A stretch of DNA of 64,000 nucleotides from Squalus acanthias (lineage: Eukaryota). The DNA is taken from NCBI GenBank assembly GCA_030390025.1, contig CM059434.1:25792001-25856000 (forward strand), given 5' to 3'. The notes beneath the pieces are model-generated. The model did not search any database. It was not told where the DNA came from and was given only the letters and a program-made list of their open reading frames with translations. This document shows, piece after piece, positions 1-64,000 of this stretch. Both the position numbers and the translations under genes were made by a program. Position 1 is the stretch's first letter. Every line of letters begins with the position of its first letter.

Positions 1-418
1 AGGTTGTGGGTTCAAGTCCCACTCCAGGGACTTGAGCACATAAAGCTAGGCTGACACTCCAGTGCAGTGCTGAGGGAGTGCTGCACTGTCGGAGGTGCCG
101 TCTTTCGGATGAGGCGTTAAACAGAGGACCCGTCTGCTCTCAGGTGGACGTAAAAGATCCCATGGCACTATTTCGAAGAGCAGGGGAGTTATCCCCGGTG
201 TCCTGGCTAATACTTATCCCTCAACCAACATAACAAAAACAGATTATCTGGTCATTATCACACTGCTGTTTGTGGGATCTTGCCGTGTGCAAATTGGCTG
301 CCATGTTTCACACATTACAACAGTGACTCCACTTCAAAAGTGCTTAATTGGCTGTAAAGCACTTTGAGACATCCGGTCGTCGTGAAAGGCACTATATAAG
401 TGCAAGTCTTTCTTTCTT
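1..418 (+). mobile_element. tRNA-derived DeuSINE (SacSINE1/AmnSINE1-like), 5' end cut by the window edge
   Basis: B-box-like GGTTCAAGTCCC, Deu-domain-like body (GTGCCGTCTTTCGGATGAG...AAAAGATCCCATGGCAC...CTGGTCATTATCAC), L2-type tail ending in (TCTT)n. Confidence 0.8.
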
Positions 419-419
419 T

Positions 420-553
420 GACCAATTTTTTGGTCATATGTCCTAATATTTCTTTACATTGCTAGCTGTCAAATTTTGTTTCACAATGCTCCCGTGAAGC
501 ACCTTAGGGCATTTTACTACGTTAAAGGTGCTATATCAATACAAGTTGTTGTT
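420..553 (+). mobile_element. L2-type LINE 3' tail fragment
   Basis: GTGAAGCACCTTAGGGCATTTTACTACGTTAAAGGTGCTATATCAATACAAGTTGTTGTT; the same tail recurs at 45125, 50196 and 58833. Confidence 0.55.
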
Positions 554-1320
554 TTAAAAAGCCCAGTTGTGGATATAATTATATTTCTGCTTAGAGACAG
601 AAAAGAAATTAAGTCTACACTCAGATACTCAACTCTGCACTGTCCCACATTTCTGGAAAAAACATTACCCTGATTTAGGTAACTGACCACCACGGAATTT
701 TGTGCACGTCTAAATCTGGTTATTCTGTGCTTCGAGTTAATATTTAATTGTCTAGTCACAACAAACTACTCGGAATAAAAAGAGCATGCTCTCGTTAGCT
801 AACAAATTGAAGACTGTAGCTGCTCAACTTCAGCTTTTAAAATTGTTGAAACCCATTTCTCGATGCACAAACTATACTTTTTTAAAAAAAGTCTCATTCC
901 ATGGGACAAGGGAAGAGTTCAACTGCAAAAATAGCATATCCATTACAAGTGAGGGAGTGTTTTTTTCTCTTTCTCCAGGTGGTGGTGTCTAATGCTGCTG
1001 TACGGTTGGTCTTCAAACTACCTTAATGACTACTTATAGGAAAAAAACTCAAGAACAAACAGGTCTACACTGAACCACATAACATCTGTCCATTCTAAAA
1101 ACTGAAAATAATATACAAGCAGGAAAGTTCACATCATCTCCAACTGAAATCAAATAGGATTCCCTTGTCTGATTTTCTCACCATCTTACCCATGGTAAGT
1201 CATACAACTAAAGAGACTCTAGCTTACAGGTCAGGAAACCTCTAGGCAATACATGACCTCTATATTGAGAGAGATCAGCAACTGCATCACTTCATTAAAC
1301 AGTAAATAGTGAATCAGTCA

Positions 1321-1539
<219 letters not shown>

Positions 1540-1632
1540 TCAACCAATTTGAATGTAGAATTTTAAAAGCAAAAACAGCAATGGAAAGTTCAAATTTATG
1601 TTTGAAAGATGTTACCCAATAGAACATATTAC

Positions 1633-1711
1633 CTTCAGAACTAGCTCTGAAAACTTTGGAGAGTTATTTGTTGTAGCCAGAAGACTATCCTGTAGAAGCA
1701 CAATCAAGGAA
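1633..1711 (-). CDS. CKAP5: CKAP5 coding exon ([27 protein letters not shown])
   Basis: 79 nt, ttgcag|T ... AAG|gtaata, phase 2 to 0; homologous to [25 protein letters not shown]. Confidence 0.95.
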
Positions 1712-2180
1712 CTGCAAAGGAAAGTTTTCCTTTAAAAGTCTGCATGATCATGCACAAAACTGTAGTAAATTCTATAATTTATATAATGCACATAGCAAAA
1801 ATGTTATTTAAAAAAAAACCAAAGTATCTGAATGGACAGCCATGCTTCAATGGTTTAACCCTTCTTTCCCCTGCCTCCAACAAATGTTACATTAATTATT
1901 AGGGTGCTCTTTATTATTTAGTTGCCCCCATCATAGAAGTCATCAATGTTTCCAAAATGAGTGGATTGTTTCTTCCCTTTCAAACCTTGGCACAAGTAAA
2001 TGACCTTCCAGTTTTTCCACGTGCAAATTAGACTTCCTTGATTATTCATTTCTATTTACCCAATAAAGTAGAACAGCATAGCAATCGTCATCATTGCTCC
2101 TCAAACAATATGCCAGATATGGATGATAAAGGGTAGGGAGCTTTGCAGAGAGATTTCAATTCCAAAATAATAAGAGAATG

Positions 2181-5100
2181 AGTGCGGTTTAAACAGAGCG
2201 CTGCGAGTTGGAAATTGGTTCTTACTTTACACCAAGGAAAGAGTCCGAGAGCGGGAGCAGTCAAACAACAACTGCGACGTGACGTCACAACCAGGGAAGG
2301 AGCTGATTGGTAAGTAGGACCTGGTGAGTATTTCTACAGTCCAGTCATTAAAAGTCAAAGTAAGGTCTCTAGTTTAGAGTAAGTAGGGTCCCTAGTGTAT
2401 TTAATATTCTTTAATTTAAAGGAAGGGAGTAAATTAAGGGTAGGACATGGCAGGGCAGCTCGGCTGCTTGGAGTGCTCCTCCTTTGCTATGTGGGAAGTC
2501 GGGGACACTTTAGGTGTCCAGGGCGAACACATGTGCAGGAAGTGTCTCCAGCTGCAGCTACTCGAAATCCACGTTTCGGAGCTGGAGCTGCAGCTGGAGT
2601 CACTGTGGAGAATCCGCGAAGCTGAGATCGTCGAGGATAGCACGTTAACGAGGTGGTCACACCGCAGGTAAAGAGTGCACAGGCAGACAGGAAATGGGTG
2701 ACCGAGTAAAAGAACTAGGAAGGTAGTGCAGGAGTCCCCTGGGTCCATCTCCCCAACAGATTTTTGGATACTGATGGGGGAGATGGTTTCTCAGGGGAAT
2801 GCAACAAGAGCCAAGTCCGTGGCACTACGAGTGGCTCAGCTGCACAGGAGGGGAGGAAAAAGAGTGGGAGAGCAATAGTGATAGGGGATTCTATCGTAAG
2901 GGGAACAGATAGACGTTTCTGTGGCCGCAGACGTGACTCCAGGATGGTATGTTGCCTCCCTGGTGCCAGGGTCAAGGATGTCACTGAACGGCTGCAGGGC
3001 ATTCTGAAGGGGGAGGGCGAACAGTCAGATCGTGGTTCACATTGGTACCAACGACATGGGTAGAAAGAGGGATGAGGTCCTGCAACAAGAATTTAGGGAG
3101 CTAGGTAGCAGATTAAAAAGCAGGACCTCAAAGGTTGTAATCTCTGGATTACTCCCGGTGCCACGTGCTAGTGAGTATAGGACTAGGAGGATAGAGCAGA
3201 TGAATGCGTGGCTAAAGAGTTGGCGCAGGAGGGAGGGCTTTAGTTTCCTGGATCACTGGGTCTGCTTCTTGGGAAGGTGGGACCTGTACAAGTCGGACGG
3301 GTTGCACCTGAATCGGAACCGGACCAACATCCTTGCGGGGAGGTTTGCTAGTACTGTTTGTGGGGGGGGGGGTTTAAAACTAACTTGGCAGGAGGATGGG
3401 ATATGGAGTGGCGTTATAGTAGGGGGGTGATGCACAGCCAAATAGAGAGGAAAAAACAAGTCAGCCTGGAAGGCAGAGCAAATATGTAATGGCACAAGGG
3501 AGTACGGCAAGGCTGGATGGCATTTATTTTAATGCAAGGAGTCTTGCGAGTAAGGCAGATGAATTGAAGGTGTTGATGAACACATGGGAGTATGATATTG
3601 TTGCTATCACAGAGACATGGTTGAGGGAGGGGCAGGACTGGCAGCTCAATATTCCGGGGTATAGAATCTTCAGGCGAGACAGAGCATGGTGTAAGAGAGG
3701 AGGGGGTGTCGCAATATTAATCAAAGGAGTCAATTACTGCTGTAAGGAGGGATGATATCTTAGCAGGTTCCTCTAATGAGGCCATATGGGTAGAACTTAA
3801 AAACAAAAAGGGGGCAAGCACTTTGCTGGGAGTGTACTATAGGCCCCCAAACAGTAAGAGGGAGATAGAGGAACAGATATGTAGGCAAATCTCAGAGAAG
3901 TGTAGAAATAATAGTAGGGGATTTCAACTTCCCCCAATATTAACTGGGATAGTCAGAGTGTGAAAGGCTTAGGAGGGTGCGGAATTCTTAAAGTGCATCC
4001 AGAGAGCTTTTTGAGCCAGCATGTAGAAAGTCCTACAAGAGAGGGGGCGGTACTGGACCTAATTCTAGGGAATGTAGCCGGGCAAGTGGTAGAAGTGTCA
4101 GCAGGAGAGCATTTTGGTGACGGAGACCATAATTCGGTGAGATTTAAGGTAGTCATGGAAAAGGACAAATACGGACCGGAAATAAAGGTTCTAAATTGAA
4201 CGAAGGCCGATTTTAATATGATAAGGCAGGATCTGGCCAAATCGACTGGGATCAGCTACTTGTAGGAAAATCCACATCAGAGCAGTGGGAGTCTTTCAGA
4301 AAGGAAAGAGAGAGAGTACAACGCCAACATGTTCCCGTAAAGGTCAAGGGTGGGACCATCAAACCCAGGGAACCCTGGATGTCAAGGGATATACAAGAAT
4401 GGATTAGGAAAAGAAAGGAGGCTTTTGGCAGATACAAAAGGACTAAAAACAGTGGAAGCCCTAGAGGAGTATAGAAAGTGGCGGGGGGTACTTAAAAAAG
4501 AAATTAGGAGAGCGAAGAGGGGGCATGAAAAAACACTGGCGGGCAAAATAAAGGAAAATCCCAAGGTGTTTTTTAAGTATATTAAGGGCAAGAGGATAAC
4601 CAGAGAAAGAGTAGGGCCCATTAGGGACCAAAGTGGCAATCTGTGTGTTGAGCTGGAAGATGTAGGTGAGGTTTTAAATGAATATTTTGCATCTGTGTTC
4701 ACTATGGAGAAGGACGATGTAGGCATAGAAATCAGGCAGGGGGATTGTGATATACTTGAACAAATTAGTATTGAGAGGGAGGAGGTACTAGCGGTTTTAG
4801 CGGGCTTAAAAGTGGATAAATCCCCAGGCCCTGACGGGATGTATCCCAGGCTGCTGTGTGAGGCAAGGAGGAGATTGCAGGGGCTCCGACACAAATTTTC
4901 AGAACCTCTCTGGCCACAGGGGAGGTGCCAGAGGATTGGAGAAAAGCTAACGTAGTACCATTGTTCAAGAAGGGTAGTAGGGATAAACCAGGGAATTACA
5001 GGCCAGTGAGCCTAACATCAGTGGTAGGGAAATTATTGGAAAAAATTCTGAGGGACAGAATTAGTCTCCACTTGGAGAGGCAGAGATTAATCAGGGATAG

Positions 5101-6338
5101 TCAGCATGGCTTTGTCAGGGGGAGATCATGTCTGACCAATTTGATTGAATTTTGAGGGGGTGACTTGGTGTGTGGATGAGGGTAGTGCAGTTGATGTAGT
5201 GTACATGGACGTCAGTAAGGCTTTTGGCAAAGTCCCACATGGGAGACTGGTCAAGAAGGTAAGAACCCATGGGATCCAAAATTGGCTTAGTGGCAGGAGG
5301 CAGAGGGTGATGGTCGAAGGTTGTTTTTGTGACTGGAAGCCTGTGTCCAGTGATGTACCGGTGCTGGGTCCTTTGCTGTTTGTAGTGTACATTAATGATT
5401 TAGATATGAATGTAGGAGGTATGATCAGTAAGTTCGCAGATGACACGAAAATTGGTGGAGTGGTAAATAATGAGGGAAGCCTCAGGCTACAGGACGATAT
5501 AGACGGGATGGTTAGATGGGCAGAACAGTGGCAAATGGAATTTAACCCTGAAAAGTGTGAGGTGATGCATTTTGGGAGGACTAACAAGGCAAGGGAATAC
5601 ACAATGAATGGTAGGACCCTAGGAAGGACAGAGGATCAGAGAGACCTTGGTGTACATAGATCCCTGAAGGCAACAGGACAGGTAGATAAGGTGGTTAAAA
5701 AGGCATCTGGGATACTTGCCTTCATTAGCCGAGGCATAGAATATAAGAGCAGGGAGGTTATGATGGAGCTGTACAAAACGCTAGTTAGGCCACAGCTGGA
5801 ATACTGTGTGCAGTTCTGGTCACCACACTAGGAGGGATGTGATTGCATTGGAGAGGGTGCAGAGGAGATTCACCAGGATGTTACCTGGGCTGGAGCGCTT
5901 CAGCTATGAAGAGAGACTGGACAGGCTGGGGTTGTTTTCCTTAGAGCAGAGAAAGCTGAGGGGGGACCGGATTGAGGTGTACAAAATTATGAGGGGCATA
6001 GATAGGGTAGATAGAAAGAAACTTTTCCCCTTAGTAGAGGGGTCAATAACCAGGGGGCATAGTTTCAAGGTAAGGGGCAGGAGGTTTAGAGGGGATTTGA
6101 GGAAAAACTTTTTCACCCAGAGGGTGGTTGGAATCTGGAACTCATTGCCTGAAAGGGTGGTAGAGGCAGGAACCCTCAACATTCAAGAAGCATTTAGATG
6201 AGCACTTGAAATGCCATAGCATACAAGGCTACGGACCAAGTGCTGGAAAATGGGATTAGAATAGACGGGGTTTGATGGCCGGCGCGGACACGATGGGCCG
6301 AAGGGCCTCTTTCTGTGCTGTATAACTCTGATTCTAAG
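2181..6338 (+). mobile_element. Full-length decayed CR1 LINE (ORF1 zinc finger + SGNH esterase; ORF2 APE endonuclease + RT)
   Basis: ORF1 pieces CLECSSFAMWE..CRKC and VIGDSIVRG..HIGTND..DGLHL; ORF2 pieces [35 protein letters not shown]; CR1 3' tail; many frameshifts. Confidence 0.93.
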
Positions 6339-7901
6339 ACTACAGTACCTTGTAATCATGACTAGTAGCTATTACTCAATATACAAAGTTAAGTTCATGC
6401 ACCCAAAATACAATTGTTTTCAGTGGATGAGGTCTAGAACAAGGAAACATTTTTAAGATTAAAGATTTAAAACAGAGAAGAAACTTTTTTTCAAAAAAAG
6501 TATTGAGACAGTGAAATGCAGAGTTCATGATTGAAGCAGACAACATGTCAACATTTAAGAATAGATCAGCTGTAGTTGAGAGAAAGTTGAAGAACTGTAA
6601 TGTTCATCTAGTTAGACACTATTTGTTGAAACAGATCTTCAAAGTGGCTCTTTCCACAGCAGAAACCAAGTGTATTGATGGCAAGTCACCTAGCCATTTT
6701 TCAATTTCCTCTTTATGGTTAGAGCTCAGTAAAATCTTGTGTGGCGTATCAGAAACAAATCGTTTTAAGAGCATGCTCAGAGAAGCTGAAAGAACCACTA
6801 ACTTGGTTTAAGATGTAGAAGTTGGGTTATTCCACTGAAGTATCTTGCCAGTGTTTTTGTATTTTATCTTTAAATAAATAGACAAATTTAGCCTGTATGC
6901 AGGGGTCTAGTGGTGCGATATTTGTTGACTTCTGAAGTGAAAGGAGTATGAGACAGGATCTTTTACATTCTCCAGTGATCATTGGTGATCTGGGGTTAAC
7001 TGTTAGACCTTCCACTGATCCAACTATGACAGAACACAGCAGCGTTTCAGTTCATGGGAGACTTCATTTATGGCAACCGTCTAGTATTTAAAAGGAGTAA
7101 AATGTTAGGGGAAAAGTCTGAACTGCAGCAAACCGTGCAGTTTTGTAAGCAGTGGATGTCATGGACTGAGATGGACAGTATGCTCAACACTTGTGTGCAA
7201 TGGACATATAGATTGAGGGACCATTGATGTAATTGCTGTGATTTTACATTACCTGAGAAATGGTCAATATATAGTAAAACTTGTCCAGTCATATTTGATT
7301 TATCAAAGATATTTGCATTTCAGAATTGTTGATCAAAAATGGTTTGGTTTAAAAGCTTAAGTAGTTTCATCATTGTTCTGAATTAGTCATGAGCAACCAT
7401 TTTCAATCCCATTTCCCCAGGGGCCAGACAGCCTATGCCAAATCAGTGTTGCTGTAGATCTATAACTGACCTAGATTTCTTGCAGTCTCCATAAGAAAGC
7501 ATGTGGCACTCATCTAGAACTTCATGATGTGGCAAGATCATTGGTAGTAACTCAAGCCATTTCTACCAATGAAATTTTCCTAAGGTTACTACCATGTTCC
7601 AGAAAGGCCTCCACTAACATTCACAAAACACTTAAAACTTCAAAAAGTCTTTTATCCAGAATGGGTCCCTCTGCAGATGTCCTTCACTAAAACTGAAATT
7701 TCATCACTGTATAAAAAGTTAGTTAAAGTTTAACGTTAAACTTTACCATGAGTGAAAGGTGGCATATGTTCCAGCACAATCAGATGCAACACCACCTTGT
7801 GACAATTCCTAAAGCAAGTTCCAAAAGAGACAGGCTTCAAGATATTCTTAAGTGTCCATAATTTAATGTAGCCACATAATCAACTCAGCTTTTCCCCTTT
7901 A

Positions 7902-8198
<297 letters not shown>

Positions 8199-8344
8199 TT
8201 ACATTAAACAACCTTCTATGTGGAGGATGGTATAATTAAGAATTAAACTTAAATTTTCAAAATCACTTACAATGTTCTGTTCCCCTAATGTTAGACTCTT
8301 AATAATAGTGAGACACATCTGAAAAATTTAATTTTAAAACCCAC

Positions 8345-8525
8345 TTACCCATTCTCATCATTCCAGGTATCACTCAAGTGAACTATTACTGAACTTTCTC
8401 CAAGGTTACTTTCTTCACCCAAAACTGAACACAACACTCCAAATGAGGTCTAACTTGTGCTCTAGGTCACTGCAGTTTCACTTCCTTGCTTTTATATTCT
8501 ATACTTCTTGAAGTCCAGCATTCCA
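8345..8525 (-). mobile_element. Degenerate CR1 RT fragment
   Basis: Translates to SRSIEYKSKEVKLQ, matching the CR1 IEYKSREVMLQL motif. Confidence 0.55.
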
Positions 8526-8601
8526 TCTGGAGCTGTGTTTCTGACATACATGGGAAGCAGTTGCCATGTTTTGTAGATCTAAACCAAGCTACTGAGAAAT
8601 T

Positions 8602-9300
8602 ATGGCCCCAGTATTTATGGGGAGGTGAGGAGGATGTTGGGGGAGGGGTGGATGGGGGCCGTAATCGGCCTAAGAACACGGCAAGGCCGGGGACATGGAG
8701 GCCTTACCGATCAACAGCAGGGCCTCATTTAAATAAAATGATGCAGTCACCCGCCTGACAGCCAGCCAGATTGGCAGCCTGGCTGACAGGCAGGTTGCAG
8801 CACAGACAAGCAACCAATGGCCATAACCGGGGACCGTAGTGACGGTCTCTGACAGTTAGTGAGTTCAGGGCCGCGATCAGGATGAGGAAAAGGGCTGTAA
8901 ATGTGGCCACGCTTGAGGGCTGTGAACAGAGCTGCAATCAGTGCCGGGTCTTGCTGCGATCGGGGCTGGAGTGGTAGCCCTGTTCAAGGGAGACCCTTTG
9001 CTTCCTTGCGAGGCCTGGAGAAACACTACTGCCCCACAAACAAACCCGAAGAATAAACTTTAAAACGTACCTTATGGGCCTATTCTGGCCAAGGATCCAG
9101 CTCCCGGCAGGTTTTGCTTGATGGGGGAGCCGAAACTACCCCACTGCTCAAGCTTCTGGTTGATACTGCAGAGCGGGTCCTATCTGCATATTTATGACAG
9201 GATACCACTTCCTTCCTGCAGGGTGTCCTGCTCTAACATGTGGACAGATCGGGAAGGAAGTGGGGATCGGTGGGGGATAACTGACACCTGTTATTTTGAC
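8602..9300. repeat. GC-rich interspersed element of unknown class (probable non-autonomous DNA element)
   Basis: Abrupt GC/CpG-rich block in an AT-rich intron with no coding similarity; ends not resolved. Confidence 0.3.
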
Positions 9301-9868
9301 TAAATTTTTGTTAGCCTAATGAAATGTATATTCTCTCCCACCCCCTTTTCGGAACACACCCCATTTATCCAAGTCCAGAAAGCTTAGATATAGATCAGCA
9401 GAGCCTTAGCTTACTGACCAAACCAAAAGGGTGTTAAAGGTGAACGATATTCTGGAGTACTATAGATGATTGGCTTAGGCAACAGACCACCAAGTCGGTC
9501 ACCGAACACATCCATGGGAAACTGATTCAATTGTGTCAATGGAAAATAAAATCGTGTGGGTGTAAAACAGGAGGCCGATCCGATCCAATCCAATCAATTC
9601 CACAACGGATGGGGGAGGTGAAAATTACCCCTGTAGTTTAAAATTTCCACCACCAAGCTTGTCATCTCAATGCCAGAGACCTTAATTATCCCACCTCCTC
9701 CCTCTCCTCCTTGTGCAGGAAGACAGCCACTAGTCATAAGACAACTATAAGCATGGGTTTGAGTCCACGCTCAGCAGACAGCAGGTATCAGTTCCTCACT
9801 GACAGCATGGTGAGCAGTACAATCATAATATAAGAATGCACTTTTTTTTTTTTTTTTTTTAAACTCAC

Positions 9869-9898
9869 CTTTTTGTCGAATTCCTTTTCCGAGGCTGG
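9869..9898 (-). CDS. CKAP5: Candidate 30-nt in-frame CKAP5 cassette microexon (PASEKEFDKK)
   Basis: ccttttcag|CCAGCCTCGGAAAAGGAATTCGACAAAAAG|gtgagt, phase 0-0 inside a phase-0 intron. Confidence 0.35.
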
Positions 9899-10458
9899 CT
9901 GAAAAGGACTTTTGTATAACATCCAGCACATTTCACTTTGCAGCATCTCCCCCCCACTCTTTCTTTGGCAAGTCAAATATGTTAGTTTCTGGTACAGTCA
10001 CCTTCCTTTCATCTTAGAAAAGTCTTATAAAAAAGTCAGCATTACTTTTTCTCCCATTCAGACAGTATCTATCCTAAGGAAAAAGATTTTCACTTGATAT
10101 TGACAATGTTGTTGGGCATTTCCAGGGTTCTCGTGTTCATTTCAATTTTTCCCCTCATCGTTGGTCTAAATCCCTGTTCTGCTGCGGATGCCATACTTTT
10201 AAAAATAAATGCATGTGCTTCAATTTTTCTTTGGATCCCTAGTCTAATTTCTGATTAAGTCAGACTAATGCTATTGCCTTTGTCTAGGCCAAGAGGAGGA
10301 AAAAGATGTTAACTGAAAGTGTTCCTCTTTCCCACAACCCCCAAATTGTTAACACATCAAGAGTCTAGTGGTATATATCTTGCACTAAATTTAACGGGAC
10401 ACGTTTAACCTACCCAACCTGCTACTTTGTGTAGAAATGTTTCTATAGTGCGTCAATT

Positions 10459-10567
10459 TGTGAGTCAGATGGCCCCTGTGCACATAGTTTAGTCCTCAGG
10501 GTTCAGAAAGGAGCAGCTATGTCACTGCACAACTACTCCTTTATTGGTGCAACTCATCACTCTCACA
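10459..10567 (-). ncRNA. SNORD67: C/D box snoRNA SNORD67 (guide for U6 snRNA C60 2'-O-methylation)
   Basis: TGTGAGA-GTGATGA (C box) ... GTGCACAGGGGCCAT-CTGA (D box)-CTCACA; terminal stem TGTGAG/CTCACA; guide complementary to U6 AUGGCCCCUG; CKAP5 is the known host gene. Confidence 0.93.
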
Positions 10568-10962
10568 TGTTCTCCATTAAAGACTAGACAAAAAAAAGTG
10601 ATATATTTCCTATTTAAATAGACTCTTATTCTAGACATACGCTAGGCCCGGATTCATTAAAAAAAATTAAAATATAGCAGATCTATACCCCACTGGAATA
10701 TTCATTCCCATTAGATTTTAGGGATTTAGGTTTATTATTGCAATAATGTTCACTACTTTGCTGACTAATGTTTTTACATATTTGTCAATTTTTTATTCCT
10801 AGCTTTTGCTGTGTGCATATTACCCACTGCTAGTCAAACAAACATCTAGTCTGTCCAATAAAAAAATTGTAGAATATAAATTTAGAATCAGATTTATCAC
10901 ACAAAAAAAATCATAGTTTTGACATATTAAATGAATGTCTTACAACATAATACAATATTTTA

Positions 10963-11184
<222 letters not shown>

Positions 11185-11244
11185 TTAATTTGTGCAGAAG
11201 AAACTGAATACAACAGACAATGCATCCTCACTTTACCAACATGA

Positions 11245-12450
11245 CTTATAGAACCACAGAATCCTACAGTACAGAAGGCTGCTATTTGGCCCATCTTTCT
11301 TTGAAAGAGCTGTCCAATTAGTCCCACTCCCCAGCTTTTTCCCCCATAACCCTGCAAATTAGTCCTCTTCAAGTACATGTCCAATTGCCCATTGAAAGTT
11401 ACTATGGAATCAGATTCCACCACTTTCAGGTAGTGTGATCCAGATCTCAACAGTCCTCTGTGTGAAGAAATTTCCTTATTTCCCCTCCAGCTCTTTTGCC
11501 AATTATTTTAAATCTACGACCTCTGGTTACCAACCCACTTACCAGAAGAAATAGTTTCTCCCTACTTGCTCATCAAAGCACCTCATTATTTTGAATACCT
11601 CTAATTGGTCTTCCCTTAATCCTCACTGCTCTAAAGGAGAACAATCCCAACTTCTCCAGTCTCTCACATAACTGAACTCTCATCCCTGGTATCGTCCCAG
11701 TAAACCTACTCTGTACCCTCTCTAGGACTTAATCTTTTCTATTCTACTTAATATCTTGTATACCTCCAACATCCCCCTTATTTGCCTCCTTGCAAGACTA
11801 AGAGCCCCAAGTTTTCCCAACTGCTTCTTCATAATTCAGTCCTTGGATTTTCCCTTGTGCCTCAGGTGACCAGAACTGAATGTAGTGCTCAAGGTGTGAC
11901 CTGATGAGATATATAAGTTCAGAATAGTCTCAGAATTGTACTCTATTGAGCTGACAATATAGTTTAGCATTGTTCACTTTGTTGAGTGCTGTTCTGAATG
12001 ACTGAAGTTAAGTGTTGTTTATCATTGTTCCCATAATTCTCAGTCACTTCCCCCAGTAAGTTCTACACCAATCATTATGCTCCATTTTTTTCTTCCTACA
12101 TGCAACACCTTAAAACTTGTATTTGTCTAAAAAATTCTTCTGCCATGTTTAGTCCACTTGTAATTTTTTCTGTAGTTCTGCTTCAGACTCTATTGTACTC
12201 TTTCCCTCTCTCCTGCCCTGTTTAGTACCTTTGCAAATTTGGCCAACTTGTATTGAACTGAATTGCTGAATTCAGATTATTTATGCAGATTAGAAACCGA
12301 AGAGGCCCTTCCATTAATTTCTTAGGCACTCCTCTCAATACAGCTCCTCAGCTTGACATCACTCCCCGATCACCCACAGCTTCCTCTTTCAGTCAATCCC
12401 TTTAAGATTTCATACTTCAATTGTACTAAATTCTTTAGGTGACAAGATAT
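11245..12450 (-). mobile_element. CR1 3' fragment (~11245-11730) followed by an older, more degenerate CR1 RT fragment
   Basis: Reverse-complement CR1 tail (CATAGAA-type repeat, GGCCCATC) and residual RT motifs. Confidence 0.65.
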
Positions 12451-12587
12451 TGATGAAGGCAGTTTATATAGCCTTTGGCCCATTTGATCTCATCTGTCGA
12501 GGAGGACAGTAATCCAATTACAGTTTTAAAATCCAAATATGCAGACGGAATTTTAATTTAACATTTTATCCAACAGCATGGATATTA

Positions 12588-12809
<222 letters not shown>

Positions 12810-13606
12810 TCAAGATGAAGCTTAAAAAATTATCAAAATTTTCATGTTGCACATCAACCCCAAAATAAGATTGCACAGTTGCAAACAAGCTGAACATCTG
12901 GTGTGCTATTTGTGGCTGGCAATTGCACTCACCACTTATCACCTTTACGTACACGATGCTTTAATTTTCACATTATAGTTACCCTATGAGCACTACCAAT
13001 ACAGTCAGGTCAATGGAATGCAAGGCACCAAGGGTGTCTGCCTCCTGAAGGTGTTTTCATATTTTGACATTCATTTCCCACTTCAAAAATCTTTAATAGG
13101 CTTCAGTGGCATTTGATGAAGGTGGCAAAGCAGCAGCAAGAAGTTCAAAAAGAAAGCCAATCACAATGCTATCAAAATTGCACAGCATTCCTAACAATTG
13201 GGTTTTGGCAGTGGTGCAGCTTGCTTTAATTAAATGACTGTGCAAGTTTAGATCAATTTGCTGCCATTGATGTAGCAAAGTGTCCCCAGTATTGTCCAAG
13301 GTCCTCAGCTTGCTAGGTAGTAACGGGCAGTCAAGAAGTCTCAGCAGCACGTAAGAATTGATTTAGAGAGCCAGGATAGAATGACTGCATTACTAGAGTA
13401 GTACATAATTCCAGATATTAAACTGGAAAGAATTTACCTGGTAGGGTCTTCGCTCTTCGAATGATACAAGTTATCCACACACAGTAGCAGTATAGTCTAA
13501 TTTGGTATAGTCTGTGAAATCACATGCTAAGGTTACATAAAATAGCACTATTTCCATTTCAATTGCCAGTTAAGGGAAACAATGTGATAAGCACTGTATA
13601 AACTCT

Positions 13607-15577
13607 CCGTCGCATCTGCTCAGACGATGTCACCTTCCATACTAGTGCTTCCGATATGCCTTCCTTTTTCCTCAACCGAAGATTCCCCTCTACCACCATG
13701 GTTGGCCTGGCCCTCGACCGTGTCCGTTCTATTTCCCGCACTTCTGCTCCCACCCCTTCTCCTCCCTCCCAGAGCCACGACAGGGTTACCCCGTCCTCAC
13801 CTTTCACCCCACCAGCCTCCACATTCATCGTATCTTTTCAGGAAATGCAACACCTGCCCTTTTATCTCCTCCCTTCCCACTGTCCAGGGCCCCAAACACT
13901 CCTTCCAGGTGAAACAGCAATTTACTTGTATTACTTGCAATTTAGTATACTGTATTCACTACTCATGATGCGGTCGCCTCTACATTGGTGAGGCCAAACG
14001 CAGATTGGGGGACCGCTTTGCGGAACATCTCCGTTCGGTCCATAAGCGTGACCTTGAACTTCCGGTTGCCTGTCACTTTAATTCTCTACTCCACTCCCAC
14101 TCTGACCTCTCCGTCCGAAGGCTCTTACACTGTTCGAACGAAGCTCAACGTAGCTCGAGGAACAGCACCTCATCTTTCGATTAGGCACTTCACAGCCTTC
14201 TGGACTTAACATCGAGTTCAACAATTTCAGACCATAACCTCTGCCCCTATTTTTTTTTCCACATGGCAGCTGTTGATGATTCGGCCATTCTTTTTCTGGT
14301 ATACATCAATGATTTGGACTTGAAAGTAGGAAGTATGATTAAGAAGTTTGCAGATAATACAAAAATTGGCCATGTGGTTGATAATGAAGAAGAAAGCTGT
14401 AAACTTCAGGAAGATATCAATGGACTGGTCTGGTGGGCAGAACAGTGGCAAATGGAATTCAACCCGGAGAAGTGTGCGGTAATGCATTTGGGGAGGGCTA
14501 ACAAGGCAAGGGAATACACTATAAATGGTAGGACACTGAGAAGTGCAGAGGATCAGTGGGACCTTGGAGTGCATGTCCACAGATCCCTAAAGGTAGCAGG
14601 ACAGGTAGATAAGGTGATTAAGGCGGCACATGGGATGCTTTCCTTTATTAGCCAAGGCATAGAATACAAGAGCAGGGAGGTTATGCTTGAACTGTATAAA
14701 ATACTAGTTAGGCCGCAGCTAAAATACTGCATGCAGTTCTGGTCACCACATTACAGGAAGGATGTGATTGCACTAGAGGGTGCAGAGGAGATTTACGAGG
14801 ATGTTGCCTGGGCTGGGGAATTTTAGCTATGAGGAAAGATTGGATAGGCTGGGGTTGTTTTCTTTGGAAGAGAGAGACTGATGGGAGATTTAATTGAGGT
14901 GTATAAAATTAGGAAGGATCTAGATAGAGTGGATAGGAAGGACCTACTTCCATTGACAGAAGGGTCAATAACCAGGGGGCATAGATTTAAAGTAATTGGT
15001 AGGAGGTTTAGAGGGGACTTGGAGAATTTTTTTCACCCAGAGGGTGGTGGGGGTCTGGAACTCACTGCCTGAAAGGGTGGTCGAGGCAGAATCCCTCATC
15101 GCTTTGAAAAAGTACTTGGATATGCACTTGAAGGGATATGCACTTGAAGTGCTGTAACCTACAAGGCTACGGACCAAGAGCTGGAAAGTGGGATTAGGGT
15201 GGATCGCTCTGTCGGCCAGCACGGACAAGTTGGGCCAAATGGTCTCCTGTGCTGTAAATTTCTATGATTCTATGATTCCCATTCACAACTCATCTTGACT
15301 TATCATTGGTTTCTTAACTTGTTCCATTACCATCTCCTTTTGCTTTGCACCATCCTCCTGTTTGTCTTTTAATCTCTCCTGCCTTCCATTCTATCACAGA
15401 CCTTCCCTTTTGTTCTTTCCTCCCCGCCTCCCTTTCCCTACCAGTGCTTAAAAATCGGTAACATCTCTAACTTTTTCCAGTTCTGACTAAAGGTCATCGA
15501 CCTAAAACGTTAACGGTTTCTCTCTCCAGATTCTGCCTCAGCTGCTCAGTTTTTCCAGCATTTTCTGTTTTTATTTC
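13607..15577 (+). mobile_element. 5'-truncated Penelope-like retroelement (end of RT + GIY-YIG endonuclease + pLTR with degenerate hammerhead), interrupted by a CR1
   Basis: RRICSDD..FFLNRRFP and LVYCIHYS*CGRLYIGEAKRRLGDRFAEHLR; mutated hammerhead at 15479-15514; direct repeat ATAAACTCT at 13598-13606 and 15578-15586. Confidence 0.85.
14291..15278 (+). mobile_element. 5'-truncated CR1 nested in the Penelope element
   Basis: YINDLD..KFADNTK..QFWSPHY ORF; (TATGATTC)n tail; flanking CCATTC repeats. Confidence 0.9.
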
Positions 15578-15789
15578 ATAAACTCTGCAGTTTTCACCAC
15601 ACATTCTAATGCACGGTTCTCATTTTATCCTTCTTGGAAGGAAGGATGCATGACATCCATTAGTATTCAAACCAAGATCGTATGGCCCCAACTTGGGCAC
15701 TAAACCTACGGAGCTACCCAAATCCCACCATATGCAGGGCATCATTCTAAACCCACAGTTCTTTGACCAAAAGCAGCAGGCACCAAGGC

Positions 15790-18362
15790 ATTTAGTTAAA
15801 TTCGAAACTCGGGTCTTAAATCTAAACAAAGCAAACTATGTAGGTATGAGGGGCGAGTTGGCTAAGGTAGATTGGGAAATTACATTAAAAGGTAAGATGG
15901 TAGAGAAGCAATGGCTAGCATTTAAAGAATACATAATTTACAACAAATATACATTCCTTTAAGGCACAAAAACACCTACAGGAAACGTGGTCCAACCATG
16001 GCTAACAAGAGAAGTTAAAGATAGCATCAGATCAAAGGAAGAGGCTTATAATGTTGCCAAAAATAGTAAGTCTGAGGACTGGGCGGATTTTAGAATTCAG
16101 CAAAGGAGGACTAAGAAATTGATAAACAAAGGGAAAATAGAATAGGAGAGTAAACTAGCGAGAGACATAAAAACAGACTGTAAAAGCTTCTATAGGTACG
16201 TAAAAAGGAAAAGATTAGCAAAAGCAAATGTGGGTCCCTTATAGGCTGAGACAGGAGAAATTATAACGGAGAATAAGGAAATGACGAGAAATTAAAACAA
16301 ATACTGCGTGTCTGTCTTCATGGAAGACGACGCAAAAAAATTCCCGGAAATAGTGGAGAACCAAAGGAACTGAAAGAAATGAGTATTAGTAAAAAAAATA
16401 GTACTGGAGAAATTAATGGGACTGAAAGCCAATAAATCCCCTGGACCTGATGGCCTACATCATAGGGTTTTGAAAGAGGTGGCTATAGAGATCGTGGATG
16501 CATTGGTTGTCATTTTCCAAAATTCCAGAGATTCTAGAACAGTTCCCGCAGATTGGAAGGCAGCAAATGTAACCCCACTACTTAAAGGAGGGAAGAGAGA
16601 AAACAGGGAACTACAGACCAGTTAGCCTGACATCAGTAGTAGGGAAAATGCTAGAATCTATTATTAAGGACATGGTAACAGGGCACTAAGAAAATAATAG
16701 GATTGGGCAGAGTCAACACGGATTTATGAAAGGGAAATCGTGTTTGACAAATCTGTTGGAGTTTTTTGAGGTTGTAACTAGCAGAATAGATAAGGGGGAA
16801 CCAGTGGATGTGATGTATTTGGATTTTCAGAAGGCATTCGATAAGGTGCTACACAAGAAGTTATTAAACAAAATTAGAGCTCATGGGATTGGGGGTAATA
16901 TACTAGCATGGATTGAGGATTGGTTAACGGACAGAAAACAGAGTAGGAATAAACGGGTCATTTTTAGGTTGGCAGGCTATAACTAGTGGGGTACCGCAAG
17001 GATCAGTGCTTGGGCCTCAGCTATTCACAATCTACATCAATGATTTGGATGAGGGGACCAAATGTAATATATCCAAGTTTGCTGATGATACAAAGCTGGG
17101 TGGGAATGTAAGTCGTGAGGAGGATGCAAGGAGGCTTCAAGGGGATATAGACAAGCTAAGTGAGTGGGCAAGAGCATGGCAAATGGAATACAATGTGGAG
17201 AAATGTGAAGTTATCCACTTTGGTAGGAAAAATAGAAAAGCGGAGTATTGTTTAAATGGTGAGCGATTGGGAAATTGTTGGTGTTCAGAGGGACCTGGGT
17301 GTCCTTGTACACGAATCACTGAAAATTAACATGCAGGTACAGCAAGCAATTAGGAAAGCAAATGGTATGTTGGCCTTTATTACAGAAGGATTTGAGTACA
17401 AGAGTAAAGACGTCTTACTGCAATTATATAGGGCCCTAGTGAGACCACACCTGGAGGATTATGTACAGTTTTGGTCTCCTTACCTAAGGAAGGATATACA
17501 GGAAACTCTTTATTAACCGGCACACAAATATCCGGAAATCTCTCTTAACCGGCAAAATTCTTGAGTAGGTAACCGGGGTTTTCCTTCATCTCTCGTTTAA
17601 GATTAACTTTAAAAAAAACCCCGAGGCGTTTGCCTTGTATCGGAGCGTGTAGATTGGGAGGGGAATGTGCAGCCCGGGTAGGCAGCGGACACGACAGATG
17701 GTCAGCTGGCGGTCCCCGGGGAGACGGAGCTCCGAATGCAGGCGCATGTCAATGTGTACGGGGCTCTCGTACGTTGGTAGATATAACTCTCCGTTATCTG
17801 GACTTTTTGATAAACCGGCACCACGCCGGTCCCGGTTAATAAAGAGTTTCCTGTACTTGCCATAGAGGGAAGTGCAACGAAGGTTCACCAGACTGGTTCC
17901 TGGGATGGGGGGGATTGTCCTATGGAGGAGAGATTGAGTAGACTAGGCCTATATTCTCTGGAGTTCAGAAGAAGAGGTAATCTCATTGAAACATACAAAA
18001 TTCTTACAGGGCTTGACAGGGTAGATACAGGGAGGATGTTTCCTCTGGCTGGGGAGTCTAGAACCAGGAGTCACAGTCTCAGTATAAGGGGTCGGCCATT
18101 TAGGACTGAGATAAGGAGAAATATCTTCACTCAGAGGGTGGTGAATCTTTGGAATTCTCTACCGCAGAGGGCTGTGGAGGCTCAGTCGTTGATTATATTC
18201 AAGACAGAGATCGATAGATTTTTGAATATTAAGGGAATCAAGGGATATGGGGATAGTGCAGGAAAGTGGAGCTGAGGTAGAAGATCAGCCATGATCTTAC
18301 TGAATGGCAGAGCAGGCTCGAAGGGCCAAATGACCTACTCCTGCTCCTATTTTTTATGTTCT
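15790..18362 (+). mobile_element. 5'-truncated CR1 ORF2 + 3' UTR, interrupted by a MITE
   Basis: KSPGPDG, SCLTNLLEFF, YLDFQKAFDKV, KFADDTK; tail CCTGCTCCTATTTTTTATGTT. Confidence 0.92.
17499..17853 (+). mobile_element. Tc1/mariner-pogo (Tigger-like) MITE, copy 1
   Basis: TIRs CAGGAAACTCTTTATTAACCGG / CCGGTTAATAAAGAGTTTCCTG, TA duplication, cleanly splits the CR1 sequence GGATA-TA-CTTGCC. Confidence 0.9.
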
Positions 18363-20290
18363 CTTAACAGTCTGGGATACATTTCAACCGGGCCTGGGGA
18401 TTTATCCACTTTCAAAAGATGCTAAACTCCTTAATACTTCCTCTTTCACTATGTTTATTTCATCTCATACTTCACACTCCTCTTCCCTGATTGCAGTGTC
18501 TGCATCGTCCCTCTCTTGTGAAAACAGATGCAAAGTATTCATTAAGAACCATACCCTAGTCTTCTGCCTCCACACACAGGTTACCTTTATGGTCCCTAAT
18601 TGGCCCTACTCTTACTTTAGTTATCCTCTTGCTCTTAATGTATTTATAAAACATCTTTGGGTTTTCCTAGATTTTACTTGCCAATATTTTTTCATGCCCT
18701 CTTTGCTTTCCTAATTTCCTTTTTAATTTCACCCCTGCACTTTATATTCTTCTAGGGTTTCTGCAGTATTGAGCCTTCAGTATCGGTCATAAGCTTCCTT
18801 TTTTTCCCTTTATCTGACCCTGTATGCCCCTCGACATCCATGGAGCTCGAAATTTGTTCGTCCCACCCTTTTTCTTTAAGGGAACATACTTGCTCTGAAC
18901 CCTTACCATCTCCTCTTTGAATGCCTCCCACTGCTCTGACACTGATTTACCTTCAAGTTTCTGTCTCCAGTCCACTTTGGCTAAATCCCATCTCAGCTTA
19001 GTAAAATTAGCTTTTCCCCAATTGAGAACTTTTATTCCTGGTCTATCCTGGTCCTTTTCCATAACTACCCTAAATCTAACTGAATTATGATCACTACCAC
19101 CAATATGCTCTCCCACGGATACCTTTTCCACCTGCCCAGCTTCATTCCCTAAAACTATGTGCAGAACCGTCCCCTCTCTTGTTGGGCTTGCTACGTACTG
19201 GCTAAAAAAATCCTCCTGAATGCATTTTAAGAATTCTGCTCCCTCTATACCTTTCACACTAATTTTATCCCAGTTAATATTGGGGAAGTTGAAATCCCCT
19301 ACTATTACTGCCCTGTTTTTGCTCATCTCAGAAATTTGCCTACATATTTGCTCTTCTATCTCCCTCTGACTTTTGGGGGTCTATAGTACAATCCCAGCAG
19401 TGTGATCGCCCCTTTTTTTGTTTTTCAGTTCAACCCATATGGCCTCATTGGATGATCCTTAAGATATCATCCCTCCTCACAGCTGTAATTGTTTCTTGCA
19501 TTAATATTGCAACCCCCCCCCCCCAATCTTTTTTATCCCCCCGCTCTCTCGTCTGAAACCCTGTAAGTAGGAATGTTCAGTTGCCATTCCGGCCCTTCTT
19601 TCAGTCATGTCTCAGTAATAGCTATATCATACTCCGTGTTTATCTGTGCCCTCAGCTCGTCTGCTTTATTCCCTAGACTCCTTGCGTTGGAAGTATATCC
19701 CATTTAGCACTGCCAAACTCCCTTGTTGTTTATTTTATAGCCTTTGTTTCCTCTGCCTTCCAAACTCGCTTACTAATTTTCTGCCTTCCATTTCCAGCTT
19801 TGCTTCTCTCCCTTCTGAATCTACTCTCTGGTTCCCATCCCCCTGCCAAGCCAGTTTAAACCCTCCCCAACAATACCAGCAAACCCCGCCCCCCTCCGCG
19901 AGGATATTGATCCCGGTCCTGTGGAGGTGCAACTCGTCCGGCTTGTACAGATCCCACCTCCCACAGAAACGGTCCCAAGCCTCAGGAATCTAAAGCCCTC
20001 CAGCCTGCACCATCTCTCCAGCCACGCATTCATCTGCTCTATCCTCCAATTTCTGTACTCACTAGCACATGGCACCGGGAGTAATCCGGAGATTACTACC
20101 TTTGAGGTCCTGCTTTTCAATCTCTTTCCTAGCTCCCTAAAATCTGCCTGCAGGACCTCATCCCTCTTTCTACCTATGTTGTTGGTACCGATATGGACCA
20201 CGACCTCTGGCTGTTCACCCTCCCCCCTCAATGTCCTGCAGTGACATCCTTGACCCTGGCACCAAGGCGGCAACATACCATCCTGGAGTC
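18363..20290 (-). mobile_element. CR1 internal fragment (ORF1 esterase through endonuclease, to KSPGP)
   Basis: VVHIGTNNIGRKRDEVLQ, IVGDFNFPNINW, GSDHNSV. Confidence 0.9.
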
Positions 20291-22103
20291 ACAGTGCACA
20301 CTAAGGGAAGGTTAGAAGGATTACTGAAGGAGACAGGAAGGGACTCAGTGGCTGGTGGTTTACATAGAGGCATTTTACACAAGGAGAAATAAGATATGGT
20401 TATCTCAAGTGCAAGGATTCTTTTAAAACTTAAACATATGGAATGCAAAGTAACATTCTCAGGTATACTTCCAGTTTTGGGTAAGAGAGAGGAGTTCCCT
20501 CAAAAATGATGGATGTAAATAAGTGGTCGACAATGGTGCAAACAATTCCATCTTTTGCTTTACTCAAAGCTGGTATGGTAGTACCAGTGTGTTGAAATCA
20601 CTAGATAGTAATTTTCTAGCAGGCAAGAAATTTGTTTTGTGTGCATGGATATGGAGATATGGTATAGATAAAGAGTGATCAGAGACTCAGTGTAGAAGAG
20701 AGAATGACTGGACAGGAAGATAACTGGGAATATTTTCACAACAAAAAAAAAACTACAGGAGAGACAGGCTGCATCTAAACAAAGCAGGAACAATGAGTGG
20801 TAGCCAATTAAGAATCATAAACCAGACAGGTGGATAGTGGAAGGAGGACGACAGGGGGAACAACAGATCACAGATAAGTGTGTGGAGGGAAAGATAGTTA
20901 ACAGGCAGGCATGGATGCAAACTCAAACATACGGTAACAAGATACCAGGAACATGGATAAAGGGGCATAGAAGGAGGCAAAATCTGCAATAAAATGTATA
21001 TACATGAATGCTAGAAGCATTAAAAATAAGATGTAGAAACCAGAGTTGTTGTGGCAGTAGGTAAAGACAATGTATTAAATATCTGAAACATAGGTTACAC
21101 CAGAGAATGGTAATAAATACAATATAGTGGTCATATAGTGTGTTCAGAAAATAACACAGGAAAGCCCTATATATGTCAGACACACGAGATTAAAAGTCAT
21201 TTCAGTATGAGGAGTAAAGACACACAATAAACTGATCAGGTTGGATATCTTTAATATGGGTGTGAAGCATTTGGGACGTTCCGGGATTCTGAAAGACCAT
21301 ATAAATGCAAGTTCTTTCTTTCTGAAAGGACAAAACTAACACTAGGACTTATGTTACAGACCATCAAGTCAGAACAAGGAAGTCAGTCAGCTTACTCTGT
21401 GAATGCATGTGTAAACAAAAAAGCGCTATTTTAACGTGCAACTGCAAGCAATCAAATATAAATTGGGAATAGTCAAGCAGCTCAGAGTCAGAATTAGTAA
21501 GTATTATTAAAGGCCAGGAGCCAGTGTCTATGTTTAAAAGAACTAATTTTAGATGGAACAATTTAAGATGATTGGCAGGGTTTATTGTACAACAGTTCAG
21601 TAGAGAACACACTTAAAAGCGTAATCTTGAGCACGCAAGATAAATGCATGCCTAGGATCAGCAAGCCTATACTGAACATACATGACCCTAAACAGATGAT
21701 CAAAAAAAAAGCAGAAATGAGGAAAAAACAACAAACACATGTAGAGGTAGCTGAAGGGGGTTACTGGGATGAATATATGAACTTACAATGTTAAAATGGT
21801 GGCCAAAGAGGCAAACAGAGACAGAGGAGGAAAAAGCATATGCTCAACATGAAGAGCAAGATTTATTTTTCTAGTGTCACACTAGTAAGAGCATAAAATA
21901 AGAGGTGTAAGCTTTTAAAAAGATGAAAATGGTGCTGAGACGATTACTGCAAGATAAAAAGATAGCATTCTGAATGATTGCTTCAAGTATGCACAAGAAA
22001 GGGCTTGAACAAAATGTCCTCCATTAAATAGTGATAATCCAAATCGAATTAATGGCTGATGTAAATGAGATGGAAGATCTGGACAAGCTAGTAAGGGCTG
22101 AAT

Positions 22104-22271
22104 CACAGAATCACAGAATCCCCACAGTGCAGATAGAGACCATTTCGGCCCATCGAGCCTGCACCGACACATATCCCACCCTATCCCCATAACCCCACGT
22201 ATTTAATCCCCCTAACACTAAGGGTCAATTTATCATAGCCAAATCAACCTAACCCGCACATCTTTGGACTG
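22104..22271 (-). mobile_element. V-SINE/HE1-like shark SINE 3' fragment with a CR1-derived tail
   Basis: (CACAGAAT)n tail, TTCGGCCCATCGAG, AACCTAACCCGCACATCTTTGGACT. Confidence 0.6.
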
Positions 22272-22454
22272 AAGGATACATTCAACTGTTTAGGTGATGA
22301 TCTGTTCATCGGAGAAGGATGAACAAATGAAAAATATGGAATTTAATGGACCGAGTACAGATACCAAAAAGAGCATAACACCACCAAAATCCTCAGTTAG
22401 TTATTAATTCTTTCAAATTATGTTTTAATTCCCTTACACTATATCGGTGACTTA

Positions 22455-22727
<273 letters not shown>

Positions 22728-23493
22728 CTATTTGGAACAAAGCTCATTTCTTTTATAAAAACTTAATTTCTTCTATCCTGTCTTCACGCATATGTTAACA
22801 CCTTTCCGGTACCTTGCCCAAGAGGCCACTTTCAGGCATGTACTGGTAGACTCTTGAGTGACCTCACGCAATTTCCATGCACAAGTACCTTCCAGCAAGT
22901 GGCAGCAGGACCACCAGCTAATTTTTCTCCTCCTTCACCCAGGGACACGGAAGCAAATTGTAGCACTCAAACAAACATTCTGGCCGAGATCAGCTAGCGC
23001 AGCACAGATTAGGAAGCAAACCTGGGAACTTCTGGTCTATACGGCTTAGCTATACACTCCCTTTAGTAAAATTAAGCCATAATATTGACTGAATACAAGC
23101 CACCCCAACACGAAGAAATCCAAAATAAGCATTGTAGGAATTAAGTGCATTTCATAGACTGCCTTGCTATGTGTTTAAAAAATAAATTCTAAAAGCAAGT
23201 TAAATCTGTCAAAGTGGCTTTAAATAATACTGGTCAACTAGCTCTGCTGCTGGATGAAGCACTGCATTACACCAGATTGTGCATTCGTTGTTTATTTAGT
23301 ACTTGGAACTTACATACAGCACATATCGGGACAATTTTAATATTTCTGAAAGTTTCTGGGAAATGCAAGCTACTTTTTGCCCTTGTATAAAAATAATTTA
23401 CAGAATTTAGGAACTGCCATAATAGTTGTGAATGAAGGTCGGTATGCTGGTTCAACAGCAGTACACAGTCAACCAAGAACAAGTTTTACTTAC

Positions 23494-23517
23494 ATTCGAT
23501 AGGTTCGATACATTATT
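23494..23517 (-). CDS. CKAP5: CKAP5 24-nt alternative microexon (adds IMYRTYRI; reads KLK-IMYRTYRI-QAR)
   Basis: cttctttcactgcatttccttggaaag|AATAATGTATCGAACCTATCGAAT|gtaagt; phase 2-2 matches the host intron; UGC motif close to the 3' splice site. Confidence 0.8.
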
Positions 23518-24029
23518 CTTTCCAAGGAAATGCAGTGAAAGAAGTCAGAAGACAGATTTAGACAAAATAAAGGTTTAAGCACAATTATAAAAACAACAGA
23601 CATGAAGCACAAAAAAAAGTGAAGCAAAGGAAACAGCATCCTGCCCTTCACACTGGTTTGCAGTAACTGCTTCAGTGTATTGTTAATAAAAGTAGAATTC
23701 TAAATTATTCAACATTAGGCTTCAACATATTATACTTTTCTAAGTGAATAAACTGTCCATAACATTTCATGTGCAAAACTTGCAACAGTAATCCTAAAGT
23801 GAAAGATTCCTCCATAGAACCCAGAAGACAGCCACTGTAACAGGAGTGAAGCAAAAAGACTGAAATATAGCACGTGCCATTACATGATCTCCTCTTTGGT
23901 AAGAGGAAGAATGTCTGCTTGGCAATAAACCACTAGACAAATTTTATTGAGCATTATTCTTTAAAAAAAAGTAATTGCAAAAAGTTATACGTCTCTAATC
24001 TCAATTAGACCCTCAACAATTGGAGTAGC

Positions 24030-24225
24030 AGAAATCTGGAATTCTCTTCCCCCAAAAGACTGTGGATGTTGGGATAATTGGAGCGGTGAAGACTAAGATC
24101 GATAGATTTTTGTTAGGTCAGGTTATCAAGGGACATGGAGCAGAGGTACAGATCAGCCATGACCTAATAGAACAGTGGAGCAGGCTCAAGGGGCTGAATG
24201 GCTTAATCCTGTCCCTATGTTTCAA
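24030..24225 (+). mobile_element. Short CR1 3' tail
   Basis: TCTGGAATTCTCT...GATCGATAGATTTTTG...GATCAGCCATGA...GGAGCAGGCTC. Confidence 0.7.
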
Positions 24226-24261
24226 TCAAAATAAGACACTTCTTTGCACTAACCTTTAAAA

Positions 24262-25510
24262 TTACATTACATAGGATATACGGCAAAGAAACAGGCCATT
24301 CGGCCCAACCAGTCCATGCCGGTGTTTATGCTCCACTCGAGCCTCCTCCCGTCTTTCCTCATCTAAATCCATCAGCATAACTCTCTATTTCCTTCTCACT
24401 CATGTTTGTCCAGCCTCCCCTTAAATGCATCTATACTATTCGCTTCAACCACTCCCTGTGGTAGCGAGTTCCACATTCTTACCACTCTTTGGGTAAAGAA
24501 GTTTCTTCTGAATTCCCTATTGGCTTTCTTGGTGACTATCTTATATTGATGGCCTCTAGTTATGCTCTTCCTCACAAGTGGAAACATTCTCTGTATCCAC
24601 TCTATCAAAACCTTTCATAAATTTATAGATCTCTACTAGGTCACCCCTCAGCCTTTTTTCAAGAGAAGAGACCCAGCCGGTTCATCCTTTCCTGATATGT
24701 ATACCTTTGCATTTCTGGTATCATCCTTGTAAATCTTCTCAGCACCCTCTCCAGTGCCTCTATATCCTTTTTAAAATATGGCGACCAGAACTGCACGCAG
24801 TATTCCAAGTGTGGCCCAACCAAGTTTCGATACAGGTTTAGCATAATTTCCCTACTTTTCAATTCTATCCCTCTAGAAATAAACCCTAGTGCTTGGTTTG
24901 TATTTTTAATGGCCTTGCTAACCTGTGGCACAACTTTTAGTGATTTGTGTTAACATAGAAACATAGACGATAGGAGCAGGAGTAGGCCATTCGGCCCCTC
25001 GAGCCTGCTCCGCCATTCAATGCGATCATGGCTGATCATCCAAATTCAGTACCCTGTCCCTGCTTTCTCCCCATATCCCTTGATCCCCTTAGCCTTAAGA
25101 AATATATCTAACTCCTTCTTGAATATATTTAATGAATTGGTCTCAACTGCCTTCTGTGGTAGAGAATTCCACAGGTTCACCACTCTGGGTGAAGAAATTC
25201 CTCCTCATCTCAGTCCTAAATGGCTTACCCCTTATCCTTAGACTGTGACTCCTGGTTCTGAACTCCCCCGCCATCAGGAACAGCCTTCCTGCATCTAGTC
25301 TGTCTAGTCCTGTTAGAATTATAAGTTTCAATGAGATCCCCTCTCATTCTTCTAGACTCTAGCAAATAAGCCTAATCGACCCAATCTCTCTTCATACGTC
25401 ATTCCTGCCATCCCAGGTATCAGTCTGGTGAATCTTCACTGTACTCAGAGATCCCTTTGTTCCTTTACCCCACCTAGACTCGCACCCTCCAAGTGATAAG
25501 TGACCTCCCT
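24262..25510 (-). mobile_element. CR1 3' fragment with a second CR1 3' fragment nested at ~24950-25445
   Basis: Two distinct reverse CR1 tails (ATTACATTACATAG; AACATAGAAACATAG) and RT C-terminal ORFs. Confidence 0.85.
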
Positions 25511-25674
25511 TGAAAGCACTGTTCCTTTACTGGTTATGTGGCTATCCATTACCTCGATCTTCTATTTCTGTTGGTTTCAGAAGAACTATCATGCTGAATG
25601 CAGAAGCCAAGTATAAGACCAGTTTGTAGCTGCTCATTTGTGGCTGCTCAAAAGGGACTACAAAGAATCAAAAT

Positions 25675-25968
25675 GTCAGCTGTGGCTCAGTTGGTAACAC
25701 TTGCACCTCTGAATCAGAAGGATGCGCATTTAAGTCCCATTCCAGAGATAAGCACAAAATCTAGGTTGACACTTCACTGCAGTACTGAGGGGTGCTGCAC
25801 TGTGTGAGGTGCTGTCTTTCGGGTGAGATGTTAAATTTCTCAGGTGGGCGGAAAAGATCCCATGGCACTACTTTTAAGAGCAGCAGGGAAGTTCTTCTGG
25901 TGTCCTGACCAATACTTAAAGCTCAACCAACTTCACTGGAAAAAAACCCAGACTATCTGGTCATTATC
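25675..25968 (+). mobile_element. DeuSINE copy
   Basis: A box GTGGCTCAGTTGG; body homologous to 1-260. Confidence 0.8.
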
Positions 25969-25970
25969 CT

Positions 25971-26040
25971 AGTTCAGATGAAGGATCACAAGACCTGGAA
26001 CATTAACCCTAGATTCTGCTCTCTACAGATGTCAACTGAC
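25971..26040 (+). mobile_element. Degenerate Penelope pLTR/hammerhead remnant
   Basis: AGTTCAGATGAAGGATCACAAGACCTGGAACATTAAC resembles 15479-15514 and 32683-32715. Confidence 0.5.
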
Positions 26041-27460
26041 ATACGAATTAGGAGCAAGAGTAAACCACTCGGCCCCTCGAGCCTGCTCCGCCATTCAACG
26101 AGATCATGGCTGATCGGATTACTCCACATTCCTGCCTACCCCCGATAACCTTTCACCCCCTTGCTTATCAAGAATCTATCTACCTCTGCCTTAAAAATAT
26201 TCAAAGACTCTGCTTCCATCGCCCTCTGAGGAAGAGAGTTCCAAAGACACTCAACCCTCTGAGAAGAAATTTCTCATCTCATCTCTGTCTTAAATGGGTG
26301 ACCCCTTATTTTTAAACAGTGACCCCTAGTTCTAGATTCTCCCACAAGAGGAAACATTCTCTCTACATCCACCCTGTCCAGACCCCTCAGGATCGTATAC
26401 GTTTCAATCAAGTCACCTCTTACTCTTCTAAACTCCAGCGGATACAAGCCTAGCCTGTCCAGCCTTTCCTCATAAGACAACCCGCCCATTCCAGGTATTA
26501 GTCTAGTAAACCTTCGCTGAACTGCTTCCAATGCATTTACATCCTTCCTTAAATAAAGGAGACCAATACTGTACACAGTACTCCAGAGATGTGGTCTCAC
26601 CAATGCCCTGTATAACTGAAGCATAACCTCCCTACTTTTGTATTCAATTCCCCTTGCAATAAACAACAAACATTCATTAGCTTTCCCAATTACTTGCTGT
26701 ACCTGCATACTAAACTTTTGCGATTCATGCACTAGGACACCCAGATCCCTCTGCATCTCAGAGCTCTGCAATCTCTCACCATTTAGATATGCTTCTTTTT
26801 TATTCTTCCTGCCAAAATGGACAATTGCACATTTTCCCACATTATACTCCATTTGCCAGATCTTTGCCCACTCACTTAACCTATCTATATCCCTTTGTAG
26901 CCTCCTTATGTCCTCTTCACAATTTACTTTCCTACCTATCTTTGTGTCATCAGCAAATTTAGCAACCATACCTTCGGTCCCTTCATCAAAGTCATTTATA
27001 TAAATTGTAAAAAGTTGAGGCCCCAGCACTGATCCCTGTGGCACACCACTCATTACATCTTGCCAACCAGAAAATGACCCATTTATGCCTACTCTCTGTT
27101 TCCTGTTAGCTAGCCAATCTTCTATCCATGCCAATATGTTACCCCCTACACCATGAGCTTTTATTTTCCGCAATAACCTTTGATGTGGCACCTTATCAAA
27201 TTCCTTCTGGAAATCTAAGTACAGTACATCCACTGGTTCCCCTTTATCCACAGCACGTTACTTCCTCATAGAGCTCCAATAAATTGGTTAAACATGAGTT
27301 CCCCCTCACAAAACCATGTCGACTCTGCCTGATTACCTTGAACCTTTCTAAGTGCCCTGCTATAACGTCTTTAATAATAGCTTCTAACTTCTTACCTATG
27401 ACAGATGTTAAGCTAACTGGCCTGTAGTTTCCCCTGCTTTCTGTCTCCCTCCCTTTTTGA
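26038..27460 (-). mobile_element. 5'-truncated CR1 (325-aa RT ORF remnant)
   Basis: ORF 26274-27251 with [23 protein letters not shown]. Confidence 0.92.
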
Positions 27461-27462
27461 AT

Positions 27463-30290
27463 ATAGAAACATAGAAAAATAGGAGCAGGAGTAGGCCATA
27501 AGGCCCTTCGAGCCTGCTCCGCCATTCAATATGATTATGGCTGATCCTCTATCTCAATACCATATTCCTGCTCTCTCCCCATACCCCTTGATGCCTTTTG
27601 TGTCTAGAAATCTATCTATCTCCTTCTTAAATATATTCAGTGACTTGGACTCCACAGCCTTCTGTGGTAGAGAATTCCACAGGTTCACCACCCTGAGTGA
27701 AGAAATTTCTCCTCATCTCAGTCCTGAATGTCCTACCCGATATCCTGAGACTGTGACCCCTCCTTCTAGACCCCCCAGCCAGGGGAAACATCCTCCCTGC
27801 ATCCAGTCTGTCTAGCCCTGTCAGAATTTTATACGTTTCAATGAGATCCCCCCTCATTCTTCTAAACTCTAGTGAATACAGGCCTAGTCAACCCAATCTC
27901 TCCTCATAAGACAGTCCTGCCATCCCAGGAATCAGTCTGGTGAACCTCCGCTGCACTCCCTCTATGGCAAGTATATCCTGTATTAGGTAAGGAGACCAAA
28001 ACTGCACACAGTACTCCAGGTGTGGTCTCACCAAGGCCCTGTATAACTGTAGTAAGACATCCTTGCTCCTGTACTCAATTCCTCTTGCAATGAAGGCCAA
28101 CATACCATTTGCCTTCCTAACTGCTTGCTGCACCTGCATGTTTGCTTTCAATTACTGGTATACAAGGACACCCAGGTCCCTTTGTACATCAACAGTTCCC
28201 AATCTATCACCATTTAAATAATACTCTGCCTTTCTGTTTTTCCTACCGAAGTGGATAACTTCACATTTATCCACGTTATACTGCATCTGCCATGTATTTG
28301 CCCACTCACTCAACTTGTCTAAATCGCCTTGAAGCCTCTTTGCATCCTCCTCACAACTCACTGTCCCACCTAGTTTTGTGTCGTCAGCAAACTTGGAAAT
28401 ATTACATTTGGTTCCCACATCCAAATCATTGATATATAGTGTGAATAGCTGGGGCCCAAGCTCTGATCCCTGCGGTACCCCACTAGTCACCGCCTGCCAG
28501 CCCGAAAAAGACCCATTTATTCCTACTCTGTTTCCTGTCTGTTAACCAATTTTCAATCCATGCCAGTATATTACCCCCAATCCCATGTGCTTTAATTTTG
28601 CACACTAACCTCTTCTGTGGGACTTTATCAAAGGCCTTCTGAAAATCCAAATACACCACATCCACTGGTTCTCCCATATTCTACCAGTTACATCCTCAAA
28701 AAACTCCAGGAGGTTTGTCAAACACCATTTCCCTTTCATAAATCCATGTTGACTTTGTCTAATCCCGTTGATATTTTCTAAGTGTCCCGTTATCACATCC
28801 TTTATAATAGACTCTAGCATTTTCCCTACTACTGATGTTAGGCTAACCGGTCTGTAGTTCCCCATTTTCTCTCTCCCTCCTTTTTTAAATAGTGGGGTTA
28901 CATTTGCCACCCTCCAATCTACAGAAACTGTTCCATAATCTATAGAATTTTGGAAGATGACAACCAATGCATCCACCATTTCCATGGCTACCTCTTAGTA
29001 CTCTGGGATGCAGATTATCAGGCCCTGGGGATTTATCAGCTTTCAGTCCCATTAATTTCTCCAGCACTATTTTTTTTTTTTACTAATACTAATTTCCTTT
29101 AATTCCTCCTTCTCACTAGACCCTTGGTTCCCTAGCATTTCTGGGAAGTTATTTGTGTCCTCTTCCGTGAAGACAGAACCAAAGTATTTGTTCAATTGCT
29201 CTGCCATTTCCTTGTTCCCCTTATAAATTCTCCCGTTCCTGACTGTAAGGGACCTACATTTGTCTTCACTAATCTTTTTCTTTTTACATACTTGTAGAAA
29301 CTTTTACGTTCCTTGAACGTTTACTCTCATACTCTATTTTTCCACTCTTAATCAATCTCAGTCCTTTTTTGCTGAATTCTAAACTGCTCCCATCTTTAGC
29401 ATTCTAGATTTCTCTCCACCGTGACCCTCCTCCCCCCACCTTATTTAATTTAAAGCCCTATCTACCTCCCTAGTTATTCGATTCGCTAGAACTCTGGTCC
29501 CAGCATGGTTCAGGTGTAGTCCGTCCCAACGGAATAGCTCTCTTTCCCCAGTACTGGAGCTAGTGCCCCACAAATCGAGACCCACTTCTCCCACACCAAT
29601 CTTTGAGCCACACATTAATCTCTCTGATCCTTTTGACCCTATGTCAATTTGCTCGTGGTGCCGGTAATAATCCAGAGATTATGACCTTTGTGGTTCTGCT
29701 TTTTAATTTAGTCCCTAGCTGCTCAAACTCTCAGCAGAACCTCTTTCTTTGTCCTACCTATGTCGTTGGTACCTACGTGGACCACGACAACTGGATCTTC
29801 CCCCTCCCACTCCAAGTTCTTCTCCAGCCTGGAGGAGACGTCCTTTACCCGGGTAGGCAACATAGCCTTCGGGACTCACGCTCCTGGCTGCAGAGAACAG
29901 TGTCTATCCCCCTAACTATACTGTTACCTACTACAACCACCTTCCTTTTTACTCCCCCCCACTTGAACGGCTTCCTGTACCACAGTGCCGAGGTCAATTT
30001 GCTCATCCTCCCCGCAATTGTCCACAAGGGTTGCAAGAACCTCGAATCTATTGAACAAGTGCAGGGACTGAGGCTCCTGTAATACTACCTCCTGGACCCC
30101 CGTACCTGCCTCACTCGCAGTCACACCCTCCTGTCCCTGACCACGTGTCAATTCTAAAGTATTTAATCTAAGGGGGTGTGGCTGCCTCCTGGAGCAAAAA
30201 GGTCCAGGTAACTCACTCCCTCCCTGACGTCTCGTAATGTCTGCAGCTCGGACCCGAAGTTCCTCAAGCCGCAGACACTTACCGCAGATG
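27463..30290 (-). mobile_element. CR1 ORF2 3' part (27463-~29395) joined to a CR1 ORF1 region (~29395-30290)
   Basis: RT ORFs 27888-29067; ORF1 VVVVGNSIVRGID..LCCLPG; the endonuclease region is missing at the join. Confidence 0.88.
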
Positions 30291-30319
30291 ATGCTTGTAA
30301 GCCATAAAAAGGTGGCATA

Positions 30320-30660
30320 AGTGCTAGATGTTTGGATGAAAAGTGCGCGCCTTCAAACCACGAAGGTCCTAGGTTTGATCCAGATTTGTGCTGCATTGGG
30401 TAATCTCAGCCAGAGCAACAGTTGGGGTGCTACAATTGGCATCAGCACCTCTAGGTTGGGAGGGAGGTTAAGGGGAAAAAGCCAATCTGCTAAAGTTCAT
30501 TTTCTCCACCCAATATATCCAGCCATAGTTAATATCCTGGAGATACAGTTAAGGCTGACAAGAAGGTTGCCTCTTTGCAAAGTACTTGAGGTCAACCAAT
30601 CCCCATGGAACCATAACATGGCAAGAAATCAACAGTTTCAAAGGTAGAGGAGAAAACTGG
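30320..30660 (+). mobile_element. Possible old tRNA-derived SINE
   Basis: B-box-like GAAGGTCCTAGGTTTGATCC followed by a GC-richer body; family not identified. Confidence 0.3.
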
Positions 30661-31017
30661 CAATAATGGGGTGGGGAAGAGAAGGGGAAAAAAAAGCACA
30701 TACCGCTAAATAGTGTTACTTTTCAAATGAATATATATTCCAATAGCAAATCAAGCATTTTTTGAAATGGTAGTCAGGGATGAGCAATGACATCTTAAAT
30801 GAAACCATGTAATCTTCCCTTTCAGTACAATGCAAAGATAACTCCAGCCAACCACCTTTATACCTTTACTAGATTACTGGGTTATCAAGGACTTCCATTA
30901 AAAAATCCATAATTAAGATGATTGGGAATGTAAAGCAAGAATGAGTCTTGATACTTATTGCTAAAATTCAATGCTTCTGCAAAGCATCAAACACTAGTTA
31001 AATACAAAATGACCTAC

Positions 31018-31038
31018 CTGCATAGACAGAAGTCAGAA
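31018..31038 (-). CDS. CKAP5: Candidate 21-nt in-frame CKAP5 microexon (N-SDFCLC-S/R) or recursive splice site
   Basis: ttctccaattttcag|TTCTGACTTCTGTCTATGCAG|gtaggt; phase 2-2, no stop codon. Confidence 0.45.
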
Positions 31039-31429
31039 CTGAAAATTGGAGAATTTACAACTTTAATAAAGGACACACTAAGATAGTGGGAAACCAGATG
31101 ACCACTTTTATTCAGTTATATGAATGATGAATAAGAAAAAAAAATATTTCATCATACTTCAAGATGCCTCAGCTCAACAAAACAGAAGCATTCTCCTTGA
31201 TAAGGTCAATGCAATAAAGAGTGCCTGGATTATTCATTCCACCTTGTAATTGTGGACATCTTGTAGTGGCCAGTAAATTCAGTAGCGCCCACCTGACTAG
31301 AAGACAGATCTTGGATCCAGAAGGTGACCTATTTGACACCCACATGGTAGAACAATCACTCCTAACCTTTGTCAATGCTGGAAAGAGAAGCAGTAACTTC
31401 AGATTAAATTCTAGCGACACTTTAAACCG

Positions 31430-33240
31430 TGGATAAGCAGTGGCAAACATTTAAAGGAATATTCCAAATTTTCAACGAATATACATTACATTCAGAAATA
31501 AAAACTCCACGGCAAAAGTGATCCATCCATGGCTAACTAAAGAAGTTAAGGATAGTATTAGATTAAAAGAGGCTTATAATGTTGAAGAATAGTAGTAAGC
31601 CCGAGGATTGGGAGAGCTTTAGAAACCAGCAAAGGATGACAAAAAAAATTAAAAGGGAGACAATAGAATGAGAGTAAACTAGCAAGAAATAAAAACAGAT
31701 TGTAAGAGCTTCATAAAAAAAGAGTAGCAAAAGTAAGCGTTGGCCTCTTAGTGGCTGAGACAGGAAAAATTATAATGGGGCATAAGGAAATAGCAGACTT
31801 TAAACAAATATTTAGTATCTGTCTTCACAGTAGAAGACACAAAAAGCATACCAAAAATAGTGGGGAACCAAGAGGCTAATAAGAGTGAGGAACTTAAAGT
31901 AATTATCAGTAGAGAAAAAGTACGAGAAACTAATGGGATTAAAAGCCGACAAATCCCCTGGAGTGTTGGTCGACATCCTAGGGTTCTAAAAGAGGTGGCT
32001 GCGGAGATATTGGATGCATTGGTTGTGACCTTCCAAAATTCCCTAGATTCTAGAACCTTCTCAGCGGATTGGAAGGTACCAAATGTAACCTTACTATTCA
32101 AGAAAGGAGGGAGCGAGAAAACAGGGAACTACAGGCCAGTTAGTCTGACATCAGTCATCGGGAAAATGCTGGAATCCATTATTAAGGAAGTGGTAACAGG
32201 GCACTTAGAAAATCATATGATTAGGCAGTCAACATGGTTTTATGAAAGGAAATCATGTTTAACAAATTTATTAGAGTTTTGAGGATGTAACTAGCAGGTT
32301 AGATAAAATGGGAAACAGCGGATGTAGTGTATTTGGATTTCCAAAAGGCATGCAATAAGGGGCCACATAAAAGGTTGCTATGCAAGATAAGGACTCATGG
32401 GGTTGGGAGCAATATATTAGCGTGGTAGAGGATTGGTTAACAGACAGAAAATAGAGTAGGGATAAACACATCATTTTCCGGTTGGCAGGCTGTAACTAGA
32501 GGTGTGCCGCAAGGCTCAGTGCTTGGGCCTCAGCTATTTACAATCTATATTAATGACTTAGATGAAAGGGCAGAGTGCAATTTATCCAAGTTTGCTGACG
32601 ATACAAAGCTAGGTGAGAAAGTAAGCTGTGAGGAGGACGCAAAGAGCCTGCAAAGGGATATAGACAGGTTAATGTTTCAGGTCTGACGAAGGGTCACAGA
32701 CCTGAAACGTTAACTCTGTTTTTCTCTCCACAGATGGTGCCTGGCCTGTTGAGTGTTTCCAGCATTTTCTGTTATTTCACTAGATTGATCCCTGGGTTGA
32801 GAGAGTTGTCCTATGAGGAGAGATGAGTCTATACTCTCTGAAGTTTAGAAGAATGAGAGGTGATCTCATTGAAACATAGACGATTCTGAGGGGTATTGAC
32901 AGGATAGATGCCGAGTGGTTGTTTCCCATGGCTGGAGAATTTAGAACTAGGGGGCATAGGCTCAGGATAAGGGGTCGACCATTTAAGACTGAGATGAGGA
33001 GGAATTTCTTCACTCAGAGGGTTGTGAATCTTTGGAATTCTCTACCCCAAAGGCTGTGGATGCTCGGTCACCGAGTATATTCAAGGCTGAGATAGATAGA
33101 TTTTTGAAATCAAGGGACATGGGGATCAGGCGGGAAAGTGGAATGGAGGTCGAAGATCAGCCATGATCTTATTGAATGGCAGAGTAGGCTCGAAAGGCCA
33201 TATGGCCTAGACCTGCTCCTAATTCTTAAGTACTTATGAA
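31430..33240 (+). mobile_element. Decayed 5'-truncated CR1
   Basis: [31 protein letters not shown]; 3' tail. Confidence 0.88.
32668..32778 (+). mobile_element. Solo Penelope pLTR with a minimal hammerhead core, inserted in CR1
   Basis: CTGACGA-AGGGTC-ACA-GACCT-GAAA-CG-TT; downstream sequence matches the pLTR at 15510-15577; preceded by a short inverted copy. Confidence 0.75.
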
Positions 33241-33608
33241 TTTGGATCACATCTGAAGAATTGGAATTGAGAGCTAAACTTTACCATGCAGGCAGCTTTA
33301 AATCCATAGTATCTATGAAGTAAAAAGGGGATAAAAAATCATGTTACATTAAAAACTGATTAATGGAGGGCAACATACAACTATGAATGCCTAATGACAA
33401 AACTGCAGCTGCTTGGAGGCACCTTTGTATGTTTATTCAAGTAGAGAAGGCCACGTAGTTGTTAAAAGCTCTGAAAAGGCCAAATAGCCATTCGATTTTC
33501 CTTATTAGGTTGGCTTTCTGCCCAAGGTACATTGACCTAAAACCACACTCACTTAGTAATCACCCCCATTACTCAGTCTGACTGAAATCATGCAAACAGT
33601 GCTACTTA

Positions 33609-33806
<198 letters not shown>

Positions 33807-34338
33807 CTAGGATTAAAAAGCAGAGATGAAGTCCAAGAAAAAGATCTACAAAAATCAGTTCCATAGCCTTTTCCTTGCCATAAATTTATTACTCGATGTC
33901 TAGAGTATAAATAATCCTATACTTATAAATACAAAATCTGCACGATAATTAGAATAGGCATTGCAAAGAACCTTACGACCAGTACAAATAAACTTGAGGT
34001 TTTGTCAACAATGATGACGACTCAAGTTAAGAGAGTAAAACTCAAAAGCAAAAACTTATAGTAGGAAGGACAGAAATAAATCTTTCTATAGTGAAGAACT
34101 GTATGGAGCAGAGAAGGAAAGAGAAAATTTTGAAGACCTCCATCAGCACTAAATGAAAGCGGTTATGCTCTTCAAAACTATTTGGTCAATTTGATACCAT
34201 TTGAAAGTTGACAAAAAACAAACTGTGGGACTAGACTGTAATGCCCTGCTTGTGCCAGCAGCCAATCATCCAATAAGGGCAATGAAGCAACCTCAGGAAA
34301 AACCCAAATTGTTGCCGATATCTTATCCAATGATCATC

Positions 34339-37300
34339 GGGGGGAGGTTTCAAGAGAGCAAAAAATAAAAATGACAACAGAGAGGGTCATAGACATAGGT
34401 AGCAGTAGGGAAATCACAAATCAGAGCGTGGCAGGAAGGGACAGAGTGTGTGGAGTAAAAGGTAAAGTGGTAAAAAGTGAAAAAGCAGGAACTAAGTGCC
34501 ACAAAGCATATTTGAAAGTTCTCTATCTGAATGCACGTAGCATTCGTAACAAAATAGACGAGTTAATGGCACAAATAACTACATATGGTTATGATATTGT
34601 GGCCATTACAGAAACATGGCTGCAGGGTGACAATGCCTGGGAATTAAACATACCAGGTTATTTAACGATCAGGAAGGAAGGGGAGGTGGGGTGGCTATGT
34701 TAATAAAAGGAAGGAATCACTGTAATACAGAGTAATGATATTGGGTCAAAAAATCATGATAATGAAACAGTTTGGGTGGAGATAAGGAATAATAAGGGGA
34801 AAAAAACACTAGTGGGCGTAGTCTATAGGCCTCCGAACAGTTGCAACTCTGTTGGACGGAGTATCAATCAGGAAATAGTTGAGGCATGTAATAAGGGAAC
34901 ATCTATAATTATGGGGGATTTTAACTATCATATTAATTGGACAAATCAAATGGGGCAGGGCTGCCTTGAGGATGAGTTCATTGAGTGTATTAGGGATGGG
35001 TTTCTTGAGCAGTATGTAACTGAACCGACCAGGGGGCAAGCAACCTTAGATCTGGTCCTGTGTAACGAGACAGGATTAATTAAAAATGTCCTAGTAAAGG
35101 ATCCCCTTGGAATGAGTGACCATAACATGGTTGAATTCCATATTCAATTAGAGGGTGAGAAGGTTGGATCTCAAACAAGCGTGCTAAGCTTGAATAAAGG
35201 AGACTATGAAGGTATGCGAGCAGAATTGAGTAGAGTGGATTGGGAAAATAGATTAAAGGGTAAGACGACACATGATCAGTGGTGTACATTCAAGGAGTTA
35301 TTTTACAACTTCCAAAAAAAATATATTCCACTGAAAAGAAAAGGGTGTAAAAGAAAGGACAGTCATCCGTGGCTAAGTAAAGAAATTAAGGATAGTATTC
35401 GGCTAAAAACAAGGGCATATAAGGTAGCGAAATCTAGTGGGAGGACAGAGGATTGGGAAAACTTTAAAAGGCAGCAAAAAATAACAAAAAGATTGATTAA
35501 GAAAGGGAAGATAGATTATGAAAGTAAATTAGCAAAAAATATAAAAACAGATAGTAAGAGTTTTTATAGTTATATAAAAAGAAAAAGGGTGGCTAAAGTA
35601 AATGTTGGTCCCTTAGAGGATGAGACCGGGAAATTAATGGTGGGAAATATGGAGATGGCAAAAACACTGAATGAATATTTTGTATCAGTCTTTACAGTAG
35701 AGGACACTAAGAATATCCCAACACTGGACAAACAGGGGGCTATAGGGGGAGAGGAGCTAAACACGATCAAAATCACTAAGGAAGTGGTACTCGGTAAAAT
35801 AATGGGACTCAAGGCGGATAAATCACCTGGACCTGATGGCTTACATCCTAGAGTCTTGAAGGAAGTGGCGGTAGGGATTGTAGATGCATTGGTAATAATT
35901 TTTCAAAACTCCCTGGATTCCGCTAAGGTCCCGGCAGACTGGAAAACTGCTAATGTAACACCCTTATTTAAAAAGGGCAGTAGACAGAAGGCTGGTAACT
36001 ATAGACCGGTTAGCCTAACATCTGTGGTAGGTAAAATTTTGGAGTCCATTATTAAGGAAACAGTAACAGGACATTTGGATAATCATAATTTAATAGGACA
36101 AAGTCAGCATGGTTTTACGAAGGGGAAGTCATGTTTGACAAATTTGCTGGAGTTCTTTGAGGAAGTAACATATAGAGTGGATAAAGGGGAACCAGTGGAC
36201 GTAGTGTATTTAGACTTCCAAAAGGCATTTGACAAGGTGCCACACAAAAGATTATTGCTTAAGGTAAAAAATCACGGGATTGGGGGTAATATTCTGGCAT
36301 GGATAGAGGATTGGCTATCTAACAGAAAGCAAAGAGTTGGGATAAATGGTTCATTCTCAGACTGGCAATCAGTAACTAGTGGTGTTCCACAGGGGTCAGT
36401 GCTGGGTCCCCAACTCTTTACAATCTATATTAATGATTTGGAGAAAGGGACCAAGTGTAACATATCAAAATTTGCAGATGATACAAAGATGGGAGGGAAA
36501 GTAGTGAGTGAGGAGGACATAAAAAACCTGCAAGGGGACATAGACAGGCTAAGTAAGTGGGCAGAGAATTGGCAGATGGAATACAACACTGGAAAGTGTG
36601 AGGTGATGCACTTTGGCAGGAAAAATCCTAGAGCAATTTATTATCTTAATGGCAAGAAACTGGAGAGTACTGAAGTGCAAAGGGATCTGGGGGTCCTGGT
36701 GCATGAAACTCAAAAGGTTAGTATGCAGGTGCAGCAAGTGATTAAGAAGGCAAATGGAATGTTGGCTTTCATTGCTAGGGGGATAGAATATAAAAATAGG
36801 GAGGTATTGCTTCAGTTGTACAAGGTATTGGTGAGACCGCACCTGGAATACTGCATACAGTTTTGGTGTCCTTACTTAAGGAAAGACATCCTTGCTCTCG
36901 AGGCAGTGCAAAAAAGGTTCACTCGGTTAATCCCGGGGATGAGGGGGTGGTCATATGAGGAGAGGTTGGGTAGATTGGGACTCTACTCATTGGAGTTCAG
37001 AAGAATGAGAGGCGATCTTATTGAAACATATAAGTTTGTGAAGGGGTTGGATCGGGTGGATGCGGGGAGGATGTTCCCGATGACGGGTGAGACTAGAACT
37101 AGGGGACATAGTCTTAGAATAAGGGGCTGCTCTTTCAAAACTGAGATGAGGAGGAACTACTTCACTCAGGAGGGTGGTAGGTCCATGGAATATGCTGCCA
37201 CAAAAAGCTGTAGAAGCTACATCATTAATTAAATTTAAAACAGAAATAGACAGTTTCCTAGAAGTAAAGGGCATTAAGGGTTACGGGGAGCGGGCAGGAA

Positions 37301-37547
37301 TTTGGACATGAGTCTAGGTTCGGATCGGTCATGGCCCTGTGGGTAGTGGAGCGGGCCCAGGGACCGTGTAGCCTGATTCTGCTCCTATTTCGTGTGTGCA
37401 ATTCTGTTAGATGCAGGAGATGGTTCTGTGACAGATAGTAGATTGGCGGTTAGGATCAGATCAGCCATGATCTTATTGAATGGCGGAGCAGGCTCGAGGG
37501 GCCGATTGGCCTACTCCTGCTCCTATTTCTTATGTTCTTATGTTCTT
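34339..37547 (+). mobile_element. Young CR1 LINE with nearly complete ORF2 (no ORF1)
   Basis: ORF 34371-34703 (YLNARS, AITETW) plus ORF 34776-37232 (818 aa: endonuclease C-half and full RT); (TTCTTATG)n tail. Confidence 0.95.
34776..37232 (+). pseudogene. CR1 ORF2 endonuclease/reverse transcriptase, frameshifted near 34675 and 37170
   Basis: GDFN, LDL, SDH endonuclease motifs; [25 protein letters not shown] motifs. Confidence 0.9.
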
Positions 37548-37873
37548 ATCAGCAATATTTGGCTGCTCCAGTATTAACTAATCAAGTATACAGATACCGG
37601 ATCAGACTTCTGGGTTACAAACTGGACACTTCTACCAAGATTAAATATACCCTAATCAGTTTGGACTGACTTGTGATTCTCAACTGCTCAACACTAAAAA
37701 TATACATTATTCTACGATGATTTGACATCATAAGGTAAAATGTGAATGGAGGTACCATCTTAAAACAAAAATAAGTTATCAACCCATCCAGCATAATCAT
37801 TCCACAGAACAAGTACAAACCATATCATGAATTCTATCCAACCCACTTGAGGTCTAGGGTAAAAGTGCTTCAA

Positions 37874-37906
37874 AGCTTAGTTGGTAGCACTCTTGTCCTG
37901 GGAGTT
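37874..37906 (+). mobile_element. DeuSINE head (A box), separated from its body at 42359-42610
   Basis: GCTTAGTTGGTAGCACTCTTGTCCTGGGAGTT continues as GAGTTCAAAAATTGTGGACTCCAAG..GGCTGACAC at 42359. Confidence 0.55.
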
Positions 37907-40900
37907 ATAAAGACACTAAGAAATAGGAGCAGGAGAAGGCCATACGGCCCATCGAGCCTGCTCCGCCGTTCAAAAGATCATGGCTGAAATTCTACGCCAA
38001 CTCCACTTCCCCACCCGATCCCCATATCCCTTGATTCCCTTCGTGCTCAAAAATCTATCGAACTCTGTCTTGAATATACTCAACGATGAGCCTCCACAGC
38101 CCTTTGGGGTAGAGAATTCCAAAGATTCACAACCCTCAGTGAAGAAATTTCTTAACTCAGTCTTAAATGGCTGACCTCTTATCCTGAGACTATGCCCTCT
38201 AGTTCTAGACTCCCCAGTCAGGGGAAACAACCTCTCAGCATCTACCCTGTCAATCCCCCTCAGAATCTTGTATGTTTTAATGAGTTCACCGCTCATTTTT
38301 CTAAACGCCAGAAAGTATAGGCCCAATCTACGCAACCTCTCCTTATAGAATAACCCTATTACCGCAGGAATCAACCTAGTGAACTTTTGTTGCACCGCCC
38401 CTAAAGGCAAGTATATCCTTCCTCATAAGGGGACCAAAACTGTGCACAGTACTCAAGGTGTGGTCTCACCAAAGCCCTGTACAATTGCAGCATGACTTCC
38501 TTACTCTTACACTCCAACCCCCTCCTTGCAATAAAAGCCAACATGCCATTTGCCTTCCTAATGGAGTGCTCTCCCTGCATGTTAACTGTTTCCTGTACGA
38601 GGACGCCTAAATCTCTGAACACCAACACTTAATATTTCCTCAGCCTTTAAAAAAAAATGTTTTTCTATTCTTCCTACCAAATTGAATATCACATTTCTGT
38701 ACATTATATGCCATCTGCCACCTTACTGCCCACTCACTTAATCTGTCTATATCCTTTGCAGTCTGTGTCCTCCTCACAGCTTACTTTCCCACCTAGCTTT
38801 GTATCATCAGCAAACTTGGATACATTACACTCGGCCCCTTCATCCAAGTCATTAATATAGATTACAAATAGCTGATGCCCAAGCACTGACCCCACTAGTT
38901 ACAGCCTGCCAACCTGAAAAATTACCCCTTTATCGCTACTCTGTTTTCTGTCCGTTAATCAATCCTCTATCTATGTCAATATATTACCCGCAACCCCATG
39001 AGTCCTTACTTGTGTAGCAACCTTTTACGTGGCACCTTAGCGAAAGCCTTTTGGAAATCCATATATACTACGTCCACTGGTTCCCCTTTAGCTACCCTGC
39101 TAGTTACATAAATTTATTAAACATCATTTCCTTTTCATAAAACCATGTTGACTCTGCCTAATCATATTATGATTTAAGTGCCCTATTACCACTTCCTTAA
39201 TAATGGATTCCAGCATTTTCCCAATGACTGATGTCAGGCTAACTCACCTGTAGTTCTGTTTCTTGAAAGTGGGGTTACATTTGCTACCTTCCAATCCACA
39301 GAGACCGTTCTAGAATCTAGGGAATTTTGGAAGATCACAACCAATGCATTCACTATCGCCGCATTCACCTCTTTTAGAACCCTAGGCCATCAGCTCCAGG
39401 GGATTTGTTGGCTTTTAGTCCCATTAGTTTCTCAAGTACTTTTCCTCTACTGATATTAATTACTTTAAGTTCCTCACTCTTATTAGCCCCTTGGTTCCCC
39501 ACTATTTCTGATATGCTTTGTGTGTCTTCTACTGTGAAGACAGATACAAAATATTTGTTTAGAGACTCTGCCACTTCCTTATTCACCCTTACAATTTCTC
39601 CTGTCTCAGCCTCTAAGGGACCAAATTGTACTTTTGCTACTCTTCTTTTTACATACTTGTAGAAGCTCTTACAATCTGTTTTTATATTTCTTGCTACTTT
39701 ACTCTCGTGTTCTATTTTCTCCCTTTTAAATCTTTTTTTGTCATCCTTTGCTGGTTTCTAAAGCTCTCCCAATCCTCAGGCTTAATGCTAGTCTTTGCAA
39801 CATTAAGAGCCTCTTCTTTTAATCTAATACTATCCTTAACTTCTTTAGTTAGCCACAGATGGATCACTTTTCCAGTGGAGTTTTTATTTCTCAATGTAAT
39901 GTATATTCTTTGAGAATTTGTAATATTTCTTTAAATGTTTGCCACTGCTTATCTAGTCATACTGGTTAATCTAATTTCCTTTACTAATATTAGTTACTTT
40001 AAGTTCCTCACTCTCGTTAGATCCTTGGTTCCCCACAATTTCCAGTATGTTTTTTGTCTTCTACTGTGAAGACAGACAACACTATTTGTTTAACGTCTCT
40101 GCAATTTTCTATTTGCCATTATAATTTCTCCAGCCCCTGGCTCCAAGGGACCCACATCATTAATGGCTTCCTTTTTATATACTTGTAAACGCTCTTACAA
40201 CCTGTTTTTATATTTCTTGCTAGTTTACACTCATTCTGTTTTCTCCTATCAATTTCTTGGTTATCCTTTGCTGATTTTTTAAAACCCGTCCAATCCCTTA
40301 GTTATTACTCTTTTTGGCAATATTTTAATATAACACTATCCTCAACTTATCTAGCTAGCCATGGCTGTACCACTTTTACAGTGGAGTTTTTGTTCAAGGG
40401 AATGTATATTCGTTCAGCATTGTGAATTATTTCTTTAAATGCTTGCCATTGCTTATCTACCATCATATCTTTTAATTTAATTTCCCAATCTACCTCAGCC
40501 AACTCACCTCATATACCTTCATAATAGTTTCGTACTTAACGTCACTCACACTTAAATATGAAATTCTATCATATTATGATCACACTTCCCCAGAGGATCC
40601 TTTACTATAAGATTACTAACTAACTCATCACACAATATTAGATCTAAAATAGCCTGTTCCCTTATTGGTTCCTCGAGATATTGTTCTAGTAAACTGTCTT
40701 GAATGCATTCCATGAACTTTTCCTCCTTGTTACATGCTCCTCTAATTTCCTGATGTATACCCTGTCCAACAGGAGGCCGATAAACTACTCCCACCAGTGT
40801 TTTCGGCCCTTTGTTATTTCTTAGTTCCACCCATACGGATTCTACATCCTGATTTTCTGGGCTAAGAACCCTTCTCCCTACTGCCTTTATCTGATCCTTT

Positions 40901-42358
40901 CTCAGGGTTTACCCCATCTCCTTTTCCGTTTTGACTATCTTTTCCAAAAGTCAAATACCCTGGAGTATTTAGTTCTCAACCTTGGTCACCCTGCAACCAC
41001 ATCTCAGTAATGGCGACTAAATCAAACCTATTCATCTGTTTGTGCCATTAATTAAATCTATCTAGTTACGAATGCTTCGTGCATTTAGATACAGCACCTT
41101 TAATTTTAACTTTTTTCTATTTTTCCTTGATGTGGCTTTAGTCATTAATGCCCTAATAACTTTATTAAACTCTGTCCCTTCCTGACACAATCTGCTTGAT
41201 TTTACCCAAATCACTGCTCTGCTCTACAGCCTTGACTTTTCTCTTCAGACTTATAAATTTACGCTTATCTGAACCCTCCCTCATTAGTTTAAAGCCCCAT
41301 CTACCACCTTAGTTATTCGATTCGCCAGGACACTGGTCCCAGTTCAGTTTAAGTGGAGTCCATCCCAACGGAACAGCTCCCTCTTTCCCCATGAGCGGAA
41401 ACCCCTGCCTCCCACACCACTCTCAGCCACGCATTTAGACCTCTAATCGGTTTATCCCTATGCCAATTTGCACGCAGCTCAGGTAGTAATCCAGAGATTA
41501 TTACCTTTGAGGTTGTGTTTTTTAATTTGTACCCTACCGCCTCAAACTCCTCAGCAGAAGCTCATTACTAGTTCTATTTGTCGTTGGTTCCTACGTGGAT
41601 GAGCAGGAGTAGGTCATTTGGCCCCTCGAGCCTGCTCTGCCATTCAAGAAGATCATGGCTGATCTGATCTTGGCCTCAACTCCACTTCCCTGCCCGCTCC
41701 CCATAACCCTTGACTCCCTTACCATTCAAAAATCTGTATCTCCAATGTAAAATTTTGCACATGCACAAAACTTTGAATGGGTCGCACAGCCCGTTAGAGA
41801 CCGCGCACCCAAATCTATAATTAGGGGGAACATTGGTAGCAAGTACCTCGTACTGTTGGACAACGCCAAATGCTTGAGGCTCCTCCACCACATCATCTGC
41901 GGTCCCCTTACCTGCCTGAGTCACAGTCACAACCTCCTATCCCTGACCACCAACCAAATCTAAACCACTGCCTAATCCAAGGGGTGTGACTGCCTCCTGG
42001 GTCAAAATGTCCAGGTAACTCTCTCTCCCCCTCCATCACAATGTCTGCACCTTGGACTCGAGCTTATCAACTGAGCCGAAGTTCAATGAGTTGCAGACAC
42101 TTACTGCAGATGTGGTTGCCGAGGATCATGCTGCTCTCCACAAACTCCCACATGCTGCACACGTCCTGCACTGCCATCTCTATCTAACCTTGTTTTATAT
42201 ATTTAAAGTTTTATATAATTAATTCCCTTGGTTTATTTTAAATAATTTAGCTAAAAAGGAGCACCTCCTTTCTCCACTCACTAAATTCTCAACTTCCCAC
42301 TCTACGATGCACTCCGTTTATGTTGCGATGTGGTTACGATCTGAGCCTTAGCTCTCCA
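37907..42358 (-). mobile_element. Composite, near full-length CR1 with an internal ~540-bp duplication and nested insertions
   Basis: 3' tail at 37907, RT, endonuclease (TLVGVVYRPP..CDHNMIEF), ORF1 remnants to ~42180; nested CR1 tail at 41601-41742 and hAT end at 41743-41835. Confidence 0.85.
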
Positions 42359-42610
42359 GAGTTCAAAAATTGTGGACTCCAAGCACCACTACAGGACTTG
42401 AACACTTCGAGGCTGACACTTCTATGCAGTAGAGAGTGCACTGCATTGTTGTCACTTTTTGGATACAGGACATTAAATGGAAGACCCATAGCTAGACATT
42501 AAAAAAATCCCAGGCATTAAATTAAAGAGGAACACAGCATTTGCCTGGTGCCCTAGCCAATAATAAAGCAACACTAAAAACAGGTCAACTGGTCTTCCAC
42601 CCTATTTGCT
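42359..42610 (+). mobile_element. Degenerate DeuSINE body
   Basis: Homologous to 1-270 (GGCTGACAC, GCACTGCATTG, CCTGGTGCCCTAGCCAATA). Confidence 0.6.
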
Positions 42611-44046
42611 ACATAACCAATTAATTATTTTAACATCTGGAGGGCAAAAGACACTATAATATTTGCAGATGTATTTATGCACAAGTTTGTTCTTTTATCA
42701 ATCCTCACTGAATCCTTGGCATGATTCCACAAATCATTCATACATACACAAGAATGTCCAGGACCTGAAAAGACCATTTTGGTTTGTCTTGGTTGTCCAT
42801 CGACCACCATCTGTATTCTCGCAGTCCTATCCAACTCTTGATTAAAGCTGCTATTCAACAGACTGGTTAATATTCAGTTTGGTCTATTATACATATTTAC
42901 TAACAAATAGCCACAAGGGGTAGAATTTTGGGGGATCTTATAGGTGGACAAGATGGTGCAGCATGCTGAAATTAAACGGTCAAAAACTGGAAACATTAAA
43001 AACATGCCAATGAAGAGAGTTGGATTATAATCACTACTCAACAGAGTCGAGCATTAATAGAGTGGAAAACTGTGGAGAAGGAGTGCATCATGGAGCCAAC
43101 TTTGATAAATGGAGATCTCTGACATGTGCTAACTAGAGTGAACCTTTTAGGCTGGGAGTAGTGAGTTCCATTCATTACACAGTATGCAAGTGAGAGAGTG
43201 ACTAATGGAGAACATTCAGTAAGTGCTTCACCAAGTGTGTACAAATGGCACCACGATCAGATACTGGAGTTTAAGGATGCAGGACATAAAATAAATAAGT
43301 GACAGTAATTGAAAAAAAGGCAGCAGCAATTCACTTTGAAGTAGCAGTAGATACAGTGGCCGGGGAAGAAGTTTGGGGGGGGGGGGGGGGGGGGGAAGGT
43401 AAATCATTGATCAGTTCAAAAAATGGTTAGAAGTGGATAGAATACCTCTTTTCCAGTGCACCAATTAGGAGTCAGATACAGTGCAGCGATCAGAATGGAT
43501 GGTGTGTACATAGCAGATCTGATGATGCATGGGAGATGGAGTTAAAGTTAAGCAAGAAACGTAAAAAAAGGCTGCTGAAATCACAAATATTGGCTGAATG
43601 TAGGCATATGGGGTAGAAAAATCAAGTACAGTGTCAGGATTTGTGGCATCATGGGTGGGGAGATTCTTAAGGCTGGGAATGAGGGCCGATGATTAAAAGA
43701 ATTAAGGGATAGAGAAGGCACAGAGGTGGACTGCTAATCATCATATAATAAAGGGCTATAGCAGAATATATGCTGGGGTTTCTCTATCTCAGAGTTGCGT
43801 GCACCCCGCCCCTGCCCCCCAGATAATGATAGCACAGTCAGGAGCAAAACCCCAATGGCTGGAACTTCTGATGGGAGCAAATATTCTTTTGTAGGATAGT
43901 GTACATACTGACCTTTCTTTATTGCTTGGATCAAAAATTTGGTTTCATTTTGAAACATTTAAATTTGTACAACACTGCATCATTCACTTTCATTTTGTTT
44001 TTACTTTCTGCACTTAGTAGCAGTATAAGCTATTTAACCAGACTCA

Positions 44047-44325
<279 letters not shown>

Positions 44326-44682
44326 TTACACCTGCCACCGAGCTTCAAGTATCCCAAAAATCCATTATCACCCTCTGGGAACAGAACTTCCTCTGTGCCG
44401 GTAATTTAAGAGACTGACCCTGTCGAGATTCACGAGGCCAAGCAATTTAAATAAAGTGGACCAGGAACCACACCGAGCCACCTGGTTTTTTTTGGGGGGT
44501 TGGACACGGAAATAGCTTTGGCTGGGATATTCTTCCTCCCCTCCCTTTGATATTCACATTGGTGGGGAAATAGACTGCCAACACTCCAGGCTCAAGAAGA
44601 AACATGGGTGCTGGCAACCCATGAACCCTACTTCAGCATCAGTTTTAAGGAGGGGGAATGAACAGGAAAAAAAAACTGTCTA

Positions 44683-44844
<162 letters not shown>

Positions 44845-45124
44845 CTAAAATTTAAAAAAACATTATCCACAGGCTATTCTCTATCCTGCTAATCTAAACA
44901 AAGTGTAATAAGGAGCCTATTGTTTGACTCCATGCACCTCTTGATTTAACTGGGAGATTAAAGATGATGAATTTTCAAAATGAAATATTCAGTTTCAACA
45001 ATCATCTGCCAGTCCTATTCAAACTCGCTCTTTAGGTGAAAAGGAGCCATTTGTTTTTGTTTTTTTTAGTTTCGCCAAGACAGAAAAGCCTTTAAACATG
45101 GAGAAAATAAACAAATATTTCTGA

Positions 45125-45405
45125 CAACAACAACAACTTGTATTTGTATAGCGACTTTAACATAGTAAAATGTCCCAAGGCACTTCACAGGAGTATTACA
45201 AGACAAAAAATTTGACACCAAGACACAAGGAGAAATTAGGGCAGATGACCAACAGCTTGGTTTTAAGGAGGTCTTAGAGGAGAGAGGCACAGAGAGGTTT
45301 AGGGAGGGAATTCCAGAGCTTAGGGCCTAGGCAACAGAAGGCACGGCCACCAATGGTTGAGCGATTATAAATCAGGGATGCTCAAGAGGCCAGAATTAGA
45401 GGAGC
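45125..45405 (-). mobile_element. L2-type LINE 3' fragment
   Basis: (CAA)n tail and GGGAGGGAATTCCAGAGCTTAGGGCCTAGGC; homologous to 58833-59200. Confidence 0.7.
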
Positions 45406-45951
45406 TGTAATACCACAGGAGCTATAACCACCACCATCCTAATTTCCACAACAAAATCTCAGTACACCCTTATTCTGAAAAGTTGCCACAAAATTCATCT
45501 CCTCCTAATCCCAGCTGTCAGTTGAAACTTGTTCCTGCCCGACATATTCAGCACCACATACTGCAGCAGAAAAACGAAGCCAAGTTCAATGCATGGGGTA
45601 TAAAATAACTTCTTTCTTGGTTATGTATCTTACTGTGGTATACGCTGAAGACACTTGTTCCAATTGATGATATACTTTGTTTCTTCAACAGGACCTGCCA
45701 CTCCAAACATGACTTCAAACCCTAAAGAGTTCCACTTTGAATTTCTGATTATGAATCTTCTCAACTAGTTTGATCCTCAAGATCTGGGTCAATTCCCCTT
45801 AAATATGTTCAGTTTTTGTTCTCAATTATTTAAGAACTAACAGTTGATGAGTAATGTATTTTTGCTCCAATAACTATGGTTCTAGCCAGACTACTGTACT
45901 TTCACCTATACTGTATAATCTCTGAGCTTTATCTTTCAGCTTCACTAATTA

Positions 45952-46315
45952 CAAGAAACTCTTTATTAACCGGCACCGACAGGACCGGCGTGGTGCCGGT
46001 TAATCAAAAAGTCCGGATAACGGAGAGTTATATCTCCCAACGTACGAGAGCCCCATACACATTGACATGCGCCTGCATTCGGAGCTCCGTCTCCCCGGGG
46101 ACCGCCAGCTGACCATCTGTCGTGTCCGCTGCCTACCCGGGCTGCACATTCCCCTCCCAATCTACACGCTCCGATAAAAAAAAACCCTGAGGCGTTTGCC
46201 TTGCAAGTTAATTTTAAACGAGAGATGAAGGAAAACCCCGGTTACCTACTCAAGAATTTTGCCGGTTAAGAGAGATTTCCGGATATTTGGGTGCCGGTTA
46301 ATAAAGAGTTTCCTG
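45952..46315 (-). mobile_element. pogo/Tigger-like MITE, copy 2 (inverted relative to copy 1)
   Basis: TA-CAAGAAACTCTTTATTAACCGGCAC ... GTGCCGGTTAATAAAGAGTTTCCTG-TA; interior nearly identical to 17499-17853. Confidence 0.9.
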
Positions 46316-46357
46316 TATCGTCAATATTCCTTCACTTCACAGGTTCTACAACGTTGC

Positions 46358-49300
46358 TTCATAGAAATTTATGGCACAGAAGGAGGTCATTCGGCCCATT
46401 ATGTCTGTGCCGGCCAAAAAGGGCTATCTAGCCTAATCCCACTTTCCAGCTCTTGGCCCATAACCCTGTAGGTTACGGCACTACAAGTGCCTATCCAAGT
46501 ACTTTTTAAATATGATGAGGGTTTCTGTCTCTACCACCCTTTCTGGCAGCAAGTTGCAGATCCCCACCAACCTCGGTGAAAAGTTCTCAACTCCCCTCTA
46601 ATCCTTCTACCAATTACCTTAAATCTATGCCCCCTGATTACTGAGCTCTGCTAAAGGAAATAGGTCCTTCCTATCCACTTCAATTAAGTTTCCCCTCAGC
46701 CTCCTCTGTTCCAAAAAAAACAAACCCAGCCTATCCAATCTTTCCTCATAACTCAAATTCTCCAGTCCTGGCAACATCCTCATCCTACTTGGTTCTCTAC
46801 TGTATTATGAACCTTACATTTGTCATAAGCCTCCTTTTACTATTTCATTTTAATCTCTATATCTTTAGTCATCCAGGGAGCTCTAGCTTTGGATGCACTT
46901 CCTTTTCCGCTCATGGGAATGTGTCTACTCTGCACCCAAATGATCTCCTCTTTGAAGGCCTCCCATTGTTCAATTACTGTCTTACCTACCAATTTTTTTG
47001 ATTCCAACCCACGTGCACCAGATTCCTTTTCAACTCACTGAAGTTAGCCCGCCACCAGTTAAACATTTTTATGCTCTATTGTTCCTTGTCCTTTTCTATA
47101 ACTATTTTAAACATATGATCACTGTTCCCCAAATGCTCCCCCACTTGCCCTCTTCATTCCCCAGAACTAGATCCAGCACTGCTTCCTTCCTCGTTGGGCT
47201 GTAAACACACTGATCAAGAAAGTTCTCTTGTACATATTTCAGGAATTCCGCCCCCCTTTGTACTTTACACTGTTACTACCACTGTTCCCCAAGCTGCATG
47301 CGTGCACGGCCGCGCAGCACTCTTGATTGGGCAGGCAGCTGCACGGTAGCCACACCTCAATGGCAGCCATGTGATTGGCAGGCCTGTCCAGCCATTGACG
47401 TGAGTTTGCAGGCTCTCAACACCAGGGTTCCCTGGCCAATCAGTGCAAAGCGAAGGCAGGACCCACCATATTGGTTTGCACTCGATCCCGTTTACCAGAG
47501 ATACGTGAATCTCTACACCTTTGTTTATGGCTCAAATGCTTTTGGATCAACTGTTTGATTTGACTCCAGTTTTTGGGCAATTTACTTTGGTCCCCAATTT
47601 TAACATGCAAAGGCTGAAACACTTCGCTTAAGAACATACGAACAAAAAAGTTAGGAGCAGGAGTAGGCCATATGGCCCCTTGAGCCTGCTCCACCATTCA
47701 ATATCATAGCTGATCTTCGACCTCAACTCCACTTTCCCGCCTGATCCATATTCCTCGATTCCCCAAGAATCCAAAAATCTAATATACTCAACGACTGAGC
47801 ATCCACAGCCCTCTGGGGTAGAGAATTCCAAAGATTCACTCACAACCCTCAGAGTGAAGAAATTCCTCCTCATCTCAGTACTAAATGGCCGACCCCTTAC
47901 CTGAGACTATGCCTCCTAGTGCTAGACTCTCCAGCCAGGGGAAACAATCTCTCAGCATCTACCGTCAATCCCCCTCAGAATCTTGTATGTTTCAATGAGA
48001 TCACCTCATATTCTTCTGATCAAGAGCATAGGCCCAATCTAGTCAATCTCTCCTCATAGGATAACCCTCTCATCCCAGGAATCAATCTAGTGAACCTTTG
48101 TTGTACTGCCTCTGAGGCAAGTATAGCCTTCCTTAGATAAAGGAGACCAAAACTGTGCAGAGTACTCCAGATGTGGTCTCATCAAAGCCCTGTACAATCG
48201 CAGTAAGGCTTCCATACTCAACAGCTGAGATTAATATTGTGGAGAATATGAGAGCAAAACATTAGAAGCAAAATTCATAAATTAACATCTTTGTCACCAT
48301 ACTATTTATTAAACATTTCCAAGTCAGTCTGATTGGTTCTTCTATCCAAGAAGAAAGATGAATGTTTATTTCTGTTAAATCATAGCTTTTCCTGCTTTTT
48401 GTTTTTAATTTGGTAACACAAATTGTGTATGCGTATTTCTGCACTTGTGAATAAGTGCTGCATTTCTGACATGTAACATGAGGGGGGGGTTGCTGGTTCA
48501 AGATGACGTTTATTAATGGAAGTGATTGAAGTTGAAAATACCCATTTAGTTCACAGTATTAAAAAGAAAAGAACAAAGAACTATAGCACTTTATATTTGT
48601 TGGGTGTCTGGTTGCATTGTGAATATTCTGATTACTTATGTGGGCGTCTAGCACGTCAGCGCCATAGGAAAGCCGCTGCTCACGTGGCCATTGCTATAGT
48701 GACATGAGGGATGGGCCAATACGTTGAAAACTTTAAAATTAATACAAATTGCACGAATAGATATGCCTCTTTCAGCTCACCTTGAGCTTTTGGATTGTTT
48801 GTCGATGCACAACCGTGTAACTGAGTGACGTTTCTGAAGTGCTAATGCATTATTATGCAGTTCTTTTATATCCCAGTCAGTCTGACAAGTAATTTTTTTT
48901 TTTTATAAAGAGAGTTTGTACATGTTTGTAAAAACTTAATTAATTCTACTGTAAACAAACTTGCAGAATGGGCAATGAATTTCAATATACATAAGTGTGA
49001 GGTGGTGCACTTTGGTAGGAGGAATAAAGGAGGCTACCTACTCCTTGGAAAATAAGAGTCTAAATGGAGTAGAGGTGCAAAGGGATCAAGGGGTATAGAT
49101 TCACAAATCATTAAAAGTAGCAACACAGGTTAAAAAAAAGCACAAATAAAGCACTGGGGTTCATTTCTAGAGGAATAGAATTCAAAAGCAGAGAAGTTAT
49201 GTTAAACTTGTATAGAACCTTGTCTGATTGTCTCATAATTTGAGATGGTGGGGTGGCAATAATGGCATTACTATATGCTTTTAAGTGGTTGCTGTTGCTG

Positions 49301-50060
49301 CCGTTGTTGTAAAAGATGTTGTTAAAGGAAAATTTGCCCACGGACAAAATGGTCGCACTCCAATGAGTTCGTGGCCCGCTCAGTAGAGAAAAAAAAATTA
49401 GATAACATTGGTTACTACTCTCGTTTATATTAGCATAATAGAAATCGCCCATTATTACTACTCTGTAATTCTTGCAACTTTCTGCAATTTGCTGCTATAT
49501 TTCCTACACACTATTTGGTGGCCTAAAGTATACACCCAGTAGCGTAAGAGCTCCTCTATTGTTCCTTAATTCTAACCAAATAGATTCTTTGACCCCGCAA
49601 CTACATCATCCCTTCCAGTGCTGTAATAGTTTCTTTGATCAATACTGCCCGCCCCCCACCCCCAGTCTTTTCTGAATACTTTGCAGCCAGGAATATTAAG
49701 TTCCAAATCTTCCCCATCTTTCAGCCAGGTCTTTCTATTTCCTCTAGATAATAGGCCCATGAGGCGACTTGTGCCTGCAACTCACTAACTTTATTTACCA
49801 CGTTATGTGCATTTACGCACTTGCACTCCAAACCCATCTTAGACTGCCCTGCATTTGCCCCTGATCCCTCCCATTTCTGAACTATTCTTTACACCAGTGC
49901 TATTTGTCTCCCCTCTCAAATGTTTTATCCTGGTGCTCATCCCTCTGCCAGATTAGTTTGGCAGAGGGATGGGCACTAGTTAACCTCCCCACGAGGACAT
50001 TTACCCAGCTCTGTTGAGGTGCAACCGATCCACCTTCAACAGGTCCCTCCTGCCCAAGAA
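46358..50060 (-). mobile_element. Heavily deleted CR1 (tail, ORF2 pieces, endonuclease, end of ORF1) split by a hAT element
   Basis: Reverse CR1 tail at 46358; endonuclease sequence is continuous across 47279/49411; ELNIPGCKVFRKD motif. Confidence 0.7.
47280..49410. mobile_element. Non-autonomous hAT-type DNA transposon carrying two nested CR1 fragments (47627-48220 minus; ~48955-49220 plus)
   Basis: 8-bp target duplication GTTACTAC at 47272-47279 and 49411-49418; imperfect TIRs CACTGTTCCC / GATAACATTG. Confidence 0.75.
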
Positions 50061-50084
50061 CTGTTGAATTTTTAATTTTTGTTA

Positions 50085-50985
50085 CTCATTCACGGGATGC
50101 AGGTATCATTGGCAAGACCATCATTTATTACCCATCCGTAATTGCCCTCAAGATGGTGGGTGAGCGAGCCACCTTCTTGAACGCTGCAGTCCGTGTGAAG
50201 TGCCTTGGGACGTTTTACTACGTTAAAAGAGCTATATAAATGCAAGTTGTTGTTGTGTGGCGAAGGTACTCCCACAGTGCTGTTAGGTAGGGCGTTTCAG
50301 GATTTTGACCCAGAGACGATGAAGGAATGGCAATATCTTTCCAAGTCAGGATAGTGTGCGACTTGGAGGGAAACTTGGAGGTGGTGGCGTTCCCATGCGC
50401 CTGCTGCTCGTCCTTCTAGGTGGTAGCGGTCACCGGTTTCCGAGGTATTGTCGAAGAAGCCTTGGAGAGTTGCTGCAGTGCATCTTGTAGATGGTACACA
50501 CTGCAGCTATGGTGCGCTGATGGTGGAGGGAGTGAAAGTTTAAGGTGTGGATGGGGTGCCAATCAAGCGGGCTGCTTTGTCCTGGATGGTGTTGAGCTTC
50601 GAGTGTTGGAGCTGCACTCATCCAGGCAAGTGGAAAGTAATTCCATCACACTCCTGACTTGTGCCTTGTAGGTTGTGGAAAGGCTTTGTGGAGTCAGGTG
50701 AGTCACTCAAGAATACCCAGCCTCTTACCTGCTGTTGTAGCCACAGTATTTATGTGGCTGGTTCAGTTAAGTTTCTGGTCAATGGTGACCCCTAGGATGT
50801 TGATGGTGGGGGATTCAACGATGGTAATACAAATTGAATGTCATGGGGAGGTGGTTAGACTGTCTCTTGGAGATAGTCATTGCCTGGCACTTGTGTTGGG
50901 TGAAAGTTACTTGCCACTTATCAGCCCAAGCCTGAATGTTGTCCAGGCCCTGCTGCATGAGGACACGGACTACTTAATTATCTGA
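50085..50985 (-). mobile_element. Non-LTR retrotransposon 3' part (L2/Crack-like, distinct from the CR1s), with a short L2 tail inserted at 50196-50255
   Basis: Minus strand reads INILGVTIDQKLN*TSHINTVA, typical of an RT C-terminus. Confidence 0.65.
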
Positions 50986-51024
50986 CAAAACCGTTATAAA
51001 GCCTTATCCTACATCACTGTTTTA

Positions 51025-51285
<261 letters not shown>

Positions 51286-51914
51286 CTAAGAGAAAATAAG
51301 TTACATTTTATGCACCATTTACCATAGGGTGATCCTGTTCACTTGGCTTTGCCAAACTGAAACATTATGCACATTCAATCCCCTCAACATCCAATGCGGC
51401 TTCTTCGACAACCAAGTGGTTTGTTCCCTCCTGAAGCCCTCCGTTACCACATTCATCTATACCAAGTTGCCGAAGATATTTCTTTGAATGTTTGCGCTCA
51501 AGGGAGAAAAGTCAATGCTGAATATAGTACAAATTTTCAGATCCAGTACAGCTTATTCAAATACAAAGTAAAGCTTCCTTTACACGGCCGAATTATTGGG
51601 CCAGAATTTACTGTAAAAGTAACAGTAAGGCTAATGGCTCTCACCATTATTTGTGCGCAAATTGGGCAGCAACTTCAGACGAGCGCAGATAAATGTGAAA
51701 ATCCGGAAGTTGCTGTCAGAGATGCGCAAAAACGGCATCTCACAGTCTGGCTCCCCATTCAAATGTTTGAACAGCATGAAGTTCTTGTATTTGCAGGATA
51801 GATATGAACTAAACTCACCACAGAAATGATGCGGAGATGCCGGTGTTGGACTGGGGTGGACAAAAGTGAGAAGTCGCACAACACCAGGTTATAGTCCAAC
51901 AGTTTTATTTGAAA

Positions 51915-51952
51915 TCACAAGCTTTCGGAGCTGCTGCCCCTTCGTCAGGTGA
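51915..51952 (-). ncRNA. Minimal type I hammerhead ribozyme motif (sense to the CKAP5 pre-mRNA)
   Basis: UCAC-CUGACGA-AGGGGC-AGCA-GCUCC-GAAA-GC-UU-GUGA on the minus strand. Confidence 0.75.
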
Positions 51953-52895
51953 AGTAAAGGAATACGAATCGACAAAGCATATATAGACAGAGAACAATGC
52001 ATGTGTAGCGTACAATGTCAGACGACTACATTTAATCCTCCTGACTGCCTTTCGTCACACCTCGGCAGAGAAACAATTAGGTCAGCCAGGAAGGCACCAC
52101 ATCAAAGACATGGCAAGATACAACTGAGACAATGATGTGGGGTCACAGGGGGTCTAATGTGTCAAATGCTGCAGTCTGTATGGAAAATGATAAACTTTAA
52201 AATTTTTACTTTTTTTTTTACTGGAAATCACATCTGTGAACAAGCCAACGACGACTCGAGTCTGGATGACGCTACCTGATACATTGCAGGAAAGGATGCC
52301 CCAGAGCATGGTACATCGGCGAGACCATGCAGACACTGAGACAACGTATGAACGGACACCGCGCAACAATCGCCAGGTAGGAGTGTTCCCTCCCAGTCGG
52401 GGAACACTTCAGCAGTCAAGGACATTCAGCCTCGGATCTGCGGGTAAGCGTTCTCCAAGGCGGCCTTCGAGACACACGACAACGCAAAATCATCGAGCAG
52501 AAACGGATAGCCAAGTTCCGCACTCATGAGGACGGCCTCAACCGGGATCTAGGGTTCATGTCACGCTATATGACGTAGAGTCATCCAGACTCGAGTCGTC
52601 GTTGGCTTGTTCACAGATGCGATTTCCAGTAAAAAAAAGTAAAAATTTTAAAGTTTATGGTTTTCCATACAGACTGCAGCATTTGACACATTAGACCCCC
52701 TGTGACCCCACATCATTGTCTCAGTTGTATCTTGCTAGATCTTTGATGTGGTGCCTTCCTGGCTGACCTGATTGTTTCTCTGCCGAGGTGTGACGAAAGG
52801 CAGTCAGGAGGATTAACTGTAGTCGTCTGACATTGTACGCTACACATGCATTGTTCTCTGTCTATATATGCTTTGTCGATTCGTATTCCTTTACT

Positions 52896-52933
52896 TCACC
52901 TGACGAAGGGGCAGCAGCTCCGAAAGCTTGTGA
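52896..52933 (+). ncRNA. Minimal type I hammerhead ribozyme motif
   Basis: TCAC-CTGACGA-AGGGGC-AGCA-GCTCC-GAAA-GC-TT-GTGA; palindromic AGCT stem III. Confidence 0.75.
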
Positions 52934-53920
52934 TTTCAAATAAAACTGTTGGACTATAACCTGGTGTTGTGCGACTTCTCACTTTTGTTCACCACAGAAA
53001 GTATGGGCTTGTCCATATCAGTCAAAGTACCCCTTTTAACAGCCTGATAAACCTTAATTACTGCCAAACAACCTCTCTGGCATTGAAAATTAACTTTGTT
53101 CTAGACGACTAAGTATACTTGAATGACTTTTGCAGTGAACACAAGGAAAAAAATAAATGTAGCCCGAATTATAACAAAGCCAACATACTCTATTTGCATG
53201 AAACAAACACACAGCACCTGATCATTCTAACAAGCACCATCAACGATACTTTTATTACTCAAAAAATGCTAGCTCCCCACATGGTTGCCACTAATGGATG
53301 TTAACGAGGCTTTGGGAATAACCCATGCATAGTTCAAAAATATATTACTCAACCAGGGGGCAGATATGGAGAACTAGGTGATATCAGTCACAGCAGCATC
53401 CATGAATCTGTAACCAAAAAATGACCACCTTCTGGAGGGGGGGAAATGGAGTGGGGAAAAAAGTGTATTTAATTTTTTTTTTTTTAAATAGGTTCCAACA
53501 AGTAATTTGAAAGATTGCTTTAGCACCTCCTAACTCAAGTGACTCTGATCTGGAGCGAGGTGGTCTAAAAGTGACTGTGAAACTAGCTCAGGCTATGTTT
53601 AGATGGGAACTACATCTACACGTTGCTCAGCACGAGCACATTTAAAATGACTATGTACTAGTACAAAAGCAACATTAATCTGCTAGAAACTTCCTTCCTT
53701 TTAAGTCAGCAAATCAATGCTAAAATGGACAATGGCAATTCCTGAACACGACTCCTTTAATAAAGCCTTAAAATGAAAGCCATTGTAATGTTGTTCTTTA
53801 ACATCTGATCAAACCCCAATTGAAATTAATACATTTTCTTCCTTGAGCTAGCTTCCAAATGCTGCATGTAAATATACTCAAAATTTGGTTTGACATTTAA
53901 TATTGAAATCAAACTTTTTA

Positions 53921-54088
<168 letters not shown>

Positions 54089-54284
54089 CTAATGTAAACA
54101 AGCATACATTTCAACAAGTGATGTAAGCTTTTATTAGGCATATATCCAAGTAGAATTTTGTATGTCATGCAAAAAATTGTGTTTCAAAACAATCCACATG
54201 AATGTTCTACAAAGCCAATTCTGTTCAACACAGCTGAGCAAGTAATTTTGAATTGTTAAAGTACAATACCCAAAAGTAATTTCA

Positions 54285-54458
<174 letters not shown>

Positions 54459-56223
54459 TCAATTCATAACAAAAGCATTATATCCACTGACCCTTGTACA
54501 AACAAAACATACTTGGAATTAAGGCATGGGATAACATTACACTTGGTGCAATAATGGAATTAAGACACTAGTGCTCCACCCCGCTTAGCAACTTAAATGT
54601 TTAGCGTGAACAATGTTGTTTTCCCTAACAGTAAAAGAAGGAATTTTGAAAATCCAACAAGTAATGAATAGGGGAACAAATGTGCTTCAATTAAATTTTA
54701 AAATACTAACATTGTCACAACATGCCCATTTATTCCCTGTAAAATTCTCTCTATCTTGGACAAGTTTAGCAATGGAAAACACTATAGATACCAGTACTGT
54801 CTGAAAAGTACAAAATCAACTTATCAAACCACCTATGTTTTTTGGGAAGAGAAAAGTGAAGTCAGTGGATTCATATCAATTAAGTCTCATGGAACAGGAT
54901 GCCTATTTCTGATAAAAAGGCATAATTACTGGAATCTTCATTTATTGAAGTTCAACTTCCACCTACAATTTGGATTTGGAGTTAAGAGTTTCTGCTCCCT
55001 CATCACTGCACTCACCAGCAGCAGGTAAGAGTTGAAAGTGGATTCAGGCTCAGTAACTAGAGCATGTGCAGATATATAAGGATCACTGCCACATTACATG
55101 GAAGAAGGTTGAAGTGTGTTCTTGAAACGAAGTGGGATGCAGAACTAGAAAATGTAACAGCAGGAAAACCGAACTATTTAAGACCTTACACTAGTAGCCG
55201 TAAGAGATCAATAGGAGAAGTTAGTTAATAAGAAAATTATTACAGGAAAGTATTGTAGATACTAGTTAGCAGGATACAAACACATTTTAAGTCACATAGG
55301 GTGCTGTTTAAAAACAGTATAACAAATTATACAGCTCCTTAATGGAAATGGAGTAAGAGCAGGAAATAGTGGTTATGTTAAATGTATTCAATACTGAGCA
55401 AATTCCAGATTCTGCCATTTTGGGTTCAATTAATACGTAGAGGTCTGCTTTCACAGAGAAGGAATTAAATAAATCCTCCAGGAATGGATCATGAGGTTCC
55501 AATTAGTTTTAGGATCATAAATACTGGTCCAAGCTCAAGGACATTGAAAGAACCTAAGCCAATTAAACAAATAGGCTAAAGAAAGGCAGATGGATTTTAA
55601 TGGAATATAAATGCAAAACAATACAGATTGCAACAAAAACAGATCTACATGGGGAAGAGGGTACAATTGACCACTGAAAGTATCCATTAAATGGAAAACT
55701 TGAAGGTAAATCAAAAAAGGGATGCATCTCAAGGGGATGTCAAAACAAGTTATCTGAATCTAGATCATTTGTGTCAATTAGAACAGTCGCAGTCCTAATT
55801 CTAGCATTTGTAATATTGAACTTAAAGCTGATCGTTGGTAAAAGTTTGTAAAACTTGGGCACCCTACTCAGTACTTCCTCCCCCCACAAATTAATTTATG
55901 GTGTTTCTACACTTTCTTATCCATTCCCATTGTTTACCATGAATTTCTAATGCTTCAAGTTTAACTAATTGCCTTTTTTGTGGAACTTCTGTCAAGTGCC
56001 TTTGACAGAAGTCTAGTCGCACCACAGCATAGTGCTTCCCACAGTGAACATGCAACTCAACACCAGTATTTTTTCTTGTTTGGTGGGGGGGGAAATGTGG
56101 GGGTGCATGAAAGAGCAGGAAGGGGAGGAGGGGAAGAAGTCACCAGTGGGGGAAGTCAACTGGCTCCCAATTAATAAAAACAAAAATACTTAATACAACA
56201 TTTAATTTAAAAAACAAAGTTAC

Positions 56224-56327
56224 CTTGGCTTTGGCAGTAGCTCCAGTTGCTTTGATCTTCTTATCAGCTTTAAGTACACCAACATCTGTCTCATCATTTG
56301 TGGTGGCACTCTGTGCACGCATGGAGG
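56224..56327 (-). CDS. CKAP5: CKAP5 coding exon, TOG4-TOG5 linker (ASMRAQSATT...ATAKAK)
   Basis: 104 nt, tgctag|CC ... AAG|gtaact; phase 1 to 0 fits the neighbouring exons; ends in KAK like the human exon. Confidence 0.85.
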
Positions 56328-57151
56328 CTAGCAAAGTAAGTTGATACACACATGTATAAAATTATACAGTTAACAGTTTAATGTGCGAGTTAATAGTACA
56401 GCAACCTGAACAAATCAAAATATTTAGAACATACTGCAAAATTTGAATGAAGAGGCTATGCCAAATTAGTGATATTTATTCTGTTTAGATACAGGAAGAA
56501 TGAGGTGACAGTTTAAATGACTAATCTCAAAACATTTCAATAGGGGCATAACATGCATTGGTGAGAGTACACAGGGGAGTACCAAGAACAATCCCAGCTG
56601 CAAAGGAGACAAGCAATAAGGAAAGATTTAGAGAAGCTTAAGCTCTATGCAGAAGATTAAGGGGAACCTCACTGAAGTTAACGTATTTAAGTGGCATAAG
56701 ACGGCCCACAATATTACTTCAAGGTAACTAGGACAAGAGCCGATAAATTTATTAGCAAGAAACAAGAACCAATCTTGGGAAAAACAATTATTCAAAGGGT
56801 GAAAACACGTAATCTATTAGGCAAGGTTGTGGAATAAAAAACCATCAGGAAAATTTAAAATGGTGTTGGATACTAAGCTGATGCCTTAGAATACAAGAGA
56901 GCGAGATCAACAGGACAAATAGTTTTCCTTGTTCTTGATATTTTCTTATATTCTCAAAAATGATAGGGGCGGGGGTTGGGAAACTTAAGACATGCACTGA
57001 ACTACAGAATATGAAGTTTAATGGCTATAAAAATCAGAATAAGGCCCTTCCTGATATTACAATTTTTATTTAAAATCCTATTTATCACAATGCATACAAG
57101 TCATTCCCTGTGTTTAAAGGGAATAATAAAAGCATGTATTGAGTTTACACG

Positions 57152-57245
57152 CTAAACAATATATTTAACAGTATGCAAAATAGTAGTGGATGGGGCAGAG
57201 GCTAGAAAAGAGAATGTTCATTAAAATTCAAGATCAAGTTACATT
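57152..57245. repeat. Direct repeat copy A (~94 bp) flanking a CKAP5 exon
   Basis: CTAAACAATATATTTAACAG...CAAGATCAAGTTACATT, >90% identical to 57490-57584. Confidence 0.9.
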
Positions 57246-57311
57246 TTGCATAGGAACCCAAAGTACTATTAAATTCAGCAACAAATAATTGGTGGAGCGA
57301 GTGTTTGTTAC

Positions 57312-57438
57312 CTGCACTAGGTGGCCTGGCTGCACCTGCACTGGATTTTGAAGACACTTTAGCTGGTGCTGCTGGTTTAGCTGGCATGATGGCTTGGGCC
57401 TTCTCAAGTGCTGCCATTACTTGGTCTTTTGAGGCAGG
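57312..57438 (-). CDS. CKAP5: CKAP5 coding exon (PASKDQVMAALEKAQAIMPAKPAAP...PPSA)
   Basis: 127 nt, cctaag|CCT ... G|gtaaca. Confidence 0.93.
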
Positions 57439-57489
57439 CTTAGGTAGAAAGCAAGAAAGTACGGTGTATAGTTATACCGATACTACAAA

Positions 57490-57584
57490 CTAAACAACAT
57501 ATTTAACAGTATGTAAAATAGTAGCGGATGGGACAGAGAGGCTAGAAAAGAGAATGTTCATTAAATACAAGATCAAGTTACATT
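57490..57584. repeat. Direct repeat copy B (~95 bp)
   Basis: CTAAACAACATATTTAACAG...CAAGATCAAGTTACATT. Confidence 0.9.
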
Positions 57585-58832
57585 CCTCCCAGAATTTCAC
57601 ACTTAAATATAAAAAAAAATTACAGAAAAACATTGCTATTAACTATTTCAAATGACTTAAACTGCATTGATTAAGAGCCAAATTTGGACGACTTACTGTA
57701 CTCTGAGCAAAAATCAACTAAGATATTAGCCAAATTTGAACTTTAATTCAACTATGAAATGGAAGTAAATCTCAACAAAAGCAAAAAGGTTAACAAATTC
57801 TTTGCAACTGTTTTCAGTTTTGAAATAAGTACTTGCTGTCATGACACATTAGAAATATATAACCAGAACTTCTGATCTCAACTAATGGAGACCATTTACT
57901 GTACCACAGGGGAAGCGTTTGGTAACTTTCATATCAGTGCTTAACTGGTCGACCAGCTGAGCAATCTTTGAAAGCCTTTTATAAGACTTAGTTTAAATAT
58001 TATAGAAGTCATAAGGTTACTTTTTAAAATTAGAGGAATAAATTCCAATATAAAACTTTGACTCAAGAATTACAGCACTCAACTGGTGCCACAAAGACCA
58101 CTGTGGTATTGTCTGCACTGCACAGTAATCCTCTACAAGTTCCTGGTCAATGATCCCAAAAGGCATTCTGGTTATTTTCAGCAAGTTACTCTGACACCAA
58201 CTGGCAATGCATCAGTACTACATATTTAGTCTCTTCAAAACCCCCTTCACAATCTCCCAAGAAATTCTCTAGTGTGGAGATAATTTCATGAAGGAATTAA
58301 CTTAAGCTCTCAGACTTTCAGCAATGCCACCTATCTTCCCAGATATTTTTTCAGCCATAACCATTCATGAACCTACTGCAGTACACAACACAGATCCATT
58401 TGTGGCTATTCATTACTGAAAGAGACACTCAAGATGTACAAATTTTGATCTCAAGTGCATGTATTCATGAAATCCACAGACCCTGTGCAAAGCAACATCA
58501 GGTGATGCTCAAACAAAATTAGTATGAATATATAGTTTGAAACTTCTGTGCCAACAACTGAACAGAATGGCGAACACTCAAGATCTTGAAGAAAGGATTA
58601 CCTTAAACTATCTAACGGAACTATATTTCTTGCCCTAGTGAGCCAGCAACAGAACTACTGCTAATGGCAGGAAATGAGCCATGGCACAAAACTCAAAGGA
58701 TAGTATTCATATTTGTTCCCTTCCCCCCACCAATTTAGATCCATCTGGAAACTGAACAATAAAGGACAGATCGAACATGGGCTTCCATAAAAGGGAATTC
58801 CTACAAGAAACATTTAGATTGTGGTAGTTTAA

Positions 58833-59205
58833 TAACAACTTGCATTTATATACCACCTTTAACACAGTAAAACATCCCACGACTCTTCACAGGAGTGTAA
58901 TCAGACAAAATCTGACACGGAACCACGCAAGGAGATATTAGGATGGTGACCAAAAGCTTGGTCAGAGGTAGGAGGTTTAAGGAGCATCTTAAAAAGGAGA
59001 GGTAGCAAGGCGGAGAGGTTTAGGGAGGGAATTCCAGCACTTAGGGCTTAGGCAGCTGAAGGCACGGCCACCACTGGTGGAACAATGAAAATCGGGGATG
59101 CGCAAGACTTGATGTGAGTTAGGATATGGACAGCAGAGTTTTGGATGAGCTCAAGTTTACGGTGGGTACAAGGTGGGAGGGTCAGCCAGGAGAGCATTGG
59201 AATAG
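58833..59205 (-). mobile_element. L2-type LINE 3' fragment
   Basis: KLELIQNSAVHILT motif; tail shared with 45125-45405. Confidence 0.7.
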
Positions 59206-59372
59206 TAGAGGTAGCAGTTTCAATTACCCAAAAGCTCTGCTTATGAGTGATAGAAATGAAAGACATGGCCACCTGATTCTTTGGGCAAGTTTAAGTGCCT
59301 AAGGGTATTAGATCAGTTGAGTTGCATTTTCAGAATAAATCCCACATGAAAATACACACAATTTACATTTTA

Positions 59373-59585
<213 letters not shown>

Positions 59586-59650
59586 CTAACCAGTAAACAA
59601 AACGTAAGTATTCTGGTCAAATAAATGTTTTATTAAAAAGGTAATAGCTA

Positions 59651-59812
<162 letters not shown>

Positions 59813-60249
59813 TCAAGTCATGGTACAAACTTGCATTCAGAATTAGCCAAACTACAGTACTGTTTCCTGAAAATAATTGATCTCAAACATAACTGGTATA
59901 AATTCTGCAACTTGTGTTTATTGACCCTCAAATAGTAGCCAACACCTTTGCACCAATAGAAAGTTGGCCTGTAAACTCGAAAAAGGAAACGCAATTCATG
60001 AAAATACTTGTTAGAAATGGGCAAACCTCAAACTGACACTCAAACTCAACCCCTGTAATAGGTTAGCAATATCCAGAAAGCATTGGCAGGTTTAGAAGCA
60101 AAATGAAAAGGAGCAATTTACTTGATGTAAATTGTTACTGATTTCATTGATTTAAATGAAGAGCTTCCATCATTGGAAAATTCAAATATTTCAGCTACAA
60201 AAATGCATCATTCAAACTAATCTCAAAAGTACACCAGTATGACAAAGAC

Positions 60250-61892
60250 CAGAGTAATAGATTGGAGAAAAGCAGATTTTATGGGGCTGAGAATAGAACT
60301 TGGGAAAATAAAATGGACAATATTGGCAAACAATGATGTAGAATGGCAAATGGGAAACATTTAAAACTGTGTTGAACAGAGTCCATGAAAAATATATTCC
60401 GCTAAAAAAACAAGATCAAGCTAAATACTAATGAAACACCATGGATGAATAAAGACATGAGGGAAAAAATTATGGCATGTAAAGAGGCATACACTAAGTG
60501 CAGGACAGCAGGGGAGAGCATGACAAGGGAGAGTACGAAGAGATTAGGAGGGCAAAGAACTATGAAATGGAATTATCAAGGAACATTAAAACAAAATAGT
60601 AAAATATTCTACAGGCACATAAATAAAGTCAGGATGGGAATAGGGCCATTAAGGAATAGACAGGATAAAAATCACAGGCAGCGATAGCAAAATGGCAGAA
60701 ATATTAAAAAATTACTTTGCTTCAGTATTTACCAGGGACACAGATCAGGTGGACATGACATCGGAAGATGTGATTAGAAAGGATATAACAGCATTTAAAT
60801 TAAGAGGAGAAATATTAAATAAACTAATCAAACTCAGGATATAACCCCTGGTCCATACAGATTGCATCCATGCATTTTAAAAGAATCTAGAAGAAATAGC
60901 AGAGGCACTATTACACATATTTAATAATTCATTAGAAAAGGGTGCGGTGCCATAGGAGTGGCAGATAGCAAATGTTATACCTATATATAAGGAAGATAGA
61001 ACATGTTCAGGGAACTATAGACCAATCAGTTTAACATCAGTGGTAGGAAAATTAATGGAATCCCTACTAAAGGAGAAAATAGTAAAACATCTAGAAACCA
61101 AAAATACAATAATGAATAGTCAGCATGTATTTCAAAAGGGCAAGTCTTGCTTGACCAACCTCATTGAATTTTTTGATGAGGTAACAAAGAATAGACAAGG
61201 GTAATACAGTGGATGTAATTTATCTAGATTTCTAAAAGGCCTTCGATAAGGTACCACATAATAGAATAATGAATAGGTCAGAGCATGCGGAGTCAGGGGA
61301 CAAGTAGCAGTATGGATAGCTAGCTGGCTGCAAGACAGGAAGCAAAGAGTAGGGGTAAAGGGACCTATTCAGAGTGGCAGAAGGTGGAAAGTGAGGTCCC
61401 ACAGTGCTGGGACCACCGTTAACAATTTATATTAACGATTTAGACTTTGGTATCAAAACACAATTTTTATATTTGCAGAGAACACCAATTTTTTTGGGGG
61501 GGCGGGGGGGGGGCTAGTCAATACTGAAGAGGACTGCAACAAATTACAAGACGACATTAATAAACTTGCAGAATGGGTATATAATTGGCAAATGAATTTC
61601 AACACTAAGTGAGGTATTGCATTTTAGTAAGAAAAATAAAGAGGTCACATATTACTTGGAAAATAAGAATCTAAATGGGGCAGAGAAGCAAAGGAACCTG
61701 AGAATAGAAATACACAAATCACTAAAAATAGCAATGCAGGTTAATAAGGCCATAACAAAAGCAAACCAAGGACTAGGGTTTATTTCTAGAGGGAGAGAAT
61801 TGAAAAGTAGAGAAGTTATGCTAAACTTGTATCAAAGCTTGGTTAGCCCACAATTTGGAGTACAGTGTACATTTCTGTTTGCCATATTATAG
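60250..61892 (+). mobile_element. Old CR1 ORF2 fragment
   Basis: GGAACTATAGACCAATCAG (NYRP), TCTTGCTTGACCAACCTC, ELKSREVMLNLY. Confidence 0.82.
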
Positions 61893-61965
61893 ATTTACTG
61901 ACTAGCTTTATTTAACACTAGTGGTAACCCATTTATTTTAAATCTGGTTTAGATCCCATAAAGGA

Positions 61966-62190
61966 GAAAAGAAAAAGTAAGACTTTCATTTAAATAGCAC
62001 CTTTCACGACCTCAGACCGTCCCAAAGCACTTTACAGCCAATGAAGTACTTTTTGAAGTGTAGTCACAGTTGTAATGTAGGAAACGCGGCAGCCAATTTG
62101 CACACAGCAAGCTCCCACAAATGGCAATGTGATAATCAGTTAATCTGTTTTAGCGATGTTGATTGAGGGATAAATATTAGCCAAGACATT
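61966..62190 (-). mobile_element. DeuSINE 3' half
   Basis: Reverse complement of 195-418. Confidence 0.8.
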
Positions 62191-62879
62191 TCTATATTGT
62201 AAGGCCTTTTTTATTTGTTCATGACAATGAGGTTTTTACCATGCAAAAGTACAGAGTACAAATGGACATTGAGAAATTATAACGACTAATACAAATTGGT
62301 TGGAAGAGAAACTGTTTGGAAAACCTGATCCACATTCAGTTAAAAAAACAAGCTCTCTTAAAAAGTGCAGTGAGTAAATCACACTGCCATAGACTGCCAT
62401 TCAGATGGTTGTAATTTCTCATTCCAGGTTCACTATTGATTACCAATAGTTTGCTATATACTAGAATAAATCATTGTATGTTCAGTAATTTGTATCTTTC
62501 TGGCACAAACAAGGAGTACCTTAAGAATTTGCTTATGTAAAATCTGTAAACATAACCTGCAGCAAAGGCAAATTATTGCTGCAAAATTATTAGTATTAAT
62601 TTGCATTCAAGTCAAGTTAACAACAGAATTGTAACAGTAATAGCGGGCGGTGGGCAGAAACCTGAACTGCAACAAAATAAATTCTATAAACTTCAAAGTT
62701 GCGATGTGAACGCAAGTATAATCAGAATAACAAAATTAAAAATAAAATGAGAGCATGGAATATAAACCAGATTTCAATTATCTGGTGAGTTGTCACACAA
62801 TTGGTCCCTACAATGTACTATTTGTCATGCAACAATACATGCAGCTTTATCACTAATATACATAACTGCATGATCTAAC

Positions 62880-63200
62880 AATTCCCAATATAGGAATATA
62901 GGAGTAAAACTCTGTCATCCATATAGGATAGTCACCAAGAAATCAAATAGGGAATTCAGAGAAACTTCTTTACCTAGAGAGTGGCGAGAATGTGGAACTT
63001 GTTACCACTGGAGTGGTTGAGGCAAATAGTACAGATGCATTTAAGGGGAGGCTATATGAGCATATGAGGGAGAAGGGAATAAAGGGTTAATGCTGATAGA
63101 GTTAGATGAGAAAGAATAGGAGGAGGCTCGAGTGGAGCATAAACACCAGCATGGACTGTTGGGCAGAATGGCCTGTTTCTGTGCTGTGTATTCTATGTAA
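62880..63200 (+). mobile_element. CR1 3' fragment
   Basis: Same subfamily as 24262-24600; tail TTCTGTGCTGTGTATTCTATGTAA. Confidence 0.75.
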
Positions 63201-63283
63201 CTGGTCTAAAATACTTTGGTAAATGTTATAAACATAGTGCATTTTAAAACAGAATAGTCACAACTGCTTTTATTTAATCTTTA

Positions 63284-63466
<183 letters not shown>

Positions 63467-64000
63467 TCATTGATGTGAAATCTATCTACAGCTAAGGTCA
63501 TTGTTCATTCTGAATCCTCAGTGGCAGTATTAAAACAGCTCTGCATTTACCATAGTATATAGGTTGCCCTTCATTCAAAAGATCTAAAACGCAAGCTTTT
63601 GTTGCAACTTCAGTTTCATTCAGCGTTGAATATTCTAACTTAAATCAAAATTTATCCACACACTGATAAGTACTCATCATCACATTGCCAAGTTACATGT
63701 CTCAGCAACATCACTGGAGAAATGCAGAGAACACAGATGGTTTACGCATGGAGAGAGTAACAATAGTTATTGTTGTCAAAATTCCCTTTTATCCTGCACA
63801 TTTTAAATGCTGCATCTTGTTGGATTCCTGTAGTAAACTTGAAATATTTTTCATCTCAACAAACTTGCAGGGTTATTGGAAGAATGCAGAAGCCAATCTA
63901 AAGAGCATATTCTATTCTTGATTGAGAAATTTAATTTCAAAATCTTGTTTATCCGGTGATCATTCCAGGAAAGTGTACATGTGTGAAGCCTACTCTCAAA

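What the first reader, a model, noticed from the sequence alone, without database searches (positions are those of the whole stretch)
23494..23517. Hidden 24-nt CKAP5 microexon (K-IMYRTYRI) with a neural-type signature
Seen: strong donor GTAAGT, pyrimidine-rich acceptor with UGC ~17 nt before the AG, frame-preserving phase 2-2, and a TE-free setting inside an 11-kb TE-filled intron. Established: UGC next to the 3' splice site is the SRRM3/SRRM4 microexon enhancer. I recall the peptide KIMYRTYRI from other vertebrate CKAP5 isoforms, which is unverified here. Inference: an ancient neural microexon adding a basic, Tyr-rich motif after TOG5 that may tune microtubule or partner binding.
Basis: partly seen in the sequence, partly recalled or inferred. 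Interest (0 to 1): 0.7.

Follow-up and report, generated by a model that had tools for sequence, protein, structure and literature searches.

The report
Known retina microexon in shark CKAP5
A 24-base stretch in a cartilaginous fish's gene for the microtubule builder ch-TOG encodes the same peptide as an optional exon already catalogued as retina-enriched in mammals, so it is very likely that known exon, predicted to add a short binding motif to a floppy linker; it is not new, though what the motif binds appears untested.

Summary
Observation confirmed: minus strand 23517-23494, AG|24 nt|GTAAGT, UGC at -17, phase 2-2, turning N into KIMYRTYRI. It is a published exon. The mouse exon chr2:91599604-91599627 has this peptide core and is listed as retina-enriched microexon MmuEX0011484; human HsaEX0015457 is its likely orthologue. 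'Neural' needs correcting: inclusion is 56-68% in retina, 14-17% in neural tissue, under 1% elsewhere; it responds to SRRM3/4, not MSI1, and falls in srrm3-mutant zebrafish eyes. Annotated isoforms from sharks and rays to apes carry the insert almost unchanged. Inclusion in this species was not seen: 4 of 4 runs laid (tissue unknown) show the skip junction. The insert lies in the predicted-disordered TOG5-TOG6 linker, 41 residues after the TOG5 lattice-binding helix; likely a sequence-specific docking motif, target untested. The scan found the same exon before on other DNA (e1-9970714). Already known; low interest.

The parts
23494..23517 (-). 24-nt phase 2-2 CKAP5 microexon; replaces N by KIMYRTYRI
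   Evidence: same peptide core in mouse and zebrafish exons and in annotated isoforms
23518..23640 (-). 3' splice region: AG-free zone, pyrimidine tract with UCUU runs at -35 and -25, UGC at 23534-23532, acceptor AAG
   Evidence: UGC as SRRM3/4 motif per PMC9303857 section 9
23488..23493 (-). 5' splice site GTAAGT of the microexon
33637..33806 (-). Upstream constitutive exon: last TOG5 helix (lattice-binding K, M, R, R) and first part of the TOG5-TOG6 linker
   Evidence: helix in model; spacing matches Xenopus K1444/M1448/R1452/R1455; its 3' end is joined to 22635 in 4 of 4 runs
22456..22635 (-). Downstream constitutive exon: rest of the linker with conserved [10 protein letters not shown] patch
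24037..33231 (.). Repeat-filled part of the upstream intron (several related direct and inverted copies; CR1/LINE-like is my recalled label, not tested)
1324..63418 (-). Part of the CKAP5/ch-TOG gene in the window, 16 tblastn blocks covering residues 853-1718 of a catshark orthologue

Best explanation
This 24-nt stretch encodes the same peptide core as the published CKAP5 retina-enriched microexon of mouse and zebrafish and is very likely its shark orthologue, likely included through SRRM3 mainly in photoreceptors, where it would add a sequence-specific, basic and aromatic docking motif to the predicted-disordered TOG5-TOG6 linker and most likely give ch-TOG an extra microtubule-lattice contact beside TOG5. 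Steps: (1) exon anatomy and open frames: shown here. (2) Orthology: shown by peptide and position for mouse, zebrafish and many annotated proteins; for human inferred from gene, length and ape proteins. (3) SRRM3/4 dependence and retina enrichment: shown by others in human, mouse and zebrafish; inferred for this shark. (4) Disordered linker: predicted. (5) Selection on the peptide rather than on length or nucleotides: supported by conservation. (6) The target is tubulin lattice and tails: inference, about 0.35. Odds: identity 0.97, retina/SRRM3 pattern in shark 0.75, sequence-specific motif 0.65.
For: Mouse coordinates are identical in two supplements, tying MmuEX0011484 (retina 55.98, neural 16.66, others 0.72) to the IMYRTYR exon; human HsaEX0015457 is 24 nt (retina 67.67, neural 13.5, others 0.67), dPSI +25 to +70 with SRRM3/4 in 8 of 8 experiments and 0 with MSI1 in 2 of 2; zebrafish DreEX0021859 falls from 44.27 to 12.2 in srrm3-mutant eyes at 5 dpf. 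The window exon differs from the zebrafish and from the mouse exon at 5 of 24 bases each, all synonymous (read by eye). Anchoring on flanks only, 155 of 266 proteins have a nine-residue block: 133 KIMYRTYRI, 13 with R for K, 7 with L for I, 2 with I for M; 85 have the one-residue skip form, 2 other lengths, 24 unclassified. 5 of 17 cartilaginous-fish proteins listed carry the insert at the same junction. Two SRRM_C loci over the Pfam cut-off exist in this genome. AlphaFold2 on a stingray fragment folds TOG5 and TOG6 and leaves residues 272-388, insert included (308-316), at pLDDT under 50. The insert starts 41 residues after the TOG5 helix whose K, M, R, R touch alpha-tubulin, and tubulin tails sit near basic patches (PMC13376574 section 9); charge of the stretch rises from +5 to +8. 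Basic inter-TOG linkers promote lattice association (PMC4142611 passages). Tagged CKAP5 was seen in primary cilia of NIH/3T3 cells (n = 1; PMC12583597 passages).
Against: No inclusion junction was seen in this species. CKAP5 is on the human and mouse RetMIC sheets but not on the chicken or zebrafish ones, so strict retina enrichment may not be ancestral; a zebrafish time course shows ckap5 rising from 0 to 0.34 (my reading of the columns as hours and inclusion). The conservation counts are biased: two of three searches used insert-bearing queries, listed only the best 120 of 405 and of 239 hits, and rows are isoform clusters, not independent species. The model shows no structure or docking for the insert, and no binding experiment was found. 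Invariant hydrophobic residues fit a protein pocket as well as the lattice. Four conserved photoreceptor microexons were dispensable in mice (PMC9509328 passages).
Confidence: 0.55

Rival explanations
1. Same exon and regulation, but the insert docks on a non-tubulin partner (a Ca2+ sensor such as calmodulin, a ciliary or basal-body adaptor, or a gamma-TuRC/SLAIN2-side factor) and changes where ch-TOG is recruited.
For: I, M, Y, Y, I and the flanking K-L and Q-x-R are near-invariant (modal frequency 0.93-1.0, flanks about 0.5, where YRTY is fixed by the search pattern and flanks are ungapped). The inclusion form fits a loose 1-10 hydrophobic spacing with net +4 and a helical moment near 0.5 (motif definitions recalled). 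The C-terminal region binds gamma-TuRC through several parts, not only TOG6.
Against: 12 of 14 recalled motif patterns gave no match (PP1 RVxF, YxxPhi, LIR, IQ, SxIP, LC8 and others); the two that matched are very degenerate. No partner is known for this linker in the passages read.
Confidence: 0.3
2. One reading: a general neural microexon, included across shark brain rather than mainly in retina.
For: Found as developmentally regulated in mouse brain and zebrafish with UC and UGC marked Yes/Yes; not on the zebrafish or chicken RetMIC sheets; the UGC code is shared by neural and retinal microexons.
Against: Human and mouse neural inclusion is 13.5 and 16.66 against 67.67 and 55.98 in retina; zebrafish eye inclusion climbs from 11 to 44 between 48 hpf and 5 dpf and needs srrm3.
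Confidence: 0.2
3. The insert only lengthens or charges the linker, or has an effect too small to see in the laboratory.
For: It lies in a predicted-disordered linker; single and triple deletions of conserved photoreceptor microexons had no phenotype in mice; most of 45 zebrafish lines had mild or no phenotype.
Against: A spacer would tolerate substitutions, yet the core is nearly invariant while synonymous sites and linker flanks drift. The ckap5 zebrafish line in that study is a truncation, not a microexon-only deletion.
Confidence: 0.15
4. A dead or chance exon-like sequence in this species.
For: 4 of 4 runs laid show the skip junction.
Against: Intact splice sites, UGC and AG-free zone, exact peptide, synonymous-only divergence, and inclusion isoforms annotated in other sharks and rays.
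Confidence: 0.03

Closest known systems
Mouse Ckap5 MmuEX0011484 / human CKAP5 HsaEX0015457 (retina-enriched microexon, RetMIC; PMC9303857 Dataset S1, S6)
   Same: Gene, 24-nt length, peptide core (mouse sequence seen), position in ape and rodent proteins, UGC layout
   Different: 5 of 24 synonymous base changes against mouse; tissue pattern and SRRM3 dependence not measured in the shark; human exon sequence itself not seen
Zebrafish ckap5 DreEX0021859 (intron 34-35; PMC9303857 Dataset S10, PMC12626420 supplementary file 1)
   Same: Identical peptide kIMYRTYRi, same skip junction, UC repeats and UGC
   Different: 5 of 24 synonymous changes; shark intron is 11 kb and repeat-filled, the zebrafish intron was not measured here
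Annotated CKAP5 isoforms of other cartilaginous fishes (Hemitrygon akajei X4, Pristis pectinata X2, Heterodontus francisci X2, Chiloscyllium plagiosum X1)
   Same: Same insert at the same junction, flanking exons 87-97% identical to the window's
   Different: Other species; these are gene models whose RNA support I did not see
SRRM3/4 (eMIC)-dependent neural and retinal microexon programme
   Same: 3-27 nt, in frame, UGC next to the acceptor, insert in an unstructured region
   Different: Nothing of kind; the binding target of this insert is not described in the papers searched

Membership tests
Orthologue of the CKAP5 24-nt microexon | Host gene is CKAP5/ch-TOG | tested here: met
Orthologue of the CKAP5 24-nt microexon | Same length, phase, junction and peptide | tested here: met
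Orthologue of the CKAP5 24-nt microexon | Alternative: skip form exists in transcripts | tested here: met
   33637-22635 junction in 4 of 4 runs laid (RNA status of the runs is the tool's guess)
Orthologue of the CKAP5 24-nt microexon | Inclusion form exists in this species | tested here: inconclusive
   Not seen in 4 of 11 listed runs, contigs of unknown tissue; annotated in 5 of 17 cartilaginous-fish proteins
SRRM3/4-dependent microexon | 3-27 nt, frame-preserving | tested here: met
   24 nt
SRRM3/4-dependent microexon | UGC close upstream of the acceptor with pyrimidine tract and strong donor | tested here: met
   UGC at -17, 75% pyrimidine at -45..-5, GTAAGT
SRRM3/4-dependent microexon | Regulator genes present in the genome | tested here: met
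   two SRRM_C loci over cut-off; naming them SRRM3 and SRRM4 is inferred
SRRM3/4-dependent microexon | Inclusion responds to SRRM3/4 | not testable with these tools
   shown for the human and zebrafish exons; not for the shark
Retina-enriched microexon (RetMIC) | Inclusion much higher in retina than in all other tissues | not testable with these tools
   met in human and mouse, not listed for chicken and zebrafish; no labelled shark retina run was listed
Known short linear motif classes (PP1 RVxF, YxxPhi, LIR, IQ, SxIP, LC8) | Match to the consensus | tested here: not met
   patterns recalled from memory

The most novel reading that the evidence does not exclude
The insert completes an undescribed linear motif, unchanged since sharks and bony fish parted, that turns the mitotic polymerase ch-TOG into a photoreceptor form which grips stable ciliary microtubules or a basal-body partner and is needed for outer-segment upkeep.
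Probability: 0.2. Interest if true: 0.55.

Novelty: already known. Interest (0 to 1): 0.15.

Why it matters
The exon and its regulation are published, so the finding adds little: one more cartilaginous-fish orthologue, in line with the published view that the retina microexon programme dates to early jawed vertebrates (that study compared human, mouse, chicken and zebrafish only). What remains open is the function of a near-invariant insert in the linker between the lattice-binding TOG5 and the gamma-TuRC-binding TOG6. It would be a clean natural switch to test in existing XMAP215 assays, but deletions of similar exons have often had no phenotype.

Tried and rejected
Reads: no holder on record as RNA was listed. 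Of 11 listed runs, 4 were laid; none has a contig over 23494-23517, which is no evidence of absence because contigs drop minor forms and tissues are unknown. The other 7 runs were not examined, so inclusion in this species stays open. Solved structures: no PDB chain matches the downstream exon peptide at E up to 10. Folding of the insert onto TOG5 or TOG6: not predicted; no skip-form model and no complex job were run. Known motif classes: 12 of 14 recalled patterns absent. MSI1 control: dPSI 0 in 2 of 2 human experiments. Rbfox sites: none within 300 nt on either side. Outgroups: 0 of 149 unnamed distant representatives carry the motif, uninformative because default isoforms skip it. A published function of the insert: not found in paper searches (open-access library only); files 13-18 of the PMC9303857 supplement were not searched and the PMC10987577 supplement could not be read, and either may hold more on this exon. 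The mouse peptide is printed r...m at its split codons, whereas rodent proteins have K...I; I took the proteins as right.

Full report
Observation. On the minus strand, 23517-23494 is a 24-nt segment between AG and GTAAGT, with UGC at -17, UCUU runs at -35 and -25 and no other AG up to -125. It lies in the 11,001-nt intron between exons 33806-33637 and 22635-22456 of CKAP5. Both splice forms are open; inclusion replaces N by KIMYRTYRI. Loose splice-site rules give over 100 candidates in this intron; a stricter microexon filter, set after I had seen the exon, leaves this one hit in the window and 0.005 per simulated intron. The surroundings are repeat-poor rather than proven repeat-free: repeats fill about 24037-33231 and short cross-matching pieces lie at 22917-23050.

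Host. The flanking exons are closest to shark and ray CKAP5 (up to 53/55 and 57/59 identical residues), and the genome is 3.7 Gb, so this is a cartilaginous fish, probably a shark. The 301-nt stretch around the exon has one match in the genome.

It is a published exon. PMC9303857 (seen: abstract, sections 7-9, supplement search of 12 of 18 files) lists CKAP5 HsaEX0015457, 24 nt, as a human retina-enriched microexon (retina 67.67, neural 13.5, others 0.67) and MmuEX0011484 in mouse (55.98, 16.66, 0.72). The human exon rises by 25-70 points with SRRM3 or SRRM4 in 8 of 8 experiments and by 0 with MSI1 in 2 of 2; zebrafish DreEX0021859 falls from 44.27 to 12.2 in srrm3-mutant eyes at 5 dpf. It was one of the RT-PCR examples. 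PMC12626420 (seen: abstract, Results part 1 of 2, rows of supplementary files) gives the zebrafish and mouse exon sequences; the mouse coordinates equal those of MmuEX0011484 and the zebrafish peptide equals the window's. Against a strict retina label: CKAP5 is not on the chicken or zebrafish RetMIC sheets.

Conservation. Against zebrafish and against mouse the window exon differs at 5 of 24 bases, all synonymous (by eye), so selection acts on the peptide. Among 266 proteins from three searches, a flank-anchored count gives 155 with a nine-residue block (133 exact, 22 with one or two conservative changes), 85 skip forms, 2 of other length and 24 unclassified, 4 of which visibly hold the insert. 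Carriers include apes, rodents, a bat, monotreme and marsupial, birds, squamates, frogs, gar, teleosts and 5 of 17 cartilaginous-fish proteins. The count is biased towards the query-like insert (two insert-bearing queries, best 120 listed of 405 and of 239) and rows are not independent species. None of 149 distant unnamed representatives has the motif, which does not date the exon.

Expression here. Four of 11 listed runs were laid on 22400-23700; all four join 22635 to the end of the upstream exon, so the skip form exists; none shows the microexon. They are contigs of unknown tissue, so inclusion in this species remains unshown. Two genes with the SRRM_C domain are in the genome; that they are SRRM3 and SRRM4 is inferred.

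How it likely works. An AlphaFold2 model of the TOG5-linker-TOG6 part of a stingray inclusion isoform (71-sequence alignment) folds both domains and leaves residues 272-388 at pLDDT under 50, the insert (308-316) included. The insert begins 41 residues after the last TOG5 helix, whose K, M, R, R spacing matches the Xenopus residues that contact alpha-tubulin in the cryo-EM structure; tubulin tails lie near basic patches of TOG5, and TOG6 with neighbouring parts binds gamma-TuRC (PMC13376574, seen: passages and section 9 part 1 of 2). Inclusion raises the local charge from +5 to +8 and joins conserved K-L and Q-x-R flanks into one 14-residue patch. Basic linkers aid lattice binding in this family (PMC4142611 passages) and tagged CKAP5 was seen in primary cilia once (PMC12583597 passages). 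I therefore commit to: SRRM3-driven inclusion mainly in photoreceptors adds a sequence-specific motif that most likely gives an extra lattice contact beside TOG5. The target is inference (about 0.35); a non-tubulin partner is nearly as likely (0.3). Twelve of 14 recalled motif patterns do not match.

Results against importance. Conserved photoreceptor microexons in Ttc8, Cep290, Cc2d2a and Cacna2d4 were dispensable in mice (PMC9509328 passages), and most zebrafish microexon deletions were mild. The ckap5 line in that study is a truncation, so this exon has not been tested there. No paper on the insert's function came up in searches; unread supplements (PMC9303857 files 13-18, PMC10987577) may bear on this. 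PMC8911335 and PMC13406575 (passages) added nothing.

Earlier scan. Finding e1-9970714 reports the same exon in another genome with the same verdict; I had reached this reading before the look-up and did not check its DNA.

Verdict. Observation confirmed, interpretation partly supported (retina-enriched rather than broadly neural in mammals; not hidden). Already known; interest 0.15.

Noticed in passing
window 22647-23492: All four runs have low-depth intronic contigs only downstream of the microexon, and one (X1) ends at 23492, next to the donor; could hint at a partly spliced intermediate, but only 183 nt of the upstream intron were laid and the runs may hold DNA.
   Followed up: no
window about 33590-33595 (minus strand): An Rbfox-type TGCATG lies about 40 nt after the upstream exon's donor, 10 kb from the microexon; none within 300 nt of the microexon.
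   Followed up: no
window 22456-22635: The linker holds a second conserved patch ([10 protein letters not shown] ... [11 protein letters not shown]) that is also at pLDDT under 50 in the model and has no PDB match; a candidate constitutive binding motif near the insert.
   Followed up: partly
window 24150-33231: Several 70-90% alike repeat copies in both orientations can form long inverted pairs across the upstream intron (14 pairs).
   Followed up: no
window 59586-59662: A very short intron (about 77 nt) in a gene whose other introns are mostly kilobases long.
   Followed up: no
P0267 (unnamed representative, 54% identical): A distant CKAP5 keeps the KL-N-Q skip junction; its genome would be the place to look for an older form of the exon.
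   Followed up: no
P0049: A protein labelled Lampetra planeri has a linker like that of percomorph teleosts, so the label may be wrong; not used as an outgroup.
   Followed up: partly
L002, L003 (G000:C25 and C13): Two SRRM_C-domain exons, both open over the match.
   Followed up: partly
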